From assembly GCA_963720545.1 (NCBI GenBank), contig OY970399.1, positions 1-64,000 on the forward strand: 64,000 nucleotides of DNA, given 5' to 3'. Shown piece after piece: positions 1 to 64,000 of this stretch. A program made the position numbers and the translations under genes. The notes under the pieces were generated by a model. It saw only the letters and a list, made by a program, of their open reading frames with translations, made no database searches and had not been told where the DNA came from. Origin of the DNA: an uncultured Acidobacteriota bacterium. GTDB taxonomy: Bacteria > Acidobacteriota > Vicinamibacteria > Fen-336. The stretch's first letter is position 1; every line of letters starts with the position of its first letter.

Positions 1-71
1 AGGCCGTGTGGGGATCGAACCCACGACTCCCTGCTTAAAAGGCAGGCGCTCTACCACTGAGCTAACGGCCT
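1..71 (-). tRNA. tRNA-Lys(UUU), 3' discriminator/CCA cut off by the window edge
   Basis: Reverse complement folds as a cloverleaf: AGGCCGT/ACGGCCT acceptor stem, TAGCTCAGTGGTAGAGC D arm, CCTGC-CTTTTAA-GCAGG anticodon arm, GGTTCGATCC T arm. Confidence 0.95.
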
Positions 72-90
72 GCCGGGATTTTACAGGGAA

Positions 91-564
91 CTAGTTGGGG
101 CACACCGTGTAGGTGCGGCAGACGCGGTGGTCGGCGCCGGGCTGGCCGTCCGAGACGCAGTCCGTCGCGCTGACGCAGACGCCGTGGCCGCCGGGGTAGG
201 TGTTGGCCATGCGGCAGGTGCCGATTGCGTCGGGTTTGCCGGTGCCGTCGCTCTTGAACCAGAACTCGTAGCGCAGCTTGTCGCCCGGGTCGGGATCGGT
301 GGTGCCGCACATATTGAAGGTGACGGTCAGGGGGCCATTCGCCTGGATGCGGCCGTTCGGGCCGGCGGCGGGATTGGTCGTGAACTGGGCCGACGGCGGC
401 CGGTTAGCGGTAGTGCCGCCACTGCCGCCCGAAGGTGCCGACGGGTTGTTGGGGGAGCCGCCTCCCGAATCGGAGGGGTCGACGTTGGGGTCGCTGCCGC
501 ATGCGACGAAGACCGCGGCCATTGCGACCGCGGCCAGAACACAAAAAGGGCGAGGGATGTTCAC
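91..564 (-). CDS. Lipoprotein with Gly/Ser/Pro linker and PKD-like domain
   Basis: Hydrophobic N-terminus with lipobox-like VFVAC; NRPPSAQF...PLTVTFN...DPDPGDKLRY resembles a PKD domain; GGAGG RBS. Confidence 0.7.
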   Translation of the reverse strand: MNIPRPFCVLAAVAMAAVFVACGSDPNVDPSDSGGGSPNNPSAPSGGSGGTTANRPPSAQFTTNPAAGPNGRIQANGPLTVTFNMCGTTDPDPGDKLRYEFWFKSDGTGKPDAIGTCRMANTYPGGHGVCVSATDCVSDGQPGADHRVCRTYTVCPN

Positions 565-609
565 GCCTTTGCCTCCGGGGAAATGAGTGCCCCGAGGCTA
601 GGCGCGTGT

Positions 610-804
610 TCAGGCGGCTCTGGTGATGAGTGTCACAAGCGACGCAGGTTGTCCTGCGGTGAAACAAGTACCGCCGTGCGAGCCGGTTGAAGCACCCCAT
701 CCATGCTCTTGGTAGCGACGGAACGCATGGCAGGTCTGGCACCATTCGTCCGACGTGAGACCGACACCGCATTCGTGGCAACGTCCGCAACCCGCGTAAC
801 CCAT
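610..804 (-). CDS. Small Cys-rich protein (64 aa), putative metal-binding microprotein
   Basis: AAGGAGGT SD just upstream of the ATG at 804; CGRCHEC and CQTCH motifs. Confidence 0.5.
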   Translation of the reverse strand: MGYAGCGRCHECGVGLTSDEWCQTCHAFRRYQEHGWGASTGSHGGTCFTAGQPASLVTLITRAA

Positions 805-932
805 GGCACCTCCTTCTTGGACTTGTGAGTATGTTGTTACATCAAACGTACGACGCATTGGGACCAAAGATTCTCAAGAAACCGTAACAAAACGTTCAGC
901 GGTACGATGCACACCTGCAAACCCTTTAAATC

Positions 933-2024
933 ATGAGAGATGCGCGTCAGTACGTGACCCTGCCCGAACCCCTGCCGATGCGCATGGGCGACCCGCTTCC
1001 GGGCGTCGTCATGGCCTACGAGACGTGGGGCAGGCTCGATCCCGATCGCGGCAACATCGTCCTCATCGTGACCGGGCTGTCGCCGAGCGCGCATGCACGC
1101 TCGAACGACCAGGACGACCAGCCGGGATGGTGGGAGGCGATGATCGGTCCGGGCTGCGCCATCGACACGGACCGTTTCTTCGTCATCTGCGTGAACAGCC
1201 TCGGCAGCTGCTACGGGTCCACCGGTCCGGCAAGCGACGACCCGCGCACCGGCCGGCGCTACCGACTGACGTTCCCGGTGCTCACTGTGTGGGACATGGC
1301 GGCAGCGGCGCACGCTGCCATCAAGGCACTCGGCTACTCGCGCATTCGCGCCATCGTCGGGCCCTCGCTCGGCGGCATGGTTGCGCTCGCGTACGCCATG
1401 CTCTTTCCCGACGACGTGTCTGCGCTGGCCGTCATCTCGGGCGCGCCACACGCGTTGCCGCTCGCGGTCGCGCTGCGCTCGCTCCAGCGCGAGATCGTGC
1501 GCTCCGACCCCGCGTGGCGCGCGGGGGAGTATGCGGCCGATGCGCCGCCGGTCATGGGGCTGACGCTCGCGCGCAAGCTCGGCCTCATAACTTATCGGTC
1601 ACTCACCGAATGGAACGCGCGCTTCGGCCGGCGCAAGCTCGAGGAGCCGCCTGCTGACCAGTTCGCACCGCGGTTCGAGATCGAGGCGTACCTGGGCGCC
1701 GGCGCCAATCGCTTCGTGCAGACGTTCGACGCGAACTGCTATCTCTACCTGTCGCGCGCGATGGACCTGTTCGACGTCGCCGATGAAGGCGGCAGCGTTG
1801 CGAGCGGCCTCGCCCTGATCAAGACAAACGATGTGCTGGTGGTCGGCGTTGAAAGCGACTTCCTGTTTCCACCCGAACAACAAAGTGAACTCGCGGACCT
1901 GCTCGCACGGCCCGGGCGGCGCCTGGACTTCTCCTTGTTGCCGGCGACCCATGGGCACGACAGCTTCCTGCTCGACGCCGATCTCTTCGCGCCGGTGCTG
2001 GGCGGCTTCCTTCGTTCTTTATAG
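933..2024 (+). CDS. metX: MetX-family O-acyltransferase, probably of the serine-specific (DcsE/SST-like) subgroup
   Basis: AYETWG, PGWWEAMIGPG..IDTDRFFVIC.N.LGSCYGSTGP, GPSLGGM nucleophile, HGHDSFL; TGLSP turn motif. Confidence 0.9.
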   Translation: MRDARQYVTLPEPLPMRMGDPLPGVVMAYETWGRLDPDRGNIVLIVTGLSPSAHARSNDQDDQPGWWEAMIGPGCAIDTDRFFVICVNSLGSCYGSTGPASDDPRTGRRYRLTFPVLTVWDMAAAAHAAIKALGYSRIRAIVGPSLGGMVALAYAMLFPDDVSALAVISGAPHALPLAVALRSLQREIVRSDPAWRAGEYAADAPPVMGLTLARKLGLITYRSLTEWNARFGRRKLEEPPADQFAPRFEIEAYLGAGANRFVQTFDANCYLYLSRAMDLFDVADEGGSVASGLALIKTNDVLVVGVESDFLFPPEQQSELADLLARPGRRLDFSLLPATHGHDSFLLDADLFAPVLGGFLRSL

Positions 2025-2152
2025 GAAGGCGGTGGCCGCGTCCAAGCGATTGGTCGCGAGCGCCGGAGCACGCAACAAACTAAGACAAGAGCTAATGCAA
2101 CTTCGGCGTCCTGGCTGCCGTCATACATTCCAGAAGCCAGGAGACAACGAAA

Positions 2153-2425
2153 ATGATGCTTACCCTCGCACCTCTCGCAATCGCAGCCGCACTCGCAAAC
2201 ACCGCGCCCACGGCGCCTCAGGCTCCTCAGGCGTTCGACTCCAGCTACTACGGCGAGTCCGCAGACCAGCTGCGCGACGTGCCTCTCACCGCGGTCGTTC
2301 TGGCCGCGTCCGCCGTCGACCTCAGCCAGCGCATGAACGATCTGGGCTTCGTGGGTTCCACCGGACTCTTCGGAGCGCCAGCGCAGCTTTCGAGCAACCC
2401 GCAGTCGCCGGCCTGCCCTCGCTAA
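2153..2425 (+). CDS. Small secreted hypothetical protein
   Basis: AGGAG RBS, signal-peptide-like N-terminus, high-GC3 codons. Confidence 0.5.
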   Translation: MMLTLAPLAIAAALANTAPTAPQAPQAFDSSYYGESADQLRDVPLTAVVLAASAVDLSQRMNDLGFVGSTGLFGAPAQLSSNPQSPACPR

Positions 2426-2552
2426 ACTCCGTCGTCGCGTCGACGCACCATCGTCGTATCGACGATGGTGGCGTCCGACGGCAGAAGCTGTAACCGCCGG
2501 CGCAACGCCGCGGCTCGGTCGCACAATCGTCGTCGGCTAACATACGCGTCGC

Positions 2553-3122
2553 ATGGAAGCCGCAACGCACGTCCGCTGGTGCCCGCAATGCGACGAGGAG
2601 TTCCGTCCCGACATCGCCCGCTGCTCCGACTGCGGCGGCGCGCTGGTGGAGCGGCAGCTCGACGCGTCGGGCAACCTCGTGCATCCCGTTGAAGACGGCG
2701 CTACATCCTCCGAAACGGCAGTCACTGCCTTGCCAGCTGACGTGACGGAACTGACTCACGCGCGGACCACGCAGGAGTTCCGCGCCATGGGCGACGCGCT
2801 CGACGCGGCCGCAGTCGCCTTCCACGCGGTCTTCGTTCCCGATCCGCCGGGTGCTGCGCGCAACGTGCTGGGCGGGCGCTTCGTCATCGCAGTTCATGCC
2901 GACGACCGAGCCAATGCCATCGCAGCGCTGCGCCCGCAGCTCGGCATCGAAGCCGTCGAAGGCGATGCGCTGGCCGTGGAACGTTATGACGCCGCGGCCG
3001 GGTATACGGCGTGTCCTGCGTGCGGCACGCAGCTCGCTGCCGGCGCGCAGGCGTGCGCCGAGTGCGGCTTGATGCTCGGCGGCGATCTCGACCCCGATCC
3101 CGGCTCCAAGAGCGAGTCGTAG
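2553..3122 (+). CDS. Hypothetical protein with N- and C-terminal zinc ribbons (DUF2007-like middle)
   Basis: CPQC...CSDC and CPAC...CAEC pairs. Confidence 0.7.
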   Translation: MEAATHVRWCPQCDEEFRPDIARCSDCGGALVERQLDASGNLVHPVEDGATSSETAVTALPADVTELTHARTTQEFRAMGDALDAAAVAFHAVFVPDPPGAARNVLGGRFVIAVHADDRANAIAALRPQLGIEAVEGDALAVERYDAAAGYTACPACGTQLAAGAQACAECGLMLGGDLDPDPGSKSES

Positions 3123-3151
3123 CTCTCGCTCCGGCGCTGAGCATCGAACCA

Positions 3152-4546
3152 ATGCGTGCACTCTTCTCCAGATTGTGGGCTGGACCCGGCGGCGGCGGGG
3201 ACGTGTGGAAGATCGCCTACCCGCTGATCCTCAGCCACATGTCGCTGGTGGTGCAGCTCTTCTTCGACCGCGTGTTCCTCACCTGGCATTCGCCCGAAGG
3301 AGTTGCCGGCGCCGTCACCGGCGGCTTCTTCTGCTACGTCGTCATCCTGCTGTTCACCTCCACCGCCGAATACCTGACGACGTTCGTCGCGCAATACTTC
3401 GGTGCGGGCCGGCTGCGCCGCATCGGTCCGGTGATGTGGCAAGGCGTCTACTTCGCGATGCTGGCCGCGGTGCTGATTGCCGCAACGCAGCCGTTCGCGG
3501 CACCTTTCTTCCGCGCGGCAGGCCACGCGCCCAAGGTGCTGGCGGCCGAGATCGAGTACTCGAGCATCATCCTCTTTGGTGCCTTTCCGGCGGTGCTGAT
3601 GGCGGCGCTCGCGAGCTTCTATTCGGGCCGCGGCCTCACCAAGGTCATCCTCATGGTGAACATCGTTGCGACGCTCATCGACATTGTCCTCAACTTCGGC
3701 CTGATCTTCGGCCGCTTCGGGCTGCCGGCGATGGGCATCACCGGGGCTGCGCTGTCCACGGTCATCGGCCAGCTGGCGGGCGCCCTCATCTACGTGGCGC
3801 TCATCCTGGGACGCCGCAATCGCCAGGAGTTCGACACCGCCTCCGGATATCGCTTCGATGCCGCGCTCCTCAAGCGGCTGGTGAAGTTTGGCTTTCCCGC
3901 GGGCCTGCAGGTGTCGATCGAGATCCTCTGCTTCTCGCTCTTCATGCTCATCATCGGCCAGATCAGCACCGCGTCGCTCGCGGCCAGCAGCATCGCCTTC
4001 AGCCTCAACGCCATCGTGTTCTTCCCGATGGTGGGCCTCGGCATCGGCGTGTCCTCCCTGGTCGGCCGCTATCTCGGCGCCGAGAATCCGGCCACCGCGC
4101 AGCGCGCCGTCTATTCGGGCTTCACGCTCAGCATCATCTATATGACGGCGTGCGGGGCCGTCTATTGCCTGGCACCCGGCCTGCTGCTCGCACCGTTCGG
4201 CGCCAAGGCCGATCCGGCCGAGTTTGCATTGATCTCCGACGTCGCCGTGGTGCTGCTGCGCTTCGTGGCGCTCTATTCCATCTTCGACATGCTCAACGTC
4301 ATTTTTGCGGCGGCGCTGAAAGGCGCGGGCGATACGACGTATCCTCTGGTGCTGACGATCCTGCTGGGAGTGTTCGCCATGCTGATTCCGGCGTACGTCC
4401 TCTGCCACTACCTCGGTTACGGCGTGTACGCGGCCTGGTGTACAGCTACGGCTTACGTGGTCCTCATCGGCCTGCTGATGGTGCGCCGCTTCCGCACCGG
4501 CAAGTGGCGCGGCATGCGGGTGATCGAGCCGGTGGTGGCCATCTGA
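3152..4546 (+). CDS. MATE family efflux transporter
   Basis: About 12 TM helices; DRVFL, AQYFGAG, LNFGLIFGRFGLPAMGITGAA and GRYLGA MATE signatures. Confidence 0.9.
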   Translation: MRALFSRLWAGPGGGGDVWKIAYPLILSHMSLVVQLFFDRVFLTWHSPEGVAGAVTGGFFCYVVILLFTSTAEYLTTFVAQYFGAGRLRRIGPVMWQGVYFAMLAAVLIAATQPFAAPFFRAAGHAPKVLAAEIEYSSIILFGAFPAVLMAALASFYSGRGLTKVILMVNIVATLIDIVLNFGLIFGRFGLPAMGITGAALSTVIGQLAGALIYVALILGRRNRQEFDTASGYRFDAALLKRLVKFGFPAGLQVSIEILCFSLFMLIIGQISTASLAASSIAFSLNAIVFFPMVGLGIGVSSLVGRYLGAENPATAQRAVYSGFTLSIIYMTACGAVYCLAPGLLLAPFGAKADPAEFALISDVAVVLLRFVALYSIFDMLNVIFAAALKGAGDTTYPLVLTILLGVFAMLIPAYVLCHYLGYGVYAAWCTATAYVVLIGLLMVRRFRTGKWRGMRVIEPVVAI

Positions 4547-5178
4547 TGGAACTCGCGTTCCGCAGTTTCCTCACGCTCTTCGTCACGCTAGATCCCATCG
4601 GCCTAGCACCGCTGTTCATGGCGATCGCCGGCGGCCGCAGCAGCGCCGATCGCAAGCGCATCGCCGGGCGTTCGGTGGTGGTGGCCGGTGCCGTGCTGCT
4701 GAGCTTCGCGGTGGGCGGGGATGCGGTGCTGCGCCATCTCGGCATCACGCTCGACGCCTTCCGCGTAGCCGGCGGCATTCTGCTGCTGCTCATCGCGATC
4801 GACATGGTGCTGGCGCAGCACGAACGCGAGACTGAAGAAGAGGCGGCCGAGTCGCGCTCGCGCCAGGACATCACCGTGTTCCCGCTCGCGATCCCGCTGA
4901 TGGCCGGCCCGGCCGGGCTCACCAGCATCATGATCCTCTCCGCCGAGTCGCGCACCCAGCAAGGCGGCCTCGCCATCGTGCTCGGCACCTGCGTTGCGAT
5001 CCTCGCGCTCTGTTACATCGCGCTGCGCGTGTCGGGGTTCCTGGCGCGCATCCTCGGCGTCACCGGGGTCAACGTCATCACCCGCATCCTCGGCATTCTG
5101 CTGGCGGCGCTCGCCGTCCAGTACATCGGCGACGGCGTGCGGGTGTTCCTCGGCATCGGCATTTCCGACCCCGCCTGA
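4546..5178 (+). CDS. MarC family integral membrane protein
   Basis: LFVTLDPIG, AFRVAGGILL, VFPLAIPLMAGP, ITRILGILLAALAVQ; TGATG coupling to the MATE gene. Confidence 0.9.
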   Translation: MELAFRSFLTLFVTLDPIGLAPLFMAIAGGRSSADRKRIAGRSVVVAGAVLLSFAVGGDAVLRHLGITLDAFRVAGGILLLLIAIDMVLAQHERETEEEAAESRSRQDITVFPLAIPLMAGPAGLTSIMILSAESRTQQGGLAIVLGTCVAILALCYIALRVSGFLARILGVTGVNVITRILGILLAALAVQYIGDGVRVFLGIGISDPA

Positions 5179-5229
5179 GCCGGGGCGAGCCGGACCCGGC
5201 GCGGCAGCAAGGCGCCGTACACTGGGACC

Positions 5230-5754
5230 GTGATCGAGTACTGCACTTTCGCCACCGCACTGGGCACGGGCGGTATCGCCTGGGGAGCGAACGGTGTCGT
5301 CGGTGTGGCGCTGCCGGTCGAAACCGCGGCCGCCGCCCGCGAGCAGATGGAGCGGCGTTTTCGCGGCGCCGCCGTGGGCACGCCGCCGGCTGCCGTGCAG
5401 GCGGTCATCGACGGCATCGTGTTGCTGATGCTCGGCGAGCGGGTAGACCTCTCGCAGGCGCCGGTAGACATGAGCGGCGTCCCCGAGTTCAACCGCCGCG
5501 TCTACGAGCTCACCATGTCGATCCCGCCGGGGAAGACGCTCTCCTACGGCGAAATCGCCACCCGCCTGGGCGACCCCGGCGCGGCCCGCGCCGTGGGCCA
5601 GGCCATGGGCCAGAACCCGTTCGCGCCAGTGGTGCCGTGCCACCGGGTGGTGGGCGCAGCGGGCAAGCTCGGCGGCTTTTCGGCGACCGGCGGCACCGCC
5701 ACCAAGGTGCGGCTGCTCGCGATCGAAGCGGGTCAGGGCCAGCTGTTTCTTTGA
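5230..5754 (+). CDS. ogt: Methylated-DNA-protein-cysteine methyltransferase
   Basis: IPPGKTLSYGEIA, ARAVGQAMGQNP, PCHRV active site. Confidence 0.92.
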   Translation: MIEYCTFATALGTGGIAWGANGVVGVALPVETAAAAREQMERRFRGAAVGTPPAAVQAVIDGIVLLMLGERVDLSQAPVDMSGVPEFNRRVYELTMSIPPGKTLSYGEIATRLGDPGAARAVGQAMGQNPFAPVVPCHRVVGAAGKLGGFSATGGTATKVRLLAIEAGQGQLFL

Positions 5755-5796
5755 TGTTGTAGTTTCGCTTTCTCTTCGCCTAAGATTCACCTCGCG

Positions 5797-6156
5797 GTGA
5801 TCGACGAAGACGAAGCCCGGCGAATCGACAGGGCGCGGCGCGAGACGGTCGATCCGTCGATGAGGCGCTGGCTGTCCGAGCTGCTCGCCGATCGCCGCGA
5901 ACGGCGCAACCGCGAACTCGAGATGTCGCGGCGGCTGCATACGGTGCGGCAGCGCCTGCAGAAGGCGGCCGAGTACGTAGACGGCCTGGTTGAAGACGCC
6001 TACAGCCTGGCGCGTTCGTCAGAACCCACCAAGGTGCCGTGCCCGGTGTGCGGCGCGCCGGTGGAAATCGTCGGCACCACCGCCGACGCCTCCGGCCCGG
6101 GCAAGCAGGTGATGACCTACGACCATTCCGACGGCCGCCGCTGCCTCGCGCCTTGA
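5797..6156 (+). CDS. Hypothetical protein, helical N-terminus plus CPVC...H...C zinc ribbon
   Basis: Fills the gap between ogt and the convergent hydrolase; typical codon usage. Confidence 0.6.
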   Translation: MIDEDEARRIDRARRETVDPSMRRWLSELLADRRERRNRELEMSRRLHTVRQRLQKAAEYVDGLVEDAYSLARSSEPTKVPCPVCGAPVEIVGTTADASGPGKQVMTYDHSDGRRCLAP

Positions 6157-6165
6157 GCGGCTCGG

Positions 6166-7050
6166 CTACGCCGTGAGAAACGCCTCGATCGCACCGAACA
6201 CCTGCTCCGGCGCCTCGATCCACGGCGCATGGCCGCCGTCTTCTACGCGCACCAGTCGCGCGGTTGGCAGCAGTGCCACCCAGTCGAGCGCCGCGCCAAA
6301 GGGCACGCTGCGATCGCGGGTGCCGTGGATCGTCAACACCGGTGCCGCGAGCTGCGCGGCGCCGAGCGCCGCGAGGTCGATGGCCTGCAGCGACGGCACG
6401 ATGTGGGTGATCCAGTAGCGGTTGAACCCGCGCTCGTTGGCGAGGTGGCAGCGGCCCCAGTCGGCGCGATGCGCATCTTCCGTGCGGGTCACGAACAAGC
6501 GCCGCAGGCGCAGCCAGAACTCCCGGCAGAAGGCCTCCTCATCCATCGTGCCGCGCTCTTTCTGCAACGCGCCGAGTGCTGCCGACACTTCCTGCAGCAC
6601 GTTGTCGCCGGCGGTCAGCTCGAGCGGATACGCCTTGCCGGGGTGGGGGGACATCGCGCCAACCTGTACGACACGGCCGGTGTGGGCCGGATGGAGCAGC
6701 GCGTAGAGGATCACGGTGAGCCCGACGTAGGAGTGTCCGAGCAGGTCGACGCGGTCGAAACCCCAGGCGCGTCGCACGCAGTCGATGTCGGCGACGTCGT
6801 TGCGGATGCCCGCCGCAAGCAGGGCCGGATCCGTCACCGCATCCGACATGCCGCGGTTGCGCAGGTCCATGGCGACGAGCGTGCGGCCGCGCGCCAGCGG
6901 CTCGAGGTCATCGAGCGTGGCGACGCCGTTGGGCACCAGCAGTGCACGCCGGGCGCCGGACCCTGCCGTGCCGAGACGCCGGCTGAAGATACGGGTGCCG
7001 CCTTCACAGGTGACGTAGCGGTCTTCGCGGGTTTCGTCTTCGTCCCTCAT
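6166..7050 (-). CDS. Alpha/beta fold hydrolase
   Basis: DLRNRGMS, GHSYVG nucleophile, HGTRD, GGHAPWIEAPE. Confidence 0.85.
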   Translation of the reverse strand: MRDEDETREDRYVTCEGGTRIFSRRLGTAGSGARRALLVPNGVATLDDLEPLARGRTLVAMDLRNRGMSDAVTDPALLAAGIRNDVADIDCVRRAWGFDRVDLLGHSYVGLTVILYALLHPAHTGRVVQVGAMSPHPGKAYPLELTAGDNVLQEVSAALGALQKERGTMDEEAFCREFWLRLRRLFVTRTEDAHRADWGRCHLANERGFNRYWITHIVPSLQAIDLAALGAAQLAAPVLTIHGTRDRSVPFGAALDWVALLPTARLVRVEDGGHAPWIEAPEQVFGAIEAFLTA

Positions 7051-7066
7051 CGGCGTCCCCCAAATG

Positions 7067-7095
7067 AAAAAGCCGCGCGGACGGCGCGGCTTCTC
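7067..7095 (-). terminator. Intrinsic terminator inside the 5' leader of the hydrolase gene
   Basis: Minus strand AAGCCGCGC-CGTCC-GCGCGGCTT hairpin followed by a U-run. Confidence 0.65.
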
Positions 7096-7121
7096 ACGGA
7101 TAATCCGGCTTGACGGCGGGG

Positions 7122-7150
7122 AATCTAGGCACGGGTAAGGGCGCCGTCAA
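7122..7150 (-). promoter_or_regulatory. Sigma70-type promoter
   Basis: Minus strand TTGACG-17 bp-TAGATT; framed by a 10-bp inverted repeat at 7109-7118 and 7142-7151. Confidence 0.6.
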
Positions 7151-7203
7151 GTGAGCGCCATTTTTTTGGGCAACCGGCCGGGCGGGGAAGGCGTCCTAAG
7201 GGC

Positions 7204-9603
7204 ATGAAGCCATTCGCCGACCGCGCCTACGCCGCCACCGTGGTCCTCACCCTGGCGCTCGCTATCGGCGCCGCGACCGCCGTTTTCTCCATCGTCGACG
7301 GGGTGCTGCTGAAACCGCTACCGTACGCCGAGCCGGCGCGCCTCGTGGGCATTCGCGAGGTCTGGCAGGAGTTCGCCGACCGGATGGACCGGCTGCCTGT
7401 GAACGAGCGCCACTTCGAGTACTGGCGGGCCAACAGCCGCGCGTTCGAGTCGCTCGCGCAGTACGTGGTGCGGCCGGTGAACCTGACCGGCGGCGGCGAG
7501 GCGGCGCAGATACGGGTGGCGCGCGCCAGCGGCTCGCTGTTCGACGTGCTGCGCACGCAGCCGGCGCTCGGTCGCGCGCTGCGTCCGTCGGATGAGCCCG
7601 AGGGCGCCGCGAACGTCGTGGTGCTCGGCGATTCGCTGTGGCGACGGCGCTTCTCGGCCGACCCGCACGTCGTGGGCAAGGCGGCGATCATCGACGGGCG
7701 CCCGCACGAGATCGTCGGTGTGCTGCCCACATCGTTCCGCCTGCCGTCGGGCCAGCAGCTCGAGGCGGGGATCGACGCGGTCGTGCCGCTGCGGATCACG
7801 AGCGGCTGGTATGCGGACCACAATACCGAAGCCATCGGCAGGCTGCGTGCTGGCGCCACGCTGGCACAAGCCAGGGTCGAACTCGACACGCTGCAGCGCC
7901 AGGTCAGCGAGGTCGCGACGCGCGAAGCGCACGAGACGGTGACGCTCTCGGCCATCGCAATGCCGCTGGCCGAGCAAGTCATCGGTCCCTCGCGGCGCAG
8001 CCTGCTGGTCTTGTTCGCTTCCATCATCGCCGTGCTCCTCATTGCCTGCTCTAACCTCGCCAACCTGGCGCTCACGCGCACGCTCGCTCGGCTTGGCGAC
8101 ACGGCCGTGCGCTCGGCGCTGGGTGCAAGCCGGGGAAGGCTCGCCGGCGCGGCGCTGGGCGAACAGCTCGTGCTGTCGTTCGCCGGCTGCGCCGCCGGGC
8201 TGGTGGTTGCGTGGGCTGCATTGCGCGTCTTCGTGCTGACGGCACCTCTCGACGTGCCGCGCATCGAGGAAGCGCGGCTCGATGCGCGGGTGCTCGCGTT
8301 CGCAGTTTTCATTTCACTTGTCGCGGGCGCGCTGATCGCGCTGGTACCGGCGTGGCGTGCCGCGGGCAGCAACGTGCAGCAGGCCTTGCGCCTTGGCGGC
8401 AACCGCGTGGCCTCCGACCGCAAGGCGCTGCGCGGCCACGGCATCCTGCTGGCGCTTCAGGTGGGTCTGTCGGTCGCGCTGCTGGTGGTTACCGGCCTCT
8501 TCATCGTGAGCTTCAAGCGCGTGCTCAGTGCCGAACGCGGCTTCGACGCGCAGCGCGTCCTGGTGATCGACGCCGCGCTACCCGCCAGCCGCTACCAGGA
8601 CGAAGCCGCGCGCACGGCGACCTACGACCGGATGCTTGCCGCGGTGCGCCAGGTGAGCGGCGTCGCGGACGTGGCCAGCGTTTCGGCGGTGCCGCTGCGC
8701 GGGGAGAGCCAGATCAACCTCATCGCCGCCAGCGGCCGCGCGGCGACGAATTCGCTGCTGCCGCAAGCCAACTACCGTTCCGTGGCTCCCGGCTATTTCG
8801 AGACGCTCGGCGTTGCGCTGCGGCGCGGGCGCGTCTTCGACGATGGCGACCGCCAACCCGGCAGGGCGGTCCCCGCTGTGATCTCCGAAGCAGCGGCGCG
8901 GCGTGTCTGGCCTGGCGAGGACCCTGTCGGGCGCCGCTTCGGACGCGGCACCGAAAACACCGAGGAGCTGGAGGTGGTCGGCGTCGCGGCCGAAGCGCGC
9001 ACCGTCACCTTCGACGGCACGCAGCCGCTGCTGGTGTACGTGCCGCACTGGTGGCGCAGCCGCATGACGGTGTCACTGCTGGTGAAGACCACCACCGACG
9101 CCGCCGCGGTGCTGGCGCCAATCCGCCGCGCCGTTAAGTTGGTGGACCCGGAAATCGCCATCGGCGAAACGCGCCCCTTCGAGGCCCTGGTAGACCGGGC
9201 GATCGCAGGCAGGCGCTATCAGGCGCGCATTTTCACCGCATTCGGCGCGGCGGCGCTGCTCATCGCGGTCGTCGGTGTCTGGGCAGTGACGTCCTACAGC
9301 GTCTCGCGGCGGCGCCGCGAGATGAACATCCGCGTGGCGCTCGGCGCCGGCCGGTCGCAGGTGGTGGGCTTGGTCCTGCGCGAAGGGGCGCGGCCGATGG
9401 CAGCCGGCATCCTCGCCGGAGTCGCCGCGGCAGCCGCCCTTGGCGGCGCCATCACCAGCCTGCTGTTTGGTGTACAAGCGCACGATCCGGCAGTGTTCGC
9501 GGCCGTGGCGGCCATCGTCGCCGCGGCCGGCCTCGGTACTTGTGCTGTTGCAGCAAGACGTGGCCTCGCTATCGATCCCGCCGCCGCCTTGCGCGAGCAG
9601 TAG
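7204..9603 (+). CDS. ADOP-family duplicated MacB/FtsX-type ABC permease
   Basis: LTLALAIGAATAVFSIVDGVLLKPLPY, LLIACSNLANL, two R.ALGA.R FtsX motifs, C-terminal IDPAAALRE. Confidence 0.9.
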   Translation: MKPFADRAYAATVVLTLALAIGAATAVFSIVDGVLLKPLPYAEPARLVGIREVWQEFADRMDRLPVNERHFEYWRANSRAFESLAQYVVRPVNLTGGGEAAQIRVARASGSLFDVLRTQPALGRALRPSDEPEGAANVVVLGDSLWRRRFSADPHVVGKAAIIDGRPHEIVGVLPTSFRLPSGQQLEAGIDAVVPLRITSGWYADHNTEAIGRLRAGATLAQARVELDTLQRQVSEVATREAHETVTLSAIAMPLAEQVIGPSRRSLLVLFASIIAVLLIACSNLANLALTRTLARLGDTAVRSALGASRGRLAGAALGEQLVLSFAGCAAGLVVAWAALRVFVLTAPLDVPRIEEARLDARVLAFAVFISLVAGALIALVPAWRAAGSNVQQALRLGGNRVASDRKALRGHGILLALQVGLSVALLVVTGLFIVSFKRVLSAERGFDAQRVLVIDAALPASRYQDEAARTATYDRMLAAVRQVSGVADVASVSAVPLRGESQINLIAASGRAATNSLLPQANYRSVAPGYFETLGVALRRGRVFDDGDRQPGRAVPAVISEAAARRVWPGEDPVGRRFGRGTENTEELEVVGVAAEARTVTFDGTQPLLVYVPHWWRSRMTVSLLVKTTTDAAAVLAPIRRAVKLVDPEIAIGETRPFEALVDRAIAGRRYQARIFTAFGAAALLIAVVGVWAVTSYSVSRRRREMNIRVALGAGRSQVVGLVLREGARPMAAGILAGVAAAAALGGAITSLLFGVQAHDPAVFAAVAAIVAAAGLGTCAVAARRGLAIDPAAALREQ

Positions 9604-9624
9604 CTCGCCGCGCAACGTCGACGC

Positions 9625-10095
9625 TCAGTCGGAGCGAAGGTCGATGCGCATCTCGTTGGTCGGGGCGAAGCCGAGGCTCTCGTAGAGGGTGCGGCCGCTG
9701 TCGCTCGCGTGCAGGCTGAGCGACGACATGCCCTGGGCGCGACACCACGCAAGCATCACTGCCATGAGGCGCCTGGCGAGCCCGCGCTGGCGGTGCTCGG
9801 GGTCGGTGAACATGTTGACGACCCAGGCGCGCCTTGGGTTCGGGTCGTTGGGATGCGGCTGGAACTCGAGAAAGATGATGCCGCCGCCGGCCACGACCTG
9901 GCCGTCGGCTTCCACGAGCCAACCGCGGTAACTGCCGTCCCCGAGGCCGCGCCGCAGCATTTCCGTGGAGCTCGCGATCATCGTGTCGAGTGCCGGCGGA
10001 TGAGTGAATCCCATGTCCTCGAACATGCGCCGCCGGTGCCGCAGCACAACCTCCAGGTCGGCGCTCGTCGCGACGCGGATGTCGTAGCCGGCCAT
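9625..10095 (-). CDS. GNAT family N-acetyltransferase
   Basis: NMFTDPEHRQRGLARRL motif A; LHAS..GRTLYESLGF. Confidence 0.9.
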   Translation of the reverse strand: MAGYDIRVATSADLEVVLRHRRRMFEDMGFTHPPALDTMIASSTEMLRRGLGDGSYRGWLVEADGQVVAGGGIIFLEFQPHPNDPNPRRAWVVNMFTDPEHRQRGLARRLMAVMLAWCRAQGMSSLSLHASDSGRTLYESLGFAPTNEMRIDLRSD

Positions 10096-10859
10096 CAGCG
10101 CTGGTCCGGCGCGCTGCCGACGTCGACCTCGGTATAGACCGGATCATCGTCTAGGCGCTGCTCCCTCAGGAACTGCCATGCGGGCCCGATGACTTCAAAG
10201 GGACGGTTGAAGTTGTGGAGGCGTCCGGGCAGCAACTTCAGCACCAGCGGAAAGCCGCGCCGCTCCAGCGTCTTCTTCGTGTCGTTCACGACCCGGAGCG
10301 GAAAGAAGGCGTCGTCGGTGCCGATGGTGATGAAGATCGGTATCTTGCGTTCGGCGTCGGCAAGGAAGCTGAGGTCGGCTTCGCCGTTGTAGGCACCCGC
10401 GTGCACGGCGACAGCGGCGAAGTACTCCGATTCGAGAGGGCCCATGTAGAGGGCGAACACCGCGCCCGCCGAGTAACCGAACAGGTAGACGCGACGCTTG
10501 TCGATGCCGAGGTCGTCGAGGTCCTGGACGATGTCCCGGAGCAGGTTGGGGCCGTCCACTGGCGGCTGCCAGAACCGTGGTTTCAGGGAATCCGGCGCGG
10601 CAACGACGAAGTTTTCACGCTCGGCGGTGTCGATCCAGAGTGGAACGATGTCCTTGCCGCGGCTGCCGGACCCGTGGAGAGCGATGAGCAGGGGACGCTT
10701 GTCGGCAGGTCCGGGCGGGACGTAAAGCGAGTAAGTGCGCTCCTTGCCGTCCGATTGAAGCTTGCGCTCCCGGATGCGCTTGTCCTCGGCCGCCGCCGAG
10801 CCCGGCAGGCAGATGGTCGCAACCAGGACCAGGCAGGCCGCGAAACCCCGTGTGATCAG
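10095..10859 (-). CDS. Secreted esterase (PHB depolymerase/phospholipase-like), probable CTG start
   Basis: Signal peptide, ALHGSG, GYSAGA nucleophile, GTDD, GRLHNF; GGGAG SD upstream of a CTG that overlaps the upstream TGA. Confidence 0.8.
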   Translation of the reverse strand: MITRGFAACLVLVATICLPGSAAAEDKRIRERKLQSDGKERTYSLYVPPGPADKRPLLIALHGSGSRGKDIVPLWIDTAERENFVVAAPDSLKPRFWQPPVDGPNLLRDIVQDLDDLGIDKRRVYLFGYSAGAVFALYMGPLESEYFAAVAVHAGAYNGEADLSFLADAERKIPIFITIGTDDAFFPLRVVNDTKKTLERRGFPLVLKLLPGRLHNFNRPFEVIGPAWQFLREQRLDDDPVYTEVDVGSAPDQR

Positions 10860-11473
10860 GACCGGCTCCCGCGGTGTAGCGCGATCATCGCGGCAAGGGC
10901 GGCGTTCTTCTGGTCCTTGCCCCAGGGCGGCCCGGCCGCCTTGCCCAGCGCCGCGAGTGCAGAGCGCCAGTCGCGGCCGGTCTTCGTCTGCATGCGCGCG
11001 GCCTCCTCCAGCAACTGCTTCTCCGGCACCGCGGCGACCCGCAGGCCGCACTCGCCGGCAGCGTGTGCCAGCGTATCCCTGAAGAGGACGCCTTCCGCCT
11101 TGTGCATCCTGAAGTGCACGGCCAGGATTTCGTCGGTGCTCCACGCGGGCATCGGCGAGCCGACCAGGACGCCGCACGCGACCACGTCATGTCCGGCGCG
11201 GCGCATGTCATCGACCGCCACACGCATTTCCCGAATCGACACTCGCTGCGCCGCCGCGATACCACGACTGACGAGGGCCCGGGCTGCGCGCGCTTCGAGC
11301 TCTTCGGCTGCGTGATAGGGCTGTTTCGCCCACGACGCGTCTTTGGCATCGACGAGCTCGAGCCGGCGCCGGTCGACGACCTGCAGCGCGCCGCCAAGCT
11401 CGCCGAGCGCGACGAGGGCCGCCCAGCCTGAGTGCGCCGAGAGTCCGAACGCGATTCGCGCCGCGGCCACCAT
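10856..11473 (-). CDS. Conserved hypothetical protein, possible RNase H-like fold
   Basis: GLSAHSGWAALV beta start, QPYHAAE, GPPWGKDQK; coupled to the esterase gene. Confidence 0.7.
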   Translation of the reverse strand: MVAAARIAFGLSAHSGWAALVALGELGGALQVVDRRRLELVDAKDASWAKQPYHAAEELEARAARALVSRGIAAAQRVSIREMRVAVDDMRRAGHDVVACGVLVGSPMPAWSTDEILAVHFRMHKAEGVLFRDTLAHAAGECGLRVAAVPEKQLLEEAARMQTKTGRDWRSALAALGKAAGPPWGKDQKNAALAAMIALHRGSRS

Positions 11474-11541
11474 TTGGCCGAGATTGTAGCGCCCCGGTCG
11501 GGTCTAAGATCGAAGGGCGTATTACAGGAGACTGACGAGAA

Positions 11542-11772
11542 GTGATGAGAAAAAACGACCCGGCGCGACCGTTCGTCACCGGCGACATCGTGCGCCTGAA
11601 GTCCGGCGGGCCGCTGATGACCGTCGAGCGCTTCCTCGATTTCGTGGACCCGATCCAGGTGGAATGCCAGTGGTTCGCGAGCAAGAAGCTACAGAACGGC
11701 CGTTTTCCTCCGGCCGCCCTCGACCGCGTCGAGCAGGAAGCACGCGCGCACCGAAGATCCAAGCGGTCCTGA
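11542..11772 (+). CDS. YodC/DUF2158 family small protein
   Basis: GDIVRLKSGGPLMTV...VECQWF...FPPAAL. Confidence 0.85.
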   Translation: MMRKNDPARPFVTGDIVRLKSGGPLMTVERFLDFVDPIQVECQWFASKKLQNGRFPPAALDRVEQEARAHRRSKRS

Positions 11773-11835
11773 TCGTCCAAGCGCCCAAGCCAACCGATCG
11801 CTAGAGTCCGTTTCAGGCGTTAACGTCGCGCTCAC

Positions 11836-12363
11836 ATGGCGGTTGAGGTAGCGACGATCGGTCCGGCCCGCACTGAGGCGCAGTACCAGCAGGTCCGCGC
11901 GCTGATGGCCGAGCTCTTCGCCTGGGACAGATCGGTGATGGATGAGATGGGCATGGACAGCCAGGCGCTTCTCGACTTCTATTACAGCGGCGGGGAAGAG
12001 GCGTACCCCGGCGTCTACGCGCCGCCCGAAGGTTGCCTGCTGGTGGCCGAGCATCTTGGCAAGATCGTGGGCTGCGTCGCGTTCCACCAGATGAGCGCCG
12101 ACTCGTGCGAGATGAAGCGCCTCTACGTGACGCCGGAAGCGCGCGGCTTGCGCCTCGGCCAAAAGCTGATAGCGGTGCTTCTCGAGAAGGCTCGTGAAGC
12201 GGGTTATCGCCGCATGCTGCTCGAGACCACAACGTTCATGACGAAGGCGCAGGAGCTCTACGCGTCGTTCGGGTTTCGCCGCTGCGAACCGTACTACGCC
12301 ATTCCCGCGGCCTTCACACAGCTTTCGGTGTTCATGGAACTCTCCCTCGGGCCAGCCAGTTGA
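11836..12363 (+). CDS. GNAT family N-acetyltransferase
   Basis: PGVYAPPEGCLLVA, CEMKRLYVTPEARGLRLG, AQELYASFGF. Confidence 0.9.
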   Translation: MAVEVATIGPARTEAQYQQVRALMAELFAWDRSVMDEMGMDSQALLDFYYSGGEEAYPGVYAPPEGCLLVAEHLGKIVGCVAFHQMSADSCEMKRLYVTPEARGLRLGQKLIAVLLEKAREAGYRRMLLETTTFMTKAQELYASFGFRRCEPYYAIPAAFTQLSVFMELSLGPAS

Positions 12364-13745
12364 AGCCGACGCTGGCACGCGGACTGACCCTCGTGCCGGC
12401 GGCGGCCGTCATCATCAGCAACGTCATCGGCACCGGTGTGTTCGTCAAGGCGCGGGTCATGACGTGCAACGTGGGCACGCCGTGGATGGTGCTGCTTGCT
12501 TATGCGCTCGCCGGGCTGCTGACACTCGCGGGAGCGCTGACGTTCGCCGAGATGAGCGCGATGATGCCGCGCTCCGGAGGCCACTACAACTTCATCGGCG
12601 CCGCTTTCGGAAGGGTGTGGGCTTTCCTCTACGGCTGGATGGAATTCCTCATCGATGGTGCCGCGGCCAACGCCGCCATCGCGATCGTGTTCGTGATCTT
12701 CTTCAACGATCTCCTCGGTGGCCGGCTCACGCCGGCCCAGTCGCAGTTGCTGACGCTTGCCACTCTGGTCGCGGTGACTGCCGTGACGCTCGCCTCCGCA
12801 CACGCGAACGGCATCTTCGCCAGCGTGGTGACGGCGCTGAAGGTGCTGCTTCTCGTTGGCATCGGCGCCGCGGCGTTCCTGTATGGCGACGGGACCTGGA
12901 GCCACCTGGGCGCGAGCGGCGCGGCTGGCAGCTGCGAGGGTGTGGCCAGCAACGCGCGCCTGGGCGTCGCCGGATTCGGTGCTGCCGTAGTCGGCGCGCT
13001 GTGGAGCTACAACGGATGGGCGGTCGTGTGTTTCGTCGCGGAGGAGGTGCGCGATCCGTCGCGGACCCTGCCGCGCGCACTGATTGGCGCCAGCATCCTC
13101 ATCATCGCCTTGTACCTGTTCATCAACGTCGGCTACTTCCATGTCCTCAGCCCGGAAGCGATCGCGAGCGTGCCTGAATCGAGCTCGGTGGCGGGGGAGG
13201 TGCTGGCGCGGTTGATGGGCGCCGCGGCCAGCTCAGTGATGGCGGCGGGCCTGATGCTGTGCTCGTTTGGCGCGCTCCATTCCGTCAGCCTGACGGGGTC
13301 GCGTCTGCCGTTCGCCATGGCTCGCGACGGCCTGCTGCCGCCCGGCCTCGCCGTCATTTCCAAGAGCAGCCGCGTCCCGAAGAACTCGATCCTGCTGATC
13401 GGCGCGTGTGCCATCGGCTTCGCGTTCTCCGGCACGTTCGACGTGATCACCGACATGATCGTGTTCTGCCTGCTGCTGTTCAACGGCCTCGGCGTGGCGT
13501 CCGTCTACGTCCTGCGCCGCAAGCTGCCCAACGCCGAACGCCCGTACCGAACCTGGGGTTATCCGGTGGTGCCCGCCTTGTTCCTGGTCGCGACGGCCTA
13601 CCTCATGGCGAACACGCTCATGACAACTCCGGGCCGCGCCCTCGCCGGCGTCGGCATCGTGGCGCTGGGCCTGCCGATCTACGCCTGGTACTCCCGCAAC
13701 CTGCCGCCAGCCAAACCCGAAGACTGGTTAGCCGCCAAACAGTAG
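12360..13745 (+). CDS. APC-family (LAT-like) amino acid permease
   Basis: NVIGTGVF, AEMSAMMPRSGG.Y, LWSYNGW, EEVRDPSRTLP, RPYRTWGYP. Confidence 0.9.
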   Translation: MKPTLARGLTLVPAAAVIISNVIGTGVFVKARVMTCNVGTPWMVLLAYALAGLLTLAGALTFAEMSAMMPRSGGHYNFIGAAFGRVWAFLYGWMEFLIDGAAANAAIAIVFVIFFNDLLGGRLTPAQSQLLTLATLVAVTAVTLASAHANGIFASVVTALKVLLLVGIGAAAFLYGDGTWSHLGASGAAGSCEGVASNARLGVAGFGAAVVGALWSYNGWAVVCFVAEEVRDPSRTLPRALIGASILIIALYLFINVGYFHVLSPEAIASVPESSSVAGEVLARLMGAAASSVMAAGLMLCSFGALHSVSLTGSRLPFAMARDGLLPPGLAVISKSSRVPKNSILLIGACAIGFAFSGTFDVITDMIVFCLLLFNGLGVASVYVLRRKLPNAERPYRTWGYPVVPALFLVATAYLMANTLMTTPGRALAGVGIVALGLPIYAWYSRNLPPAKPEDWLAAKQ

Positions 13746-13755
13746 CTGTCCCCGC

Positions 13756-13841
13756 GCTCAAGGCTTGCGCTGGCTCGTGGTCCCGAGGAGCTCAACGCTT
13801 GCGCGAGTCTGGCGTTTTCCCGAGGAGCTCAACGCTTGCGC
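13756..13841. repeat. Short direct repeats: two identical 24-mers and one partial copy
   Basis: TCCCGAGGAGCTCAACGCTTGCGC at 13781-13804 and 13818-13841; partial GCTCAAGGCTTGCGC at 13756-13770. Confidence 0.85.
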
Positions 13842-13859
13842 CGCGACCGAGGGATCTCC

Positions 13860-13879
13860 AACTCGTTCCGGAACGAGTT
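13860..13879. promoter_or_regulatory. Perfect 20-bp palindrome, candidate operator
   Basis: AACTCGTTCCGGAACGAGTT is its own reverse complement; ends 50 bp before the TIR gene start. Confidence 0.55.
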
Positions 13880-13929
13880 TCCACAGCTTTTCCTCAGGCG
13901 CCCGGGGCGTACGGTAGGATCGCAACTCG

Positions 13930-14859
13930 ATGGGCAAGCCGCGCATCTTCCTTGGATCGTCGGGAAAACAGGCGAAGTTGCTGAACGCGCTGACGCGGGG
14001 TCTCGAAGACATCGCCCAAGTCGATCCGTGGACGACGTCGTTCCATCCGGGGACGAGCACGCTGGAGCGCCTGGTCGAACTGACGCGCGAGGTCGACTTC
14101 GCCGCGTTCGTGTTCGCGAGCGACGACTGGACATCGACCGGGACGGCCGAGGCGCCGGCGGAAGCAGGACAGGCGTCGCCGCGCGACAACGTGGTGTTCG
14201 AGGCGGGCCTCTTTGGCGGTGTCCTCGGCATGCGGCGTACTTTTATCCTGCACGCGAATGGCGCCAAGCTGCCCAGCGATCTTCTTGGCCTCACCTGCGT
14301 TCGCTACAACGACACGACGGCCGCCGAAGTCAGAGCCCTCAACCAGAAGCTGCGGGACGCGATCGAGAACGAATGCCGCGCCACGAGCATCGAGGGCCTA
14401 TGGTGGCAGTACTCGCTGTCGCAGCGCGGTCCGAACGAGCCGTCCGCCGTCAGCCTGCTGCGCATCTCGCGCGACAAGACCGGAGCGCTGGAGGTGAATG
14501 GCCGTTCCTGGCAGGAAGACGGCAGGCTCTCCGCGAGATATTGGAGTGAGGCGTCGAGAGAACGGAAGGAGCCGGCGGGCATCTTCTATTATTGGCACGG
14601 GGAACGTCCGCTCGACGAGGACGCGCCGCAACTCGAAGGTACCGGAGAGATCCGGCTCGAGTCGGCCGACCGCGGCACCGGCTTTTGGACAACCCGCGCC
14701 GACAAACAGCCGACGTTGAACGCGCGGACGTCTGGTATCTACGTGCGCGCCGATCCGGCGGACCTCGGCATTCTCGATGGTAGCGACGATCGACAGCGCG
14801 CGCAGCTACTTGCGGACCGCCTGAAGCAGTGGAAGTCGATCACGAATCCAGGCTCGTAG
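13930..14859 (+). CDS. TIR-like (Cap12/PycTIR-type) domain fused to a C-terminal beta-barrel (Cap15-like)
   Basis: RIFLGSS, VDFAAFVFASDD, PRDNVVFEAGLF with catalytic Glu, KLPSDLLGL; beta-rich C-terminus IEGLWWQY...IFYYWHGE.P...EGTGEI...GTGFWTT. Confidence 0.85.
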   Translation: MGKPRIFLGSSGKQAKLLNALTRGLEDIAQVDPWTTSFHPGTSTLERLVELTREVDFAAFVFASDDWTSTGTAEAPAEAGQASPRDNVVFEAGLFGGVLGMRRTFILHANGAKLPSDLLGLTCVRYNDTTAAEVRALNQKLRDAIENECRATSIEGLWWQYSLSQRGPNEPSAVSLLRISRDKTGALEVNGRSWQEDGRLSARYWSEASRERKEPAGIFYYWHGERPLDEDAPQLEGTGEIRLESADRGTGFWTTRADKQPTLNARTSGIYVRADPADLGILDGSDDRQRAQLLADRLKQWKSITNPGS

Positions 14860-14872
14860 GACAAGGGAGTGA

Positions 14873-16012
14873 ATGATGGCGGAAGCAACGAGCATGGGTG
14901 GTAATCCCATCAAAGTGGGAGTCATTGCGGAGCAGACCGGTCCGCTCTCGTTCGTCGGCCTGGCCAACGCCAACGTTGCGCGGATGGTCATCGACGACAT
15001 CAACGCCAAGGGCGGGCTGCTGGGACGGCAGCTGAAGCTGTACCTCGAGGACGGCGCCACCGACGACGCTGCAGCGGCGGCTGCGGCGACCAAGCTGGTC
15101 CAGCAGGACCGAGTCGACGTCATCTTCGGCGGCATCTACAGTTCCACGCGCCAGGCCATCAAGGAGCCAGCGGTGGCGAAGGGCCGGACGCTTTACATCT
15201 ACCCGGAGCAGTACGAAGGCCAGGAAGCGGATCCGCTCATCTTCTGCACCGGTCCGGTACCGGCACAGCAGCTCGATCCGTTCATCCCGTGGTTGATGCA
15301 GACGACCGGCGCGAAGCGCTTCTACCTGCCGTCGGCCGATTACATCTGGCCGCACGTCATGAACCAAAGGGTCCGCGAACTCGTCACGGTAGCCGGAGGC
15401 GCCGTCGTCGGCGAGGAGTACCACCCGATGGACCACATGGACTACGCCGCCACCGTCGAACGCATCGTGGCAAGCGGCGCCGACGTGGTTTTCAACACCA
15501 TCGTGCCGCCCGGCGTCGGGCCGTTCTTCGAGGCGCTGCACAACGCGGGCTTCCAGGCGCGCGGCGGGCAACTGGTGTGCACTTACTTCGACGAGAACTT
15601 CCTGAACATGGTGCCAGCCACCCATGTGGAGGGCCTCTACGGCTGCCTCGATTACTACCAGGCGATCAGCGATCCCTTCAGCCAGAAGCTCCTCGCGCAA
15701 TACGACTCGCTCTATTCCGGACACGCCAAGTTCACTGGCGGCGGCGCCTGCTCCGGCCTTTACCGTGGCCTGCGATTGTGGGCGGCGGCGGTGACCGAGG
15801 CAGGCTCGACGACGCAGGCCGATGTCGTGAAGGCGCTCGACCACGCTCGCATCGGCGAGGGCCCCGGCGGACCAGCCGAGATGGTGCCGGGCGAGCACCA
15901 TGTGCGCATGCACATGTACATCGCGCAGGCGCGCAACGGCCGCTTCGAGGTGGTCAAGAGCCTTGGCGCGATCGACCCCAAGGAACAGCAAGTCGCGCCA
16001 ACGTCGCGATAG
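14873..16012 (+). CDS. AmiC/UrtA-family ligand-binding protein lacking a signal peptide
   Basis: PIKVGVI, INAKGGLLGRQL, GGIYSSTRQA, YPEQYEGQE, SADYIWP, ADVVFNTIV; no h-region, lipobox or Tat motif. Confidence 0.88.
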   Translation: MMAEATSMGGNPIKVGVIAEQTGPLSFVGLANANVARMVIDDINAKGGLLGRQLKLYLEDGATDDAAAAAAATKLVQQDRVDVIFGGIYSSTRQAIKEPAVAKGRTLYIYPEQYEGQEADPLIFCTGPVPAQQLDPFIPWLMQTTGAKRFYLPSADYIWPHVMNQRVRELVTVAGGAVVGEEYHPMDHMDYAATVERIVASGADVVFNTIVPPGVGPFFEALHNAGFQARGGQLVCTYFDENFLNMVPATHVEGLYGCLDYYQAISDPFSQKLLAQYDSLYSGHAKFTGGGACSGLYRGLRLWAAAVTEAGSTTQADVVKALDHARIGEGPGGPAEMVPGEHHVRMHMYIAQARNGRFEVVKSLGAIDPKEQQVAPTSR

Positions 16013-16040
16013 AGCTCTAGCTGCGACGACTCGCCGGTAC

Positions 16041-17132
16041 GTGACGAAGAAAGCTCCGAGTCTCCAGCAGCTTGCCCGCTACGCGATCGCGCGTAGCCTT
16101 TTCGCTCCGACCAGCCTGCCGCGAGCGATCACGCGCCTGGGCTTTCTCCAGGCGGACCCGATGCGGGCGCCCGCTCGCGCCCAGGACCTGATCCTCGCGC
16201 ACCGCGTCAAGGGCTATCGCGCCGGCGATCTCGAACGCCGCTACCCGCGGCTCGCGATAGAAGAGGCGTACTTCGTCAACTACGGCTTCCTCCCGCGCGA
16301 GACCATGGCGCTCCTGTATCCACGCGACACTCGGCCGAGCTGGAACGCCAGGATGCGTGCGCGCGCCGACGAGGTGCTCGCGTTCGTGCGCGAGCGCGGC
16401 GCCACTCATCCCAGGGACGTGCACGCTCGGTTTGACCATGGCCGCATCGAGCGGTGGGGTGGCAACCTAAAAGTCGGCACGCACCTGCTGGAAGGACTTC
16501 ATCATCACGGGCTGCTGCGCGTGGCACGGCGCGACGCCGGTATCCGGATCTACGAAGCGATCGAACACGCGCCGCAGGACAACAGTCCCGACGCCCGGCT
16601 TGCGCGCGCCGGTCGATTGGTGGACGCGGTGGTTCAGCTCTACGCTCCGCTGCCAGCGCGGAGCCTTGGCTATCTCTGCTACCTGCTGAGCTACGGCGCC
16701 CCGCATCTCGCCGCCGAGATCCGACAGGTTCAGGCGCAAGCCAAATCCCGCTACGGTCATGCTCAGGTGGATGGAATCCTTTGGTTCTGGCCGCAAGGCG
16801 AGAATCCCACCGCTCGCCGGCATCAGGTAGACGACCGCCTCCGGTTCCTCGCACCCTTTGACCCAGTCGTCTGGGACCGGCGACGTTTCCAGTTGTTCTG
16901 GGGCTGGGAATACAAGCTCGAGGCCTACGTGCCGGCCAGCAAGCGCCGCATGGGTCACTACGCGTTGCCAATGCTGTGGCGCGACCACGTTTTGGGCTGG
17001 GCCAACCTCAAGGTCGTCGCTGGTCGGTTGCAGCACGAGTTGGGTTTCGTCGGCGTGCAGCCGCGCGGCAAGGACTTTCGTTTGGCGCTCGACGAGGCAT
17101 TGCACCACATGCACGAGTTTCTGGCGCTGTAG
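16041..17132 (+). CDS. YcaQ/AlkZ-like winged-helix DNA glycosylase (crosslink repair)
   Basis: LGFLQADPM...RAQDLIL..RV.GY, FLAPFDPVVWDRRR...WGWEYKLEAYVP..KR..G.YALP.LW. Confidence 0.85.
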   Translation: MTKKAPSLQQLARYAIARSLFAPTSLPRAITRLGFLQADPMRAPARAQDLILAHRVKGYRAGDLERRYPRLAIEEAYFVNYGFLPRETMALLYPRDTRPSWNARMRARADEVLAFVRERGATHPRDVHARFDHGRIERWGGNLKVGTHLLEGLHHHGLLRVARRDAGIRIYEAIEHAPQDNSPDARLARAGRLVDAVVQLYAPLPARSLGYLCYLLSYGAPHLAAEIRQVQAQAKSRYGHAQVDGILWFWPQGENPTARRHQVDDRLRFLAPFDPVVWDRRRFQLFWGWEYKLEAYVPASKRRMGHYALPMLWRDHVLGWANLKVVAGRLQHELGFVGVQPRGKDFRLALDEALHHMHEFLAL

Positions 17133-17223
17133 CGGCCCGACTGCCGATGATCGTCGGTTGAAAGCCCGAAGATCCCGCCATCCACTGAAGGCCTGCGCGT
17201 CATTGGCGGCCGGCGCTCGCGGC

Positions 17224-17691
17224 TCAGCGCGGCGTGTACGAGTGCAGGAAGAGAGCGATGCGGTCCCGCTGGTAGTGACCGTCAACGACGAACTCGTCCG
17301 AGTTCTTGACGCCCGCGAGTGAACCATCAGGATGCAACACCACCAGCATCGGAATGCCGGTGTCGTCGATGTCGCGCAGCCCGTATTCGGCCGCTAGATC
17401 GAGATTGCGGTCATAGTCGCCAACGCTGATGTTGAGCCGCAACAGAACGCTATCGGCGAGGGGCGCCAGTGTTTTGTCCGTTTCCAACAGGCGATCCAGG
17501 TCGCGACACCACGGGCACCAGTTGGCACCGAACATCAGGACGAGCGGCTTTTGCTCGACGCGGGCGCATTCCAGCATGCGGGTGATCTCGGCGCGTGCGT
17601 CGGCGACTTCGTCGTACGGCTGCCGCGCTTGCGTAACTGGTGACAACAACATGACCGCGCCAGCGGCGAGGCTGAACAGGGTGGCTCGCAT
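17224..17691 (-). CDS. Secreted thioredoxin-family protein
   Basis: Signal peptide; FGANWCPWC; GIPMLVVL. Confidence 0.85.
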   Translation of the reverse strand: MRATLFSLAAGAVMLLSPVTQARQPYDEVADARAEITRMLECARVEQKPLVLMFGANWCPWCRDLDRLLETDKTLAPLADSVLLRLNISVGDYDRNLDLAAEYGLRDIDDTGIPMLVVLHPDGSLAGVKNSDEFVVDGHYQRDRIALFLHSYTPR

Positions 17692-17913
17692 GCGAGTGGG
17701 ACGCTTTCGAGTCGCACAGAGTTGGGCTCTGGCCGGGTGCTCTTGAAATTCAAACTCGTTAGCCAGCGAAGGGATGGCGAATCCTTCGCTGCAGCGCAGG
17801 CGATGGAACGGCTCAGGAATACGGCAGAAAGACGGTGAACCGAGCGACACCGGGTGCTACGGTCGAAGGGAGAGCAACGACCATTGCCTGCTACCTGCAA
17901 CCGCGGATGGACA

Positions 17914-20889
17914 ATGGCGTCTGGCCCTGCCGACGTCCGCGACGCCGATTCCGCCGCGCCGACGCCGATCTGGGTACCGGCGCCCGGAGCCGTCTCGTCG
18001 TCCCAACTGACAGCTTTCATCGCGCATTGCGAGCGGGTGACGGGCCGCGCCATCGGCACCAGCGGCGAGCTCTACCGGCTCTCGGTGGTTGAGCCGCAGC
18101 GGTTCTGGGCGCTCTTCCTCGAATGGGCCGGGCTGCTCGTCGAGGGCGATCGCCTTCCGGTGCTTGCGGGCGGGAACGTGGAACATACCCGATTCTTCCC
18201 GGGCCTGCGCCTGAGCTACGCGGAGAACTTGCTCGCGTGTGCGGCCAGCGGCGATCTCGACCGGATTGCGGTCACTTCGATCGGGGCCAATGGGACGCGC
18301 GAGCGGCTCACCCGTGGCGAACTCCGGCGGCTCGTCCGCGGGTTCGCCGCCGCCCTTCGATCGCTCGGCGTCGCTCCCGGCGACCACGTGGTCAGCGTGC
18401 TGCGGAACGACGTCGGGTCGGTGGTGGCGGCGCTGGGTGTTGCGGCCGCCGGCGCGAGCTTTTCGAGTGCCGCACCCGAGATGGGCGTGCACAACGTGCT
18501 CAGCCGCTTCGCCCAGCTCGATCCCCTGGTGCTGGTGGTGAGTTCGATCGGGCAACCCCAGTTCGAGGCGGGCCGGCTGCGCGAGCTGGCGGCCGGGCTG
18601 CCGACGCTCCGCGCGATCGTCGTCATGGACGACAGCCCGCTCCCAACGGATCTGCCGGTGTCCGTCCACCGGGCCTCTGGACCAGCCGTCGACGAGGGGG
18701 AGTGGGAGCGATATCCGTTCAATCATCCGCTGCTCGTGCTGTTCTCCTCGGGGACGACGGGCCGGCCGAAGTGCATCGTCCATGGCGCGGGCGGGACTCT
18801 CCTCGAGCACGTGAAGGAGCACGTTCTGCACGGCGACCTGCGGGCGGGCGAAAAGCTCTTCTTCCACACCTCGACCGCCTGGATGATGTGGAACTGGCAA
18901 CTCTCGGCGCTTGCCTGCGGCGCCGAGATCCTGCTCTACCACGGCCCGGTGATCGAACCCGAGACGCTGTGGCGCATCGCGGCCGAGGAGCGGGTAAGCG
19001 TGTTCGGCACGACTCCCGCGTACCTGCGCATGTGCCAGCGCGCGGGCTACTCGCCGCGGCGCCGGCTCGACCTCAGATCTCTGCGCTCGGTCATGTCCAC
19101 GGGCGCGATCCTCTACGATGATCAATACGAGTGGTTCGCCGCCGACGTCGGGGCGATTCCGCTCCAGTCGATCTCCGGCGGCACCGAGATCGTCGGCTGC
19201 TTCGTGCTCGGCAACCCGAACCTTCCCGTCTATGCCGGCGAGGCACAGTGCCGGAGCTTTGGCCTGGACGTCCGCGCGATCGGGTCGGACGAGTCGGGCA
19301 TCGGCGACCTCGTTTGCGCGTCTCCGTTTCCATCTCGCCCACTGGGCTTCCACGACGACCCGAAGGGCGAGCGGTTCCACGCCGCGTACTTCGAGCAACA
19401 CCCGGACGTCTGGACGCACGGCGACCTGATCACGATCACCGAGCGCGGCACCGCGCGGATACACGGCCGCTCGGACGGGACGATGAACGTGCGTGGGATC
19501 CGGATTGGCCCCGCGGAGGTCTACCGCGTGCTCGGATCATTCGCCGAGATCGCCGAAGCGATGGTTGTTGAACAGCCGACGCCGGGGAGCGCGGAGGACT
19601 CGCGGATGGTGCTGCTGGTGGTGACCGCTCCCGGCCACACCCTCGACCTGCCGCTCCGCGCGCGCATCCGCACGGCGCTCGCCCGCAAGGCATCGTCGGC
19701 CCATGTGCCGGCCATGATCGTGGACGTGCCCGAGCTTCCTGTGACGCACAGCGGGAAGTACTCCGAAGTGGCGGCCACCGCGGTGCTTCGCGGCCGCGAG
19801 CCCGCGAACATCGGCGCGCTTCGAAATCCGGACTGCCTCCGCGCCATCGCCGATCGGGTCGCCGTCCACGACGTGGCCGCAGCTCAGGCGCTCGCCGCAG
19901 GCCCGTCTGGCGACGTCGAGCAGGAGGTGTCGCGCATCTGGGAGGCTGTGCTGGGCGACGCGGCCGGGCCCGACGACGACTTCTTCGAGTGCGGCGGCAC
20001 CTCGCTCATGACCGCGCCGCTCTTTCAGCTAATCGCCGACCGCCTCGGGAGGCGGCTCCCGCTCTCGACGATCCTGCACGCACCGACCATCTCCTCGCTG
20101 GCCGCACTGCTTCGCGACAACTCCGACCAGGGCTGGGGGACGCTCGAGCTGCTGCGCGCCGGAAACTCGCAGCGACCGCTGTTCGCCGCACCGGGATTGT
20201 TCGGCGACCCGCTGCTGCTGCGGCCGCTGGCCGAGAGCATCGACGATGACCGAGCCGTGTACGGCCTGCGGGGGCGCGGCCTGATGGGAGGCGAGCTCCC
20301 TTTGGCGACGGTCGAGGAGATGGCGGCGGCGCAGATCGACGGCATCCGAAAGCTCCAGCCGCACGGGCCATATGCCCTGCTTGGCTATTCGCTCGGCGGC
20401 CCGGTCGTCGTCGAGATCGCGCGACGCTTGCTCGAGGAGGGCGAGCAGGTCGAGTTCCTTGGCATCGTGGACACCCACTCCAGCTGGGCCTGCCTTCCGG
20501 CGCGCGAGGTTGCCGCGCAGGCGCTTCAGGTGCCTATGAGATGGCCGAGGGCCTTCACCGCCGACCTGCGCCGAACGCTGCAACGCGGCCTGCAGCGGAT
20601 CGGTGTCGTGTCCGGCGCGACCAGCGATCCGCACACCGCGCGCGTCCAGGCGGCCGGCCAGCGGGCGCTGGACGCGTACTGCCCACGCACGTATCCCGGC
20701 TCGATCGTGTACTTCCGCGCCGCGATCCCCAGCCTGCTACAAGCCGACGCAACGGCGGTCTGGCGGCGCGCCGCGGCAGAGCTCCTGGTAGAGACCGTCC
20801 CCGGCCATCACGACGAACTCGTCGGCCTGCACGCGCCCGACCTCGCCCGCGTTGTGAGCACGCACCTGCGAGCGCGACCGGCGGCGTAG
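17914..20889 (+). CDS. Acetoacetate-CoA-ligase-like adenylation domain fused to a carrier protein and thioesterase (A-T-TE)
   Basis: LSYAENLL, FSSGTTGRPKCIVH, WMMWNW, SISGGTE, GRSDGTMNVRGIRIG, SGK; T domain FFECGGTSL; TE GPYALLGYSLGG and VPGHH. Confidence 0.9.
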   Translation: MASGPADVRDADSAAPTPIWVPAPGAVSSSQLTAFIAHCERVTGRAIGTSGELYRLSVVEPQRFWALFLEWAGLLVEGDRLPVLAGGNVEHTRFFPGLRLSYAENLLACAASGDLDRIAVTSIGANGTRERLTRGELRRLVRGFAAALRSLGVAPGDHVVSVLRNDVGSVVAALGVAAAGASFSSAAPEMGVHNVLSRFAQLDPLVLVVSSIGQPQFEAGRLRELAAGLPTLRAIVVMDDSPLPTDLPVSVHRASGPAVDEGEWERYPFNHPLLVLFSSGTTGRPKCIVHGAGGTLLEHVKEHVLHGDLRAGEKLFFHTSTAWMMWNWQLSALACGAEILLYHGPVIEPETLWRIAAEERVSVFGTTPAYLRMCQRAGYSPRRRLDLRSLRSVMSTGAILYDDQYEWFAADVGAIPLQSISGGTEIVGCFVLGNPNLPVYAGEAQCRSFGLDVRAIGSDESGIGDLVCASPFPSRPLGFHDDPKGERFHAAYFEQHPDVWTHGDLITITERGTARIHGRSDGTMNVRGIRIGPAEVYRVLGSFAEIAEAMVVEQPTPGSAEDSRMVLLVVTAPGHTLDLPLRARIRTALARKASSAHVPAMIVDVPELPVTHSGKYSEVAATAVLRGREPANIGALRNPDCLRAIADRVAVHDVAAAQALAAGPSGDVEQEVSRIWEAVLGDAAGPDDDFFECGGTSLMTAPLFQLIADRLGRRLPLSTILHAPTISSLAALLRDNSDQGWGTLELLRAGNSQRPLFAAPGLFGDPLLLRPLAESIDDDRAVYGLRGRGLMGGELPLATVEEMAAAQIDGIRKLQPHGPYALLGYSLGGPVVVEIARRLLEEGEQVEFLGIVDTHSSWACLPAREVAAQALQVPMRWPRAFTADLRRTLQRGLQRIGVVSGATSDPHTARVQAAGQRALDAYCPRTYPGSIVYFRAAIPSLLQADATAVWRRAAAELLVETVPGHHDELVGLHAPDLARVVSTHLRARPAA

Positions 20890-20986
20890 GTTCGCGGCTG
20901 CAGCCCTGGCGGTCATTTTGTCCTAAGCTCGCGCCACACCAACACGCGCACATCGGGATAACCCAAAGATCAGAATGGAGGGAACC

Positions 20987-21472
20987 ATGCGAAAGCTGGT
21001 CCTGGTCGGGTGTTTCTTTTTCGTGTCCGGATCGATCGCGCTTGCCGGACCGGTTGCCGTCCACTGGAACTGCTCGCCGCCGACGTCCGCGCAGAGCCTC
21101 GCCGCGGGCGATCCGGCCAATCACACCTTCACGATCGCGCAGATCAAGTGCACCGCCACCAAGGGTGAGCTCGCGGGCGTCAAGCAGCAGGAGGGCACCG
21201 GCACCGAATTCCACGACGTCGCGGGCACGGCGGACCATTTCCAGGGCGTGTTCGTCGAAACACTGGCGAGCGGCGACAAGGTGAGCTACACGTACAAGGG
21301 CACCGCGATGCTGAATGCCGCCGGCACGGGCTCAGCGAACAACACGTGGATGGCAGCCAGCGGTACCGGAAAGTTCAAAGGCATCAAGGCAAACGGCACT
21401 TGCAAGGCGACTGCGAACGCCGACAAGAGCGTTTCGTTCGACTGCGTGGGGACCTACTCGTTACCCAAGTAG
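20987..21472 (+). CDS. Secreted beta-rich hypothetical protein
   Basis: GGAGG RBS, signal peptide, four Cys in the mature part, SGTGKFKGIKANG motif. Confidence 0.75.
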   Translation: MRKLVLVGCFFFVSGSIALAGPVAVHWNCSPPTSAQSLAAGDPANHTFTIAQIKCTATKGELAGVKQQEGTGTEFHDVAGTADHFQGVFVETLASGDKVSYTYKGTAMLNAAGTGSANNTWMAASGTGKFKGIKANGTCKATANADKSVSFDCVGTYSLPK

Positions 21473-21476
21473 GCGA

Positions 21477-22436
21477 TCAGTAGACGTCGAGGTCGCGGCC
21501 CACGACCACCCGTCCCGCGTACCCCGACATTTCGTTGAGCAGCGTCGCCGGCGTGGACCGCCCCGCGTCGACCGCTGGCCGTAGCGTTATCGAGGCGTGG
21601 TAGAGGATCAGCAGGCGGGGCTTGGCTTTTGTTGCAAGCTCCGTCAGCTGCGCGGTCGTGGTGTGGAATTGCGCGGCGTAGGCCTGGAAGTCCGGCCGCT
21701 TGGCGAGCCAGTCCAACGTCAGCACTTCGTGGATCAACACATCGCACCCGTGGCAGGCGTCGATCGTCGCCTGGGTCGGGTTGGTGTCGCCCGAGATCAC
21801 GATGCTGCGGTCCGCGGTGTCGAACCGGTAGCCGTAGCTCTCCATCGCGTGCTTGGTGGCGAACGCCGTGACAGTGACGTTCGCGTCTTTGTAGACGACG
21901 CCGGGCTTGATCTCGTGAGCGTTCACCGCATGACCGTCGCGCGTGGCCCCTTGCGTGTACAGGAGGCGATCCTTCATCCGGGTCTCGAAGTCGGCGCTGT
22001 AAGCCTGGAGAAGGTGATCGGCCATGCTGCGAATGCCTGCGGGCCCGAACACCTCGAGAGGCACGGGCCTGCCGATCACCCAGGGCGTGAGCATCAGGTC
22101 GGGAAACCCGACGGTGTGGTCGGAGTGAAGGTGAGTCACAAAGGCGACACGCAGGTTCACCGGTTCCAGCGCCTGGATTCCGCGCTCGACCGCTGCTGAT
22201 TTCGCCCGCCGCACGACGCCGGCGCCGATATCTACTAAATACGGCGTGCCGTTCACGACGATCGCCGTTGCCGGTCCGGAACGATCGGGGTCGGCGCGAG
22301 GGTTGCCGGTGCCAAGCAGCACGACCTGAGTGCCACTCGTCGCCGGTGCCGGCTGTTGGGCCCCAGACTTCGACGCGATGAGAACAACCGAACCGATGAC
22401 CGTTCCGCACAACGCGCGGAGCAATGCGCGACGCAT
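21477..22436 (-). CDS. MBL-fold metallohydrolase (RNase Z/AtsA-like), exported
   Basis: LLGTGNP, YLVDIGAG, THLHSDH, ISGDT, VLIHEV. Confidence 0.88.
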   Translation of the reverse strand: MRRALLRALCGTVIGSVVLIASKSGAQQPAPATSGTQVVLLGTGNPRADPDRSGPATAIVVNGTPYLVDIGAGVVRRAKSAAVERGIQALEPVNLRVAFVTHLHSDHTVGFPDLMLTPWVIGRPVPLEVFGPAGIRSMADHLLQAYSADFETRMKDRLLYTQGATRDGHAVNAHEIKPGVVYKDANVTVTAFATKHAMESYGYRFDTADRSIVISGDTNPTQATIDACHGCDVLIHEVLTLDWLAKRPDFQAYAAQFHTTTAQLTELATKAKPRLLILYHASITLRPAVDAGRSTPATLLNEMSGYAGRVVVGRDLDVY

Positions 22437-22590
22437 GGGTAGCCCCCTTGACGTGGCATTCATGAAGCTCGACGCCGCCCAGCCGTGAACGCTTCGCACC
22501 ACTGGCCGGCACTGTACACCTTGGATCAAATCGTGCACGCCTCGATTCAAAGTGTTAGAAACAATCGACGAATCGACCGGAGGCTCCACG

Positions 22591-23937
22591 ATGTCCACGC
22601 CTCGTCAGCTCATCGCTCGCACGGCGATTGCCAGCCTTGTAGTGGCGGTCGCCGCATCCGAAAGCTTTGCGCAAGACAACATTTCGTACTCCGCAAGGCT
22701 CGACAACTTACAAACGCGCTTCTTTAGCGGGACGTTCGCGCGCAGCGTAGCCGTCGCGGGCGACACCGTTGCCATTGGTCACGTCACCGGGACCGTCGAA
22801 GGATCGAACCAACAGGGTGTTGTGTGGGTCTACGTTCGTCCAGCGCAGGGATGGGGCGCGAATCCGTCGTGGTCGGCACGCCTGCGTCCGCCAGATACAG
22901 CCAGTGAGTTCGGCCACGCCGTGGCGATAAGCGGCGACGTCATTTTCGTGTCCTCCGTGCGGGCCAACATTCCCCCTAGTTTCGACCGCACCAATGGAGC
23001 CGTCTTCGTGTACGTGAAGCCAGCGAGCGGCTGGTCGGGGACGCTGTTGCCAACGGCAACGCTGAGACCGCGCCGGACCAATCGTCGACTCCTCGACGAC
23101 GAGTTCGGGCAAACGCTGGCGGTCCGCGACGACTTGGTCGTGGTCGGATCGACGCTAAGGGCCATCCACAACGGCGTGGACGCGAACGGTTCGGTCTTCG
23201 TCTTCCACAAGCCCACGGCCGGCTGGAGCGGCACGATCAACGAGATCGGTCGCCTCGATCCGCGACCCAGGGGCCTTTTCGGACCGTACTTCCTGGGGGC
23301 ACAAATCACGGTCGGTCCAAAGACCATCGCGGTACTTTCGCAGTATCGGGGTTCCGGCATCCCCGATGTATTCCACTATGTCGATCTCTACTCTCGATCT
23401 GCTGGCACGGGGTGGAGACTCCCTCGACTGCCGATCGCGAGCGTTGCCATTCCTTGGCCCGCGAGTGTCAGTGGGCTGGCGATAGGTGGCGAGACACTGT
23501 ACGTCGGAGAGTTCACACCCTCTCGCGTGCAGATTTTTGAAAAACCGCCAGGCGGCTGGGTCGACACCACCGACGACTCCGCCGTCGCGACGTTGCTACC
23601 CCCTGACTTACCGAATCTCGAAAGCTTTGGCGTGGGGCTCGCTGCACGCGGGCCGAACGTTTTCGTGAGCAGTTCGCAAGCGGCCAACGGCGAGTGGGTT
23701 GGACGGTCCGTCCACCACTTCAAGAGGCCCGCGGGCGGGTGGGCCGGTTACGTGCTGTCGTCGGGTGACCTCGTGCCGCCGGGAGGCGTCGATCCAAACA
23801 CAGGCGCATACGGATCGGCTGTCGCGTATGACGGACGCACGATCGTGGTTGGCGAACCGGTTTTGGCTCGCGACTTCGTGTTCTGGGGTGCGGCACATGT
23901 CTTCGAGCGTGCGGCACCGGCGACTCCTTTGCGTTGA
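22591..23937 (+). CDS. Secreted FG-GAP repeat (integrin-alpha-like beta-propeller) protein
   Basis: Repeated FG.AVA..GD...V / GAVFVY.KP..GW units; signal peptide; GGAGG RBS. Confidence 0.8.
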   Translation: MSTPRQLIARTAIASLVVAVAASESFAQDNISYSARLDNLQTRFFSGTFARSVAVAGDTVAIGHVTGTVEGSNQQGVVWVYVRPAQGWGANPSWSARLRPPDTASEFGHAVAISGDVIFVSSVRANIPPSFDRTNGAVFVYVKPASGWSGTLLPTATLRPRRTNRRLLDDEFGQTLAVRDDLVVVGSTLRAIHNGVDANGSVFVFHKPTAGWSGTINEIGRLDPRPRGLFGPYFLGAQITVGPKTIAVLSQYRGSGIPDVFHYVDLYSRSAGTGWRLPRLPIASVAIPWPASVSGLAIGGETLYVGEFTPSRVQIFEKPPGGWVDTTDDSAVATLLPPDLPNLESFGVGLAARGPNVFVSSSQAANGEWVGRSVHHFKRPAGGWAGYVLSSGDLVPPGGVDPNTGAYGSAVAYDGRTIVVGEPVLARDFVFWGAAHVFERAAPATPLR

Positions 23938-24006
23938 CCTTTGGCCGGATGAACGTTGTCAGAGCGCCGGCCGAAATCAAACACGCGTACGCATCGGGAG
24001 GGAGTG

Positions 24007-25359
24007 ATGATCCACCACGCCAGACAGACCTGTCTCGGCATCCTGGCGGTGGCGCTCGTTGCCATGCCCGCGGCGGCACAGATCCCCGCGTCCGCCTATC
24101 CCGCGCGCCGGGCAGCCGCGCTCTTGGCGATCCGCGGCGACCTGTTGATCGTGCCTGCGCGCGCGTCGTTCCTTGCCGACGACCAGCTCGGTTTCGTCCA
24201 GGCCGCCGACTTTCAGTACCTGACCGGGCTCGGCGAGCTGCTCGGCGCCGTGCTGGTGCTCGATGGCTCGACTTCAGAGTCGACGTTGTTCGTCCAGCCA
24301 CGGAATCCGCTGCGCACCCGCGGCGACATCGCGCCTGACGTAGAGTCGGCACGTCGACTCGGACTGTCCGGCATCCTGACTGTGGACAGGCTCGAATCGT
24401 GGCTGCGGCAGCGTTTCGTCCGCGTGCCCTCAACTGTGTACGTCGCACCGACCGACGCGCGTGGCCCCGTCGCCGCACCGCTGCCAATGGCAGGATCCGT
24501 CGCTCGATGGCAGGCATGGCTCGCCTCGCTCGGCGCCGCCAGAGTCAAGCCTGCGATCGATGTGCTGCGGCCGCTGCGGGAGATCAAGGATGCCAGTGAG
24601 ATCGCGGTGCTTCGCCAGGTCGGCCGCACCAGCGGCGAAGCATTCCTGGCGGGCTTGCGTGCGCTGGCGCCGCAGAAATGGCAACACGAGACCGAGCTCG
24701 CGGTCGTCAATGCCTGCCGCGCGGCGGGCGCGCGCGGCGTCTCGTTCTGGCCATGGACGATGAGTGGACCGAACGCGGACTTCCGTTCGCTCTGGAACAG
24801 CTTCCTGTCGTACGACCACGTGGATCGTCAGATGCGGGCAGGCGAGGTGGTGCGCGTGGACGTCGGCTGCCAGGTCGACCACTACATGGGCGACGTCGGC
24901 CGGACGGCCCCCGTCTCTGGCCACTTCACGCCGGGACAGCGCGAGGCCTGGGATCTGTTCATCGCCGGCTATCGAGCCGGACTCGCAATCATCAAGGACC
25001 ACATGAGTGCGAAAACCGTTTACGACGCGGCGCTTGCTGAAGTGCGCCGGCGTGCGCCCGCACTCACAACGCTCGAAGGAAGACACGCCGCGGAAACGCT
25101 GCTGGGGCCACAAGGGACCGAAGCGTGGCAGTTGCACGGCGTCGGACTCGACGACGCCGAAGGGTTACCCGAGGTGCTCCGAGCGGGAATGGCCGTCGCC
25201 TACGAGTTGATGTTCACCGTTGACGGCGACGGCTTCTATCTCGAAGACATGATCGTGGTTACGAGCAGCGGCTACGAGGTCCTGACGACGGGTCTTCCAT
25301 ATACCGCGGACGAAATCGAGGCGGCGATGTCGACGGGCGGCACGCGCCGAGACAGGTAG
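24007..25359 (+). CDS. Secreted Xaa-Pro aminopeptidase (M24)
   Basis: Q..DFQYLTG, LREIKDASEI; metal ligands in VDVG, GDVGRT, HGVGL, YE and LEDM. Confidence 0.88.
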   Translation: MIHHARQTCLGILAVALVAMPAAAQIPASAYPARRAAALLAIRGDLLIVPARASFLADDQLGFVQAADFQYLTGLGELLGAVLVLDGSTSESTLFVQPRNPLRTRGDIAPDVESARRLGLSGILTVDRLESWLRQRFVRVPSTVYVAPTDARGPVAAPLPMAGSVARWQAWLASLGAARVKPAIDVLRPLREIKDASEIAVLRQVGRTSGEAFLAGLRALAPQKWQHETELAVVNACRAAGARGVSFWPWTMSGPNADFRSLWNSFLSYDHVDRQMRAGEVVRVDVGCQVDHYMGDVGRTAPVSGHFTPGQREAWDLFIAGYRAGLAIIKDHMSAKTVYDAALAEVRRRAPALTTLEGRHAAETLLGPQGTEAWQLHGVGLDDAEGLPEVLRAGMAVAYELMFTVDGDGFYLEDMIVVTSSGYEVLTTGLPYTADEIEAAMSTGGTRRDR

Positions 25360-25385
25360 CGCCGCGCTGACGTCGAGCGACGCGA

Positions 25386-25441
25386 GTCCGCCTTTGCCAA
25401 GGCTCCGGCGGACAGCCGCAGCGAGAAATCAGAGCGAAGGC
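25386..25441. repeat. REP-like hairpin element just outside the tRNA-Glu element boundary
   Basis: GTCCGCC...GGCGGAC stem, then GCGAAGGC abutting the duplicated tRNA 3' end. Confidence 0.45.
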
Positions 25442-25526
25442 TGGCGACCCAGAGAGGGAAAGCACCCTTTTCCATTCACCGTTCGTGGGCTAGTTAGTCA
25501 TGGGGTAAGACCTGCTCGTGCGAGTG

Positions 25527-26003
25527 CTACTGCAGATTTGGAGGCGCGCCGTTCGCGAAGGAAACCACGGCAAACTGGGCCGCCGCAAGGCGCGGCCCTT
25601 CGGGTACTACCTCGACACAGAGGTAGTACGTTCCCATAGGCGCACGGTTCGTTCGTACGGAATACCAGAATTTTCGAAGGGGCTTACGTGAACCGTCCCA
25701 GTAGAGCCTCTCGCCGACTGCATGATCTTTGAACGCGGCGTCAAGAGGCTTTCCCCCGTATGCGTAGACCTGTTCCAGCAACTTGGGCATAGCGGCTTCG
25801 GGAACCGTGTTTTGATACGCGTCCTCCATCCGAGCACGAAGCTCCTTGTGACGCTCGGCTATTAGGTCGTTCACCAACCCGTCCGAAAACTGCCGAGCCT
25901 GAGCCAGATCGATCGCTTCACCAGCCTTTAGGTCGAACTTCGTGCATGCAAGCGCCCCCATGCCAATAAGGAGCGCCGCAAAGGTAGGTCTAAGGCGCAG
26001 CAT
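25527..26003 (-). CDS. Hypothetical lipoprotein (element cargo)
   Basis: MLRLRPTFAALLIGMGALAC lipobox-like N-terminus; atypical codon usage. Confidence 0.65.
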   Translation of the reverse strand: MLRLRPTFAALLIGMGALACTKFDLKAGEAIDLAQARQFSDGLVNDLIAERHKELRARMEDAYQNTVPEAAMPKLLEQVYAYGGKPLDAAFKDHAVGERLYWDGSRKPLRKFWYSVRTNRAPMGTYYLCVEVVPEGPRLAAAQFAVVSFANGAPPNLQ

Positions 26004-26183
26004 CAGGCTGCAACATACCGCTGTTACGGGAACGGGGTCTACATTCCCCGAAAGGCGTTGACACTGGGCGCGTTGCTGGGGCCGACAATGGTGGCTATAC
26101 GGAGAGGGAAGGATCCTTTTCCATACGTGTTTCGTGGCCTCGTGAAGGTCGCGTGAGAACGAGTTCATCGACGGCAAACCGAG

Positions 26184-26280
26184 AAACCGCTCCTTCTCCT
26201 TGTGGCTGCCCCGCAGAGCCTGAGCGATCCAATCAGCGACTTCCGCTGGGATCGAGACGCGATCTCTGAGGCCGGCGAAC
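26184..26280 (-). pseudogene. Possible fragment of a large serine recombinase
   Basis: RVSIPAEVADWIAQALRGSHKEKERF resembles the start of the post-zinc-ribbon coiled coil; recognised by eye only. Confidence 0.3.
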
Positions 26281-26314
26281 CCGATTACGATTAGGCTCCC
26301 ATGGAGGTCTAGTG

Positions 26315-26777
26315 ATGACGAACGTTGATCATCGCTGCGCTCCTGCTGCCGGCTGCCTTGACCGGTATCGCGCAGCAGCAGAGCGTGCGGACACGAGATG
26401 CAACGAGCACCGAACAGGCCGTTCAGCAGCAGGATCAGGAGCGGATTCGCGCGCAGATCAGTGCCGACGCCATCGCGCTTCGCCGAATCTATGCCGATGA
26501 CTTTCTCGGCATCGGTCCGACCGGCGTCGTGCGCAACAAGACAGAGGTCATCGCTGACTTCACAGCGCATACCCTGACGTACCAATCCATTACCACCGCC
26601 GAGGTTCGCGTGCGCGTCTATGGAAATACCGCGGTGGAAACCGGTCGCTCCACGATGGTCGGACAGGATAGGGGCAAGGCCGTTCCGCGCGAAAATCGTT
26701 TCACGCGCGTCTGGGTCATGGCGGACGGGAGGTGGCAGCTGGTGGCTAATCACTATTCGCCGATGACCCCCCAATAG
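26315..26777 (+). CDS. DUF4440/NTF2-like secreted protein; +1 frameshift right after the ATG, or TTG start at 26325
   Basis: D..ALRRIYADDF, VRVYGNTAV.TG, RFTRVWV..DGRWQLVANH.S; GGAGG RBS precedes ATG-A-CGA-ACG-TTG. Confidence 0.8.
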
Positions 26778-26858
26778 GGATCATGCGGTTTTGGCGTCTC
26801 CGACAACGCTGGAGATGAGGACTACGGGAAGGTCCTCGAACGAGCTATGGAAAAGGGA

Positions 26859-26934
26859 TGGCGACCCCGACGGGATTTGAACCCGCGATCTTCGGCTTGA
26901 AAGGCCAACGTGCTAACCGCTGCACCACGGGGTC
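26859..26934 (-). tRNA. tRNA-Glu(UUC)
   Basis: GACCCCG...TTGGC-CTTTCAA-GCCGA...GGTTCAAATCC...CGGGGTCGCCA cloverleaf with encoded CCA. Confidence 0.97.
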
Positions 26935-26968
26935 GTGGACTATGAGGAAAGAGCGGAAAGCGAGTTTA

Positions 26969-27142
26969 TCAGGCGGCCCGATGGAGGGCTACCGCGCTGC
27001 GCTTGCGCTTCCTCTGTGCCGGAGCTTCCGCCGGCGCGACTTCCATCTGCGCGGTTGACTGGTCGGCGAGCCACAGCAGGCGCAGGAGTGCGGCTGAGGC
27101 GCTGGCAAGTAGTGCGAACGCGATGAATTGAAGAGCGAACAT
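26969..27142 (-). CDS. Small single-pass membrane protein (57 aa)
   Basis: GGAGG RBS, hydrophobic N-terminus, basic tail ending RAA. Confidence 0.45.
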   Translation of the reverse strand: MFALQFIAFALLASASAALLRLLWLADQSTAQMEVAPAEAPAQRKRKRSAVALHRAA

Positions 27143-27232
27143 GTAAGTCATCCTCCGCGAGTGAGCGTACGGCCCATGGGTGCCCGGTTGGGTCCGAGGC
27201 ACCTTCGCTTTATTTTCGCCTATCGCGAGGAA

Positions 27233-28082
27233 TTATGCACTGGCTGCGCCTGATGGCGACTTGACCCCACCCAATAGGGCCACTACCTCGCCGCAGTACA
27301 AGATGATGGATACGGAGACTTCGAGCCAGATCGCCAAAACAATCAGGCCCTCGAGGGTGCCGTAGACGCCGTGCACCCTCGCGATGTTGCGGATGTAGTA
27401 GGCGAAGCCTGCTTTCGCCAGTTCCCAGAGGATCGTGGCGAGGAGAGCACCGCGCAGCGCGGCGCCGGCCGTCACCCAGCGGCGCGGGCCGAGGCGGTAC
27501 AAGAGGAAGAAGAATACGAACGTAATGATGACCGGCAGCAGATACGCGACGAACCAACTCCAAAGTCCCTCGAAAAGGGTCGGCGCGATCGAGAACCGCC
27601 GCAGCGAGCCTTCGATGGCAGCGATCGCGGGTGTGATCGCCACGGTCATCAACATGGCGATGCCGACGACCAGCACGCCGGCGAGCGCCACCAGGTTGCC
27701 GCTCGCGATGTTGCGGCCTGGCACTTCGAACACGGTCTCGAGCGCGCCGAAGAGCGAAACGAAGATGCGCCGCGAGGTCCATGCGAGCAGGATGATCGCC
27801 GGCCAGGTGAAGCGGGTGGAGTTCTCGATGAAGCCGCGCAGCGTCTGCAGCGAGTTCGGGTCCATGTGGATGACGACGCCGCGCAGCAGGTACATGGTCG
27901 CGTCGTAGACCGACTGGTTCTTCGGGCCGAGGAAGCGCATAGCCGGCCGACACCATGAAGGCGAGCATCGGCAGCAGCGAAAGCAGCGTGTAGTAGGCGA
28001 CGGCCGCCGCGCGATCCGGACCCTTGTGCTGCTGGAAGCGCATGAAGGCGCGCCAGGCGACGCGCCCGATATTGCGGATCAC
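27233..28082 (-). pseudogene. YihY/BrkB-family membrane protein with a +1 frameshift at about 27941 (possibly assembly error)
   Basis: AAAVAYYTLLSLLP in one frame, continuing to LWELAKAGFAYY...YGTLEGLIVLAIWL in another. Confidence 0.85.
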
Positions 28083-28130
28083 GCGCGCTTTCGCTCAGTC
28101 ACGGGGCCGAGTCTATAGTCGAGAAACCGC

Positions 28131-29060
28131 ATGGAGTACAAGGACTACTACAAAGTGCTCGGCCTTTCCAAGGGTGCGAGCGACAAGGAAATCAAGGCGG
28201 CGTTCCGGAAGCTTGCCCGCAAGTACCACCCCGACGTGAATCCGGGAGACAAGGCGGCCGAGGCGCGCTTCAAGGAGATCAGCGAGGCGAACGAGGTTCT
28301 CTCCGACAAGGCGAAGCGCCAGAAGTACGACCAGCTCGGCGCCGACTGGCGCAACTACGAGAACGCGCCGGGCGGTTATCCCGGTGGCGCCACTCGCGTG
28401 CAATGGGAGGGCGACTTCGGCGACGAGGGCGGCGGCGGGTTTTCCGACTTCTTCCGCACCTTCTTCACCGGCGCGGCTCGTGGTGGTGGTGGCGGCGGCA
28501 GCTCGTTCGAGGACATGCTGCGCGGAGCGGCGTCGCGTCAGCGTCAGCAGCAGCCAGTCGATGCGCAGATCGACGTCGATGTGACGCTCGAGGAACTGGT
28601 GGCGGGAACCAGCCGCACCGTGCGTATCGGCGACGACAAGAAGGCCCGCACCATCGACGTGAAGATTCCCGCCGGGCTACGCGAAGGATCGCGGGTGCGC
28701 GTCGGCGGGGAAGGCCACGGCCAGGCCGGCGCCAAGGGCGACCTCTATCTCGTGGTGCATGTCCTGCCGCACCCGGCCTTCGAGGTGGCGGGCGACGACC
28801 TCGTCTCGAGCTTCACCGTGCCGCTCTCGACGGCAGTCCTCGGCGGCGAGGCGCAAGTGGCGACGCTCGACGGCACCCTTGGCATCAAGGTGCCTCCCGG
28901 CAGCCCGGTGGGGCGGACCTTTCGCCTGCGCGACAAGGGCCTGCCCAAGCGCGGTGGCGGCCGCGGCGACCTGCGAAGCAAGCTCGGCGTCGAGATCCCG
29001 GGAAGCCTCACCGAGAAGGAGCGGGAGCTCTTCGAACAGTTGAAAGGCCTGGGGCGCTAG
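28131..29060 (+). CDS. cbpA: DnaJ class B chaperone, CbpA-like
   Basis: J domain with HPD, G/F region, DnaJ C-terminal domain, no zinc finger. Confidence 0.88.
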
Positions 29061-29099
29061 CGTCGGGCGTTACGGGCATCACAGGCCCGCAAAGTTCCC

Positions 29100-29127
29100 T
29101 TGAAAATCCCCGGCGCTTCGCTATATT
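29100..29127 (+). promoter_or_regulatory. Sigma70-type promoter of the csgG-like gene
   Basis: TTGAAA-16 bp-TATATT. Confidence 0.5.
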
Positions 29128-29176
29128 GCACAGCGACGACCCCCCTTGTCTACGTACCTTTGGAGGCAGCTAAGAG

Positions 29177-29857
29177 ATGAAGAGCAGAGTTGCAGCGGCC
29201 CTTTTCGCGCCCCTGGCCGTGGCGCTTCTGGCCGTTCCGGCCGCCGCCCAGTCGAAGCGGGTATCCGTCGCGGTCATGGATTTCGACTACGGCACCGTCA
29301 ACAACTGGTGGGGCCAGTACGACATCGGCAAGGGCATGGCCGACCAGGTCGTGGACGAGCTGGTGAACGAGGGCACCTTCCGCGTCATCGAGCGCAAGAA
29401 GCTCGACACCATCCTCGCCGAGCAGGACTTCGCCGGCAGCGACCGCGCCGACCCGAGCGCCGCCAAGCTCGCCAAGGTGGGCAAGGTGCTGGGCGTCAAG
29501 TACATCATCTCCGGCTCCATCACCAAGTTCGGCGGTGAAGAGAAGAACATCGGCGGCGGCGGGTTCGGCGGCCGGTTCCTCGGCGGCGCCGGGGTCAAGA
29601 AGGCGAAGACCGAAGTCACGCTGACCGCGCGCATGATCGACGCCACCACCGGCGAGATCGTGATGTCGAGCAAGGGCGAGGGCCTGTCCACCAAGGGCGG
29701 CGGGCTCAAGCTCGGCGCCATCGGCGGCGGCGTCGGCGGCGGCTTCAGCATGAGCTCCGACAACTACCGCGACAGCGCGATTGGCGAGGCCCAGGAGAAG
29801 GCCTGTGCCGACCTCGTGGCCAAGTTCGTCGCCAAGGCGGGCCGCCTCGAGAACTAG
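29177..29857 (+). CDS. CsgG/HfaB family protein
   Basis: VAVMDF, FRVIERKKLDTILAEQ, YIISGSITKFG, ARMIDATTGEI; signal peptide. Confidence 0.85.
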   Translation: MKSRVAAALFAPLAVALLAVPAAAQSKRVSVAVMDFDYGTVNNWWGQYDIGKGMADQVVDELVNEGTFRVIERKKLDTILAEQDFAGSDRADPSAAKLAKVGKVLGVKYIISGSITKFGGEEKNIGGGGFGGRFLGGAGVKKAKTEVTLTARMIDATTGEIVMSSKGEGLSTKGGGLKLGAIGGGVGGGFSMSSDNYRDSAIGEAQEKACADLVAKFVAKAGRLEN

Positions 29858-29882
29858 TTCGCCGCCAGTCTGGTAACTTCAT

Positions 29883-29914
29883 GGGCCGCGGGGCTGTTCA
29901 CCGCGGCCCTTTTT
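29883..29914 (+). terminator. Intrinsic terminator
   Basis: GGGCCGCGG/CCGCGGCCC stem followed by TTTTT. Confidence 0.7.
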
Positions 29915-29915
29915 C

Positions 29916-30482
29916 ATGCCCTCGACTCCGCTACTCACGGTCGCGAACCAGCTCACCATCTCGCGCATGGCGCTCACGCCGGTGCTGGTGCTGTTCATCT
30001 TCAACGGCCAGTTCAAGTGGGCGTTCTGGACCTTCGTCGCCGCCGGCCTCACCGATGCGCTCGACGGCGCCATCGCGCGCTTCGGCAACCAGCGCACGTC
30101 GCTTGGCGCCATGCTCGACCCGGTCGCCGACAAGCTGCTGCTGTCGTCGTCGTTCCTGGTGCTCACCTGGGCCGACGTGGTGGTGCGCAAGATCCCCGTG
30201 TGGCTCACGGTCACGGCTCTGAGCCGCGACGCGATCATCCTCATCAGCGTCGCCGTCATCAACCTGGCGTTGGGCCACCGCCTGTTCCTGCCGTCGCTGC
30301 TCGGCAAGGTGTGCACCTTCCTGCAGGTCGCGACCGCGGCGCTCGTGATCTACGCGAACGCCTTCGGCCTGCGCGACGGAATTCTGGCGCCGCTCTACTG
30401 GGTCACCGCCTTTGTCACCACCACGTCCGCCATTCACTACGTGTACCTCGCCTCCACCAGCCGCGAGGGGACGCCGTCGTGA
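29916..30482 (+). CDS. pgsA: CDP-alcohol phosphatidyltransferase
   Basis: ANQLTISR, TDALDGAIAR...TSLGAMLDPVADK signature. Confidence 0.85.
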   Translation: MPSTPLLTVANQLTISRMALTPVLVLFIFNGQFKWAFWTFVAAGLTDALDGAIARFGNQRTSLGAMLDPVADKLLLSSSFLVLTWADVVVRKIPVWLTVTALSRDAIILISVAVINLALGHRLFLPSLLGKVCTFLQVATAALVIYANAFGLRDGILAPLYWVTAFVTTTSAIHYVYLASTSREGTPS

Positions 30483-31605
30483 GCGAGTCCGTGCGGTCTC
30501 GTGCTTCCCGTTGGCGCGGCGCGCTGCTCATCGCTGCCTTCGCAGCGCTGGTGCTGCTCCTCTACCTGCTGCGTGACATCGCGACACCGTTCTTCCTCGC
30601 CTTTGCGCTCGCGTACCTGCTGAACCCGGCGGCCAACCGGCTCGAGGGCTTGTTCGCGCGGCTGCTGCCGTCGCGCGGCCTGTTCGCGAAGGTTCACCCG
30701 CGCAGCCTCGCCGTTGCCGTCCTCGCGTTCGTGGCGCTGCTCGTGTTCCTGGCGGTGGTGCTGTTCGTGATCCCGGCGCTCTACAACCAGCTGGCCGAGG
30801 CGGTGGCGAAGCTGCCCGACTACCTCAACAGCCTGCGCACCCGCCTCGATCCGATGATCGAACGGCTCAACATGCGTTTCCCGCAGGAGAGCGCCGAGGT
30901 GCGCACGCGCTTCCAGGAGCTGGTGCGCACGCACGTGCTCGACGTCGGCAAGCGCGTCTCCGACCTGCTCGGAGCCACCTTCGTCAGCGCCTTCACGCTG
31001 CTGCTCGCCATGCTGCACCTGCTGATCGTGCCGGTGTTCGGCATCTTCCTGCTGTTCGACATGAACCACATCAAGGACGGCGCCGTCGACTGGGTGCCGC
31101 CGCGCCACCGCGACTACGTGGCGACGCGGCTCGCGCAGGTGGACACGGTGCTTGGCGCCTTCGTGCGCGGGCTCGTCACAGTGTGCGCGATCATGGGCAC
31201 GATCTACGCCGTCGGCTTCACTTTCATCGGCGTGCCGATGGGGCTGCTGGTGGGCGTTGCCGTCGGCTTCTTCAACGTGGTGCCGTTCATGTCGTACGCG
31301 CTCGGCATGCCGCTGGCGCTCCTGCTCTCGTGGCTCGACGACCAGAACCCGCAGCGGCTGCTGGCGATCTTCGCCATCTGCTCGGTGGGCCAGTTCGTCG
31401 AGGCCAACTGGATCACGCCCAAGGTGGTGGGTGACAAGCTCGGCGTGCACGCGGTCATCATCCTGATTTCGGTGCTCATCGGCGGCAGCCTGTTCGGCGT
31501 GCTCGGCATGCTCCTGGCACTGCCGGCGACCGCGGCGCTGTCGGTCTTCTGGCCCGACATCGAAGACGCGTACCGGCGCAGCCGGTTCTACCGGGGCGCC
31601 GCCGA

Positions 31606-31609
<4 letters not shown>
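30479..31609 (+). CDS. AI-2E (UPF0118/PerM) family transporter
   Basis: [48 protein letters not shown]. Confidence 0.88.
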
Positions 31610-32551
<942 letters not shown>

Positions 32552-32562
<11 letters not shown>

Positions 32563-33991
32563 GGTGTTGTCCGAACCCCCTGAAGAGAGTGAGGATGAGG
32601 ATCTTCATGTCCAGCACCAGCGACCAGTTCTCGATGTAGTAGAGGTCGTACTCGATGCGCTTCTCGATCGAGGTGTTGCCGCGCCACCCGTGCACCTGCG
32701 CCCAGCCGGTGATGCCCGTCTTCACACGGTGGCGCAGCATGTACTGTGGAATCTTCTCCTTGAACTCCTGGACGAAGGGTGGCCGCTCCGGGCGCGGGCC
32801 CACCAGACTCATGTCACCGAGCACCACGTTGATGAGCTGCGGGAACTCGTCCACGTTGTACTTGCGGAGCCACGCGCCGATCGTGGTGCGGCGCGGGTCG
32901 TCCGCGGTCGCCCACACCGGCCCGGTTTCCTTCTCGGCGTCGTGGCTCATCGAGCGGAATTTCCACATCATGAAGGTCTTGCCGTCGAGGCTCATGCGCT
33001 CCTGGCGGAAGAACACCGGGCCCGGCCCGCCCTTGAGGCGGATGAGCACGGCGATCACCGCGAACGGAACCGCCAGCAGCAGCAGCAGGGCGGTGCCGAG
33101 CACGATGTCCATGGCCCGTTTCGCAAGGCTGTACCACCCGCGCAGCGGCACCTCGTTGAGCGCCACGATCGGCACGCCGTCTAGGTCCTCGAGGCTCGCC
33201 CGCAGCGTCGCGTATTGCAGCAGGTCGGGCACCACGCGCACGTCCACGTACTCGTTCGTCACCAGGCGGATGAGGTCGAGGAGCCGGCCGTGGTCCTCGA
33301 GCGGCAGGGCGACGTAGATCTGGTCGACACCATGCTCCGCGATGACGCGCGAGGTGTCGGCGAAGCCGCCGAGGATCGGCAGGCTGGTGCCTGTGTGCGG
33401 TGTGTCGTCCACGAAACCGACGACACGGTAGCCGAGGTCGCGGTGCGCCACCAGCTTGTCGGCCACCGTGCGGCCCAGCTCGCCGGCACCGGCCACCAGC
33501 ACCCGCGTGGTGTTGTAGCCCGCCGCCCACAGCCGCTCGAGGTAACGCCGCAGCGAGTAGCGGCCGAGCGTCAGGGCCGCGACGTCGAGAACGAAGAACA
33601 GGACGAACACGGCCTGGCTGTACTCCCAGAGCGGCGCCACATCCGGGCCGAAGCGGTGATAGACGCGCACGTACAACGTGAAGGCAAGGAGCGCCGCGGC
33701 GCCGAGCGCCACGCTGAAAACGATCGCGAACAGCTCGTCGACGCGGCTGCGCGTGCGCTTGATCTGGTAGAGGCCGTGGAAATAGAGGATGGCGGGCCAC
33801 GCCAGCACGATCACGGGCACCAGCAGCAGGTAGCGCGACAGCTCCGGGACGCCCTTGGTGACCGGCAGCAAGGCCGTGATGAAGGGTGCCTCGAAGCGCA
33901 GGATGTAGGCGAGGAGCCACGCGAGCACCGTGGACACGAGGTCCACGACCACGAAGATGGTGACGATGCGGCTCGTCTGAAACCTCAGCAT
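32552..33991 (-). CDS. wcaJ: Undecaprenyl-phosphate glucose phosphotransferase
   Basis: N-terminal TMs, CoA-binding-like domain, [39 protein letters not shown]. Confidence 0.9.
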
Positions 33992-35088
33992 TTGGAGTCG
34001 GCGAACGCCCGGAAACGGGCCTCGAACACGGGCACGTCGAACTGCTCGGCCCGCGCGCGTAACGCCACCGGGTCGAATTGTAGCCGGTCCAGCCGTTCCA
34101 CCGTTTGCCGCAGCGCCTGCGGGGTTGCCTCGCGAAACACCAGGCCGGTCTCGTCCTCGACCACACTCTCCGGGCCGCCGCCCTCGCCAAACACCACCGC
34201 AGGGCGAGCGCAGGCCATCGCCTCCAGCGGCACGATGCCGAAGTCTTCGACGCTCGCCATGATGACGGCGCGGCAGCCGCGGTAAGCGTCGCGCAGGCGC
34301 ACGTCGTCGAGATAGCCGGTGAACTCCGCCTCGCTCGGCGCCATGCGCCGCAGGCGCGCTTCCTCGGCGGGCGTGCCCTTGCCGACAATCTTCAGCCTGC
34401 GGCCGGTGCCGCGGTACGCCTCGAGGATGAGCTCGGTGCGCTTGTACGGCACGAGTGCCGTGACCACCAGGTCGTAGTCGCCAGGTGGCGAGCCGTCCGG
34501 CGTGAAGAATGCGGCGTCGACCGGCGGCTCGATCACCTCAGCCGTGCGCTGGTAGTAGCGCTGGATGCGCGCCGCAACGTACTTGCTGTTGGCGACGAAA
34601 TGGTGCACGCGGTTCGCGGTCGCCGCGTCCCAGCGACGCAGCGCCGCCGCCACCGGCCGCGCCACCGCGCGCGTCAGTGGTCCAGCACGTTCCGAGCCGA
34701 AGTAGTCGTCGAAGCGGTCCCACACGTAGCGCATCGGCGTGTGGCAATAGCAGATGTGCACGGCGCCCGGCGCCACCTTGACGCTCTTGACGACGCAGTG
34801 CGAGCTGGAGATGACGAGGCGGTAGGGCGACATGTCCATGGTCGCGACCGCGGCGGGGAAGAGCGGCAGGTAGCTGCGGTAGCGGCTCGCGGCCTTGGGC
34901 AGGTGCTGCACGAAGGTGGTGCGGATGTCGCGCGCCTCGAGGTCGGGCGTGAGCGCGCCCGGCACCCGCAGCAGTGTGTGGATCGGCGCCGCGGGGTAGA
35001 GGCGCGCGAGCGAGCGCAGCACCTTCTCGCCACCGCGCATGCCGGTGAGCCAGTCGTGGACCAGGGCGGCGGCGCGAGGTTCGCTCAC
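33985..35088 (-). CDS. Glycosyltransferase family 4
   Basis: HDWLTGMRGGEKV, CYCHTPMRY.WD, EDFGIVPLEAMA. Confidence 0.92.
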   Translation of the reverse strand: MSEPRAAALVHDWLTGMRGGEKVLRSLARLYPAAPIHTLLRVPGALTPDLEARDIRTTFVQHLPKAASRYRSYLPLFPAAVATMDMSPYRLVISSSHCVVKSVKVAPGAVHICYCHTPMRYVWDRFDDYFGSERAGPLTRAVARPVAAALRRWDAATANRVHHFVANSKYVAARIQRYYQRTAEVIEPPVDAAFFTPDGSPPGDYDLVVTALVPYKRTELILEAYRGTGRRLKIVGKGTPAEEARLRRMAPSEAEFTGYLDDVRLRDAYRGCRAVIMASVEDFGIVPLEAMACARPAVVFGEGGGPESVVEDETGLVFREATPQALRQTVERLDRLQFDPVALRARAEQFDVPVFEARFRAFADSKC

Positions 35089-35128
35089 GCCGCCTGTTCT
35101 AGCCTATGTGCCGCTGCGGCCGTGAACC

Positions 35129-38100
35129 CTAGCGGCCGAACAGGTAGCGGACGCCGAGCTGCACTTCGCGGCCCGAGAAGAACTCGGTCGGCTTGCCGAA
35201 GTCGGCGCCCGAGACGTTGGTCACGTTGAGGACGTTGTCGGTGTTGAAGACGTTGAAGGCTTCGGCGAGCACCGAGAGGGAGTTGCGCCCGGCGACCTTG
35301 AACACCTTCTCGAGGCGCAGGTCGAGGTTGCGGAACGCCTTGGTGCGGAAGTTGTTGCGCGGCACGGCGGTGTCGCGCTGGTCCACCAGGCCGTCGCCGT
35401 CGAGGTCCTGGATGCCGCGCGGGTTGAAGGCGAGACCGCTGCGCCACACGAAGATGCCGGAGAGGTTGATGTCGAGCGGCAGCGTGACCACTCCGCTCGC
35501 GACCAGGTTGTGCGGCACCGACTGGTTCGACGGGCCGAAGTCTTTCTCGGGGTTGTTGTTGTCGCTGAAGGTCGAGCCGACGTTGCCCGAGAGCAGGTTG
35601 TCCTTGGCGCTCGAGTAGGTGTACGACACGAGGAACGCGTACCGCTTGCTGTAGCGCTTCTGCAGCGCCACGGCGACGCCGTCGTATTCGATGCGGCCTT
35701 CGTACCCCACCTGGTCGATGCGGGGGCCGCCGTCCGTCGTCTTGCCGAAGTTGGGATCGCCCTGCTGCGCCGGGAACAGGTTGACGATGCGCCGCGTCAA
35801 CAGGTCCTTGCTGCGGCGGTGCACGTAGGTGGCCGAGATGCCGATGTCGTCGGTCAGCTTCTGGTCGATGCCCACCGTGAAGGCGTTGGTCACCGGGGTC
35901 TTGTCCTCGCTGTAGCGCGAGATCGAGCGGCTGCCGCTCAACGGCCCGCGCGGGAAGAACGAGAGCACGCGGTTGCCGAGGATCGAGCCGCCGGGGACGT
36001 CGAAGAACTCGAAGTCGGTGCCGGCGTAGGTGGTCTCGAGCCGCTGAATCGCCTGCGCAGGCGTCAGGCCGCTGAGGCTCTGGATGTTGTCGGCGGTGAC
36101 CACCGGCGGCGCGCCGGGGTTCGGCACCGCGATGCCGAGCAGCTTGTAGAGCGCCAACGGATCGTTGCGCAGGTCGCTCGCGAACCTGGCGTAGAGCGGG
36201 TTCTCCGCGGGCGAGCGCAGACCGCCGCCGATGGGGAAGCCGGAGGTGATGACGAGGTCGATGAGCGTGTCGGTGTAGTCCGAGCCGAGCCGCGGCAGCG
36301 CCACGTCGAACGCCGACGTCGAGAAGATGCCGCCCTTCTCGGGCACCGTGGCGGCCGCGGTCAGCAGGTTGCGGTCGTTGAAGCGGCCCCAGTTCGCCTT
36401 CAGGATGGTGCTCTGCTTGCCGCTCAGGTCATAGGCGAAGCCGAGGCGCGGACCGAAGTTGTCGGTGTCGCCGCTGAACAGGCTGGAGCGGTCGTAGCGC
36501 AGGCCGCCGTTCACGGTGAGGCGGTCGTTGACCTTGAGGCGGTCCTGCACGAAACCGCCCCAGGTCTTGTCCTTGATGTCCACGTCGAGCGTCTGGCCCG
36601 GGGGCGGGAACGCGAGGAAGAAGCGCGCCGCCGACTGCTGGAAGCCGAGGCGCTGGAAGAGCGCGGCATTGTCGGCGGCCGCGGTCGGCGAGAGGAAGGC
36701 GCCGGAGTACTCGACGTCGTTGACGACGCTGTCGGAGCCGTCCACCGCCACGCTGCTCCAGTCCCAGCCGGCCTTCAGCTCGTGGTTGCCGCCGAAGCCG
36801 CTCTTCACCCACGAGAGGTTCTGCGCCAGCTCGAAGTTGCGGGTGTTGCGCACGTTGGTACCGCCGAACGGCGCGCCCGTCTGCAGGAAGCCGCTCGCGA
36901 GCAGCAGCAGCAGCGGCTCGGCGCGCTCGGTGCGGTCGAGGTTCTGGCCGACCTTGCCCTTGATGAAGGTGGCCGAGCTCTCGAGGAACACCTGCGGCGA
37001 GAGGATGGCGGTGTGGCGCAGGATCCCGCTGTTGGCCTTGCGGGTGGCGTCGGCCGCCGCGCTCGGCAGTGCGACGGTGCCGGACACCGGCGAGCTGATG
37101 GCGCCCGAGCGGTCCTCGTCGCTGCGGTTCAGCTGCAGGAACAGGCGGTTGTTCGAGTTGAGGTTGTAGTCGAACTTCAGCATGCCGTTGAAGCGGTCGG
37201 TCTTGGGGGCGATGCCGAAGTCCTCGGCGCCGCCAGGCGTTGCGATGCCGCTCTTGACGAAGTCGGGGATGGTCGCCTGGTTGATGTTGACGCCGCGCTT
37301 TTCGTCGAGCAGCTCGAAGGTGCCGAAGAAGAACGCCTTGTCCTTCTTGATGGGGCCGCCGAGGCTGGCGCCGTACTGGTAGCGGCTCAGCTCGGGCGGA
37401 TCCTGGTCGGGCACGTTCGACGAGTCGAACGAGTCGTTGCGCGCGAACAGGAACGCGCTGCCCTGGAACAGGTTGCTGCCGGAGCGCGTGACGATGTTGG
37501 CGACGCCGCCCTGGGCGCGGCCGAACTGCGCCTCGTAGCCGGTGGTGATGACCTCGAATTCCTGGATCGAGTCCTGGGTGTAGCGAATGAACGGGCCGCC
37601 GTTCAGGGGATCGTTGTTGTTGCCGCCGTCCACGAGGTAGGAGGTTGCCGAGGCGCGCTCGCCGAACACCGACACCTGGTCGAGGGCGCCGCCCTGCTGG
37701 TCGCCGCTCACCGGCGTCGCGCCGGGCACGAGGCGGACGAGGTCCACGAACTCGCGGCCGTTCAGTGGCAGCGAGTCGATGGTCTGCTGGGTGATGCGGT
37801 TCGCGACGGCGGAGCGCTCGACGTCGATGACCGGCGCCGACGACACCACGTCCACCGCTTCCTCGACGCCCGCCGGCGACAGGCCGAACTCGACGCGCGT
37901 GTCGGCATCGATCGCCACTTCGACGCCGCGCTTCGTCTGGCGGCCGAAGCCGGCACTCTCGGCGCTCACTTCATAGCGGCCGGGCGGCAGCGAGGCGAAG
38001 CGGTAGGTGCCTTCGTCGCTGGTCGTGGCCTTGCGGCCGTCCGTGGGCAGGTTGCCGCCGCGCACCGTCACGCTGGCGCCGCTCAGCACCGCACCGCTCG

Positions 38101-38206
38101 AGTCGCGCACCGTGCCGGCGATGGTGCCGGTGATCTGCGCGCTCGCGCCAGGGATGAAACTCAGGGACAGGGCCACTGCGGCCAGGGCGGTCAACAATCG
38201 TTGCAT
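35129..38206 (-). CDS. TonB-dependent receptor, Oar-like, with carboxypeptidase-regulatory N-domain
   Basis: Signal peptide, GTVRDSSGAVL.GA.V, LPLNGR.F..L, TRSGSN.FQG, NFGPRLGFAYD, C-terminal REVQLGVRYLF. Confidence 0.92.
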   Translation of the reverse strand: MQRLLTALAAVALSLSFIPGASAQITGTIAGTVRDSSGAVLSGASVTVRGGNLPTDGRKATTSDEGTYRFASLPPGRYEVSAESAGFGRQTKRGVEVAIDADTRVEFGLSPAGVEEAVDVVSSAPVIDVERSAVANRITQQTIDSLPLNGREFVDLVRLVPGATPVSGDQQGGALDQVSVFGERASATSYLVDGGNNNDPLNGGPFIRYTQDSIQEFEVITTGYEAQFGRAQGGVANIVTRSGSNLFQGSAFLFARNDSFDSSNVPDQDPPELSRYQYGASLGGPIKKDKAFFFGTFELLDEKRGVNINQATIPDFVKSGIATPGGAEDFGIAPKTDRFNGMLKFDYNLNSNNRLFLQLNRSDEDRSGAISSPVSGTVALPSAAADATRKANSGILRHTAILSPQVFLESSATFIKGKVGQNLDRTERAEPLLLLLASGFLQTGAPFGGTNVRNTRNFELAQNLSWVKSGFGGNHELKAGWDWSSVAVDGSDSVVNDVEYSGAFLSPTAAADNAALFQRLGFQQSAARFFLAFPPPGQTLDVDIKDKTWGGFVQDRLKVNDRLTVNGGLRYDRSSLFSGDTDNFGPRLGFAYDLSGKQSTILKANWGRFNDRNLLTAAATVPEKGGIFSTSAFDVALPRLGSDYTDTLIDLVITSGFPIGGGLRSPAENPLYARFASDLRNDPLALYKLLGIAVPNPGAPPVVTADNIQSLSGLTPAQAIQRLETTYAGTDFEFFDVPGGSILGNRVLSFFPRGPLSGSRSISRYSEDKTPVTNAFTVGIDQKLTDDIGISATYVHRRSKDLLTRRIVNLFPAQQGDPNFGKTTDGGPRIDQVGYEGRIEYDGVAVALQKRYSKRYAFLVSYTYSSAKDNLLSGNVGSTFSDNNNPEKDFGPSNQSVPHNLVASGVVTLPLDINLSGIFVWRSGLAFNPRGIQDLDGDGLVDQRDTAVPRNNFRTKAFRNLDLRLEKVFKVAGRNSLSVLAEAFNVFNTDNVLNVTNVSGADFGKPTEFFSGREVQLGVRYLFGR

Positions 38207-38286
38207 TGGACAGGCGCCTCCGTTGGGGCGGATTCTCCACTGCGCATGACGAACGTGCAACGGCAATGCGTCAGCGGTGCTCCAAA

Positions 38287-39186
38287 CTATTGTTCGAGGA
38301 ACTGGAGCAAGTCGCGCGCGAAGCGCTGCGGCTCTTCCCAGTGGAGCGCATGGCCGGTGTCCGGGTAGACGATGAGGCGCGAGCCGGCGATGCCGGCGAG
38401 CAACCCGTCCTGGTCGGCGCGCGTCAACATCGCGTCCTTGTCGCCCCACACCAGGAGCGTCTTCGCCTTGATGCGCGCGAGCCGCGGACCGGGCTCGCTG
38501 CCGCCGAAGTCTCGGCCCAGCTCGTTCCAGACCCGTGCCGGCACACGCAGCACCTCGCCGATCATCGTCTCGAGGAACAGCGGCGGCAGCGGCTTCCAGG
38601 CGGTGCCGGCCTGGAAGTCGCGCGCGAACGCCTCGGGCACCGGGTCCTTGATGCTCGCGAACATCTGGCTCAACTCGGACGGCGTCTCCTCCTTGCGCGG
38701 GCCGCCGGGTCCGGAACCGACCAGCACCAGCCGCGTGATCCGCCGGCCGGCATCGGCGTCGTTCTGCGCCACCTCCTGCGCCACGAAGCTGCCGAGCGAG
38801 TGGCCGACCAGGCACACGTCCTTCATGTCCTGTTCGGCGATGAGGTCGCTGATGTCCTGCGCCATGTCCTTGCGGCTGAACCCGGTCGCCGGCTTGTCGC
38901 TCAGGCCATGCCCGCGCAAGGTGACGGCATAGACGCGGTACTTCGCCGGCAGCGACGGCAGCACCAGGTCCCACGAATGCCACGAGTCACCGACGCCGTG
39001 CAGCAGCACCACCTTCGGCCCGGCGGGATCGCCCTGGGTGACGACGTGCAGGGTGATGCCCGACTTCAGCTTCACCATGGACGCCGTTTGCGGAGCGGCG
39101 GCGTCCGCCGGCGCCGCGGCCGCCACGATCAGGGCCAATGCGGCTGCGAGAAAAACTCTGGTCTTGCTTGGCTTTGGCGTTGTCAT
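38287..39186 (-). CDS. Secreted alpha/beta hydrolase
   Basis: Signal peptide, LLHG, LRGHGLS, GHSLGS, WGDKD, GHALHWEEP. Confidence 0.88.
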   Translation of the reverse strand: MTTPKPSKTRVFLAAALALIVAAAAPADAAAPQTASMVKLKSGITLHVVTQGDPAGPKVVLLHGVGDSWHSWDLVLPSLPAKYRVYAVTLRGHGLSDKPATGFSRKDMAQDISDLIAEQDMKDVCLVGHSLGSFVAQEVAQNDADAGRRITRLVLVGSGPGGPRKEETPSELSQMFASIKDPVPEAFARDFQAGTAWKPLPPLFLETMIGEVLRVPARVWNELGRDFGGSEPGPRLARIKAKTLLVWGDKDAMLTRADQDGLLAGIAGSRLIVYPDTGHALHWEEPQRFARDLLQFLEQ

Positions 39187-40334
39187 GCGACGGTCTGGTT
39201 CTCCTTGCTCATTGGCAGTCCCAGCGCCTGCTGGTAGCTGCGGCGAATTCCCGTGACCGAGCGCTCCCAGCTGAAGTGCCGGGCCCTCGCGAATCCGCGC
39301 TCCACGAGCCGTGCGCGCAAGCCCGCGTCCTCGAGCACCGACGCGACGCCGTTCGCGATGCTTTCGATGCTCTCCGGCTCGATCAGCACCGCGGCGTCGC
39401 CCACCACTTCGGGCAGCGACGAGGTGTTGGAGGTGACGACCGGCGTGCCGCACGCCATCGCCTCGAGCGGCGGCAGGCCGAAGCCCTCGTAGAGCGACGG
39501 GAACGCGAACACGTCGGCGAGACGGTAGAGCGCCGCCAATGTCGGGTCGGGGACGAAGCCGAAGAAGCGCACGTCGCGGCGGATGCCCTCCGTCTCCACC
39601 AGGCGGCGCAGCGACACGAAGCCGCCGGCCTCCTCGCCGATGACGATGAGCTTGAGGTCGTCCATGCCCGCGCGCTTTTTGACTAGCGCGAATGCCGACA
39701 CCAGCCGCGCCAGGTTCTTGTGCGGCTTGATGTTGCCGACGAACAGCACGAAGCGGCCGTGGATCTGGTAGCGCTCGCGCACCTGCGCGAGTTCCTCGTC
39801 GCCCGGCGCCACCAGCAGCGACTCGTCGATGGCGTTCGCGATCACCGAGATGCGGCCGGGGTCGGTCTTTGGAAAGAAGTGCAGGATGTCGTTGCGCGAC
39901 GCCTCGGAGACGGTGAGGATGCGCCGCGCCGAACGCGTCGCATGGCCGATCATGTAGCGGGCGTAGGTATGCGCGACCCGGTTCGGCAGGTACTGCGGGA
40001 AGCGCAGGTGGATACAGTCGTGGATCGTCACCACCGACGGCGCCGGGCAGCGCAGCGGCAGGACGTAGTGCGGCGAGTGGAAGAGCTCGGCGCCCAGCTT
40101 GCGCAGGTGGCGCGGGATGGTGAGCTGCTCCTCGATGCTGTAGCCGCGCGCGCTCTCGACGATCGGCACGAAGTTCTCGCCGAGCACCCGGATTTCCGCC
40201 TCCTCGGGCGGCTCGCACAGGATGAAGTAGGTGGTGGCGTTGTCGATGCGCGCGAGATGGCGCACCAGGTTGCGCACGTACGTGCCGATTCCGTAATCGC
40301 GCCATTTGCGCGCGTCGATCGCGATGCGGGCCAC
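39183..40334 (-). CDS. Glycosyltransferase family 4 (MtfB-like)
   Basis: IAIDAR...[34 protein letters not shown]. Confidence 0.92.
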
Positions 40335-40356
40335 GGGCGATTCTAGATCGTGCCGC

Positions 40357-41244
40357 CTAGGCCCTGGGCAGCGGACCGCCGAGCGCCAGCCGCCGCAGCT
40401 GCGGGGAGCGCTCGCGAAAGCCGCGCAGCAGCAGGTGGACCCGCAGCGCGAGGCTCGCGATGAGGCCGTTGTGCTTGGCGTAATACCGCAGGTGCGCCTG
40501 GTGATAGGCGAGCCGGGCGAACTCCGGCGCGTGTGCCACGCTGCGGCCGCCGTGGTGGGTGACGTGCGCCTCGGGCACGAACGCGAGCCGGAAGCCGGCA
40601 CGCCGCAGCCGCAGGCACAGGTCGGCATCTTCCTCATAAAGGAAGAAGCGCTCGTCGAAGCCGCCGAGCTGACGAACCGCGGCCGTGCGCACCATGAGGC
40701 AGGACCCCGACAGCCAGTCGGGCTCGAACCAGTTCGCGGTCTCCGCCTCGAGCGCCGCGAGCGCCACCGGGTCGCGGCGGCGCAGGTCGCGCATCCGCTG
40801 CCGCTGGCGCCGCTCGGCAAGCGGTGTCAGGTCCGGGCCGAACGAGAGCTGGATCGTGCCGTCGGTCTCGATCGTCTTCGGGCCGACGGCGGCCACGTCG
40901 GGCCGCTTCACGAGCACGTCGATGAGCGCCGAGAAGGCACCGGGCGCCGCTTCCGTGTCGGGGTTGAGGAACAGGACATACGGGACGTCGCCGACTGCCT
41001 CGAGCCCCTGGTTGCACGCGGCAGCAAAGCCGAGGTTCGCGTCGTTGCTCAGCACAACAGCTTCGGGCCACGACTGGCGGGCGAGCTCCACCGTATCGTC
41101 GCCGCTGGCGTTATCGACGATCACGACGCGCAGGCCGATCGACGCTTCGGTTTCGAGCGCGCGCAGGCACGCCTCGATCACCGGCGAGGAGTGGTGGGTG
41201 ACGACCACGACGCCGAGCGTCTTCGTCGGGCTGATTGTCGTCAT
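40357..41244 (-). CDS. Glycosyltransferase family 2 (rhamnosyltransferase-like)
   Basis: VDNASGD, NLGFAAACN, FLNPD, GGFDERFFLYEEDADLC. Confidence 0.92.
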   Translation of the reverse strand: MTTISPTKTLGVVVVTHHSSPVIEACLRALETEASIGLRVVIVDNASGDDTVELARQSWPEAVVLSNDANLGFAAACNQGLEAVGDVPYVLFLNPDTEAAPGAFSALIDVLVKRPDVAAVGPKTIETDGTIQLSFGPDLTPLAERRQRQRMRDLRRRDPVALAALEAETANWFEPDWLSGSCLMVRTAAVRQLGGFDERFFLYEEDADLCLRLRRAGFRLAFVPEAHVTHHGGRSVAHAPEFARLAYHQAHLRYYAKHNGLIASLALRVHLLLRGFRERSPQLRRLALGGPLPRA

Positions 41245-42335
41245 GGCTGCCCCGGCCCGGCGGCGTCGCGCAAGGCGGCAAGCGTCTGCGCCGCGCAGGT
41301 ATCCCATGAGAACGACCGCGCCAGCTCAGGGCCGCGCAGCGCGAGAGACGCGCGCAGCTCGGCGTCGTCGAGCACTCTCGCGAGTGTTTCCGCCAGGCGC
41401 TGCGGCTGCGACGCATCGGCGACGAGCGCGGCCGAGGCGAAGAGGTCGGTGAGCGGGCGATCCTGGGAGACGACCAGCGGAAGGCCTGCCGCCAGCGCCT
41501 CGAGGGCCGGCAGGCCGAAGCCCTCATAGCGCGACAGGTAGATGGCGGCGGTTGCCGTCGCCAGCAGCGACTCGCGGCCCCCGTCGTCGATGAAGCCGTC
41601 GAACCGCACGGCGTCCTCGATGCCGAGCGCGCGCGCCTGCGCTTCGCCGTCCCAGCGCGGGTGGGTGCGGTTGTCGCCGACGACGTGCAGGCGGAAGTCG
41701 CGGCCCTGACGCCGCAACAGCGCGCAGGCGGCGAGGAGCTCCGGCATGCGCCGCCGGTTGAACAAGCTGCCAACGCTGAGGAGCACCGGAGGCCCGGCCT
41801 GCGGCGGGGGCTCGCGGTGCTTTGCCACCGCTTCGGCTGCGGGTGCGATCACGCGCGTCTTCGCCGCCGCTTTGGGAAAGCGGCGCGCGATCTCCTCCTT
41901 CATGAACTGAGACAGCGTCAGCACCAGCGTCGAGGCGCGGATGCTCGCGCCCACGAGAGTTCGGCGGCGCAGCCCCTCGCGCCACGTGAAGTCGTCGGGC
42001 ACCGCGAAGAAAGACAGGTCGTGGACCGCCGTGACGCGCGGCAGCTTCGCAAAGACGGGACAGGAGAAAGCCGGCGAGAAGAACACGTCGAGCCCGGCCG
42101 TGCGCAGCGCCCGGGGAAGCCGCACCTGCTCGAACCAGGTGCCGCGGCGTGCGGGCAGCGAGACGACGCTCGCGCCGCGCGCGTGCCATGGGGCGAGGTC
42201 GGCGGCGGGCGCGTTCGTGAACAGGGTCAGCTGCAGTTCGCGATCGGCGCTCCATCGCGACAAGAGCGCCGCCAGATAGCGGCCAGTGCCCGTGGGCCGC
42301 GGGCCGAGTTCGCGCGCGTCGATGCCGATGCGCAA
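41241..42335 (-). CDS. Glycosyltransferase family 4
   Basis: IGIDAREL...TGTGRY, VHDLSF, SRYEGFGLPALEA. Confidence 0.9.
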   Translation of the reverse strand: MRIGIDARELGPRPTGTGRYLAALLSRWSADRELQLTLFTNAPAADLAPWHARGASVVSLPARRGTWFEQVRLPRALRTAGLDVFFSPAFSCPVFAKLPRVTAVHDLSFFAVPDDFTWREGLRRRTLVGASIRASTLVLTLSQFMKEEIARRFPKAAAKTRVIAPAAEAVAKHREPPPQAGPPVLLSVGSLFNRRRMPELLAACALLRRQGRDFRLHVVGDNRTHPRWDGEAQARALGIEDAVRFDGFIDDGGRESLLATATAAIYLSRYEGFGLPALEALAAGLPLVVSQDRPLTDLFASAALVADASQPQRLAETLARVLDDAELRASLALRGPELARSFSWDTCAAQTLAALRDAAGPGQP

Positions 42336-42351
42336 GGCTATCGGCCCAGCG

Positions 42352-43470
42352 TCAGCGGCCTGCGACCCGCCTGTAAAAGGCGAGGGTCTGCGCGGCGGCG
42401 ATGTCCCAATCGAACGCGCGGCTGCGCGCGAGGCCGGCTTCGCGCATCTGCGCAGCGAGCGTGCGGTCGTTGAGGATGCGCTCGATGCCGCGCGCAATCG
42501 TGGACACATCCAGCGGGTTCACGAGCACCGCGGCGCCGCCCGCCACCTCCTCGAGCGCCGAGCCGGCGGAGCAGACGACCGGCAGCCCCGCGGCCATCGC
42601 CTCGGCCACAGGCAGGCCGAACCCCTCCTCGAACGACGGCAGCACCAGGGCGGCGGACGCGGCCATCAGGGCGCGGATCTCGCGCGTCTCGAGATAGCCG
42701 GTGGCATGGATGCGGGGCGAAGCGATGACGCCACCCGAGGCCCAGTGGCTGCCGGGCCCGACCAGGATGAGCGGCGGCACCTTGGTGCCGCGATGCGCGA
42801 GCCCCATGTACGCGATCGACAGGTTCACGAGGTTCTTGCGCTTCTCTTCGCTGCCGACGTAAAGGAGGGCGCCACGCGGCAGGCTGTGGCGGCGCAGCAC
42901 TCGCTCCACTTCCTCCGGTGTCGCCGGCTCGCGGTAGGCGGGATCGACGCCGTTCGGGATCACCGCGATTTTCTCGGCGGGCACCGACAGCAACAAGCGC
43001 GTCTCGGCCGCGGTGTATTCGGAGGGGCAGATGATGCCGTCCGCGCGGCGCGCGTGCTCGCGCACCAGCGGCGCATAGTCGCGGCGGATCTCGGCGTCGG
43101 TGAGGTCCGGGTGCTTGAAGAAGAACAGGTCGTGGATGGTGATGATGTGCTTCGCGCGGCGCCCGGGAACGATGAGCGGGTGCGGCGAGTGGATGAGGTC
43201 GAGCGAGGCGCCCACCAGCCGGTCGAGGCGCGGCCGGCCGAACCGGTTCCAGGCGTAGTTCAGCGCCTTCACCGGCAGCTGGCGATCCACCACCTTGACG
43301 TTCGGCGGCCAGTTGGTCGAGCCCCGGTAGCGGTCCTTGTAGGACGCCGTGAAATAGAAGAAATGGTCGCTCGGACTCTGCAGCGGCAGGCGCTCGGCAA
43401 GGGCCATGACATAGGCCCCGACCCCCGTCGGCTTCGACAGCGCGGGCCGCAGGTCGAGGGCGATGTTCAT
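42352..43470 (-). CDS. Glycosyltransferase family 4
   Basis: PTGVGAY, ITIHDL, RKNL, PSFEEGFGLPVAEAMA. Confidence 0.9.
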   Translation of the reverse strand: MNIALDLRPALSKPTGVGAYVMALAERLPLQSPSDHFFYFTASYKDRYRGSTNWPPNVKVVDRQLPVKALNYAWNRFGRPRLDRLVGASLDLIHSPHPLIVPGRRAKHIITIHDLFFFKHPDLTDAEIRRDYAPLVREHARRADGIICPSEYTAAETRLLLSVPAEKIAVIPNGVDPAYREPATPEEVERVLRRHSLPRGALLYVGSEEKRKNLVNLSIAYMGLAHRGTKVPPLILVGPGSHWASGGVIASPRIHATGYLETREIRALMAASAALVLPSFEEGFGLPVAEAMAAGLPVVCSAGSALEEVAGGAAVLVNPLDVSTIARGIERILNDRTLAAQMREAGLARSRAFDWDIAAAQTLAFYRRVAGR

Positions 43471-43583
43471 GACGGCGCTGATGTTACCGCACGAGCGAAA
43501 ACCGGCCTGAGCCACGCGCCCGGTTCACGGACGCAGCCGCCGGACGGGTAAAATCGGCGCCTTCCAATCCCTCGGGAGGGTGC

Positions 43584-44885
43584 TTGAGGCTGGCCGTCGT
43601 CGGTAGCGGATATGTCGGACTGGTGGTGGGCGCGTGCTTCGCCGACTACGGCAATGACGTGACCTGCGTCGACGCCGATGCGCGCAAGATCCAGGCGCTG
43701 CGCGGCGGCCAGATCCCGATCTACGAACCCGGCCTGCAGGAGATGGTGCAACGCAACGCCGCGGAGGATCGGCTCCAGTTCACCACCGACCTGGCCGAGG
43801 CGGTCCGCTCCGCCGAGATCATCTTCATCGCGGTGGGTACGCCGCAGGACGAAGACGGCTCCGCCGACCTGCGCCACGTGCTGGCGGTTGCCGACGGCAT
43901 CGGCAAGGCCATGAACGAGCCGAAGATCGTGATCAACAAGAGCACCGTCCCGGTGGGCACGGCGCGGCTCGTGAAGGAACGCATCCAGTCGCTCACCAGG
44001 CACACGGTATCGGTCGTCTCGAACCCGGAGTTCCTGAAGGAAGGCGCCGCCATCGACGACTTCATCCGGCCCGACCGGGTGGTGATCGGCACCGACGAGC
44101 CGAAGACGGAAGCGGTGCTGCGGCGGCTGTACGGCCCGTTCGTGCGCACCGGCCACCCGATCCTGGTCATGGATCCGCTCTCGGCCGAGCTCACCAAGTA
44201 CGCGGCGAACGCGATGCTCGCGACGCGCATTTCCTTCATGAACGACATCGCGGCGCTCTGCGACAAGGTCGGCGCCGACGTCGCGGCGGTGCGCAACGGC
44301 ATGGGCTCCGACTCGCGCATCGGGCCGTCGTTCCTGTTCCCGGGGGTCGGCTACGGCGGCTCGTGCTTCCCCAAGGACGTGAAGGCGCTCGTCAGCATGG
44401 GCCGCCACGCCGGCACCATGATGAACGTGGCGGAGGCGGTGGAAAAGACCAACGAGCGGCAGAAGCACGCGCTGGTGCCGCGGGTGGCAGCGCATTTCGG
44501 CGGCAGCCTGAAGGGGCGCCAGATTGCCGTGTGGGGCCTGGCGTTCAAGCCGAAGACGGACGACATGCGTGAGGCGCCCTCGCTGGTCACGATCGACGGC
44601 CTGCTGGCGCAGGGCGCGCAGGTCGCGGCGTACGACCCGAAGGCAATGGCCGCGGCGAAGACCCTGCTGGGCGAAAAGATTCGCCTCGTCGCGCGTGGCT
44701 TCGACGCGCTGCGGGGCGCCGACGCGCTGCTGGTGCTCACCGAGTGGCCGGAATTTCGCGAGCCCGATTTCGGGCGGATGAAGGAGTTGATGAAGACCCC
44801 TGTGATCTTCGACGGCCGCAACCTCTATAACCCCGCGGAGCTGCGCGGCCTTGGCTTCCACTACGAAGGGATGGGCCGGCGATGA
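43584..44885 (+). CDS. ugd: UDP-glucose 6-dehydrogenase
   Basis: GSGYVGL, PIYEPGL, KSTVPVGT, SNPEFLKEG, GYGGSCFPKD, GLAFKPKTDD. Confidence 0.95.
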   Translation: MRLAVVGSGYVGLVVGACFADYGNDVTCVDADARKIQALRGGQIPIYEPGLQEMVQRNAAEDRLQFTTDLAEAVRSAEIIFIAVGTPQDEDGSADLRHVLAVADGIGKAMNEPKIVINKSTVPVGTARLVKERIQSLTRHTVSVVSNPEFLKEGAAIDDFIRPDRVVIGTDEPKTEAVLRRLYGPFVRTGHPILVMDPLSAELTKYAANAMLATRISFMNDIAALCDKVGADVAAVRNGMGSDSRIGPSFLFPGVGYGGSCFPKDVKALVSMGRHAGTMMNVAEAVEKTNERQKHALVPRVAAHFGGSLKGRQIAVWGLAFKPKTDDMREAPSLVTIDGLLAQGAQVAAYDPKAMAAAKTLLGEKIRLVARGFDALRGADALLVLTEWPEFREPDFGRMKELMKTPVIFDGRNLYNPAELRGLGFHYEGMGRR

Positions 44886-45874
44886 GGGTGCTCGTCACCG
44901 GCGGTGCCGGCTATATCGGCAGCCACACCGTGCGCGAGCTGCTGGACGACGGCCACGAGGTCACGATCCTCGACGACCTCTCTGCCGGGCACCGCTACAG
45001 CGTGCCGGCGGCGGCGCGCCTCGTCGAGGGCGATATCGCCAACCGCAGGGTGGTGGACGAGGCGATGGACGGCGCCGCCGTGGTCTTCCATTTCGCCGGC
45101 CTCCTGAGCGTGGGCGAGTCGGTGCGCGAACCCGGCAAGTACTACCGCGCCAACGTCGCGAGCGCCCTGACGCTGCTCGAGAGCATGCGCGAGAAGGGCA
45201 CGAGCAAGTTCGTGTTCAGTTCGAGCTGCGCCACCTACGGCATGCCGGTCACCGTGCCGATGGACGAGAGCCATCCGCAGGATCCGATCAATCCCTACGG
45301 CGCCAGCAAGCTGGTCTTCGAGCGGGTCCTTCAGGACTACGCACGCGCCGGCAAGCTGCGCGCGGTCGCCTTGCGCTACTTCAACGCCGCGGGCTGCCAC
45401 CCGGACGGCACGCTCGGCGAGGACCATGCCCCCGAGGAGCACCTCATACCGCTCGCGATCGACGCGGCACTTGGGCGGCGGCCGCCGCTCACCGTGTTCG
45501 GCGAGGACTACGACACGCCCGACGGCACCTGCATCCGCGACTACATCCACGTGAGCGACCTGGCGCGCGCGCACGTCCTGGCCCTCGGCGTGCTCGACAA
45601 GGGCGAGCCCTTCGAGGCTTTCAACCTCGGCACCGAAACCGGCACCTCGGTGCGCGAGGTCATCGACTCGGTCGCCCGCGTCTCGGGCCGCACCGTGCCC
45701 TTTGGCGTCGGTCCGCGCCGGCCGGGCGACCCGCCGCGGCTGGTGGCCGCGGCCACCCGGTCGCGCTCGCGCCTGGGCTTCGCGCCGCGCTTCGACACCA
45801 TCGACGCGATCGTGGAAACCGCCTGGAAGTGGCGCGAGGGCCACCCGGGCGGCTACCATGCCGACAGGAGATGA
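44882..45874 (+). CDS. galE: UDP-glucose 4-epimerase
   Basis: GGAGYIGSH, FSSSCATYG, NPYGASK, LRYFNAAG, DGTCIRDYIHVSDLA. Confidence 0.93.
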   Translation: MRVLVTGGAGYIGSHTVRELLDDGHEVTILDDLSAGHRYSVPAAARLVEGDIANRRVVDEAMDGAAVVFHFAGLLSVGESVREPGKYYRANVASALTLLESMREKGTSKFVFSSSCATYGMPVTVPMDESHPQDPINPYGASKLVFERVLQDYARAGKLRAVALRYFNAAGCHPDGTLGEDHAPEEHLIPLAIDAALGRRPPLTVFGEDYDTPDGTCIRDYIHVSDLARAHVLALGVLDKGEPFEAFNLGTETGTSVREVIDSVARVSGRTVPFGVGPRRPGDPPRLVAAATRSRSRLGFAPRFDTIDAIVETAWKWREGHPGGYHADRR

Positions 45875-47720
45875 GGAAATAGCGGCCACGGTACGGGCTC
45901 CGCGCACCGGACCGGAAGCCCCCCGGCAACAGCGCCCGAAGCTGCGGCGCGTCGGATCGGTGTGGAGCGAGCTGCAGCACGGGTCCGCCGACCTGCGGCG
46001 CCTGTTCGCATACACCCGCCCCTACCGCTCGCGCCTCTACCTTTCCTGGATCGCGACCATCGGCTTCGCGGCCTCGTCGGCGCTGCTCGTCTCGCGCATC
46101 AAGCCGATCTTCGACGAAGTCCTGATCCAGAGGGTCAACGTCGAGTGGATCGCGGCCAGCGTTCTGGGCCTCTACCTCGTGAAAGGGATCTGCTCGTACT
46201 TTTCGACGACGCTCGTGGCCTCGGCCGGCCAGCGCGCGGTGGCCGACCTGCGCAACGCGCTCTACGAGCACGTCCTCAACCAGTCGTTCACGGTGCTGGC
46301 GCGAACCACCACCGGTTCGCTGATGAGCCATGTCACCCAGGACGTGGAGCGCATCCAGAGCGCCGTCTCGGAGATGGCGGGCGACCTGCTCAAGGAAGGC
46401 CTGACGATCGTCGGCCTGCTGATCGTGCTCTTCTGGATGGACTGGCGGCTGGCGCTCTTCTCGCTCATCGGCATGCCGCTCGCCTACCACCCGCTGGTGC
46501 AGCTCGGGCGCAAGCTGCGTTCTTCCAGCGAGACCTCGCTGCGGCGCTGGCGCGACATCTCGGAGATCCTGCAGGAGACGATCTCCGGTTTTCGCGTCGT
46601 CAAGGCGTTCGGCATGGAAGGCTTCGAGATCGACCGCTTCCGCCGCGCCAGCGTGCGGCTGCTGAACGTCAACATGCGCATCACCCGCGCTTCCGCCATC
46701 CTGCCGCCGGTGATGGAGTTCGTCGGCGGCCTGGCGCTCGTGAGCGCCCTCTTCTACGGCAGCACCGCCATCCAGCAGGGCCGGCTCACCACCGGCGCCT
46801 TCACCGCGTTCCTCGCGGCGCTCTTCAACCTGTACACCCCGATCAAGCGGCTGTCGCGCGTGAACGCCACCCTGCAGGCGGCGCTCGCGGCCGGCTCGCG
46901 CATCTTCGAGGTGCTCGACACCCACCAGGAGATTCGCGAGGTGGCGGAGCCCGTGCAGCTGCCGCGCCTGCGCGAGCAGATCGAGTACTGCAGCGTCGGC
47001 TTCTCCTACGCCGACGGCGGCGGCGCGGTGCTCCGCCGCATCAGCTTCGCCGCGCGGCACGGCGAGGTGGTGGCGATCGTCGGCACCAGCGGCGCCGGCA
47101 AGACGACGCTCGTGAACCTGCTGCCGCGCTTCTACGACGTCACCGAGGGCGCCGTGAAGGTGGACGGGGTGGACATCCGCAGCGCCTCGCTGCGCAGCCT
47201 GCGCGACCAGATCGGCCTGGTGACGCAGGAGACGATCCTGTTCAACGACACGGTGCGCGCCAACATCGCCTACGGCCTGCGCGACATCGACGAGGCGCAG
47301 GTGGAAACCGCGGCGCGCGCGGCCTTCGCCCACGACTTCATCCTCGACCTGCCGCGCCGCTACGACACCGCCATCGGCGAGCGCGGCAGCCGCCTGTCGC
47401 TGGGCCAGCGCCAGCGCATCGCGATCGCCCGCGCCATCCTCAAGAACCCGCCGATCCTGATCCTCGACGAGGCCACCTCGGCGCTCGACTCGGAATCGGA
47501 GCGCTGGGTGCAGGAGGCGCTCTCGAACCTCATCAAGGGCCGCACCACGCTCGTGATCGCGCACCGCCTCGCGACCGTGCGCAACGCCGACCGCATCCTG
47601 GTGCTGGACGGCGGCGAGATCCGCGAGACCGGCACCCACGAGGAGCTGCTGCGCAAGCCCCACGGCATCTACAGCCGCCTCTATGAACTGCAGTTCGCAC
47701 CCGAGGACCCGGCGCTTTGA
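45858..47720 (+). CDS. ABC exporter ATP-binding/permease, MsbA-like (start uncertain)
   Basis: TM domain, Walker A GTSGAGKT, LSLGQRQR signature, ILILDEATSALD, IAHRL. Confidence 0.9.
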   Translation: MPTGDEEIAATVRAPRTGPEAPRQQRPKLRRVGSVWSELQHGSADLRRLFAYTRPYRSRLYLSWIATIGFAASSALLVSRIKPIFDEVLIQRVNVEWIAASVLGLYLVKGICSYFSTTLVASAGQRAVADLRNALYEHVLNQSFTVLARTTTGSLMSHVTQDVERIQSAVSEMAGDLLKEGLTIVGLLIVLFWMDWRLALFSLIGMPLAYHPLVQLGRKLRSSSETSLRRWRDISEILQETISGFRVVKAFGMEGFEIDRFRRASVRLLNVNMRITRASAILPPVMEFVGGLALVSALFYGSTAIQQGRLTTGAFTAFLAALFNLYTPIKRLSRVNATLQAALAAGSRIFEVLDTHQEIREVAEPVQLPRLREQIEYCSVGFSYADGGGAVLRRISFAARHGEVVAIVGTSGAGKTTLVNLLPRFYDVTEGAVKVDGVDIRSASLRSLRDQIGLVTQETILFNDTVRANIAYGLRDIDEAQVETAARAAFAHDFILDLPRRYDTAIGERGSRLSLGQRQRIAIARAILKNPPILILDEATSALDSESERWVQEALSNLIKGRTTLVIAHRLATVRNADRILVLDGGEIRETGTHEELLRKPHGIYSRLYELQFAPEDPAL

Positions 47721-48595
47721 CCGCGTCCATGACCGGCTTCGGCCACGCGACCGTCGAGCACGAGGGCGTGCGCGCCGAGGCCACCGTGCGCAGCCTCAAC
47801 CACCGCTTCCTCGAGGTGAGCTTTCGCGGCACGCGCAACCTCGCGTCGGTCGAACAGGAGGTGCGCGCCGCGGTGCAGAAGCGCCTGCAGCGCGGCCGCG
47901 TCGAGGTGAGCGTGTCGTGGGAGCGGCGCGGCGGCGGCGAACAGGACGTGCACATCGCGAACGGCATCGTCGCCGGCCTCGCGGCGCGCAGCGCCGAGAT
48001 CCGCAACCAGTACGGCATCGCCGGCGAGCTGACGATCGGCGACGTGCTGCGCTTTCCGGGTGCCGTCGAGGCGGGAGCGGAGGGCCAGTTGGATGACGCC
48101 ACGCGCGAAGCGGCGCTCGCCCTCATCACCGCGGCGCTCGACCAGGCCGCGGTGATGCGGCGGGACGAGGGCCGCCGTATCGAGGCGGTGCTGCGCACCC
48201 TCATCGCGAACATCGAGACCGCGGCGGCGCAGATCGCAACCCTCGACGGCACCGGCCGCGAGGAGCGGCGTGCGCTGCTGCGCACGCGCGTACAGGAAGT
48301 GCTCGACGCGAGCCAGCTGCAGGACGGCCGCGCGTACGCGGAGGTGGCGAAGCTGGTGGAGAAAGCCGACATCAGCGAGGAGCTGGCGCGGCTCTCGGCG
48401 CACGCGGCGGCCGCGCGCGAGGCGCTCGGCGGCAACGAGGCGTGCGGCAAGCGGCTCGACTTCCTGGCGCAGGAACTGGGCCGCGAGGCGAACACTGTGG
48501 CGAGCAAGGCCGCGAGCCTGCTGGTGGTGCACGCGGCGGTCGCCCTCAAGACGGAGATCGAAAGGTTCAGGGAACAGGTGCAGAACGTTGAGTGA
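47717..48595 (+). CDS. yicC: YicC/YloC family endoribonuclease
   Basis: SMTGFG, RSLNHRFLE, KADISEELARL, GKRLDFLAQE..RE.NT..SK, EQVQNVE. Confidence 0.92.
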   Translation: MTASMTGFGHATVEHEGVRAEATVRSLNHRFLEVSFRGTRNLASVEQEVRAAVQKRLQRGRVEVSVSWERRGGGEQDVHIANGIVAGLAARSAEIRNQYGIAGELTIGDVLRFPGAVEAGAEGQLDDATREAALALITAALDQAAVMRRDEGRRIEAVLRTLIANIETAAAQIATLDGTGREERRALLRTRVQEVLDASQLQDGRAYAEVAKLVEKADISEELARLSAHAAAAREALGGNEACGKRLDFLAQELGREANTVASKAASLLVVHAAVALKTEIERFREQVQNVE

Positions 48596-49220
48596 GTTCA
48601 CGCCCCAGGTGTTCGTCATGTCGGCGCCGTCGGGAGCGGGGAAGTCGACGATCCTCGGCGGCCTGCTGGCCTCGGTGCGCGACCTGCGTTTCTCGGTGTC
48701 GCACACCACCCGCCGCCCGCGGCAGGGGGAACAGGCCGGCATCAACTACCACTTCATCGACGAGACCGAGTTCCAGAGCCGCGTCGCGGCCAATCGCTTC
48801 CTCGAGTGGGCGCGGGTGCACGAGGCGTTCTACGGCACGAGCCTCGAGGAACTCGAGGCGGCGCGGCTGGCCGGCGCCGACATCCTGCTGGACGTCGACG
48901 TGCAGGGCGCGGCCCAGGTGCGTGCCCGCATTCCCGACATCACCTCCGTCTTCATCCTGCCGCCGTCCTACGCCGTGCTCGAGGCGCGGCTGCGGCGCCG
49001 CGGCGACGACAGCGAAGAGACGATCGCGAAGCGCCTGGAGCGGGCGGCCGAAGAGGTGCGCCACTACGGGGAGTACGACTACGTGCTGGTGAACGACGAC
49101 CTCGACTGGTGCGTTTCCGCCTTCCGCGCCGTCATCGAGGCATCCCGCCACCGGACGGCAAGACAGGACGAGCTCGCAAGGAGTATCATTGACAGCTTCG
49201 AGAAAAGGCAGGGGTCATGA
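48588..49220 (+). CDS. gmk: Guanylate kinase
   Basis: [27 protein letters not shown]...YGT, DVDVQGA. Confidence 0.95.
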
Positions 49221-49441
49221 GCGAATTGTCGTATCTTGTTCTTCCCAAAGAAGTTGAAAGCAAGTTCCGTTTCATCACGGTGGCCGCACAGCGCGCCAAG
49301 CAGGTTCAGGCCGGCGCCAAGCCGCGGGTAGACGCCCGCAGCCGCAAGCCCACGCGCATCGCCATGCAGGAAGTGCTGGCCAACGCCGTTTCGTGGGAGA
49401 TGGTCGAAGCTCCCCAGACGGTACCGATCGTCCCGGAGTAA
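49217..49441 (+). CDS. rpoZ: RNA polymerase omega subunit
   Basis: [15 protein letters not shown]...KPTRIAMQE; gmk-rpoZ-coaBC synteny. Confidence 0.92.
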
Positions 49442-49447
49442 CACCCC

Positions 49448-50683
49448 GTGGCTCGCGTCGTCCTCGGCGTCAGCGGAGGGATCGGCGCTTACCGGGCGGC
49501 CGAGGTGCTGCGCGAACTGCAGCGCCGCGGCCATGACGTTCGCGTGGTGATGACCGCGAACGCCGCACGCTTCGTTTCCCCCATGACCTTCGAGGCGCTG
49601 TCGCGCCAGCCAGTGTTCCTCGACGCTTTCGCGCTCGGCGCCGATGCCTCGATGCGCCACATCTCGTTCGCCGACGAAGCCGACGTCCTGCTGGTGGCAC
49701 CCGCCACCGCCAACATCCTCGGCAAGTTCGCCAACGGCATCGCCGACGATGCGCTGACCACGCTGTACCTCGCGACCAAGGCGCCGGTGGTGGTGGCACC
49801 CGCCATGAACGTCAACATGTTCGAGCACCCGGCGGTGATCGCGAACCTCGCCACGCTGCGCGCACGCGGCGTGGCGGTGGTGGAGCCCGGCGAGGGCTAT
49901 CTCGCGTGCGGCTGGCTCGGCAAGGGCCGGCTCGCCGACGTGAAGGAGATCGCAAACGGCGCGGAGGCGGCGCTCGGCGGCGCCATCGCGCAACCGCCAC
50001 GGGACCTCGACGGCGTGTCGGTGCTCGTGACCGCCGGACCGACCGTCGAAGACCTCGACCCGGTGCGCTTCCTCTCGAACCGCTCCTCGGGTCGCATGGG
50101 GTACGCCGTGGCCGAAGCCGCGCGCGACCGCGGCGCCCGCGTGGCGCTCGTCAGCGGGCCCACGAGCCTCGAGGTGCCGGGCGGCATCGAGTTCACTGCC
50201 GTGCGTTCCGCGGTGGAGATGGAGGCGGCGGTGCGAGCGCTCGCAGACCGCGCCGACGTGGTGGTGATGGCGGCTGCCGTCTCCGACTACAGGCCCGAGA
50301 CCGTTGCGAAGGAGAAGCTGAAGAAGGGCCAAGGTGACGCCGACGCCGACGCGGCGCTGCGGCTGGTGCGCAACCCCGACATCCTCGCCGGCCTCGGCGC
50401 CGCCAAGGCCGGGCGCTTCCTCGTCGGCTTCGCGGCCGAGACGAACAACGTACTCGAGCATGCCGCCGACAAGCTGCGGCGCAAGGGGCTCGACCTGATC
50501 GTTGCCAACGACGTCTCGGCGGGCGACCGGGGCTTTGCCGCGCCCGACAATGCCGCGGTGCTCCTCGATGCTTCCGGCGGACGCCTGAGCGTGCCCCTCG
50601 TCTCGAAGCGCGAGCTGGCGGAGCGGATCTGGGACAAGGTGGTGGCGCTGCGCGCCGTGCGCACGCCGCAGGGAGCGTCGTGA
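49448..50683 (+). CDS. coaBC: Phosphopantothenoylcysteine decarboxylase/ligase
   Basis: [52 protein letters not shown]. Confidence 0.95.
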
Positions 50684-50723
50684 ACCAGGACGAGCTGCGC
50701 TCGTGAACCAGGACGAACTGCGC
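50678..50723 (+). repeat. 23-bp tandem duplication of the udg start region
   Basis: TCGTGAACCAGGACGAGCTGCGC then TCGTGAACCAGGACGAACTGCGC (one mismatch). Confidence 0.9.
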
Positions 50724-51419
50724 GCCGACCTGGCCGAGCACGCGAAGTTTTTCGGCGAACTGACGGAGATGGGCGCGCCGCGCATCGCGCCGCCCGCGCG
50801 AACCACACCGGCCGTGCAGCCTGCAACAGCGGCGCGTACCGCGCCTGTTGCGGTTGCGGCCGCCGCACAGGCCGATGCCCTCACGGCGGTGCGGACAGAC
50901 CTCGGCGACTGCACGCGCTGCAAGCTCAGCGGCACTCGCAAGAACATCGTCTTCGGCCAGGGCAACCCCGCCGCGCGCCTGATGTTCGTGGGCGAGGCGC
51001 CGGGCGCCGACGAGGACGAGCAGGGCCTCGCGTTCGTCGGCCGCGCCGGCAAGCTGCTCACCGACATCATCGCCGCGATGGGCTACACGCGCGACGACGT
51101 CTACATCGCCAACATCCTCAAGTGCCGGCCGCCGGGCAACCGCAATCCCGAGCCCGACGAGATCGGCTCCTGCCAGCCGTTCCTCGAGCGCCAGATCGAC
51201 GCGATCAAGCCCGAGGTGCTGGTGGGCCTCGGCAAGTTCCCGGGACAGTGGCTGCTGCGCACCACCGACCCGATCTCGAGGATCCGCGGCGTGCTGGGCG
51301 AGTACCGCGGCATCAAGGTGATGCCCACGTATCATCCGGCCTACCTGCTGCGCAACCCGGCCGCGAAGAAGGACGTGTGGAAGGACATGAAGGTCGTCAT
51401 GTCCTTGCTGCAGGGCTAG
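50703..51419 (+). CDS. Uracil-DNA glycosylase family 4 (4Fe-4S)
   Basis: [40 protein letters not shown]. Confidence 0.93.
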
Positions 51420-51462
51420 CGTCCGGTCCTTCCCGGGCCTGCGGCGACCGTAGATTGAAGCC

Positions 51463-53686
51463 ATGAGCGCGGCGCAGCCCGAGGAGTCCGTGTCGGTGGC
51501 GGTGCCGCTGCCGGTGCAGGGGCCCTTCGACTACTCGCTGCCGCCCGGCATGGCGGCGCCGGGACGCGGCTGCCGGGTTCGCGTGCCGTTCGGCCCGCGC
51601 AAGCTCGTCGGCGTCGTCACCACGCGACACTCGGGGGACCCTCCTGCCGGCGCGCTGAAGCCGATCCTCGACGTCCTCGACGAGCGCCCCCTGGTTTCCG
51701 AGTCGCTCCTCGATCTCGCGGAGTTCGTCTCCGACCACTACCTGGCGCCCATCGGCGAGTGCTACCGGCTCGTGCTGCCGTTCCACGGCCTGGCCCGTCG
51801 CGGCAAGACCACAGCGGCTCGCGAGGTGCAGCGGGCAGTGCTGGTGACGGACGGCGGCGAGCCGCCTGGCAAGCCGCCGGGCGCAGCTCAGGCGCGCGTC
51901 CTCGCGGCGCTGCGCAGCGCCGGCGGCTCGATGAGCGTCGCCGATCTCGCTCGCGACGACAGTGCGGCACGCGGTGCTTTGCAGCGGCTCGCGGCGAAGG
52001 GCCTCGTGCGGCTCGAGAGCGAACGCGTCATGCGCTCCCCGGCGGTGCTGGCCGGCGAAGGGAAAGCGCCGTTCACGGCTACCGCGGAACAGTTGCAGGC
52101 TGTGGAGGCGATCGCGGCCGGCCTCGCGTCGAACGCATTCGCGCCGTTCCTGCTACACGGCGTCACCGGCAGCGGCAAGACCGAGGTCTACTTCCGCGCC
52201 GCCGAGCTGGCACTCGCCGCTGGCCGGGGCGTCCTCATCCTGGTCCCCGAGATAGCGCTCACGCCGTTCCTGGTGCGCGCCGCGAAGCACCGCTTCGGCG
52301 ATTCGGTGGCGGTGCTGCACAGCGAGCTGTCGATGGGCGAACGGTACGACCAGTGGTGGATGATCCGCGAAGGCCAGAGCCGCGTGGTCGTGGGCGCTCG
52401 TTCGGCGGTGTTCGCACCCATCCCGAACCTCGGGCTCATCTGCGTTGACGAAGAGCATGAGAGCGCCTACAAACAGGAAGAGAACCCGCGCTATCACGGC
52501 CGCGACCTCGCAGTGGCGCGCGCGCAAATGGAGAAGGCGGTGGTGGTGCTGGGTTCGGCGACGCCTTCGGTCGAGTCCTACGACAACGCGGCGAAGGGCA
52601 AGTACACAGAAACTCACACTCAAGCAGCGCGCCGGCGCCTCGGGCCTGCCGGCAGTGTCGATCGTGGACCGCCGTGCCGCGGCGAAGGCTGGTGACGACC
52701 AGTTCCTGACCAGGCCGCTCCGCGAAGCGCTCGAAGCGCGGCTCTCCCGCAAGGAACAGTCTTTGCTGCTCCTCAACCGCCGCGGCTTCGCCACGAGCCT
52801 GCTGTGCCGCGAGTGCGGCGTGCAGCTCAACTGCCAGAACTGTTCAGTGCTGCTCGCCATCCACCACGGCGGCGCGCGCGCGATGTGCCACTACTGTGGC
52901 TTCGAGTGCCAGACCCCGCAGAGCTGCGGCGCCTGCAAGGGCTCGTACATGAAGCTCTCCGGCTATGGCACCGAGCAGCTCGCCGAGATCGTCTCGCGCT
53001 CGTATCCGCAGGCACGAATCGCGCGCCTCGACCGCGACGTGGTGCGCCGCCGCGGCGAGCTCGCGAAGTTGCTGCGCGCCTTCGAGCTGGGCGAAACCGA
53101 CATCCTCGTGGGCACGCAGATGATCGCCAAGGGCCACGACTTCCCGCGCGTCACCCTGGTCGGCGTCGTCGATGCCGATGTTGGGCTCGGCATGCCCGAC
53201 TTCCGCGCAGCCGAACGCACCTTCCAGCTGCTCACCCAGGTCGCCGGCCGCGCCGGGCGCCAGGACCTCGCCGGCGAGGTGATCCTGCAGTCGCACATGC
53301 CCGACCACTACGCGCTGCAGTTCGCGCTCGAGCAGGACTACGAGGGCTTCTTCGCGCGCGAGATCGAGCACCGCGCCACCATGGCCTATCCGCCGCGCGC
53401 CGCCCTCATCAACCTGGTGTTCGCCGCCCGCAAGGCGCAGGACGCGCAGGAGCACTCGGCCTTCGTCGCGCGCGAGCTGCGCGCGCAGGCCAACCGCCGC
53501 TTCATGGTGCTGGGCCCGGCGCGCGCCCCGCTGGCGCGGCTGCGGCAAGACCATCGCTTCCAGATCCTGTTGAAGGGTTCGCGCGCGCCGATGCGCGAGG
53601 CGGTGAAGCGGGTGCTGGTGGCGCGCTTCGGGGCGCAGCGCTGGCCCGGCGTCACGGTAGACGTCGACCCGATCAGCGTGATGTGA
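51463..53686 (+). pseudogene. priA: Primosomal protein N' with a +1 frameshift at about 52606 (probably assembly error)
   Basis: LHGVTGSGKTEVY, PEIALT, DEEHE.AYKQ, GSATPS in one frame; LNRRG, CxxC zinc motifs, GTQMIAKGHDFP, QVAGRAGR in the next. Confidence 0.9.
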
Positions 53687-54578
53687 AGAGTTCGCGGAAC
53701 AGCGCGCCGGCGTCGTGCCAGTTGAGCAGGAACGGGCTGGGCAGGAACGAGACCACGAACACGGCGAGGCCGAAGAGCGCCACCAGCGGGCGGCCGCGGC
53801 CGATGGGGGAGTACTCGTCGATTGCGCGCGGGTGGCGGAAGCCGAGGATGCGCATCAGTACGACCCAAAGGATGAAGGTCGGCCCGAACCACAGGATCAT
53901 CGCGATCGCCGCCCACCAGACTGCCCTCGAGATCTTCTCGGCGCGGCTGCCGAAGAGCGCGTGGGTGACGTGGCCACCGTCGAGCTGGCCCACCGGCATC
54001 AGGTTGAGGGCGGTCACCAGCAAGCCGAACCAGGCGGCGAGCCAGAACGGGCCCGCGAGCGTCACCGTGCCGGCGGGCGCGGGACGCAGCAGCGCGAACG
54101 CCCACTGCATCAGCAGCGGCTCGCCGAAGGTGATGCCGCCCTCCATGGCCTGCGCCTGCGCCAGCGGAATGAAGCGCGCCTCGTGAACGCCGAGCCACAG
54201 CACCGGCAGCAGTGCCACGAATCCGGCGAGCGGGCCGGCGATGCCGATGTCGAACAGCGCCTTGCGGTTGGGAAACGGGCTGCGGATGCGGATGACGGCG
54301 CCGAAGGTCCCTATGAAGCTGAGGGGCAGCCAGGGTGCCGCCCAGCTGAAGGCAACCGGAATCCAGGGCGAGGGGATGAAGAAGGGCAGGGTCGCGTCCA
54401 CTCGGTAGTAGCGGCAGGCGAGGTAGTGGCCCATCTCGTGGCAGAAAAGGATCGGGATGAGGCCGAGGGCGAGGTGGAAGCCGGACGACCACTGGCCGTC
54501 GAGCCTGCCGGCGAACACGACCGACACGATCGTGAGGATGAACAGCACGGCGTGACGGCCGTACCGCTGCCACGTCAA
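53673..54578 (-). CDS. Site-2 protease (peptidase M50)
   Basis: HEMGH, IGIAGP, NLMPVGQLDGGH. Confidence 0.92.
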   Translation of the reverse strand: MTWQRYGRHAVLFILTIVSVVFAGRLDGQWSSGFHLALGLIPILFCHEMGHYLACRYYRVDATLPFFIPSPWIPVAFSWAAPWLPLSFIGTFGAVIRIRSPFPNRKALFDIGIAGPLAGFVALLPVLWLGVHEARFIPLAQAQAMEGGITFGEPLLMQWAFALLRPAPAGTVTLAGPFWLAAWFGLLVTALNLMPVGQLDGGHVTHALFGSRAEKISRAVWWAAIAMILWFGPTFILWVVLMRILGFRHPRAIDEYSPIGRGRPLVALFGLAVFVVSFLPSPFLLNWHDAGALFRELFTSR

Positions 54579-54590
54579 GGGGAGCGCCGC

Positions 54591-54863
54591 TTACTGGGGG
54601 AGCTGCTGGAGGTCTTTGCCGGGCTTGAAGCGGATGGTGCGCCCCGGCGGGATGCGCACCTCCTTGCCGGTGCGCGGGTTGCGGCCGATGCCGCGCTTCC
54701 GCGGCTTCACCTGGAACACGCCGAACCCCCGCAATTCGATCCGCTCGCCACGCATCATCGACGCCTTCATCGCATCGAGAACCGCCTCGACCGCATGCTC
54801 GGCGCGCACCTTGGTGATGTCCGCGGCGCGCGAAACCTCGTTGATGATGTCCATCTTGATCAT
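54591..54863 (-). CDS. HU/IHF family DNA-binding protein
   Basis: GERIELRGFGVF, GRNPRTG, FKPGKDL. Confidence 0.92.
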   Translation of the reverse strand: MIKMDIINEVSRAADITKVRAEHAVEAVLDAMKASMMRGERIELRGFGVFQVKPRKRGIGRNPRTGKEVRIPPGRTIRFKPGKDLQQLPQ

Positions 54864-54894
54864 GGGGGACTGGCGCTCCTTGGACGGTACCCGT

Positions 54895-54924
54895 ATTATG
54901 TGACTCCGCCGCAAGCAGTGTCAA
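54895..54924 (-). promoter_or_regulatory. Sigma70-type promoter of the HU gene
   Basis: Minus strand TTGACA-18 bp-CATAAT. Confidence 0.6.
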
Positions 54925-54946
54925 ATAAAGGATTTAGCGCCCTTCA

Positions 54947-56263
54947 ATGATCCCGATCCCGAAAGTAGCACTGGTTGGCCGGCCCAACGTGGGCAAGTCG
55001 ACCCTCTTCAACCGGATCGCGGGGCGCCGCAAGGCAATCGTCGATTCGCGCCCCGGCTCGACCCGGGACCGAAACTACGCCCATGTGACCTGGGCCGGAG
55101 TGCCCTTCGAGCTGGTCGACACCGGCGGGCTGCTGCTCGGGAGCCCGGATCCACTCCTGGGGCCGGCAGAGGAACAGGCCAAGCGGGCCATCGGCGAAGC
55201 GGAGGCCGTGATCTTCATGGTCGACGCACGTGCGGGCCTCCTGCCCGATGACGTCGGCATCGCCAAGGATCTGCGCAAGACCGGGAAGAAGGTGATCCTT
55301 GCCCTCAACAAGGTCGAGGGCAAGGCGCCCGACCTGTCCGAGTTCACGCGGCTCGGCTTCGACCCGATCTTCGTCATCTCAGCCGAACACGGCCTCGCCG
55401 TGGGCGACCTGCTGGACGCCGCCATCGAGGACCTGCCGCGTGCCGAAGTGCCGGAAGACGACAACAAGACGCTGCGTGTCGCGATCGTCGGCCGACCCAA
55501 CGTCGGCAAGTCGTCGCTCCTCAACTGCATCGTCGGCGACGAGCGCGCGCTGGTGTCGCCGGTGGCGGGCACCACCCGCGACGCCGTCGACAGCCTCTAC
55601 GTGAAGGGCGAAAGGCGCATGCTGTTCGTGGACACGGCCGGCATTCGCAAGCAGAAGGCGCTCGCCTCGACGGTCGACCACGTGAGCGTGCTGCAGGCGA
55701 AGCGCTCCATCGAACGCTCCCACGTCGCGGTGGTGCTGGTGGACGGCGGCACCGGCGTCCACGACATGGACGCGACCATCGCCGGCTACATCCAGGACGC
55801 GCGCCGCCCGGCGGTGATCGCACTCAACAAATCGGACCTGTTGTCGGGGAACAAGGGCGCGACGAAAAAGAGCGAGGAGGAAATCCGCTACGCGATTCGC
55901 TTCCTCGCCTACGCGCCGATCGTGCCGATCTCCGCGCTGCAAGGTCGCGGCATCGGCGTGCTGCTGCGCACCGTCGAGAGGGTGCGCGCGGCCGCGATGA
56001 CGCGCGTCGCGACCGGGCCGCTCAACCGGCTCATGCAGAAGGCGACGGCCGAGCACCCGCCGAAGACCGCGAAGGGGAACAAGGCGGTGCATGTGATGTA
56101 CGCCACACAGACCGGCATCGACCCGCCGACCTTCCTCATTACGCTCAACCACGACGTCGAACTGCACTTCTCCTACGAGCGCTATCTGCAGAACCGGATC
56201 CGCCAGGAATTCGGGTTCGAGGGCGCCCCGATCGTGCTGCGGGTGCGTGTGCGGCGCCACTAA
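54947..56263 (+). CDS. der: Ribosome biogenesis GTPase Der (EngA)
   Basis: Two GRPNVGKS G-domains, DTGG/DTAG, C-terminal KH-like domain with FGFEGAPI. Confidence 0.96.
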   Translation: MIPIPKVALVGRPNVGKSTLFNRIAGRRKAIVDSRPGSTRDRNYAHVTWAGVPFELVDTGGLLLGSPDPLLGPAEEQAKRAIGEAEAVIFMVDARAGLLPDDVGIAKDLRKTGKKVILALNKVEGKAPDLSEFTRLGFDPIFVISAEHGLAVGDLLDAAIEDLPRAEVPEDDNKTLRVAIVGRPNVGKSSLLNCIVGDERALVSPVAGTTRDAVDSLYVKGERRMLFVDTAGIRKQKALASTVDHVSVLQAKRSIERSHVAVVLVDGGTGVHDMDATIAGYIQDARRPAVIALNKSDLLSGNKGATKKSEEEIRYAIRFLAYAPIVPISALQGRGIGVLLRTVERVRAAAMTRVATGPLNRLMQKATAEHPPKTAKGNKAVHVMYATQTGIDPPTFLITLNHDVELHFSYERYLQNRIRQEFGFEGAPIVLRVRVRRH

Positions 56264-56277
56264 AGTCAATCGCTGCC

Positions 56278-56306
56278 TTGACACGCCCGGTCACGATTCA
56301 TAAGCT
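56278..56306 (+). promoter_or_regulatory. Sigma70-type promoter of ihfA
   Basis: TTGACA-17 bp-TAAGCT. Confidence 0.6.
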
Positions 56307-56350
56307 GCTTTAGCCGTTGAGGCCGAAGCGCTTGAAATCTCTGGGTTTTT

Positions 56351-56641
56351 ATGACGAAAGCGGGGATCGCACGCATTGTCTATGAGTGCCACGGCGGGCT
56401 TTCCAACAGGGAGGCGGCCCGGCTCGTGGACCTCCTTTTCGACTTGATCCGCGCTCGCCTCGCAACCACCGGCAAGGTCCAGATCACGGGTTTCGGCACG
56501 TTCCTGGTGCGCGAGAAGCGCGAGCGCAAGGGCCGCAACCCGCAAACCGGCGAGGAGATCCTGATACGCAGCCGCCGCTCGGTCGTGTTCCGCGCCTCGA
56601 AGCTGCACTTCGGCTCCGGTAAGTCGCAGGTGGTGGCCTGA
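56351..56641 (+). CDS. ihfA: Integration host factor alpha subunit
   Basis: [42 protein letters not shown]; ihfA-merR-tRNA-Pro synteny. Confidence 0.88.
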
Positions 56642-57114
56642 TGGCCGCGGTGGACACCCGCAAGATCCCGAACAAGCTGTTCTTCAAGATCGGCGAGGTC
56701 TGCGAACTCACCGACACCCAGCCGTACGTACTGCGCTACTGGGAGTCGGAATTCCCGTCGCTGGCACCCGCGAAGAACAGCTCCGGGCAGCGCATCTATC
56801 GCCGCCGCGACATCGAGACGGTGCTGCACATCAAGCAGCTGCTCTACGAGGAGGGCTTCACCATCGCCGGCGCGAAGAAGAAGATCGAAGCCGACGCGGG
56901 CAAGCCGGACGCCGGCGACAAGGATCCGAAGCAGGATTCGCTCCTTGACGATGCCGACGTGGATGCGGAAGAAGACGAAGCAGCACGGCAGGGGAGCAAG
57001 ACACCAGTGACCACAGTCAAAGTGAACCGCAACAACGAGCGCGTGTTGCGCGAAGTCCGCGCGCAACTGGCCGAAATATTGACTCTCCTCAAGTCGGGTG
57101 ACAAAATCTCCTGA
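56641..57114 (+). CDS. MerR-family transcriptional regulator
   Basis: [12 protein letters not shown]...[27 protein letters not shown]. Confidence 0.92.
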
Positions 57115-57121
57115 GTTCTTG

Positions 57122-57198
57122 CGGGATGTAGCGCAGCCTGGTAGCGCACCTGCTTGGGGTGCAGGTGGTCGGAGGTTCAAATCCTCTCATCCCGACCA
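57122..57198 (+). tRNA. tRNA-Pro(GGG)
   Basis: CGGGATG...CCTGC-TTGGGGT-GCAGG...GGTTCAAATCC...CATCCCGACCA. Confidence 0.97.
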
Positions 57199-57274
57199 TT
57201 CTTTCGAAGTCGCAGTCGCAAGTTCGTTCCCGAGTCGTTCTCGTATCCGTACGGTGCAGTCGTTCCCACCGCTT

Positions 57275-57352
<78 letters not shown>

Positions 57353-57388
57353 CTTTTATCCTTTATCTGCAGGCACGCCCCCGCGCCA

Positions 57389-57700
57389 TTAGATCGCGCC
57401 CCACTTGTGGGCAACTAGACCGCAGATGGCTCCGCCGATAATGCCGAGCAAGACTATCGGCGCGTAGGCTTTCGTCACCACAGCGCTCGGCAGGCTAACC
57501 AAGAGACCGACGATGGCTCCAGCAGCCCAAGATGGAAATGGCATCCTGACCTGTGCAGCGAGAAAGCCAATGGCGAAACGGTCAAGAAACGCTGCGGCGA
57601 GAGCTGCCCGCTTGTCGGGAAAGCTCATAGGCAGCATGAGAACGACATCGAGCGCGCCGAAACCGAGCCCAATCAAAATACCGAGCAAAAGTCGGTTCAT
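57389..57700 (-). CDS. Small 4-TM membrane protein
   Basis: GGAGG RBS; four hydrophobic segments. Confidence 0.7.
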   Translation of the reverse strand: MNRLLLGILIGLGFGALDVVLMLPMSFPDKRAALAAAFLDRFAIGFLAAQVRMPFPSWAAGAIVGLLVSLPSAVVTKAYAPIVLLGIIGGAICGLVAHKWGAI

Positions 57701-57831
57701 AGCTCCCTCCAACGATGCGCGATCGCTGGCTACTGTAGCAGCGGGACGTTCAACTACCGCTACAAGGCTAGTAAGCCCACGTAGGCCCAAGCTAGAGCTA
57801 CTATGGCGGCATTCAGTCGAGGGAGGGCGCT

Positions 57832-58311
57832 ATGAGGGTTGGAACGACGTTCGTGTTCGGCTGCTTGCTCTGCGTCGCAGTCCTGGCGGGACAGGCACTG
57901 AGTGTTCCAGACACCGACGAGATCGCAGCGGCCAAGAAGGAGTTGATCCAACTGGAACACGACTGGACCAAAGCCAGCATGACACGGGACCGCGCATGGC
58001 TTGAATCGTTCATCGCAGACGAGGCCACATTGACCCACCCGACGAGTGGCACAATCAAGAACAAGGCTCGCGAGGTGGCCGATACGGTCGATGCGGGGCA
58101 GGCAGTGGAAGAGATGACGCTTTCGCACGCCTCCGCCATTGTGTTCGGGAGTCCACCAACAGTCGGAGTAGTCACGGGCAGGTCATCGGAGAGCGGCGGT
58201 GGCGGTCACCTTACGGATCGGCACCGCGTTTACCTGTTTACGGACACGTTTCTGAAGCGCGGGGGCCGGTGGCAGCTCGTCGCGTCGCACTCTTCGCGAG
58301 TTGCTGAGTAG
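57832..58311 (+). CDS. DUF4440/NTF2-like secreted protein
   Basis: LIQLEHDW..A...D, FTDTFLKRGGRWQLVASHSS; signal peptide. Confidence 0.8.
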   Translation: MRVGTTFVFGCLLCVAVLAGQALSVPDTDEIAAAKKELIQLEHDWTKASMTRDRAWLESFIADEATLTHPTSGTIKNKAREVADTVDAGQAVEEMTLSHASAIVFGSPPTVGVVTGRSSESGGGGHLTDRHRVYLFTDTFLKRGGRWQLVASHSSRVAE

Positions 58312-58449
58312 AGAGAGACAGGTGGGGTCCGGACCCCCGAGCGATCCTGATCACGAAGTCCCGGTCTCGGCCTCAGCAACCAAGCGATGTGGGCTTCGGT
58401 CCAACCACCTGCAAAGGTAGCGACGTGCCATTTGGTGCGCCGCTCGTTT

Positions 58450-58984
58450 CTACCGGCCACCCGCCCGCGCTTCACGGGCTGTGCGTGCGTCGTAGCTCTC
58501 GCCGTAGATCGACGGGACCACCGCGCCCATCGGCCGTAGGTACATCGAGAGCTGCCCGCGGTGGTGGACCGTATGGTTGAGGCCGATCCGCAGGAACACC
58601 ACGGCCAGGGAACTTGAGGATGCCGCGGAAGTCGATCAGCCGCGCCAGGCCGGCGCCTGGGACCGCCTTCAGGCGGTCGACCAGCCTTGGCAGGCGCTCG
58701 TCGTACCACGCGTTGACGTCGGCCGGCGTGCGAATGGCATCGGGGCGGGGCCGGGGCGTCAGGTCGAACGCGCCATCGATGACCGCTTCCAGGAAGCGGT
58801 TCTCCGCCATCACGATGTGCCAGGCCAGCTCGATCGCGCTCCGCGTGACCGGGTCGGGCGTGTAGTCGCACTTGTCGGGGGGGATGGCGGCGATGACCGA
58901 CCGAGTGACCGGCCGCTCGGCCTCGATGGACGACAGCTCCACCGCTAGGAGCATTTGTGCCTGTTCGGGAGTGAAGTCGCTCAT
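58450..58984 (-). pseudogene. DinB/DUF664 family protein with a +1 frameshift at about 58606
   Basis: RSAIELAWHI in one frame; after removing one base it reads LNHTVHHRGQLSMYLRPMG..VPSIYG to TAG at 58450-58452. Confidence 0.85.
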
Positions 58985-59173
58985 GGAGACATCCTACTTC
59001 CGAGGACTGAATCAGGTCGCGGCAAGTTTGTGGCCAGGCTTTCCGGTAAACGCTGGTCGTTTCTCGGCCCTCGCGTACGGATCCCACAATCCCCCTGATG
59101 TTTCGGGGTGTACCATCCGCCATCCAGACCTGACGAAGCGTTGCAGCGTGCCCGTCCGAATGGAGGAGACAAC

Positions 59174-60778
59174 GTGGCACAGTCGCAGCTCACACTGATT
59201 CCGCTGCTGGAGCGTGCCGGCAAGCTGTTTCCCAGAGCGGAGATCGTTTCCCAGCTTCCCGACAACTCGACGCACCGCTACACCTACGCCGATTTGTACC
59301 GGCGGGCGCGGGCGCTGGCGGCGGGGCTGCAGGGCTGTGGTCTGCGGCCGCGCGACCGGGTGGCGACGCTGATGTGGAATCATCATCGCCACCTCGAGGC
59401 CTACTTCGCGGTGCCGGTCGTTGGTGGCGTCCTGCACACCCTCAACCTGCGCCTGCACCCGGAGGAGCTGGCCTACATCGTCAAGAACGCCGAGGACCGC
59501 TTCCTGATCGTGGACGACGTCCTGCTGCCGGTCTTCGAGAAGATCAAGCACCTCGTGAGTTTCGAGCGGGTCATCGTGACGCCGTTCAGCGGCGAGCCCG
59601 TGCCTTCAGGCTGCGAGGACTATGAGTTGCTGCTGCAGAGCGGCGGCAGTCCCGTGTATGCAAACCTCGATGAAAACGACCCCGCGGGCATGTGCTACAC
59701 CTCGGGGACGACGGGCACGCCGAAGGGCGTCGTCTACTCCCATAGGGCGATCTCGCTGCACTCGTTGGCGATTTCACTGCCGGACAACTTCGCCATCACC
59801 CGCCACGACACGATCCTGCCGGCGATGTCCATGTTTCACGCCAATGCCTGGGGAATCCCGTACGCCGCCGTCATGAACGGCAGCAATCTCGTGTTACCAG
59901 GGCCGAATCTCCAACCCGAACGGATCCTCGACGCGCTGGCGAGCAATCAGGTCACGCTGACGGGCGGCGTGCCGACGATCTGGCTCGGTGTCATCGACGC
60001 GTTGGAGAAGGAACCGGACCGCTGGCAGCTCGCGGCAGGCGCGCGCGTGGTGGTGGCTGGCTCGGCGGCGCCAGAGGCGCTGTTCCGCCGTTTCGACCGG
60101 TTCGGCGTGCGCGTGATTCAGCCCTGGGGCATGACGGAAACGACGCCGATTGCAACGATCTGCACGCTCAAGCCGGACATGCATTCCTGGTCCGACGATC
60201 GACAGTATGAGCTGCGGGCCAAGCAGGGCCTGCCCGCGCCGTTTATCGAGATCCGCGCGATGGGCGACAACGGCGAGGTGCCTTGGGACGGTCAGACCCA
60301 GGGAGACCTGGAGGTACGCGGCCCGTGGGTCGCGGCCAGTTACTACATGCGCCCCGAGGAGAGCGGCAAATGGTCAGAGGACGGCTGGTTCCAGACCGGC
60401 GACGTCGCTACCATCGATCCGGACGGGTACATGAAGATCACGGACCGGTCCAAGGACCTGATCAAGTCGGGCGGTGAATGGATCAGCTCGGTCGATCTGG
60501 AAAATGCGCTCGTCGCTCATCCGTGTGTGGCCGAAGCAGCCGTGATTGCCATCGCCGATCCAAAGTGGCAGGAGCGGCCCCTGGCAGTGGTGGTGCTGAA
60601 AGGTGAGTCCACGGCTACGGACGACGAGTTGCGTTCGTTTCTCGCCTGCAAGTTCGCGAAGTGGCAACTGCCGGACCATTTCCTCTTCGTTCTCGAGCTC
60701 CCGCACACGTCTACCGGGAAGCTGCTGAAATCGGAACTGCGCCACCGCTACAAGGACTGGCTCAGCGTCGATGGGTGA
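59174..60778 (+). CDS. Medium/long-chain fatty-acid-CoA ligase
   Basis: [65 protein letters not shown] and GTG start. Confidence 0.92.
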
Positions 60779-60820
60779 AAGTAGCGAGACCCGCGACTTC
60801 AGAGCCGTCTTAACGCGAAG

Positions 60821-61928
60821 TTAATCCAGCTTCTTCTCCGCGAGATAACGGGAGAGGAGATCCGCGATCTGGGTGTTGTTGAGGTCGGACATCGGGAAGT
60901 GCGTGTTTCCCCGGATACCCTGCTCCGGAAGGTGGACCAGAGTGACGTCCCCGCCTCTGCGATTTACCGCATCTCGCCAATGCCTGGCCATGGCCAGGAA
61001 CGTCCGCCACTGGTCCGGGCCCGGCTCCGCGGTCGGCTTTTCGGGGATGTTGTCGCCGTAGTACACAACGATCGGGATCTTCGTGAGGAGCATGAAGTCT
61101 GCAGCAGGCACGGTAGGAGGCACTAGCCTGGTCCCGCTCGCAAACGTCACGGGCGGCGGCGGTTCACCATCCGGGAAAGGGAAGTTGCCGCCCGGTTCAT
61201 AGGACACTACGGCGCGCACATTCCGGTTCTTGATGACCGTCCTCCAGCCGAGGCTGCCGCTCTGCGAGTGGGTGAGGAGGATCCCGCGACCAATCCGGTC
61301 GAAGAGAGCCGACACGGCGTCCGCGTTCACTTCCGCGTCGAATGGCCCGGTGTTCGGCACCATTTGACGAAAGAACTGGTCGAGTGCTTCTGGCTTCTGC
61401 GAGAACTGCACGCCCGGGAACAGGTTCGGCCACACGCCAAGGCGGAAGATCCCGAACCACAGCTGCTCGTCGGGCGCTGCAGGGAGGTTCAGCGGCACCG
61501 TGCTGCGTGACGCCCGTCCACGCCGTGGCTGGTCGACGAGGTACACGGAGAATCGCCGTCGAAGGAAGATGTTCTGGAATCCCTCGCGACCATCGGGCGT
61601 CGTCTCCCATGTCTTCGCGGACTCCCCATGGCCGTGCCACATCACGAGAGGCAGCGGACGAGCGTTAACCGGCACCTGATAGAACACGTACGCGTGATCG
61701 CCGTGCAGGGTCTGTCCCGCCACGCTCTGGTCGGCAGGGTTGTAGGCCCCGTGCGCGCAGCGGGTCGAAGGTTCCGGGAGCCGACACCACTGTTCCCCCG
61801 ACGGCGAAGCTCCCTTGCTCCTCGATGACCAGTGGAGGCCGCTTCTCGGTCCCAGTGACGGCCGCGGTGACGATTCCCAGGAGGCCAGCGCCGAGCAACG
61901 CGAACCGGGAGGCTTGGTACCAACTCAT
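60821..61928 (-). pseudogene. Secreted alpha/beta hydrolase with a +1 frameshift at about 61757
   Basis: EQGSFAVGG N-terminal part in one frame; GQTLHGDH, WETTPDGREGF, THSQSG, GNTHFPMSD in the next. Confidence 0.85.
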
Positions 61929-61936
61929 CGCTCCCC

Positions 61937-62797
61937 TCACTTCTTCTCGAATACTTCCCTGGCCACAGTAACCGCGGTGATGGCGCTCGGCCAGCCGGCG
62001 TAGAAGGCGAGGTGCGTGATCGTCTCGACGAGCTCGGCCTCCGTCACGCCGTTGTCGCGGGCACGAACCAGGTGAGAGCGAAGCTGATCGGGACGATTCA
62101 TGGCGACCAGGGCACTGACCGTTACCAGGCTGCGGTCGCGCGGCGACAGCTGTGGTCGCGCCCAGACGTCACCAAACAAGACATCGTCGGTCAGCTGGAC
62201 CAGCTTGGGCGAGAAGTCTCCGATCAGGCGCTGCGCGGGCGTCGGCTGCCCAGTCTCTCCGGCCCCCGCTGATGGTGAGGACGCTCCACGGATCGCGCCG
62301 CGATACTGCTCATCGGTAACCTTCTCCATCCAGTCGGTACTTTTGCCATCGAGCTTCTCGACGATTGCTATATGCGACATACCGGTCGTGGACGATGCGC
62401 CGTGCCAGTGTTTCTGCCCAGGCGGAATCCAGACGATGTCGCCGGAACGGATCTCGTCGATGGGATCGCCCCACCGCTGCACCCGTCCAAGTCCACTCGT
62501 GACAACGAGCGTTTGCCCAAGCGGATGGCTGTGCCAGGCTGTCCTTGCTCCAGGTTCGAACGTCACGCGCCCTCCTGATGCGCGGCCCGGCGCGCTCGCC
62601 TCGAACGCTTGGTCAACACGTACGGACCCGGTGAAGTTTTCGACCGGACCCTGGCGCGCGACCTGCGTCTCGCTGTGGGTGACTGCGATGAGTTTCTCGT
62701 TCGCTTCTATCGTTTGTTCTTTGGCAAGTTGCTGGGCGGCCAGGGGCACCGCAACGCACGCCATCATTGCCACCAGGACTGCAGCGGTCGATCTCAT
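61937..62797 (-). CDS. Cupin plus carboxymuconolactone-decarboxylase (CMD) fusion with signal peptide
   Basis: [52 protein letters not shown]. Confidence 0.9.
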
Positions 62798-62805
62798 CGC
62801 AATAG

Positions 62806-63830
<1,025 letters not shown>

Positions 63831-64000
63831 TCACCCTCACGCGTCTAAGGGGGATACAGGTTTGAAAAGGGGATAGCGAATGAAGAACTCGGGTCTCAAG
63901 GCGCTGCGGACGCTGCCGGTTGCTCTGGTTGTCGCAGGATCGCTTACTAGTGGCGAGGTGGTGGGCGCGGAGCGACACTTGGCTCTTCCGGCGAAGAAAA

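Follow-up and report, generated by a model that had tools for sequence, protein, structure and literature searches.

The gene at positions 17914 to 20889 (+) of the window (the whole 64,000-nucleotide stretch of DNA analyzed here) encodes a stand-alone A-T-TE enzyme which, judged from its sequence, most likely loads an acid of the acetoacetyl-CoA synthetase (AACS) type, i.e., a beta-oxy acid, onto its own carrier and not onto CoA. Its 991-aa translation (P0001) had no internal stops, and the AlphaFold model had a mean pLDDT of 89.1. Four Pfam domains scored above their cutoffs: AMP-binding (aa 112 to 432), AMP-binding_C (aa 539 to 615), PP-binding (aa 671 to 733), and Thioesterase (aa 754 to 971). 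The earlier note had read from the letters an AACS-type part of about 650 aa running in one frame into a carrier (T) and a type I thioesterase (TE), and the Pfam scan it proposed bore this out. The AACS-derived adenylation (A) domain (aa 15 to 650; 17956 to 19863, +) is followed by an in-frame linker (19864 to 19923, +) and the T domain (aa 671 to 733; 19924 to 20112, +; PF00550, E 9e-11), in which the motif FFECGGTSL contains the phosphopantetheine Ser697 (20002 to 20004, +). The type I TE (aa 754 to 971; 20173 to 20826, +; PF00975, E 1e-21) has its nearest solved relatives among NRPS TEs. Its triad comprises the previously noted Ser826 (GYSLGG; 20389 to 20391) and C-terminal His966 (20809 to 20811), plus Asp853 (20470 to 20472), all on the + strand. 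Since its A domain is followed by a carrier whose Ser is conserved and by a catalytic domain at the C terminus, P0001 is a stand-alone member of the NRPS-like A-T-X enzymes, a broad kind defined in section 1.4 of PMC10510592.

The A-T junction, where a check of read support had been proposed, was spanned by contigs from two public runs (19658 to 20054 in X1, 19673 to 19978 in X2), both from one study that is possibly the source study, and these contigs showed no differences. The linker was also aligned in L001, a different genome with a whole-gene match at 85% nucleotide identity, and the T-TE junction was bridged by a contig (20081 to 20432) in run X7 of a different study. Among the matches listed, all 120 homologs had the same Pfam layout, and two Atlas clusters with the A-T-TE layout comprised 274 and 90 members. 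The family-wide layout, the full-gene match in L001, and the junction-bridging contigs rule out a frameshift or assembly artifact; even with the A-T-bridging contigs all coming from one study, the probability of an artifact or chance fusion is practically nil. In comparison with L001, dN/dS was 0.21 for A, 0.17 for T, and 0.31 for TE, i.e., purifying selection acts on all three. Across 193 family rows (82 clusters at 70%), the carrier Ser was present in every row, and the TE Ser, Asp, and His were present in 189, 187, and 184 rows, respectively.

The A domain passed the acetoacetate-CoA ligase model TIGR01217 (571 bits; cutoff, 520.9) and fell narrowly below NF002937 (628; cutoff, 639); stand-alone AACS scored 760 to 890. 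Against TIGR01733 it reached 102 (cutoff, 317). The best solved relative was the AACS of S. lividans (PDB 4wd1; residues 15 to 643, E 8e-124), to which P0001 aligned with a TM-score of 0.89 by target at 37% identity. In the A-domain phylogeny, also proposed earlier, the fused A domains formed one long-stem clade of their own nested within AACS. P0001 shares with AACS the A-domain fold, the ancestry, the open acid pocket, and the catalytic Lys (Lys615; 19756 to 19758, +), which was present in 193/193 family rows; the P-loop is SSGTTGRPK (aa 278 to 286; 18745 to 18771, +). The pocket motifs of P0001 are WMMWN (aa 323 to 327), STGAIL (aa 395 to 400), and SISGGTE (aa 419 to 425), and WMMWN and SISGG(T/S)(D/E) were found in 192 of the 193 rows, with Gly at the position of the ACS Trp414 wall. 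In contrast to AACS, a single ligase domain of ∼650 aa, P0001 adds T and TE, and the fused family lacks the CoA hairpin and the equivalent of ACS Arg584, forms its own clade, and is often found in genomes that also have a true AACS. The hairpin motif DGYxYGGK occurred in 14/14 stand-alone AACS but in none of the 193 fused proteins; in P0001 the site of the ACS Arg191/Arg194 hairpin is degenerate (aa ∼209 to 221; 18538 to 18576, +). The role of the hairpin Arg191 in ACS is described in PMC10455477. Likewise, Ala590 (19681 to 19683, +) replaces the Arg that binds the CoA 3′-phosphate (ACS Arg584), a position with R/K in 14/14 stand-alone AACS versus 1/193 fused proteins. Among 50%-identity representatives, 6/35 of the long fused-type proteins but 73/86 of the short stand-alone ones retained the hairpin Lys; for the Arg584 equivalent, the counts were 6/35 and 74/86. 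By these residues, the fused enzymes retain the AACS acid pocket, whereas the CoA-binding hairpin and the Arg584 equivalent are gone. CoA could still be used by P0001, since loss of Arg584 in S. enterica ACS raised the Km for CoA only 7- to 8-fold (Reger et al., as cited in PMC10455477).

The acid itself need not be acetoacetate, since VrtB, an enzyme of the AACS family, was reported to make malonamoyl-CoA (PMC13267043). With this precedent, and given that residues close to the pocket show changes fixed in the clade (Ile/Val for Pro at 399, Ala for Gly at 322) and a near-invariant Gln329 and Gln418, the carrier might be loaded with malonate, malonamate, 3-hydroxypropionate, or a different short polar acid, irrespective of the subsequent TE reaction. 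However, the core pocket motifs are those of AACS, including the AACS nearest to the clade, and the A domain passes TIGR01217, which makes such a substrate quite unlikely. Glu425 of P0001 stands where Asp is usual in AACS; ACS also has Glu there.

A scan of 11 flanking ORFs (10.1 to 26.8 kb) found no C, KS, or PPTase gene near the P0001 gene, as had been stated for this locus. For the family this statement needed correction: an Sfp-type PPTase is the usual neighbor, adjoining 34 of 80 related genome loci (32 by clustering) and 25 of 80 related metagenome loci, and the host has one in trans (C1:3220767-3221669), detected by a PPTase profile search of its genome together with a second, short PF01648 match at 2948967 (137-aa frame). 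Apart from the PPTase, no conserved tailoring, transport, or precursor genes were found at these 80 genome and 80 metagenome loci. A candidate decayed PPTase upstream in the window was not supported (best local score of 36, attained by 18 of 500 shuffles; protein-level scores of 28 to 46). Promoter and terminator scans at the locus gave nothing beyond chance level, and an Rfam scan found four tRNAs only. In one RNA run (n = 1), 7% of the query words were present.

We favor loading of the carrier over CoA because the carrier Ser is invariant, CoA contacts have been lost, the pocket has been kept, and a PPTase is co-located. The invariant Ser, the loss of two CoA contacts, and the PPTase co-location, together with the purifying selection on T and TE, also speak against an ordinary acetoacetate-CoA ligase whose T-TE tail is passive or vestigial, or whose TE only hydrolyzes or edits. 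Such a ligase would agree with the database annotation, with the absence of another AACS from the host genome, and with the survival of ACS activity after Arg584 changes. Yet 12 of 30 genomes carrying the fused gene also have an ordinary stand-alone AACS, and acetoacetate activation in the host could fall to its CoA-transferase (PF01144). Altogether, we regard a plain ligase as very improbable. In the host genome (94.8% complete), PhaC was not found, and no 3-hydroxybutyrate dehydrogenase scored above the cutoff, which counts against the acyl-donor reading proposed below.

What the TE does with the loaded acid was approached through sister proteins. A single carrier-linked A-T clade (support of 1.0) spanned TE, tandem-GNAT, hexapeptide, TE+SGNH (P0203), and C-A-T-TE (P0121) forms, and its output-swapped members shared the same pocket motifs. 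The tandem-GNAT domain (fold Z of 14) was found in 40 proteins, most with an AACS-type A domain. Hexapeptide-acyltransferase forms were P0163, P0172, P0186, and P0197; the end of P0172 matches serine acetyltransferase, and P0172 and the TE form P0168 were a sister pair (support of 1.0). A search with P0172 found no hexapeptide-fused form among 401 genomes of the G066 phylum (a floor count). What is new here is that the A-T module pairs not only with TE but also with tandem-GNAT, hexapeptide-acyltransferase, or condensation outputs. This range of outputs fits transfer of the acyl group to an outside acceptor better, and the chances are about evenly balanced that P0001 is an acyl donor of this kind, with a TE that moves a short beta-oxy acid to such an acceptor (a surface glycan in some lineages). 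In this mechanism, an Sfp-type PPTase, in the host presumably that at C1:3220767-3221669, would prime Ser697. The A domain, given its kept pocket, would adenylate a short beta-oxy acid, likeliest acetoacetate or 3-hydroxybutyrate, which would then go onto the pantetheine arm of the same protein rather than CoA, a well-supported step. Finally, Ser826 would accept the acyl group and deliver it to a nucleophile outside the enzyme (probably a hydroxyl); sister proteins would use GNAT, hexapeptide, or C domains for this step. Neighboring genes in the host of the window gave no indication of the acceptor.

Counting against acyl transfer, the TE resembles an ordinary NRPS TE, and a neighborhood with only a PPTase would suit a self-contained product just as well. 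The earlier note had proposed release of a dimer, lactone, pyrone, or oligoester; its stand-alone A-T-TE that loads a beta-oxy acid on its own carrier most likely stands (Ser, lost CoA contacts, pocket, PPTase), but the output swaps favor an outside acceptor over these products. If at least two beta-oxy acid units loaded by the A-T part are condensed by the TE, the product could be a 3-hydroxybutyrate oligoester or cyclic oligomer, a beta-lactone, or an acetoacetate dimer, on chemical grounds, e.g., a pyrone of the dehydroacetic acid type. Among the titles listed in a literature search, there was no bacterial pathway to dehydroacetic acid. A self-contained synthase of this kind would be consistent with the PPTase as the only conserved neighbor, with a one- or two-gene unit moving among unrelated contexts, and with TE being the commonest output domain of the A-T family; moreover, known A-T-TE enzymes dimerize their substrate (PMC10316625), and some TEs, such as Vlm TE, oligomerize (PMC10510592). 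However, within this A-T clade, modules with the same pocket also supply GNAT, hexapeptide, and C domains, i.e., domains that pass acyl groups to a second substrate, and TE and hexapeptide forms are sisters. Nor does a self-contained synthase predict the glycan enrichment in Burkholderiales described below. We consider it the main rival, unlikely if far from negligible.

Glycosyltransferase-type genes occurred at 18 of 54 Burkholderiales loci versus 4 of 40 background windows; these loci are kin, and the genes were present in 8 of 22 synteny groups. Outside Burkholderiales, the association was weak, with glycan genes at 2 of 26 loci versus 5 of 40 host background windows and, among metagenome loci, at 7 of 80. 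These counts rest on GT2, GT4, and sugar-transferase profiles, since local Wzx and AT3 profiles (built without host members) found nothing. At the window's own locus there was no glycan gene within 8 kb, and the nearest sugar genes in the window start at 31.6 kb. For several lineages of Burkholderiaceae, a building block of surface glycans is the probable acceptor. Rhizobial exopolysaccharides are reported to carry 3-hydroxybutanoyl groups (PMC5748678). The fused family is an unlikely explanation of that case, since a search of 400 other genomes from the order to which its Methylobacterium carrier belongs did not find it (a floor count). The basic charge of the TE lid (median net +8 in 191 rows) was dropped as an argument for membrane or glycan binding, because the conventional terminal NRPS TE of P0121 also has +5 (n = 1).

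In NosI/NosJ/NosK of nosiheptide biosynthesis and the FrsA TE, a ligase and a carrier likewise work with an alpha/beta-hydrolase that serves as acyltransferase, as proposed for P0001; these have other substrates and lie within large clusters, so the resemblance is a lead only. A-T-transferase precedents are Ebony (A-PCP-aaNAT) and the carrier-based surface-acylation ligases AlmE and DltA (PMC10510592). The logic proposed here is theirs, i.e., to activate a small acid, tether it, and transfer it to an outside acceptor, and some sisters of P0001 end in a tandem GNAT. In contrast, those enzymes use amino acids and NRPS-type A domains, whereas P0001 has an AACS-type A domain and its transferase would be the TE. 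The likeness to RalA, AtrA, and TdiA drawn in the earlier note held for layout but not for the A domain. The A-T-TE quinone and furanone synthetases (AtrA, NPS3, CorA, and HapA; bacterial counterparts RalA and EchA) are, like P0001, stand-alone and without a C domain, but their A domains are NRPS type, have Val at code position 1, and take aromatic alpha-keto acids as substrates (PMC10316625). The A domain of P0001 is acyl-CoA-synthetase derived and nests in AACS, in a tree from which RalA and AtrA sequences were absent.

Literature searches found no description of an AACS-type A-T-TE family, and databases annotate the fused proteins as acetoacetate-CoA ligase. Under this label they are tallied as ketone-body or polyhydroxybutyrate (PHB) metabolism despite the lost CoA contacts, the carrier, and the release domain. 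If acyl transfer is correct, a ligase of primary metabolism has become an NRPS-type loading domain with swappable outputs, which could serve in engineering to load beta-oxy-acyl groups and would be a candidate behind glycan decorations. More tentatively, and with considerable doubt, we propose a hitherto unrecognized, mobile family of ATP-driven, CoA-independent acylation machines, in which the A-T module carries acetoacetyl or 3-hydroxybutyryl groups to swappable outputs with TE as a trans-acylase. From such a family, bacterial glycans and amines could receive 3-hydroxybutyryl or acetoacetyl decorations, and small NRPS, P0121 among them, could obtain beta-oxy-acyl starter units. The gene travels as a one- or two-gene unit across unrelated contexts. 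Since the large genome searches scored two to four candidates per genome, their counts of absence are floors; with five genomes lacking scores, the fused family was found in at least 33 of 296 Burkholderiaceae genomes searched. Its culturable hosts include Cupriavidus necator, Paraburkholderia phymatum, and Caballeronia, which makes the function directly testable.

The reading frame at positions 17914 to 20889 of the forward strand encodes P0001, a protein of 991 amino acids with no internal stop. Pfam detected, all above cut-off, AMP-binding (amino acids 112 to 432), AMP-binding_C (539 to 615), PP-binding (671 to 733), and Thioesterase (754 to 971) domains, which bears out the earlier note's reading of a ligase (A), carrier (T), and thioesterase (TE) in one frame. 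The A domain exceeded the cut-off of TIGR01217 (571 versus 520.9) and scored slightly below that of NF002937 (628 versus 639); its closest solved structure was the acetoacetyl-CoA synthetase (AACS) of S. lividans (4wd1), and the T-TE half resembled EntF-type NRPS ends. An AlphaFold model built with 118 sequences had a mean pLDDT of 89.1. The fusion did not prove to be an assembly artefact: PF00501, PF00550, and PF00975 occurred together in all 120 homologs listed, and L001, a locus in another genome, shared 85% nucleotide identity over the whole gene with unrelated flanks. The A-T junction, for which the note had sought read support, was crossed without differences by contigs from X1 and X2, two runs of a single study that may be the source study, and the T-TE junction by a contig from run X7 of a different study. 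Between the P0001 gene and L001, dN/dS of the A, T, and TE regions was 0.21, 0.17, and 0.31, respectively; the 18-codon linker gave 0.63. Among 193 aligned A-T-TE proteins (82 clusters at 70% identity), Lys615 and Ser697 were invariant, and the TE sites Ser826, Asp853, and His966 were present in 189, 187, and 184 rows, respectively. P0001 is real and intact, and belongs to a widespread family that is mis-annotated and apparently uncharacterised.

By pairwise alignment, from which residue numbers were counted, the DAYLYAGK hairpin of a stand-alone AACS (L087) corresponds to residues 187 to 194 of S. enterica acetyl-CoA ligase (ACS) and its Arg585 to ACS Arg584; Arg191 and Arg584 of ACS contact the CoA phosphate, according to PMC10455477. 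The hairpin motif occurred in 14/14 stand-alone but 0/193 fused proteins, and Arg or Lys at the Arg584 equivalent in 14/14 versus 1/193. Among representatives picked at 50% identity, a wider sample in which 133 of 148 rows spanned both CoA sites, 73 of 86 short stand-alone-type but 6 of 35 long fused-type proteins kept the hairpin Lys, and 74 of 86 versus 6 of 35 the Arg584 equivalent. Judged from these residues, the fused A domain has lost the look of a CoA ligase. A plain CoA ligase is most improbable. Since changes at ACS Arg584 raised the Km for CoA only 7- to 8-fold (PMC10455477), CoA use would be weakened rather than excluded. The family very likely loads an acid onto its own carrier.

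The acid pocket is retained in the fused proteins: the motifs WMMWN and SISGG(T/S)(D/E) were found in 192 of 193 rows, with Gly at the position of the ACS tryptophan wall (compare PMC11584562). Clade-specific changes adjoin the pocket (Ile/Val399, Ala322, Gln329, and Gln418); P0001 alone has Glu425, the ACS residue, in place of the usual Asp. Because VrtB is described as making malonamoyl-CoA (PMC13267043), AACS-family enzymes are not strictly acetoacetate-specific; loading of the carrier with another acid is quite unlikely.

The A-domain phylogeny proposed earlier placed all carrier-linked forms as a single clade inside AACS in two FastTree trees, each built on part of the sequences collected (69 and 66 A domains; support 0.968 and 1.0). 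Output domains vary among these forms. A tandem GNAT end, modelled as such (pLDDT 90.9; best Z 14.2; rmsd ∼5 Å over ∼260 residues), follows AACS-clade A-T at loci L031, L053, and L077. The domain occurs in 40 proteins (P0122 to P0161), of which most have an A domain of AACS type and six are annotated, or score, as another kind of ligase; GNAT forms nested inside the clade. A hexapeptide acyltransferase follows A-T in P0163 and P0172 and precedes it in P0186 and P0197; the P0172 end resembles serine acetyltransferases, and P0172 was sister to the TE-bearing P0168 (support 1.0). P0203 is a TE + SGNH form, and P0121 (2084 amino acids) joins an AACS-type A-T to a full C-A-T-TE module; the second A domain of P0121 has a glycine-like specificity pattern, and the product could be an amino acid N-acylated with a beta-oxy acid, or else an acetyl-tetramic acid. 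Pocket motifs were identical across the GNAT, hexapeptide, SGNH, and C-A-T-TE forms. Five A-only proteins (644 to 664 amino acids) inside the clade could be fragments or could act in trans.

Since GNAT, hexapeptide, and C domains are known to pass acyl groups on to a second substrate, the A-T pair behaves like a module that supplies the acyl group. Most simply, a TE able to replace a hexapeptide domain would be a transferase too, and we consider the chances of acyl transfer from P0001 to an outside acceptor evenly balanced. Self-condensation of the loaded acid by the TE is somewhat unlikely. The AtrA/RalA synthetases dimerise aromatic alpha-keto acids (PMC10316625), and P0001 is not one of them. 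Nor is it an AACS proper, from which it differs in CoA site and layout. It falls under the broad definition of NRPS-like A-T-X enzymes and is proposed to work most like Ebony, AlmE, and DltA (PMC10510592 for both). The AACS-type A-T-TE family is a variant of NRPS-like enzymes; no paper describing it was found among the open-access papers searched. The same tandem GNAT also occurs on fatty-acyl-type A-T proteins (P0141, P0147, P0148, P0151, P0153, and P0154), and locus L207 encodes two GNAT-like domains of this type. Stand-alone-type AACS is joined to a GT2 glycosyltransferase in P0234 and to unassigned C-terminal domains in P0229 and P0241.

The claim that no phosphopantetheinyl transferase (PPTase) lies nearby held for the window, where neither gene nor clear remnant was found, but not for the family: an Sfp-type PPTase adjoins the fusion gene in 34/80 genome loci (32 by clustering), where its family was confirmed, and in 25/80 metagenome loci, many of them short, and lies directly upstream in the nearest relatives (L001 to L003). 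The host has an Sfp-type PPTase at C1:3220767-3221669, within an NRPS/PKS locus. That locus (L083 and L084; G000:C1:3214000-3243000) comprises the PPTase, two NRPSs, and a PKS; the genes around them, judged by eye from translations, look like polysaccharide export and modification genes. A separate 933-amino-acid frame (G000:C1:1595331-1598129, reverse strand) combines an A-like start, NRPS-type rather than AACS-type, with a TE and stands alone.

Profiles from the host's own glycosyltransferases matched 18/54 Burkholderiales loci versus 4/40 evenly spaced windows of three such genomes, the loci being kin (8 of 22 synteny groups positive). They matched 2/26 other loci versus 5/40 host windows, 7/80 metagenome loci, and nothing at the P0001 locus in the window. 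Burkholderiales contexts varied (Wzx/GT2, AT3-SGNH, GT87/UbiA, GT4, GumK, and MurJ-like flippase). With enrichment among kin loci and none at the window locus, a glycan acceptor is plausible in some lineages and unsupported for the host. Bacterial exopolysaccharides can carry 3-hydroxybutanoyl groups (PMC5748678). In the host genome, PhaC was not found, no 3-hydroxybutyrate dehydrogenase scored above cut-off, and three HMGL-like genes are present.

Carriers include Paraburkholderia, Caballeronia, Cupriavidus, Alphaproteobacteria, Solirubrobacterales, and Verrucomicrobia. The fusion occurred in at least 33 of 296 Burkholderiaceae genomes scored, in 0/40 relatives of the host (two with stand-alone AACS), in none of 400 other genomes of its phylum (single match, a stand-alone AACS), and in none of 400 further genomes of the order of G067, a Methylobacterium carrier; few candidates were scored per genome, so these counts are floors. 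Several of the counts given here include one row, L057, from a genome flagged as unpublished (G062), on which none of the conclusions hangs. Ordinary AACS was also present in 12/30 carrier genomes and was not found in the host genome, which encodes a PF01144 CoA-transferase. In the two closest carrier genomes, L167 and L168 encode a further ligase, which falls on its own branch between ACS and AACS and retains a basic CoA hairpin.

The 11 flanking ORFs scanned with Pfam were all unrelated to P0001 and encode thioredoxin-like, AlkZ-like, periplasmic binding, TIR, metallo-beta-lactamase-fold, and other proteins. This accessory-gene setting, upstream of a tRNA at 26862, is consistent with recent acquisition. 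The host also encodes an ADOP permease, which suggests an acidobacterial affiliation. A CAP12/Pycsar-type TIR domain protein (13930 to 14859, forward strand; PF10137, E 6e-22), beside which no cyclase was seen, has the gene for an AmiC/UrtA-like binding protein (14873 to 16012) immediately after it. About 11 kb downstream of the P0001 gene, past the tRNA, a sugar-biosynthesis cluster (31609 to 45871) encodes an epimerase/dehydratase, a WcaJ-type transferase, several glycosyltransferases, and a UDP-glucose dehydrogenase.
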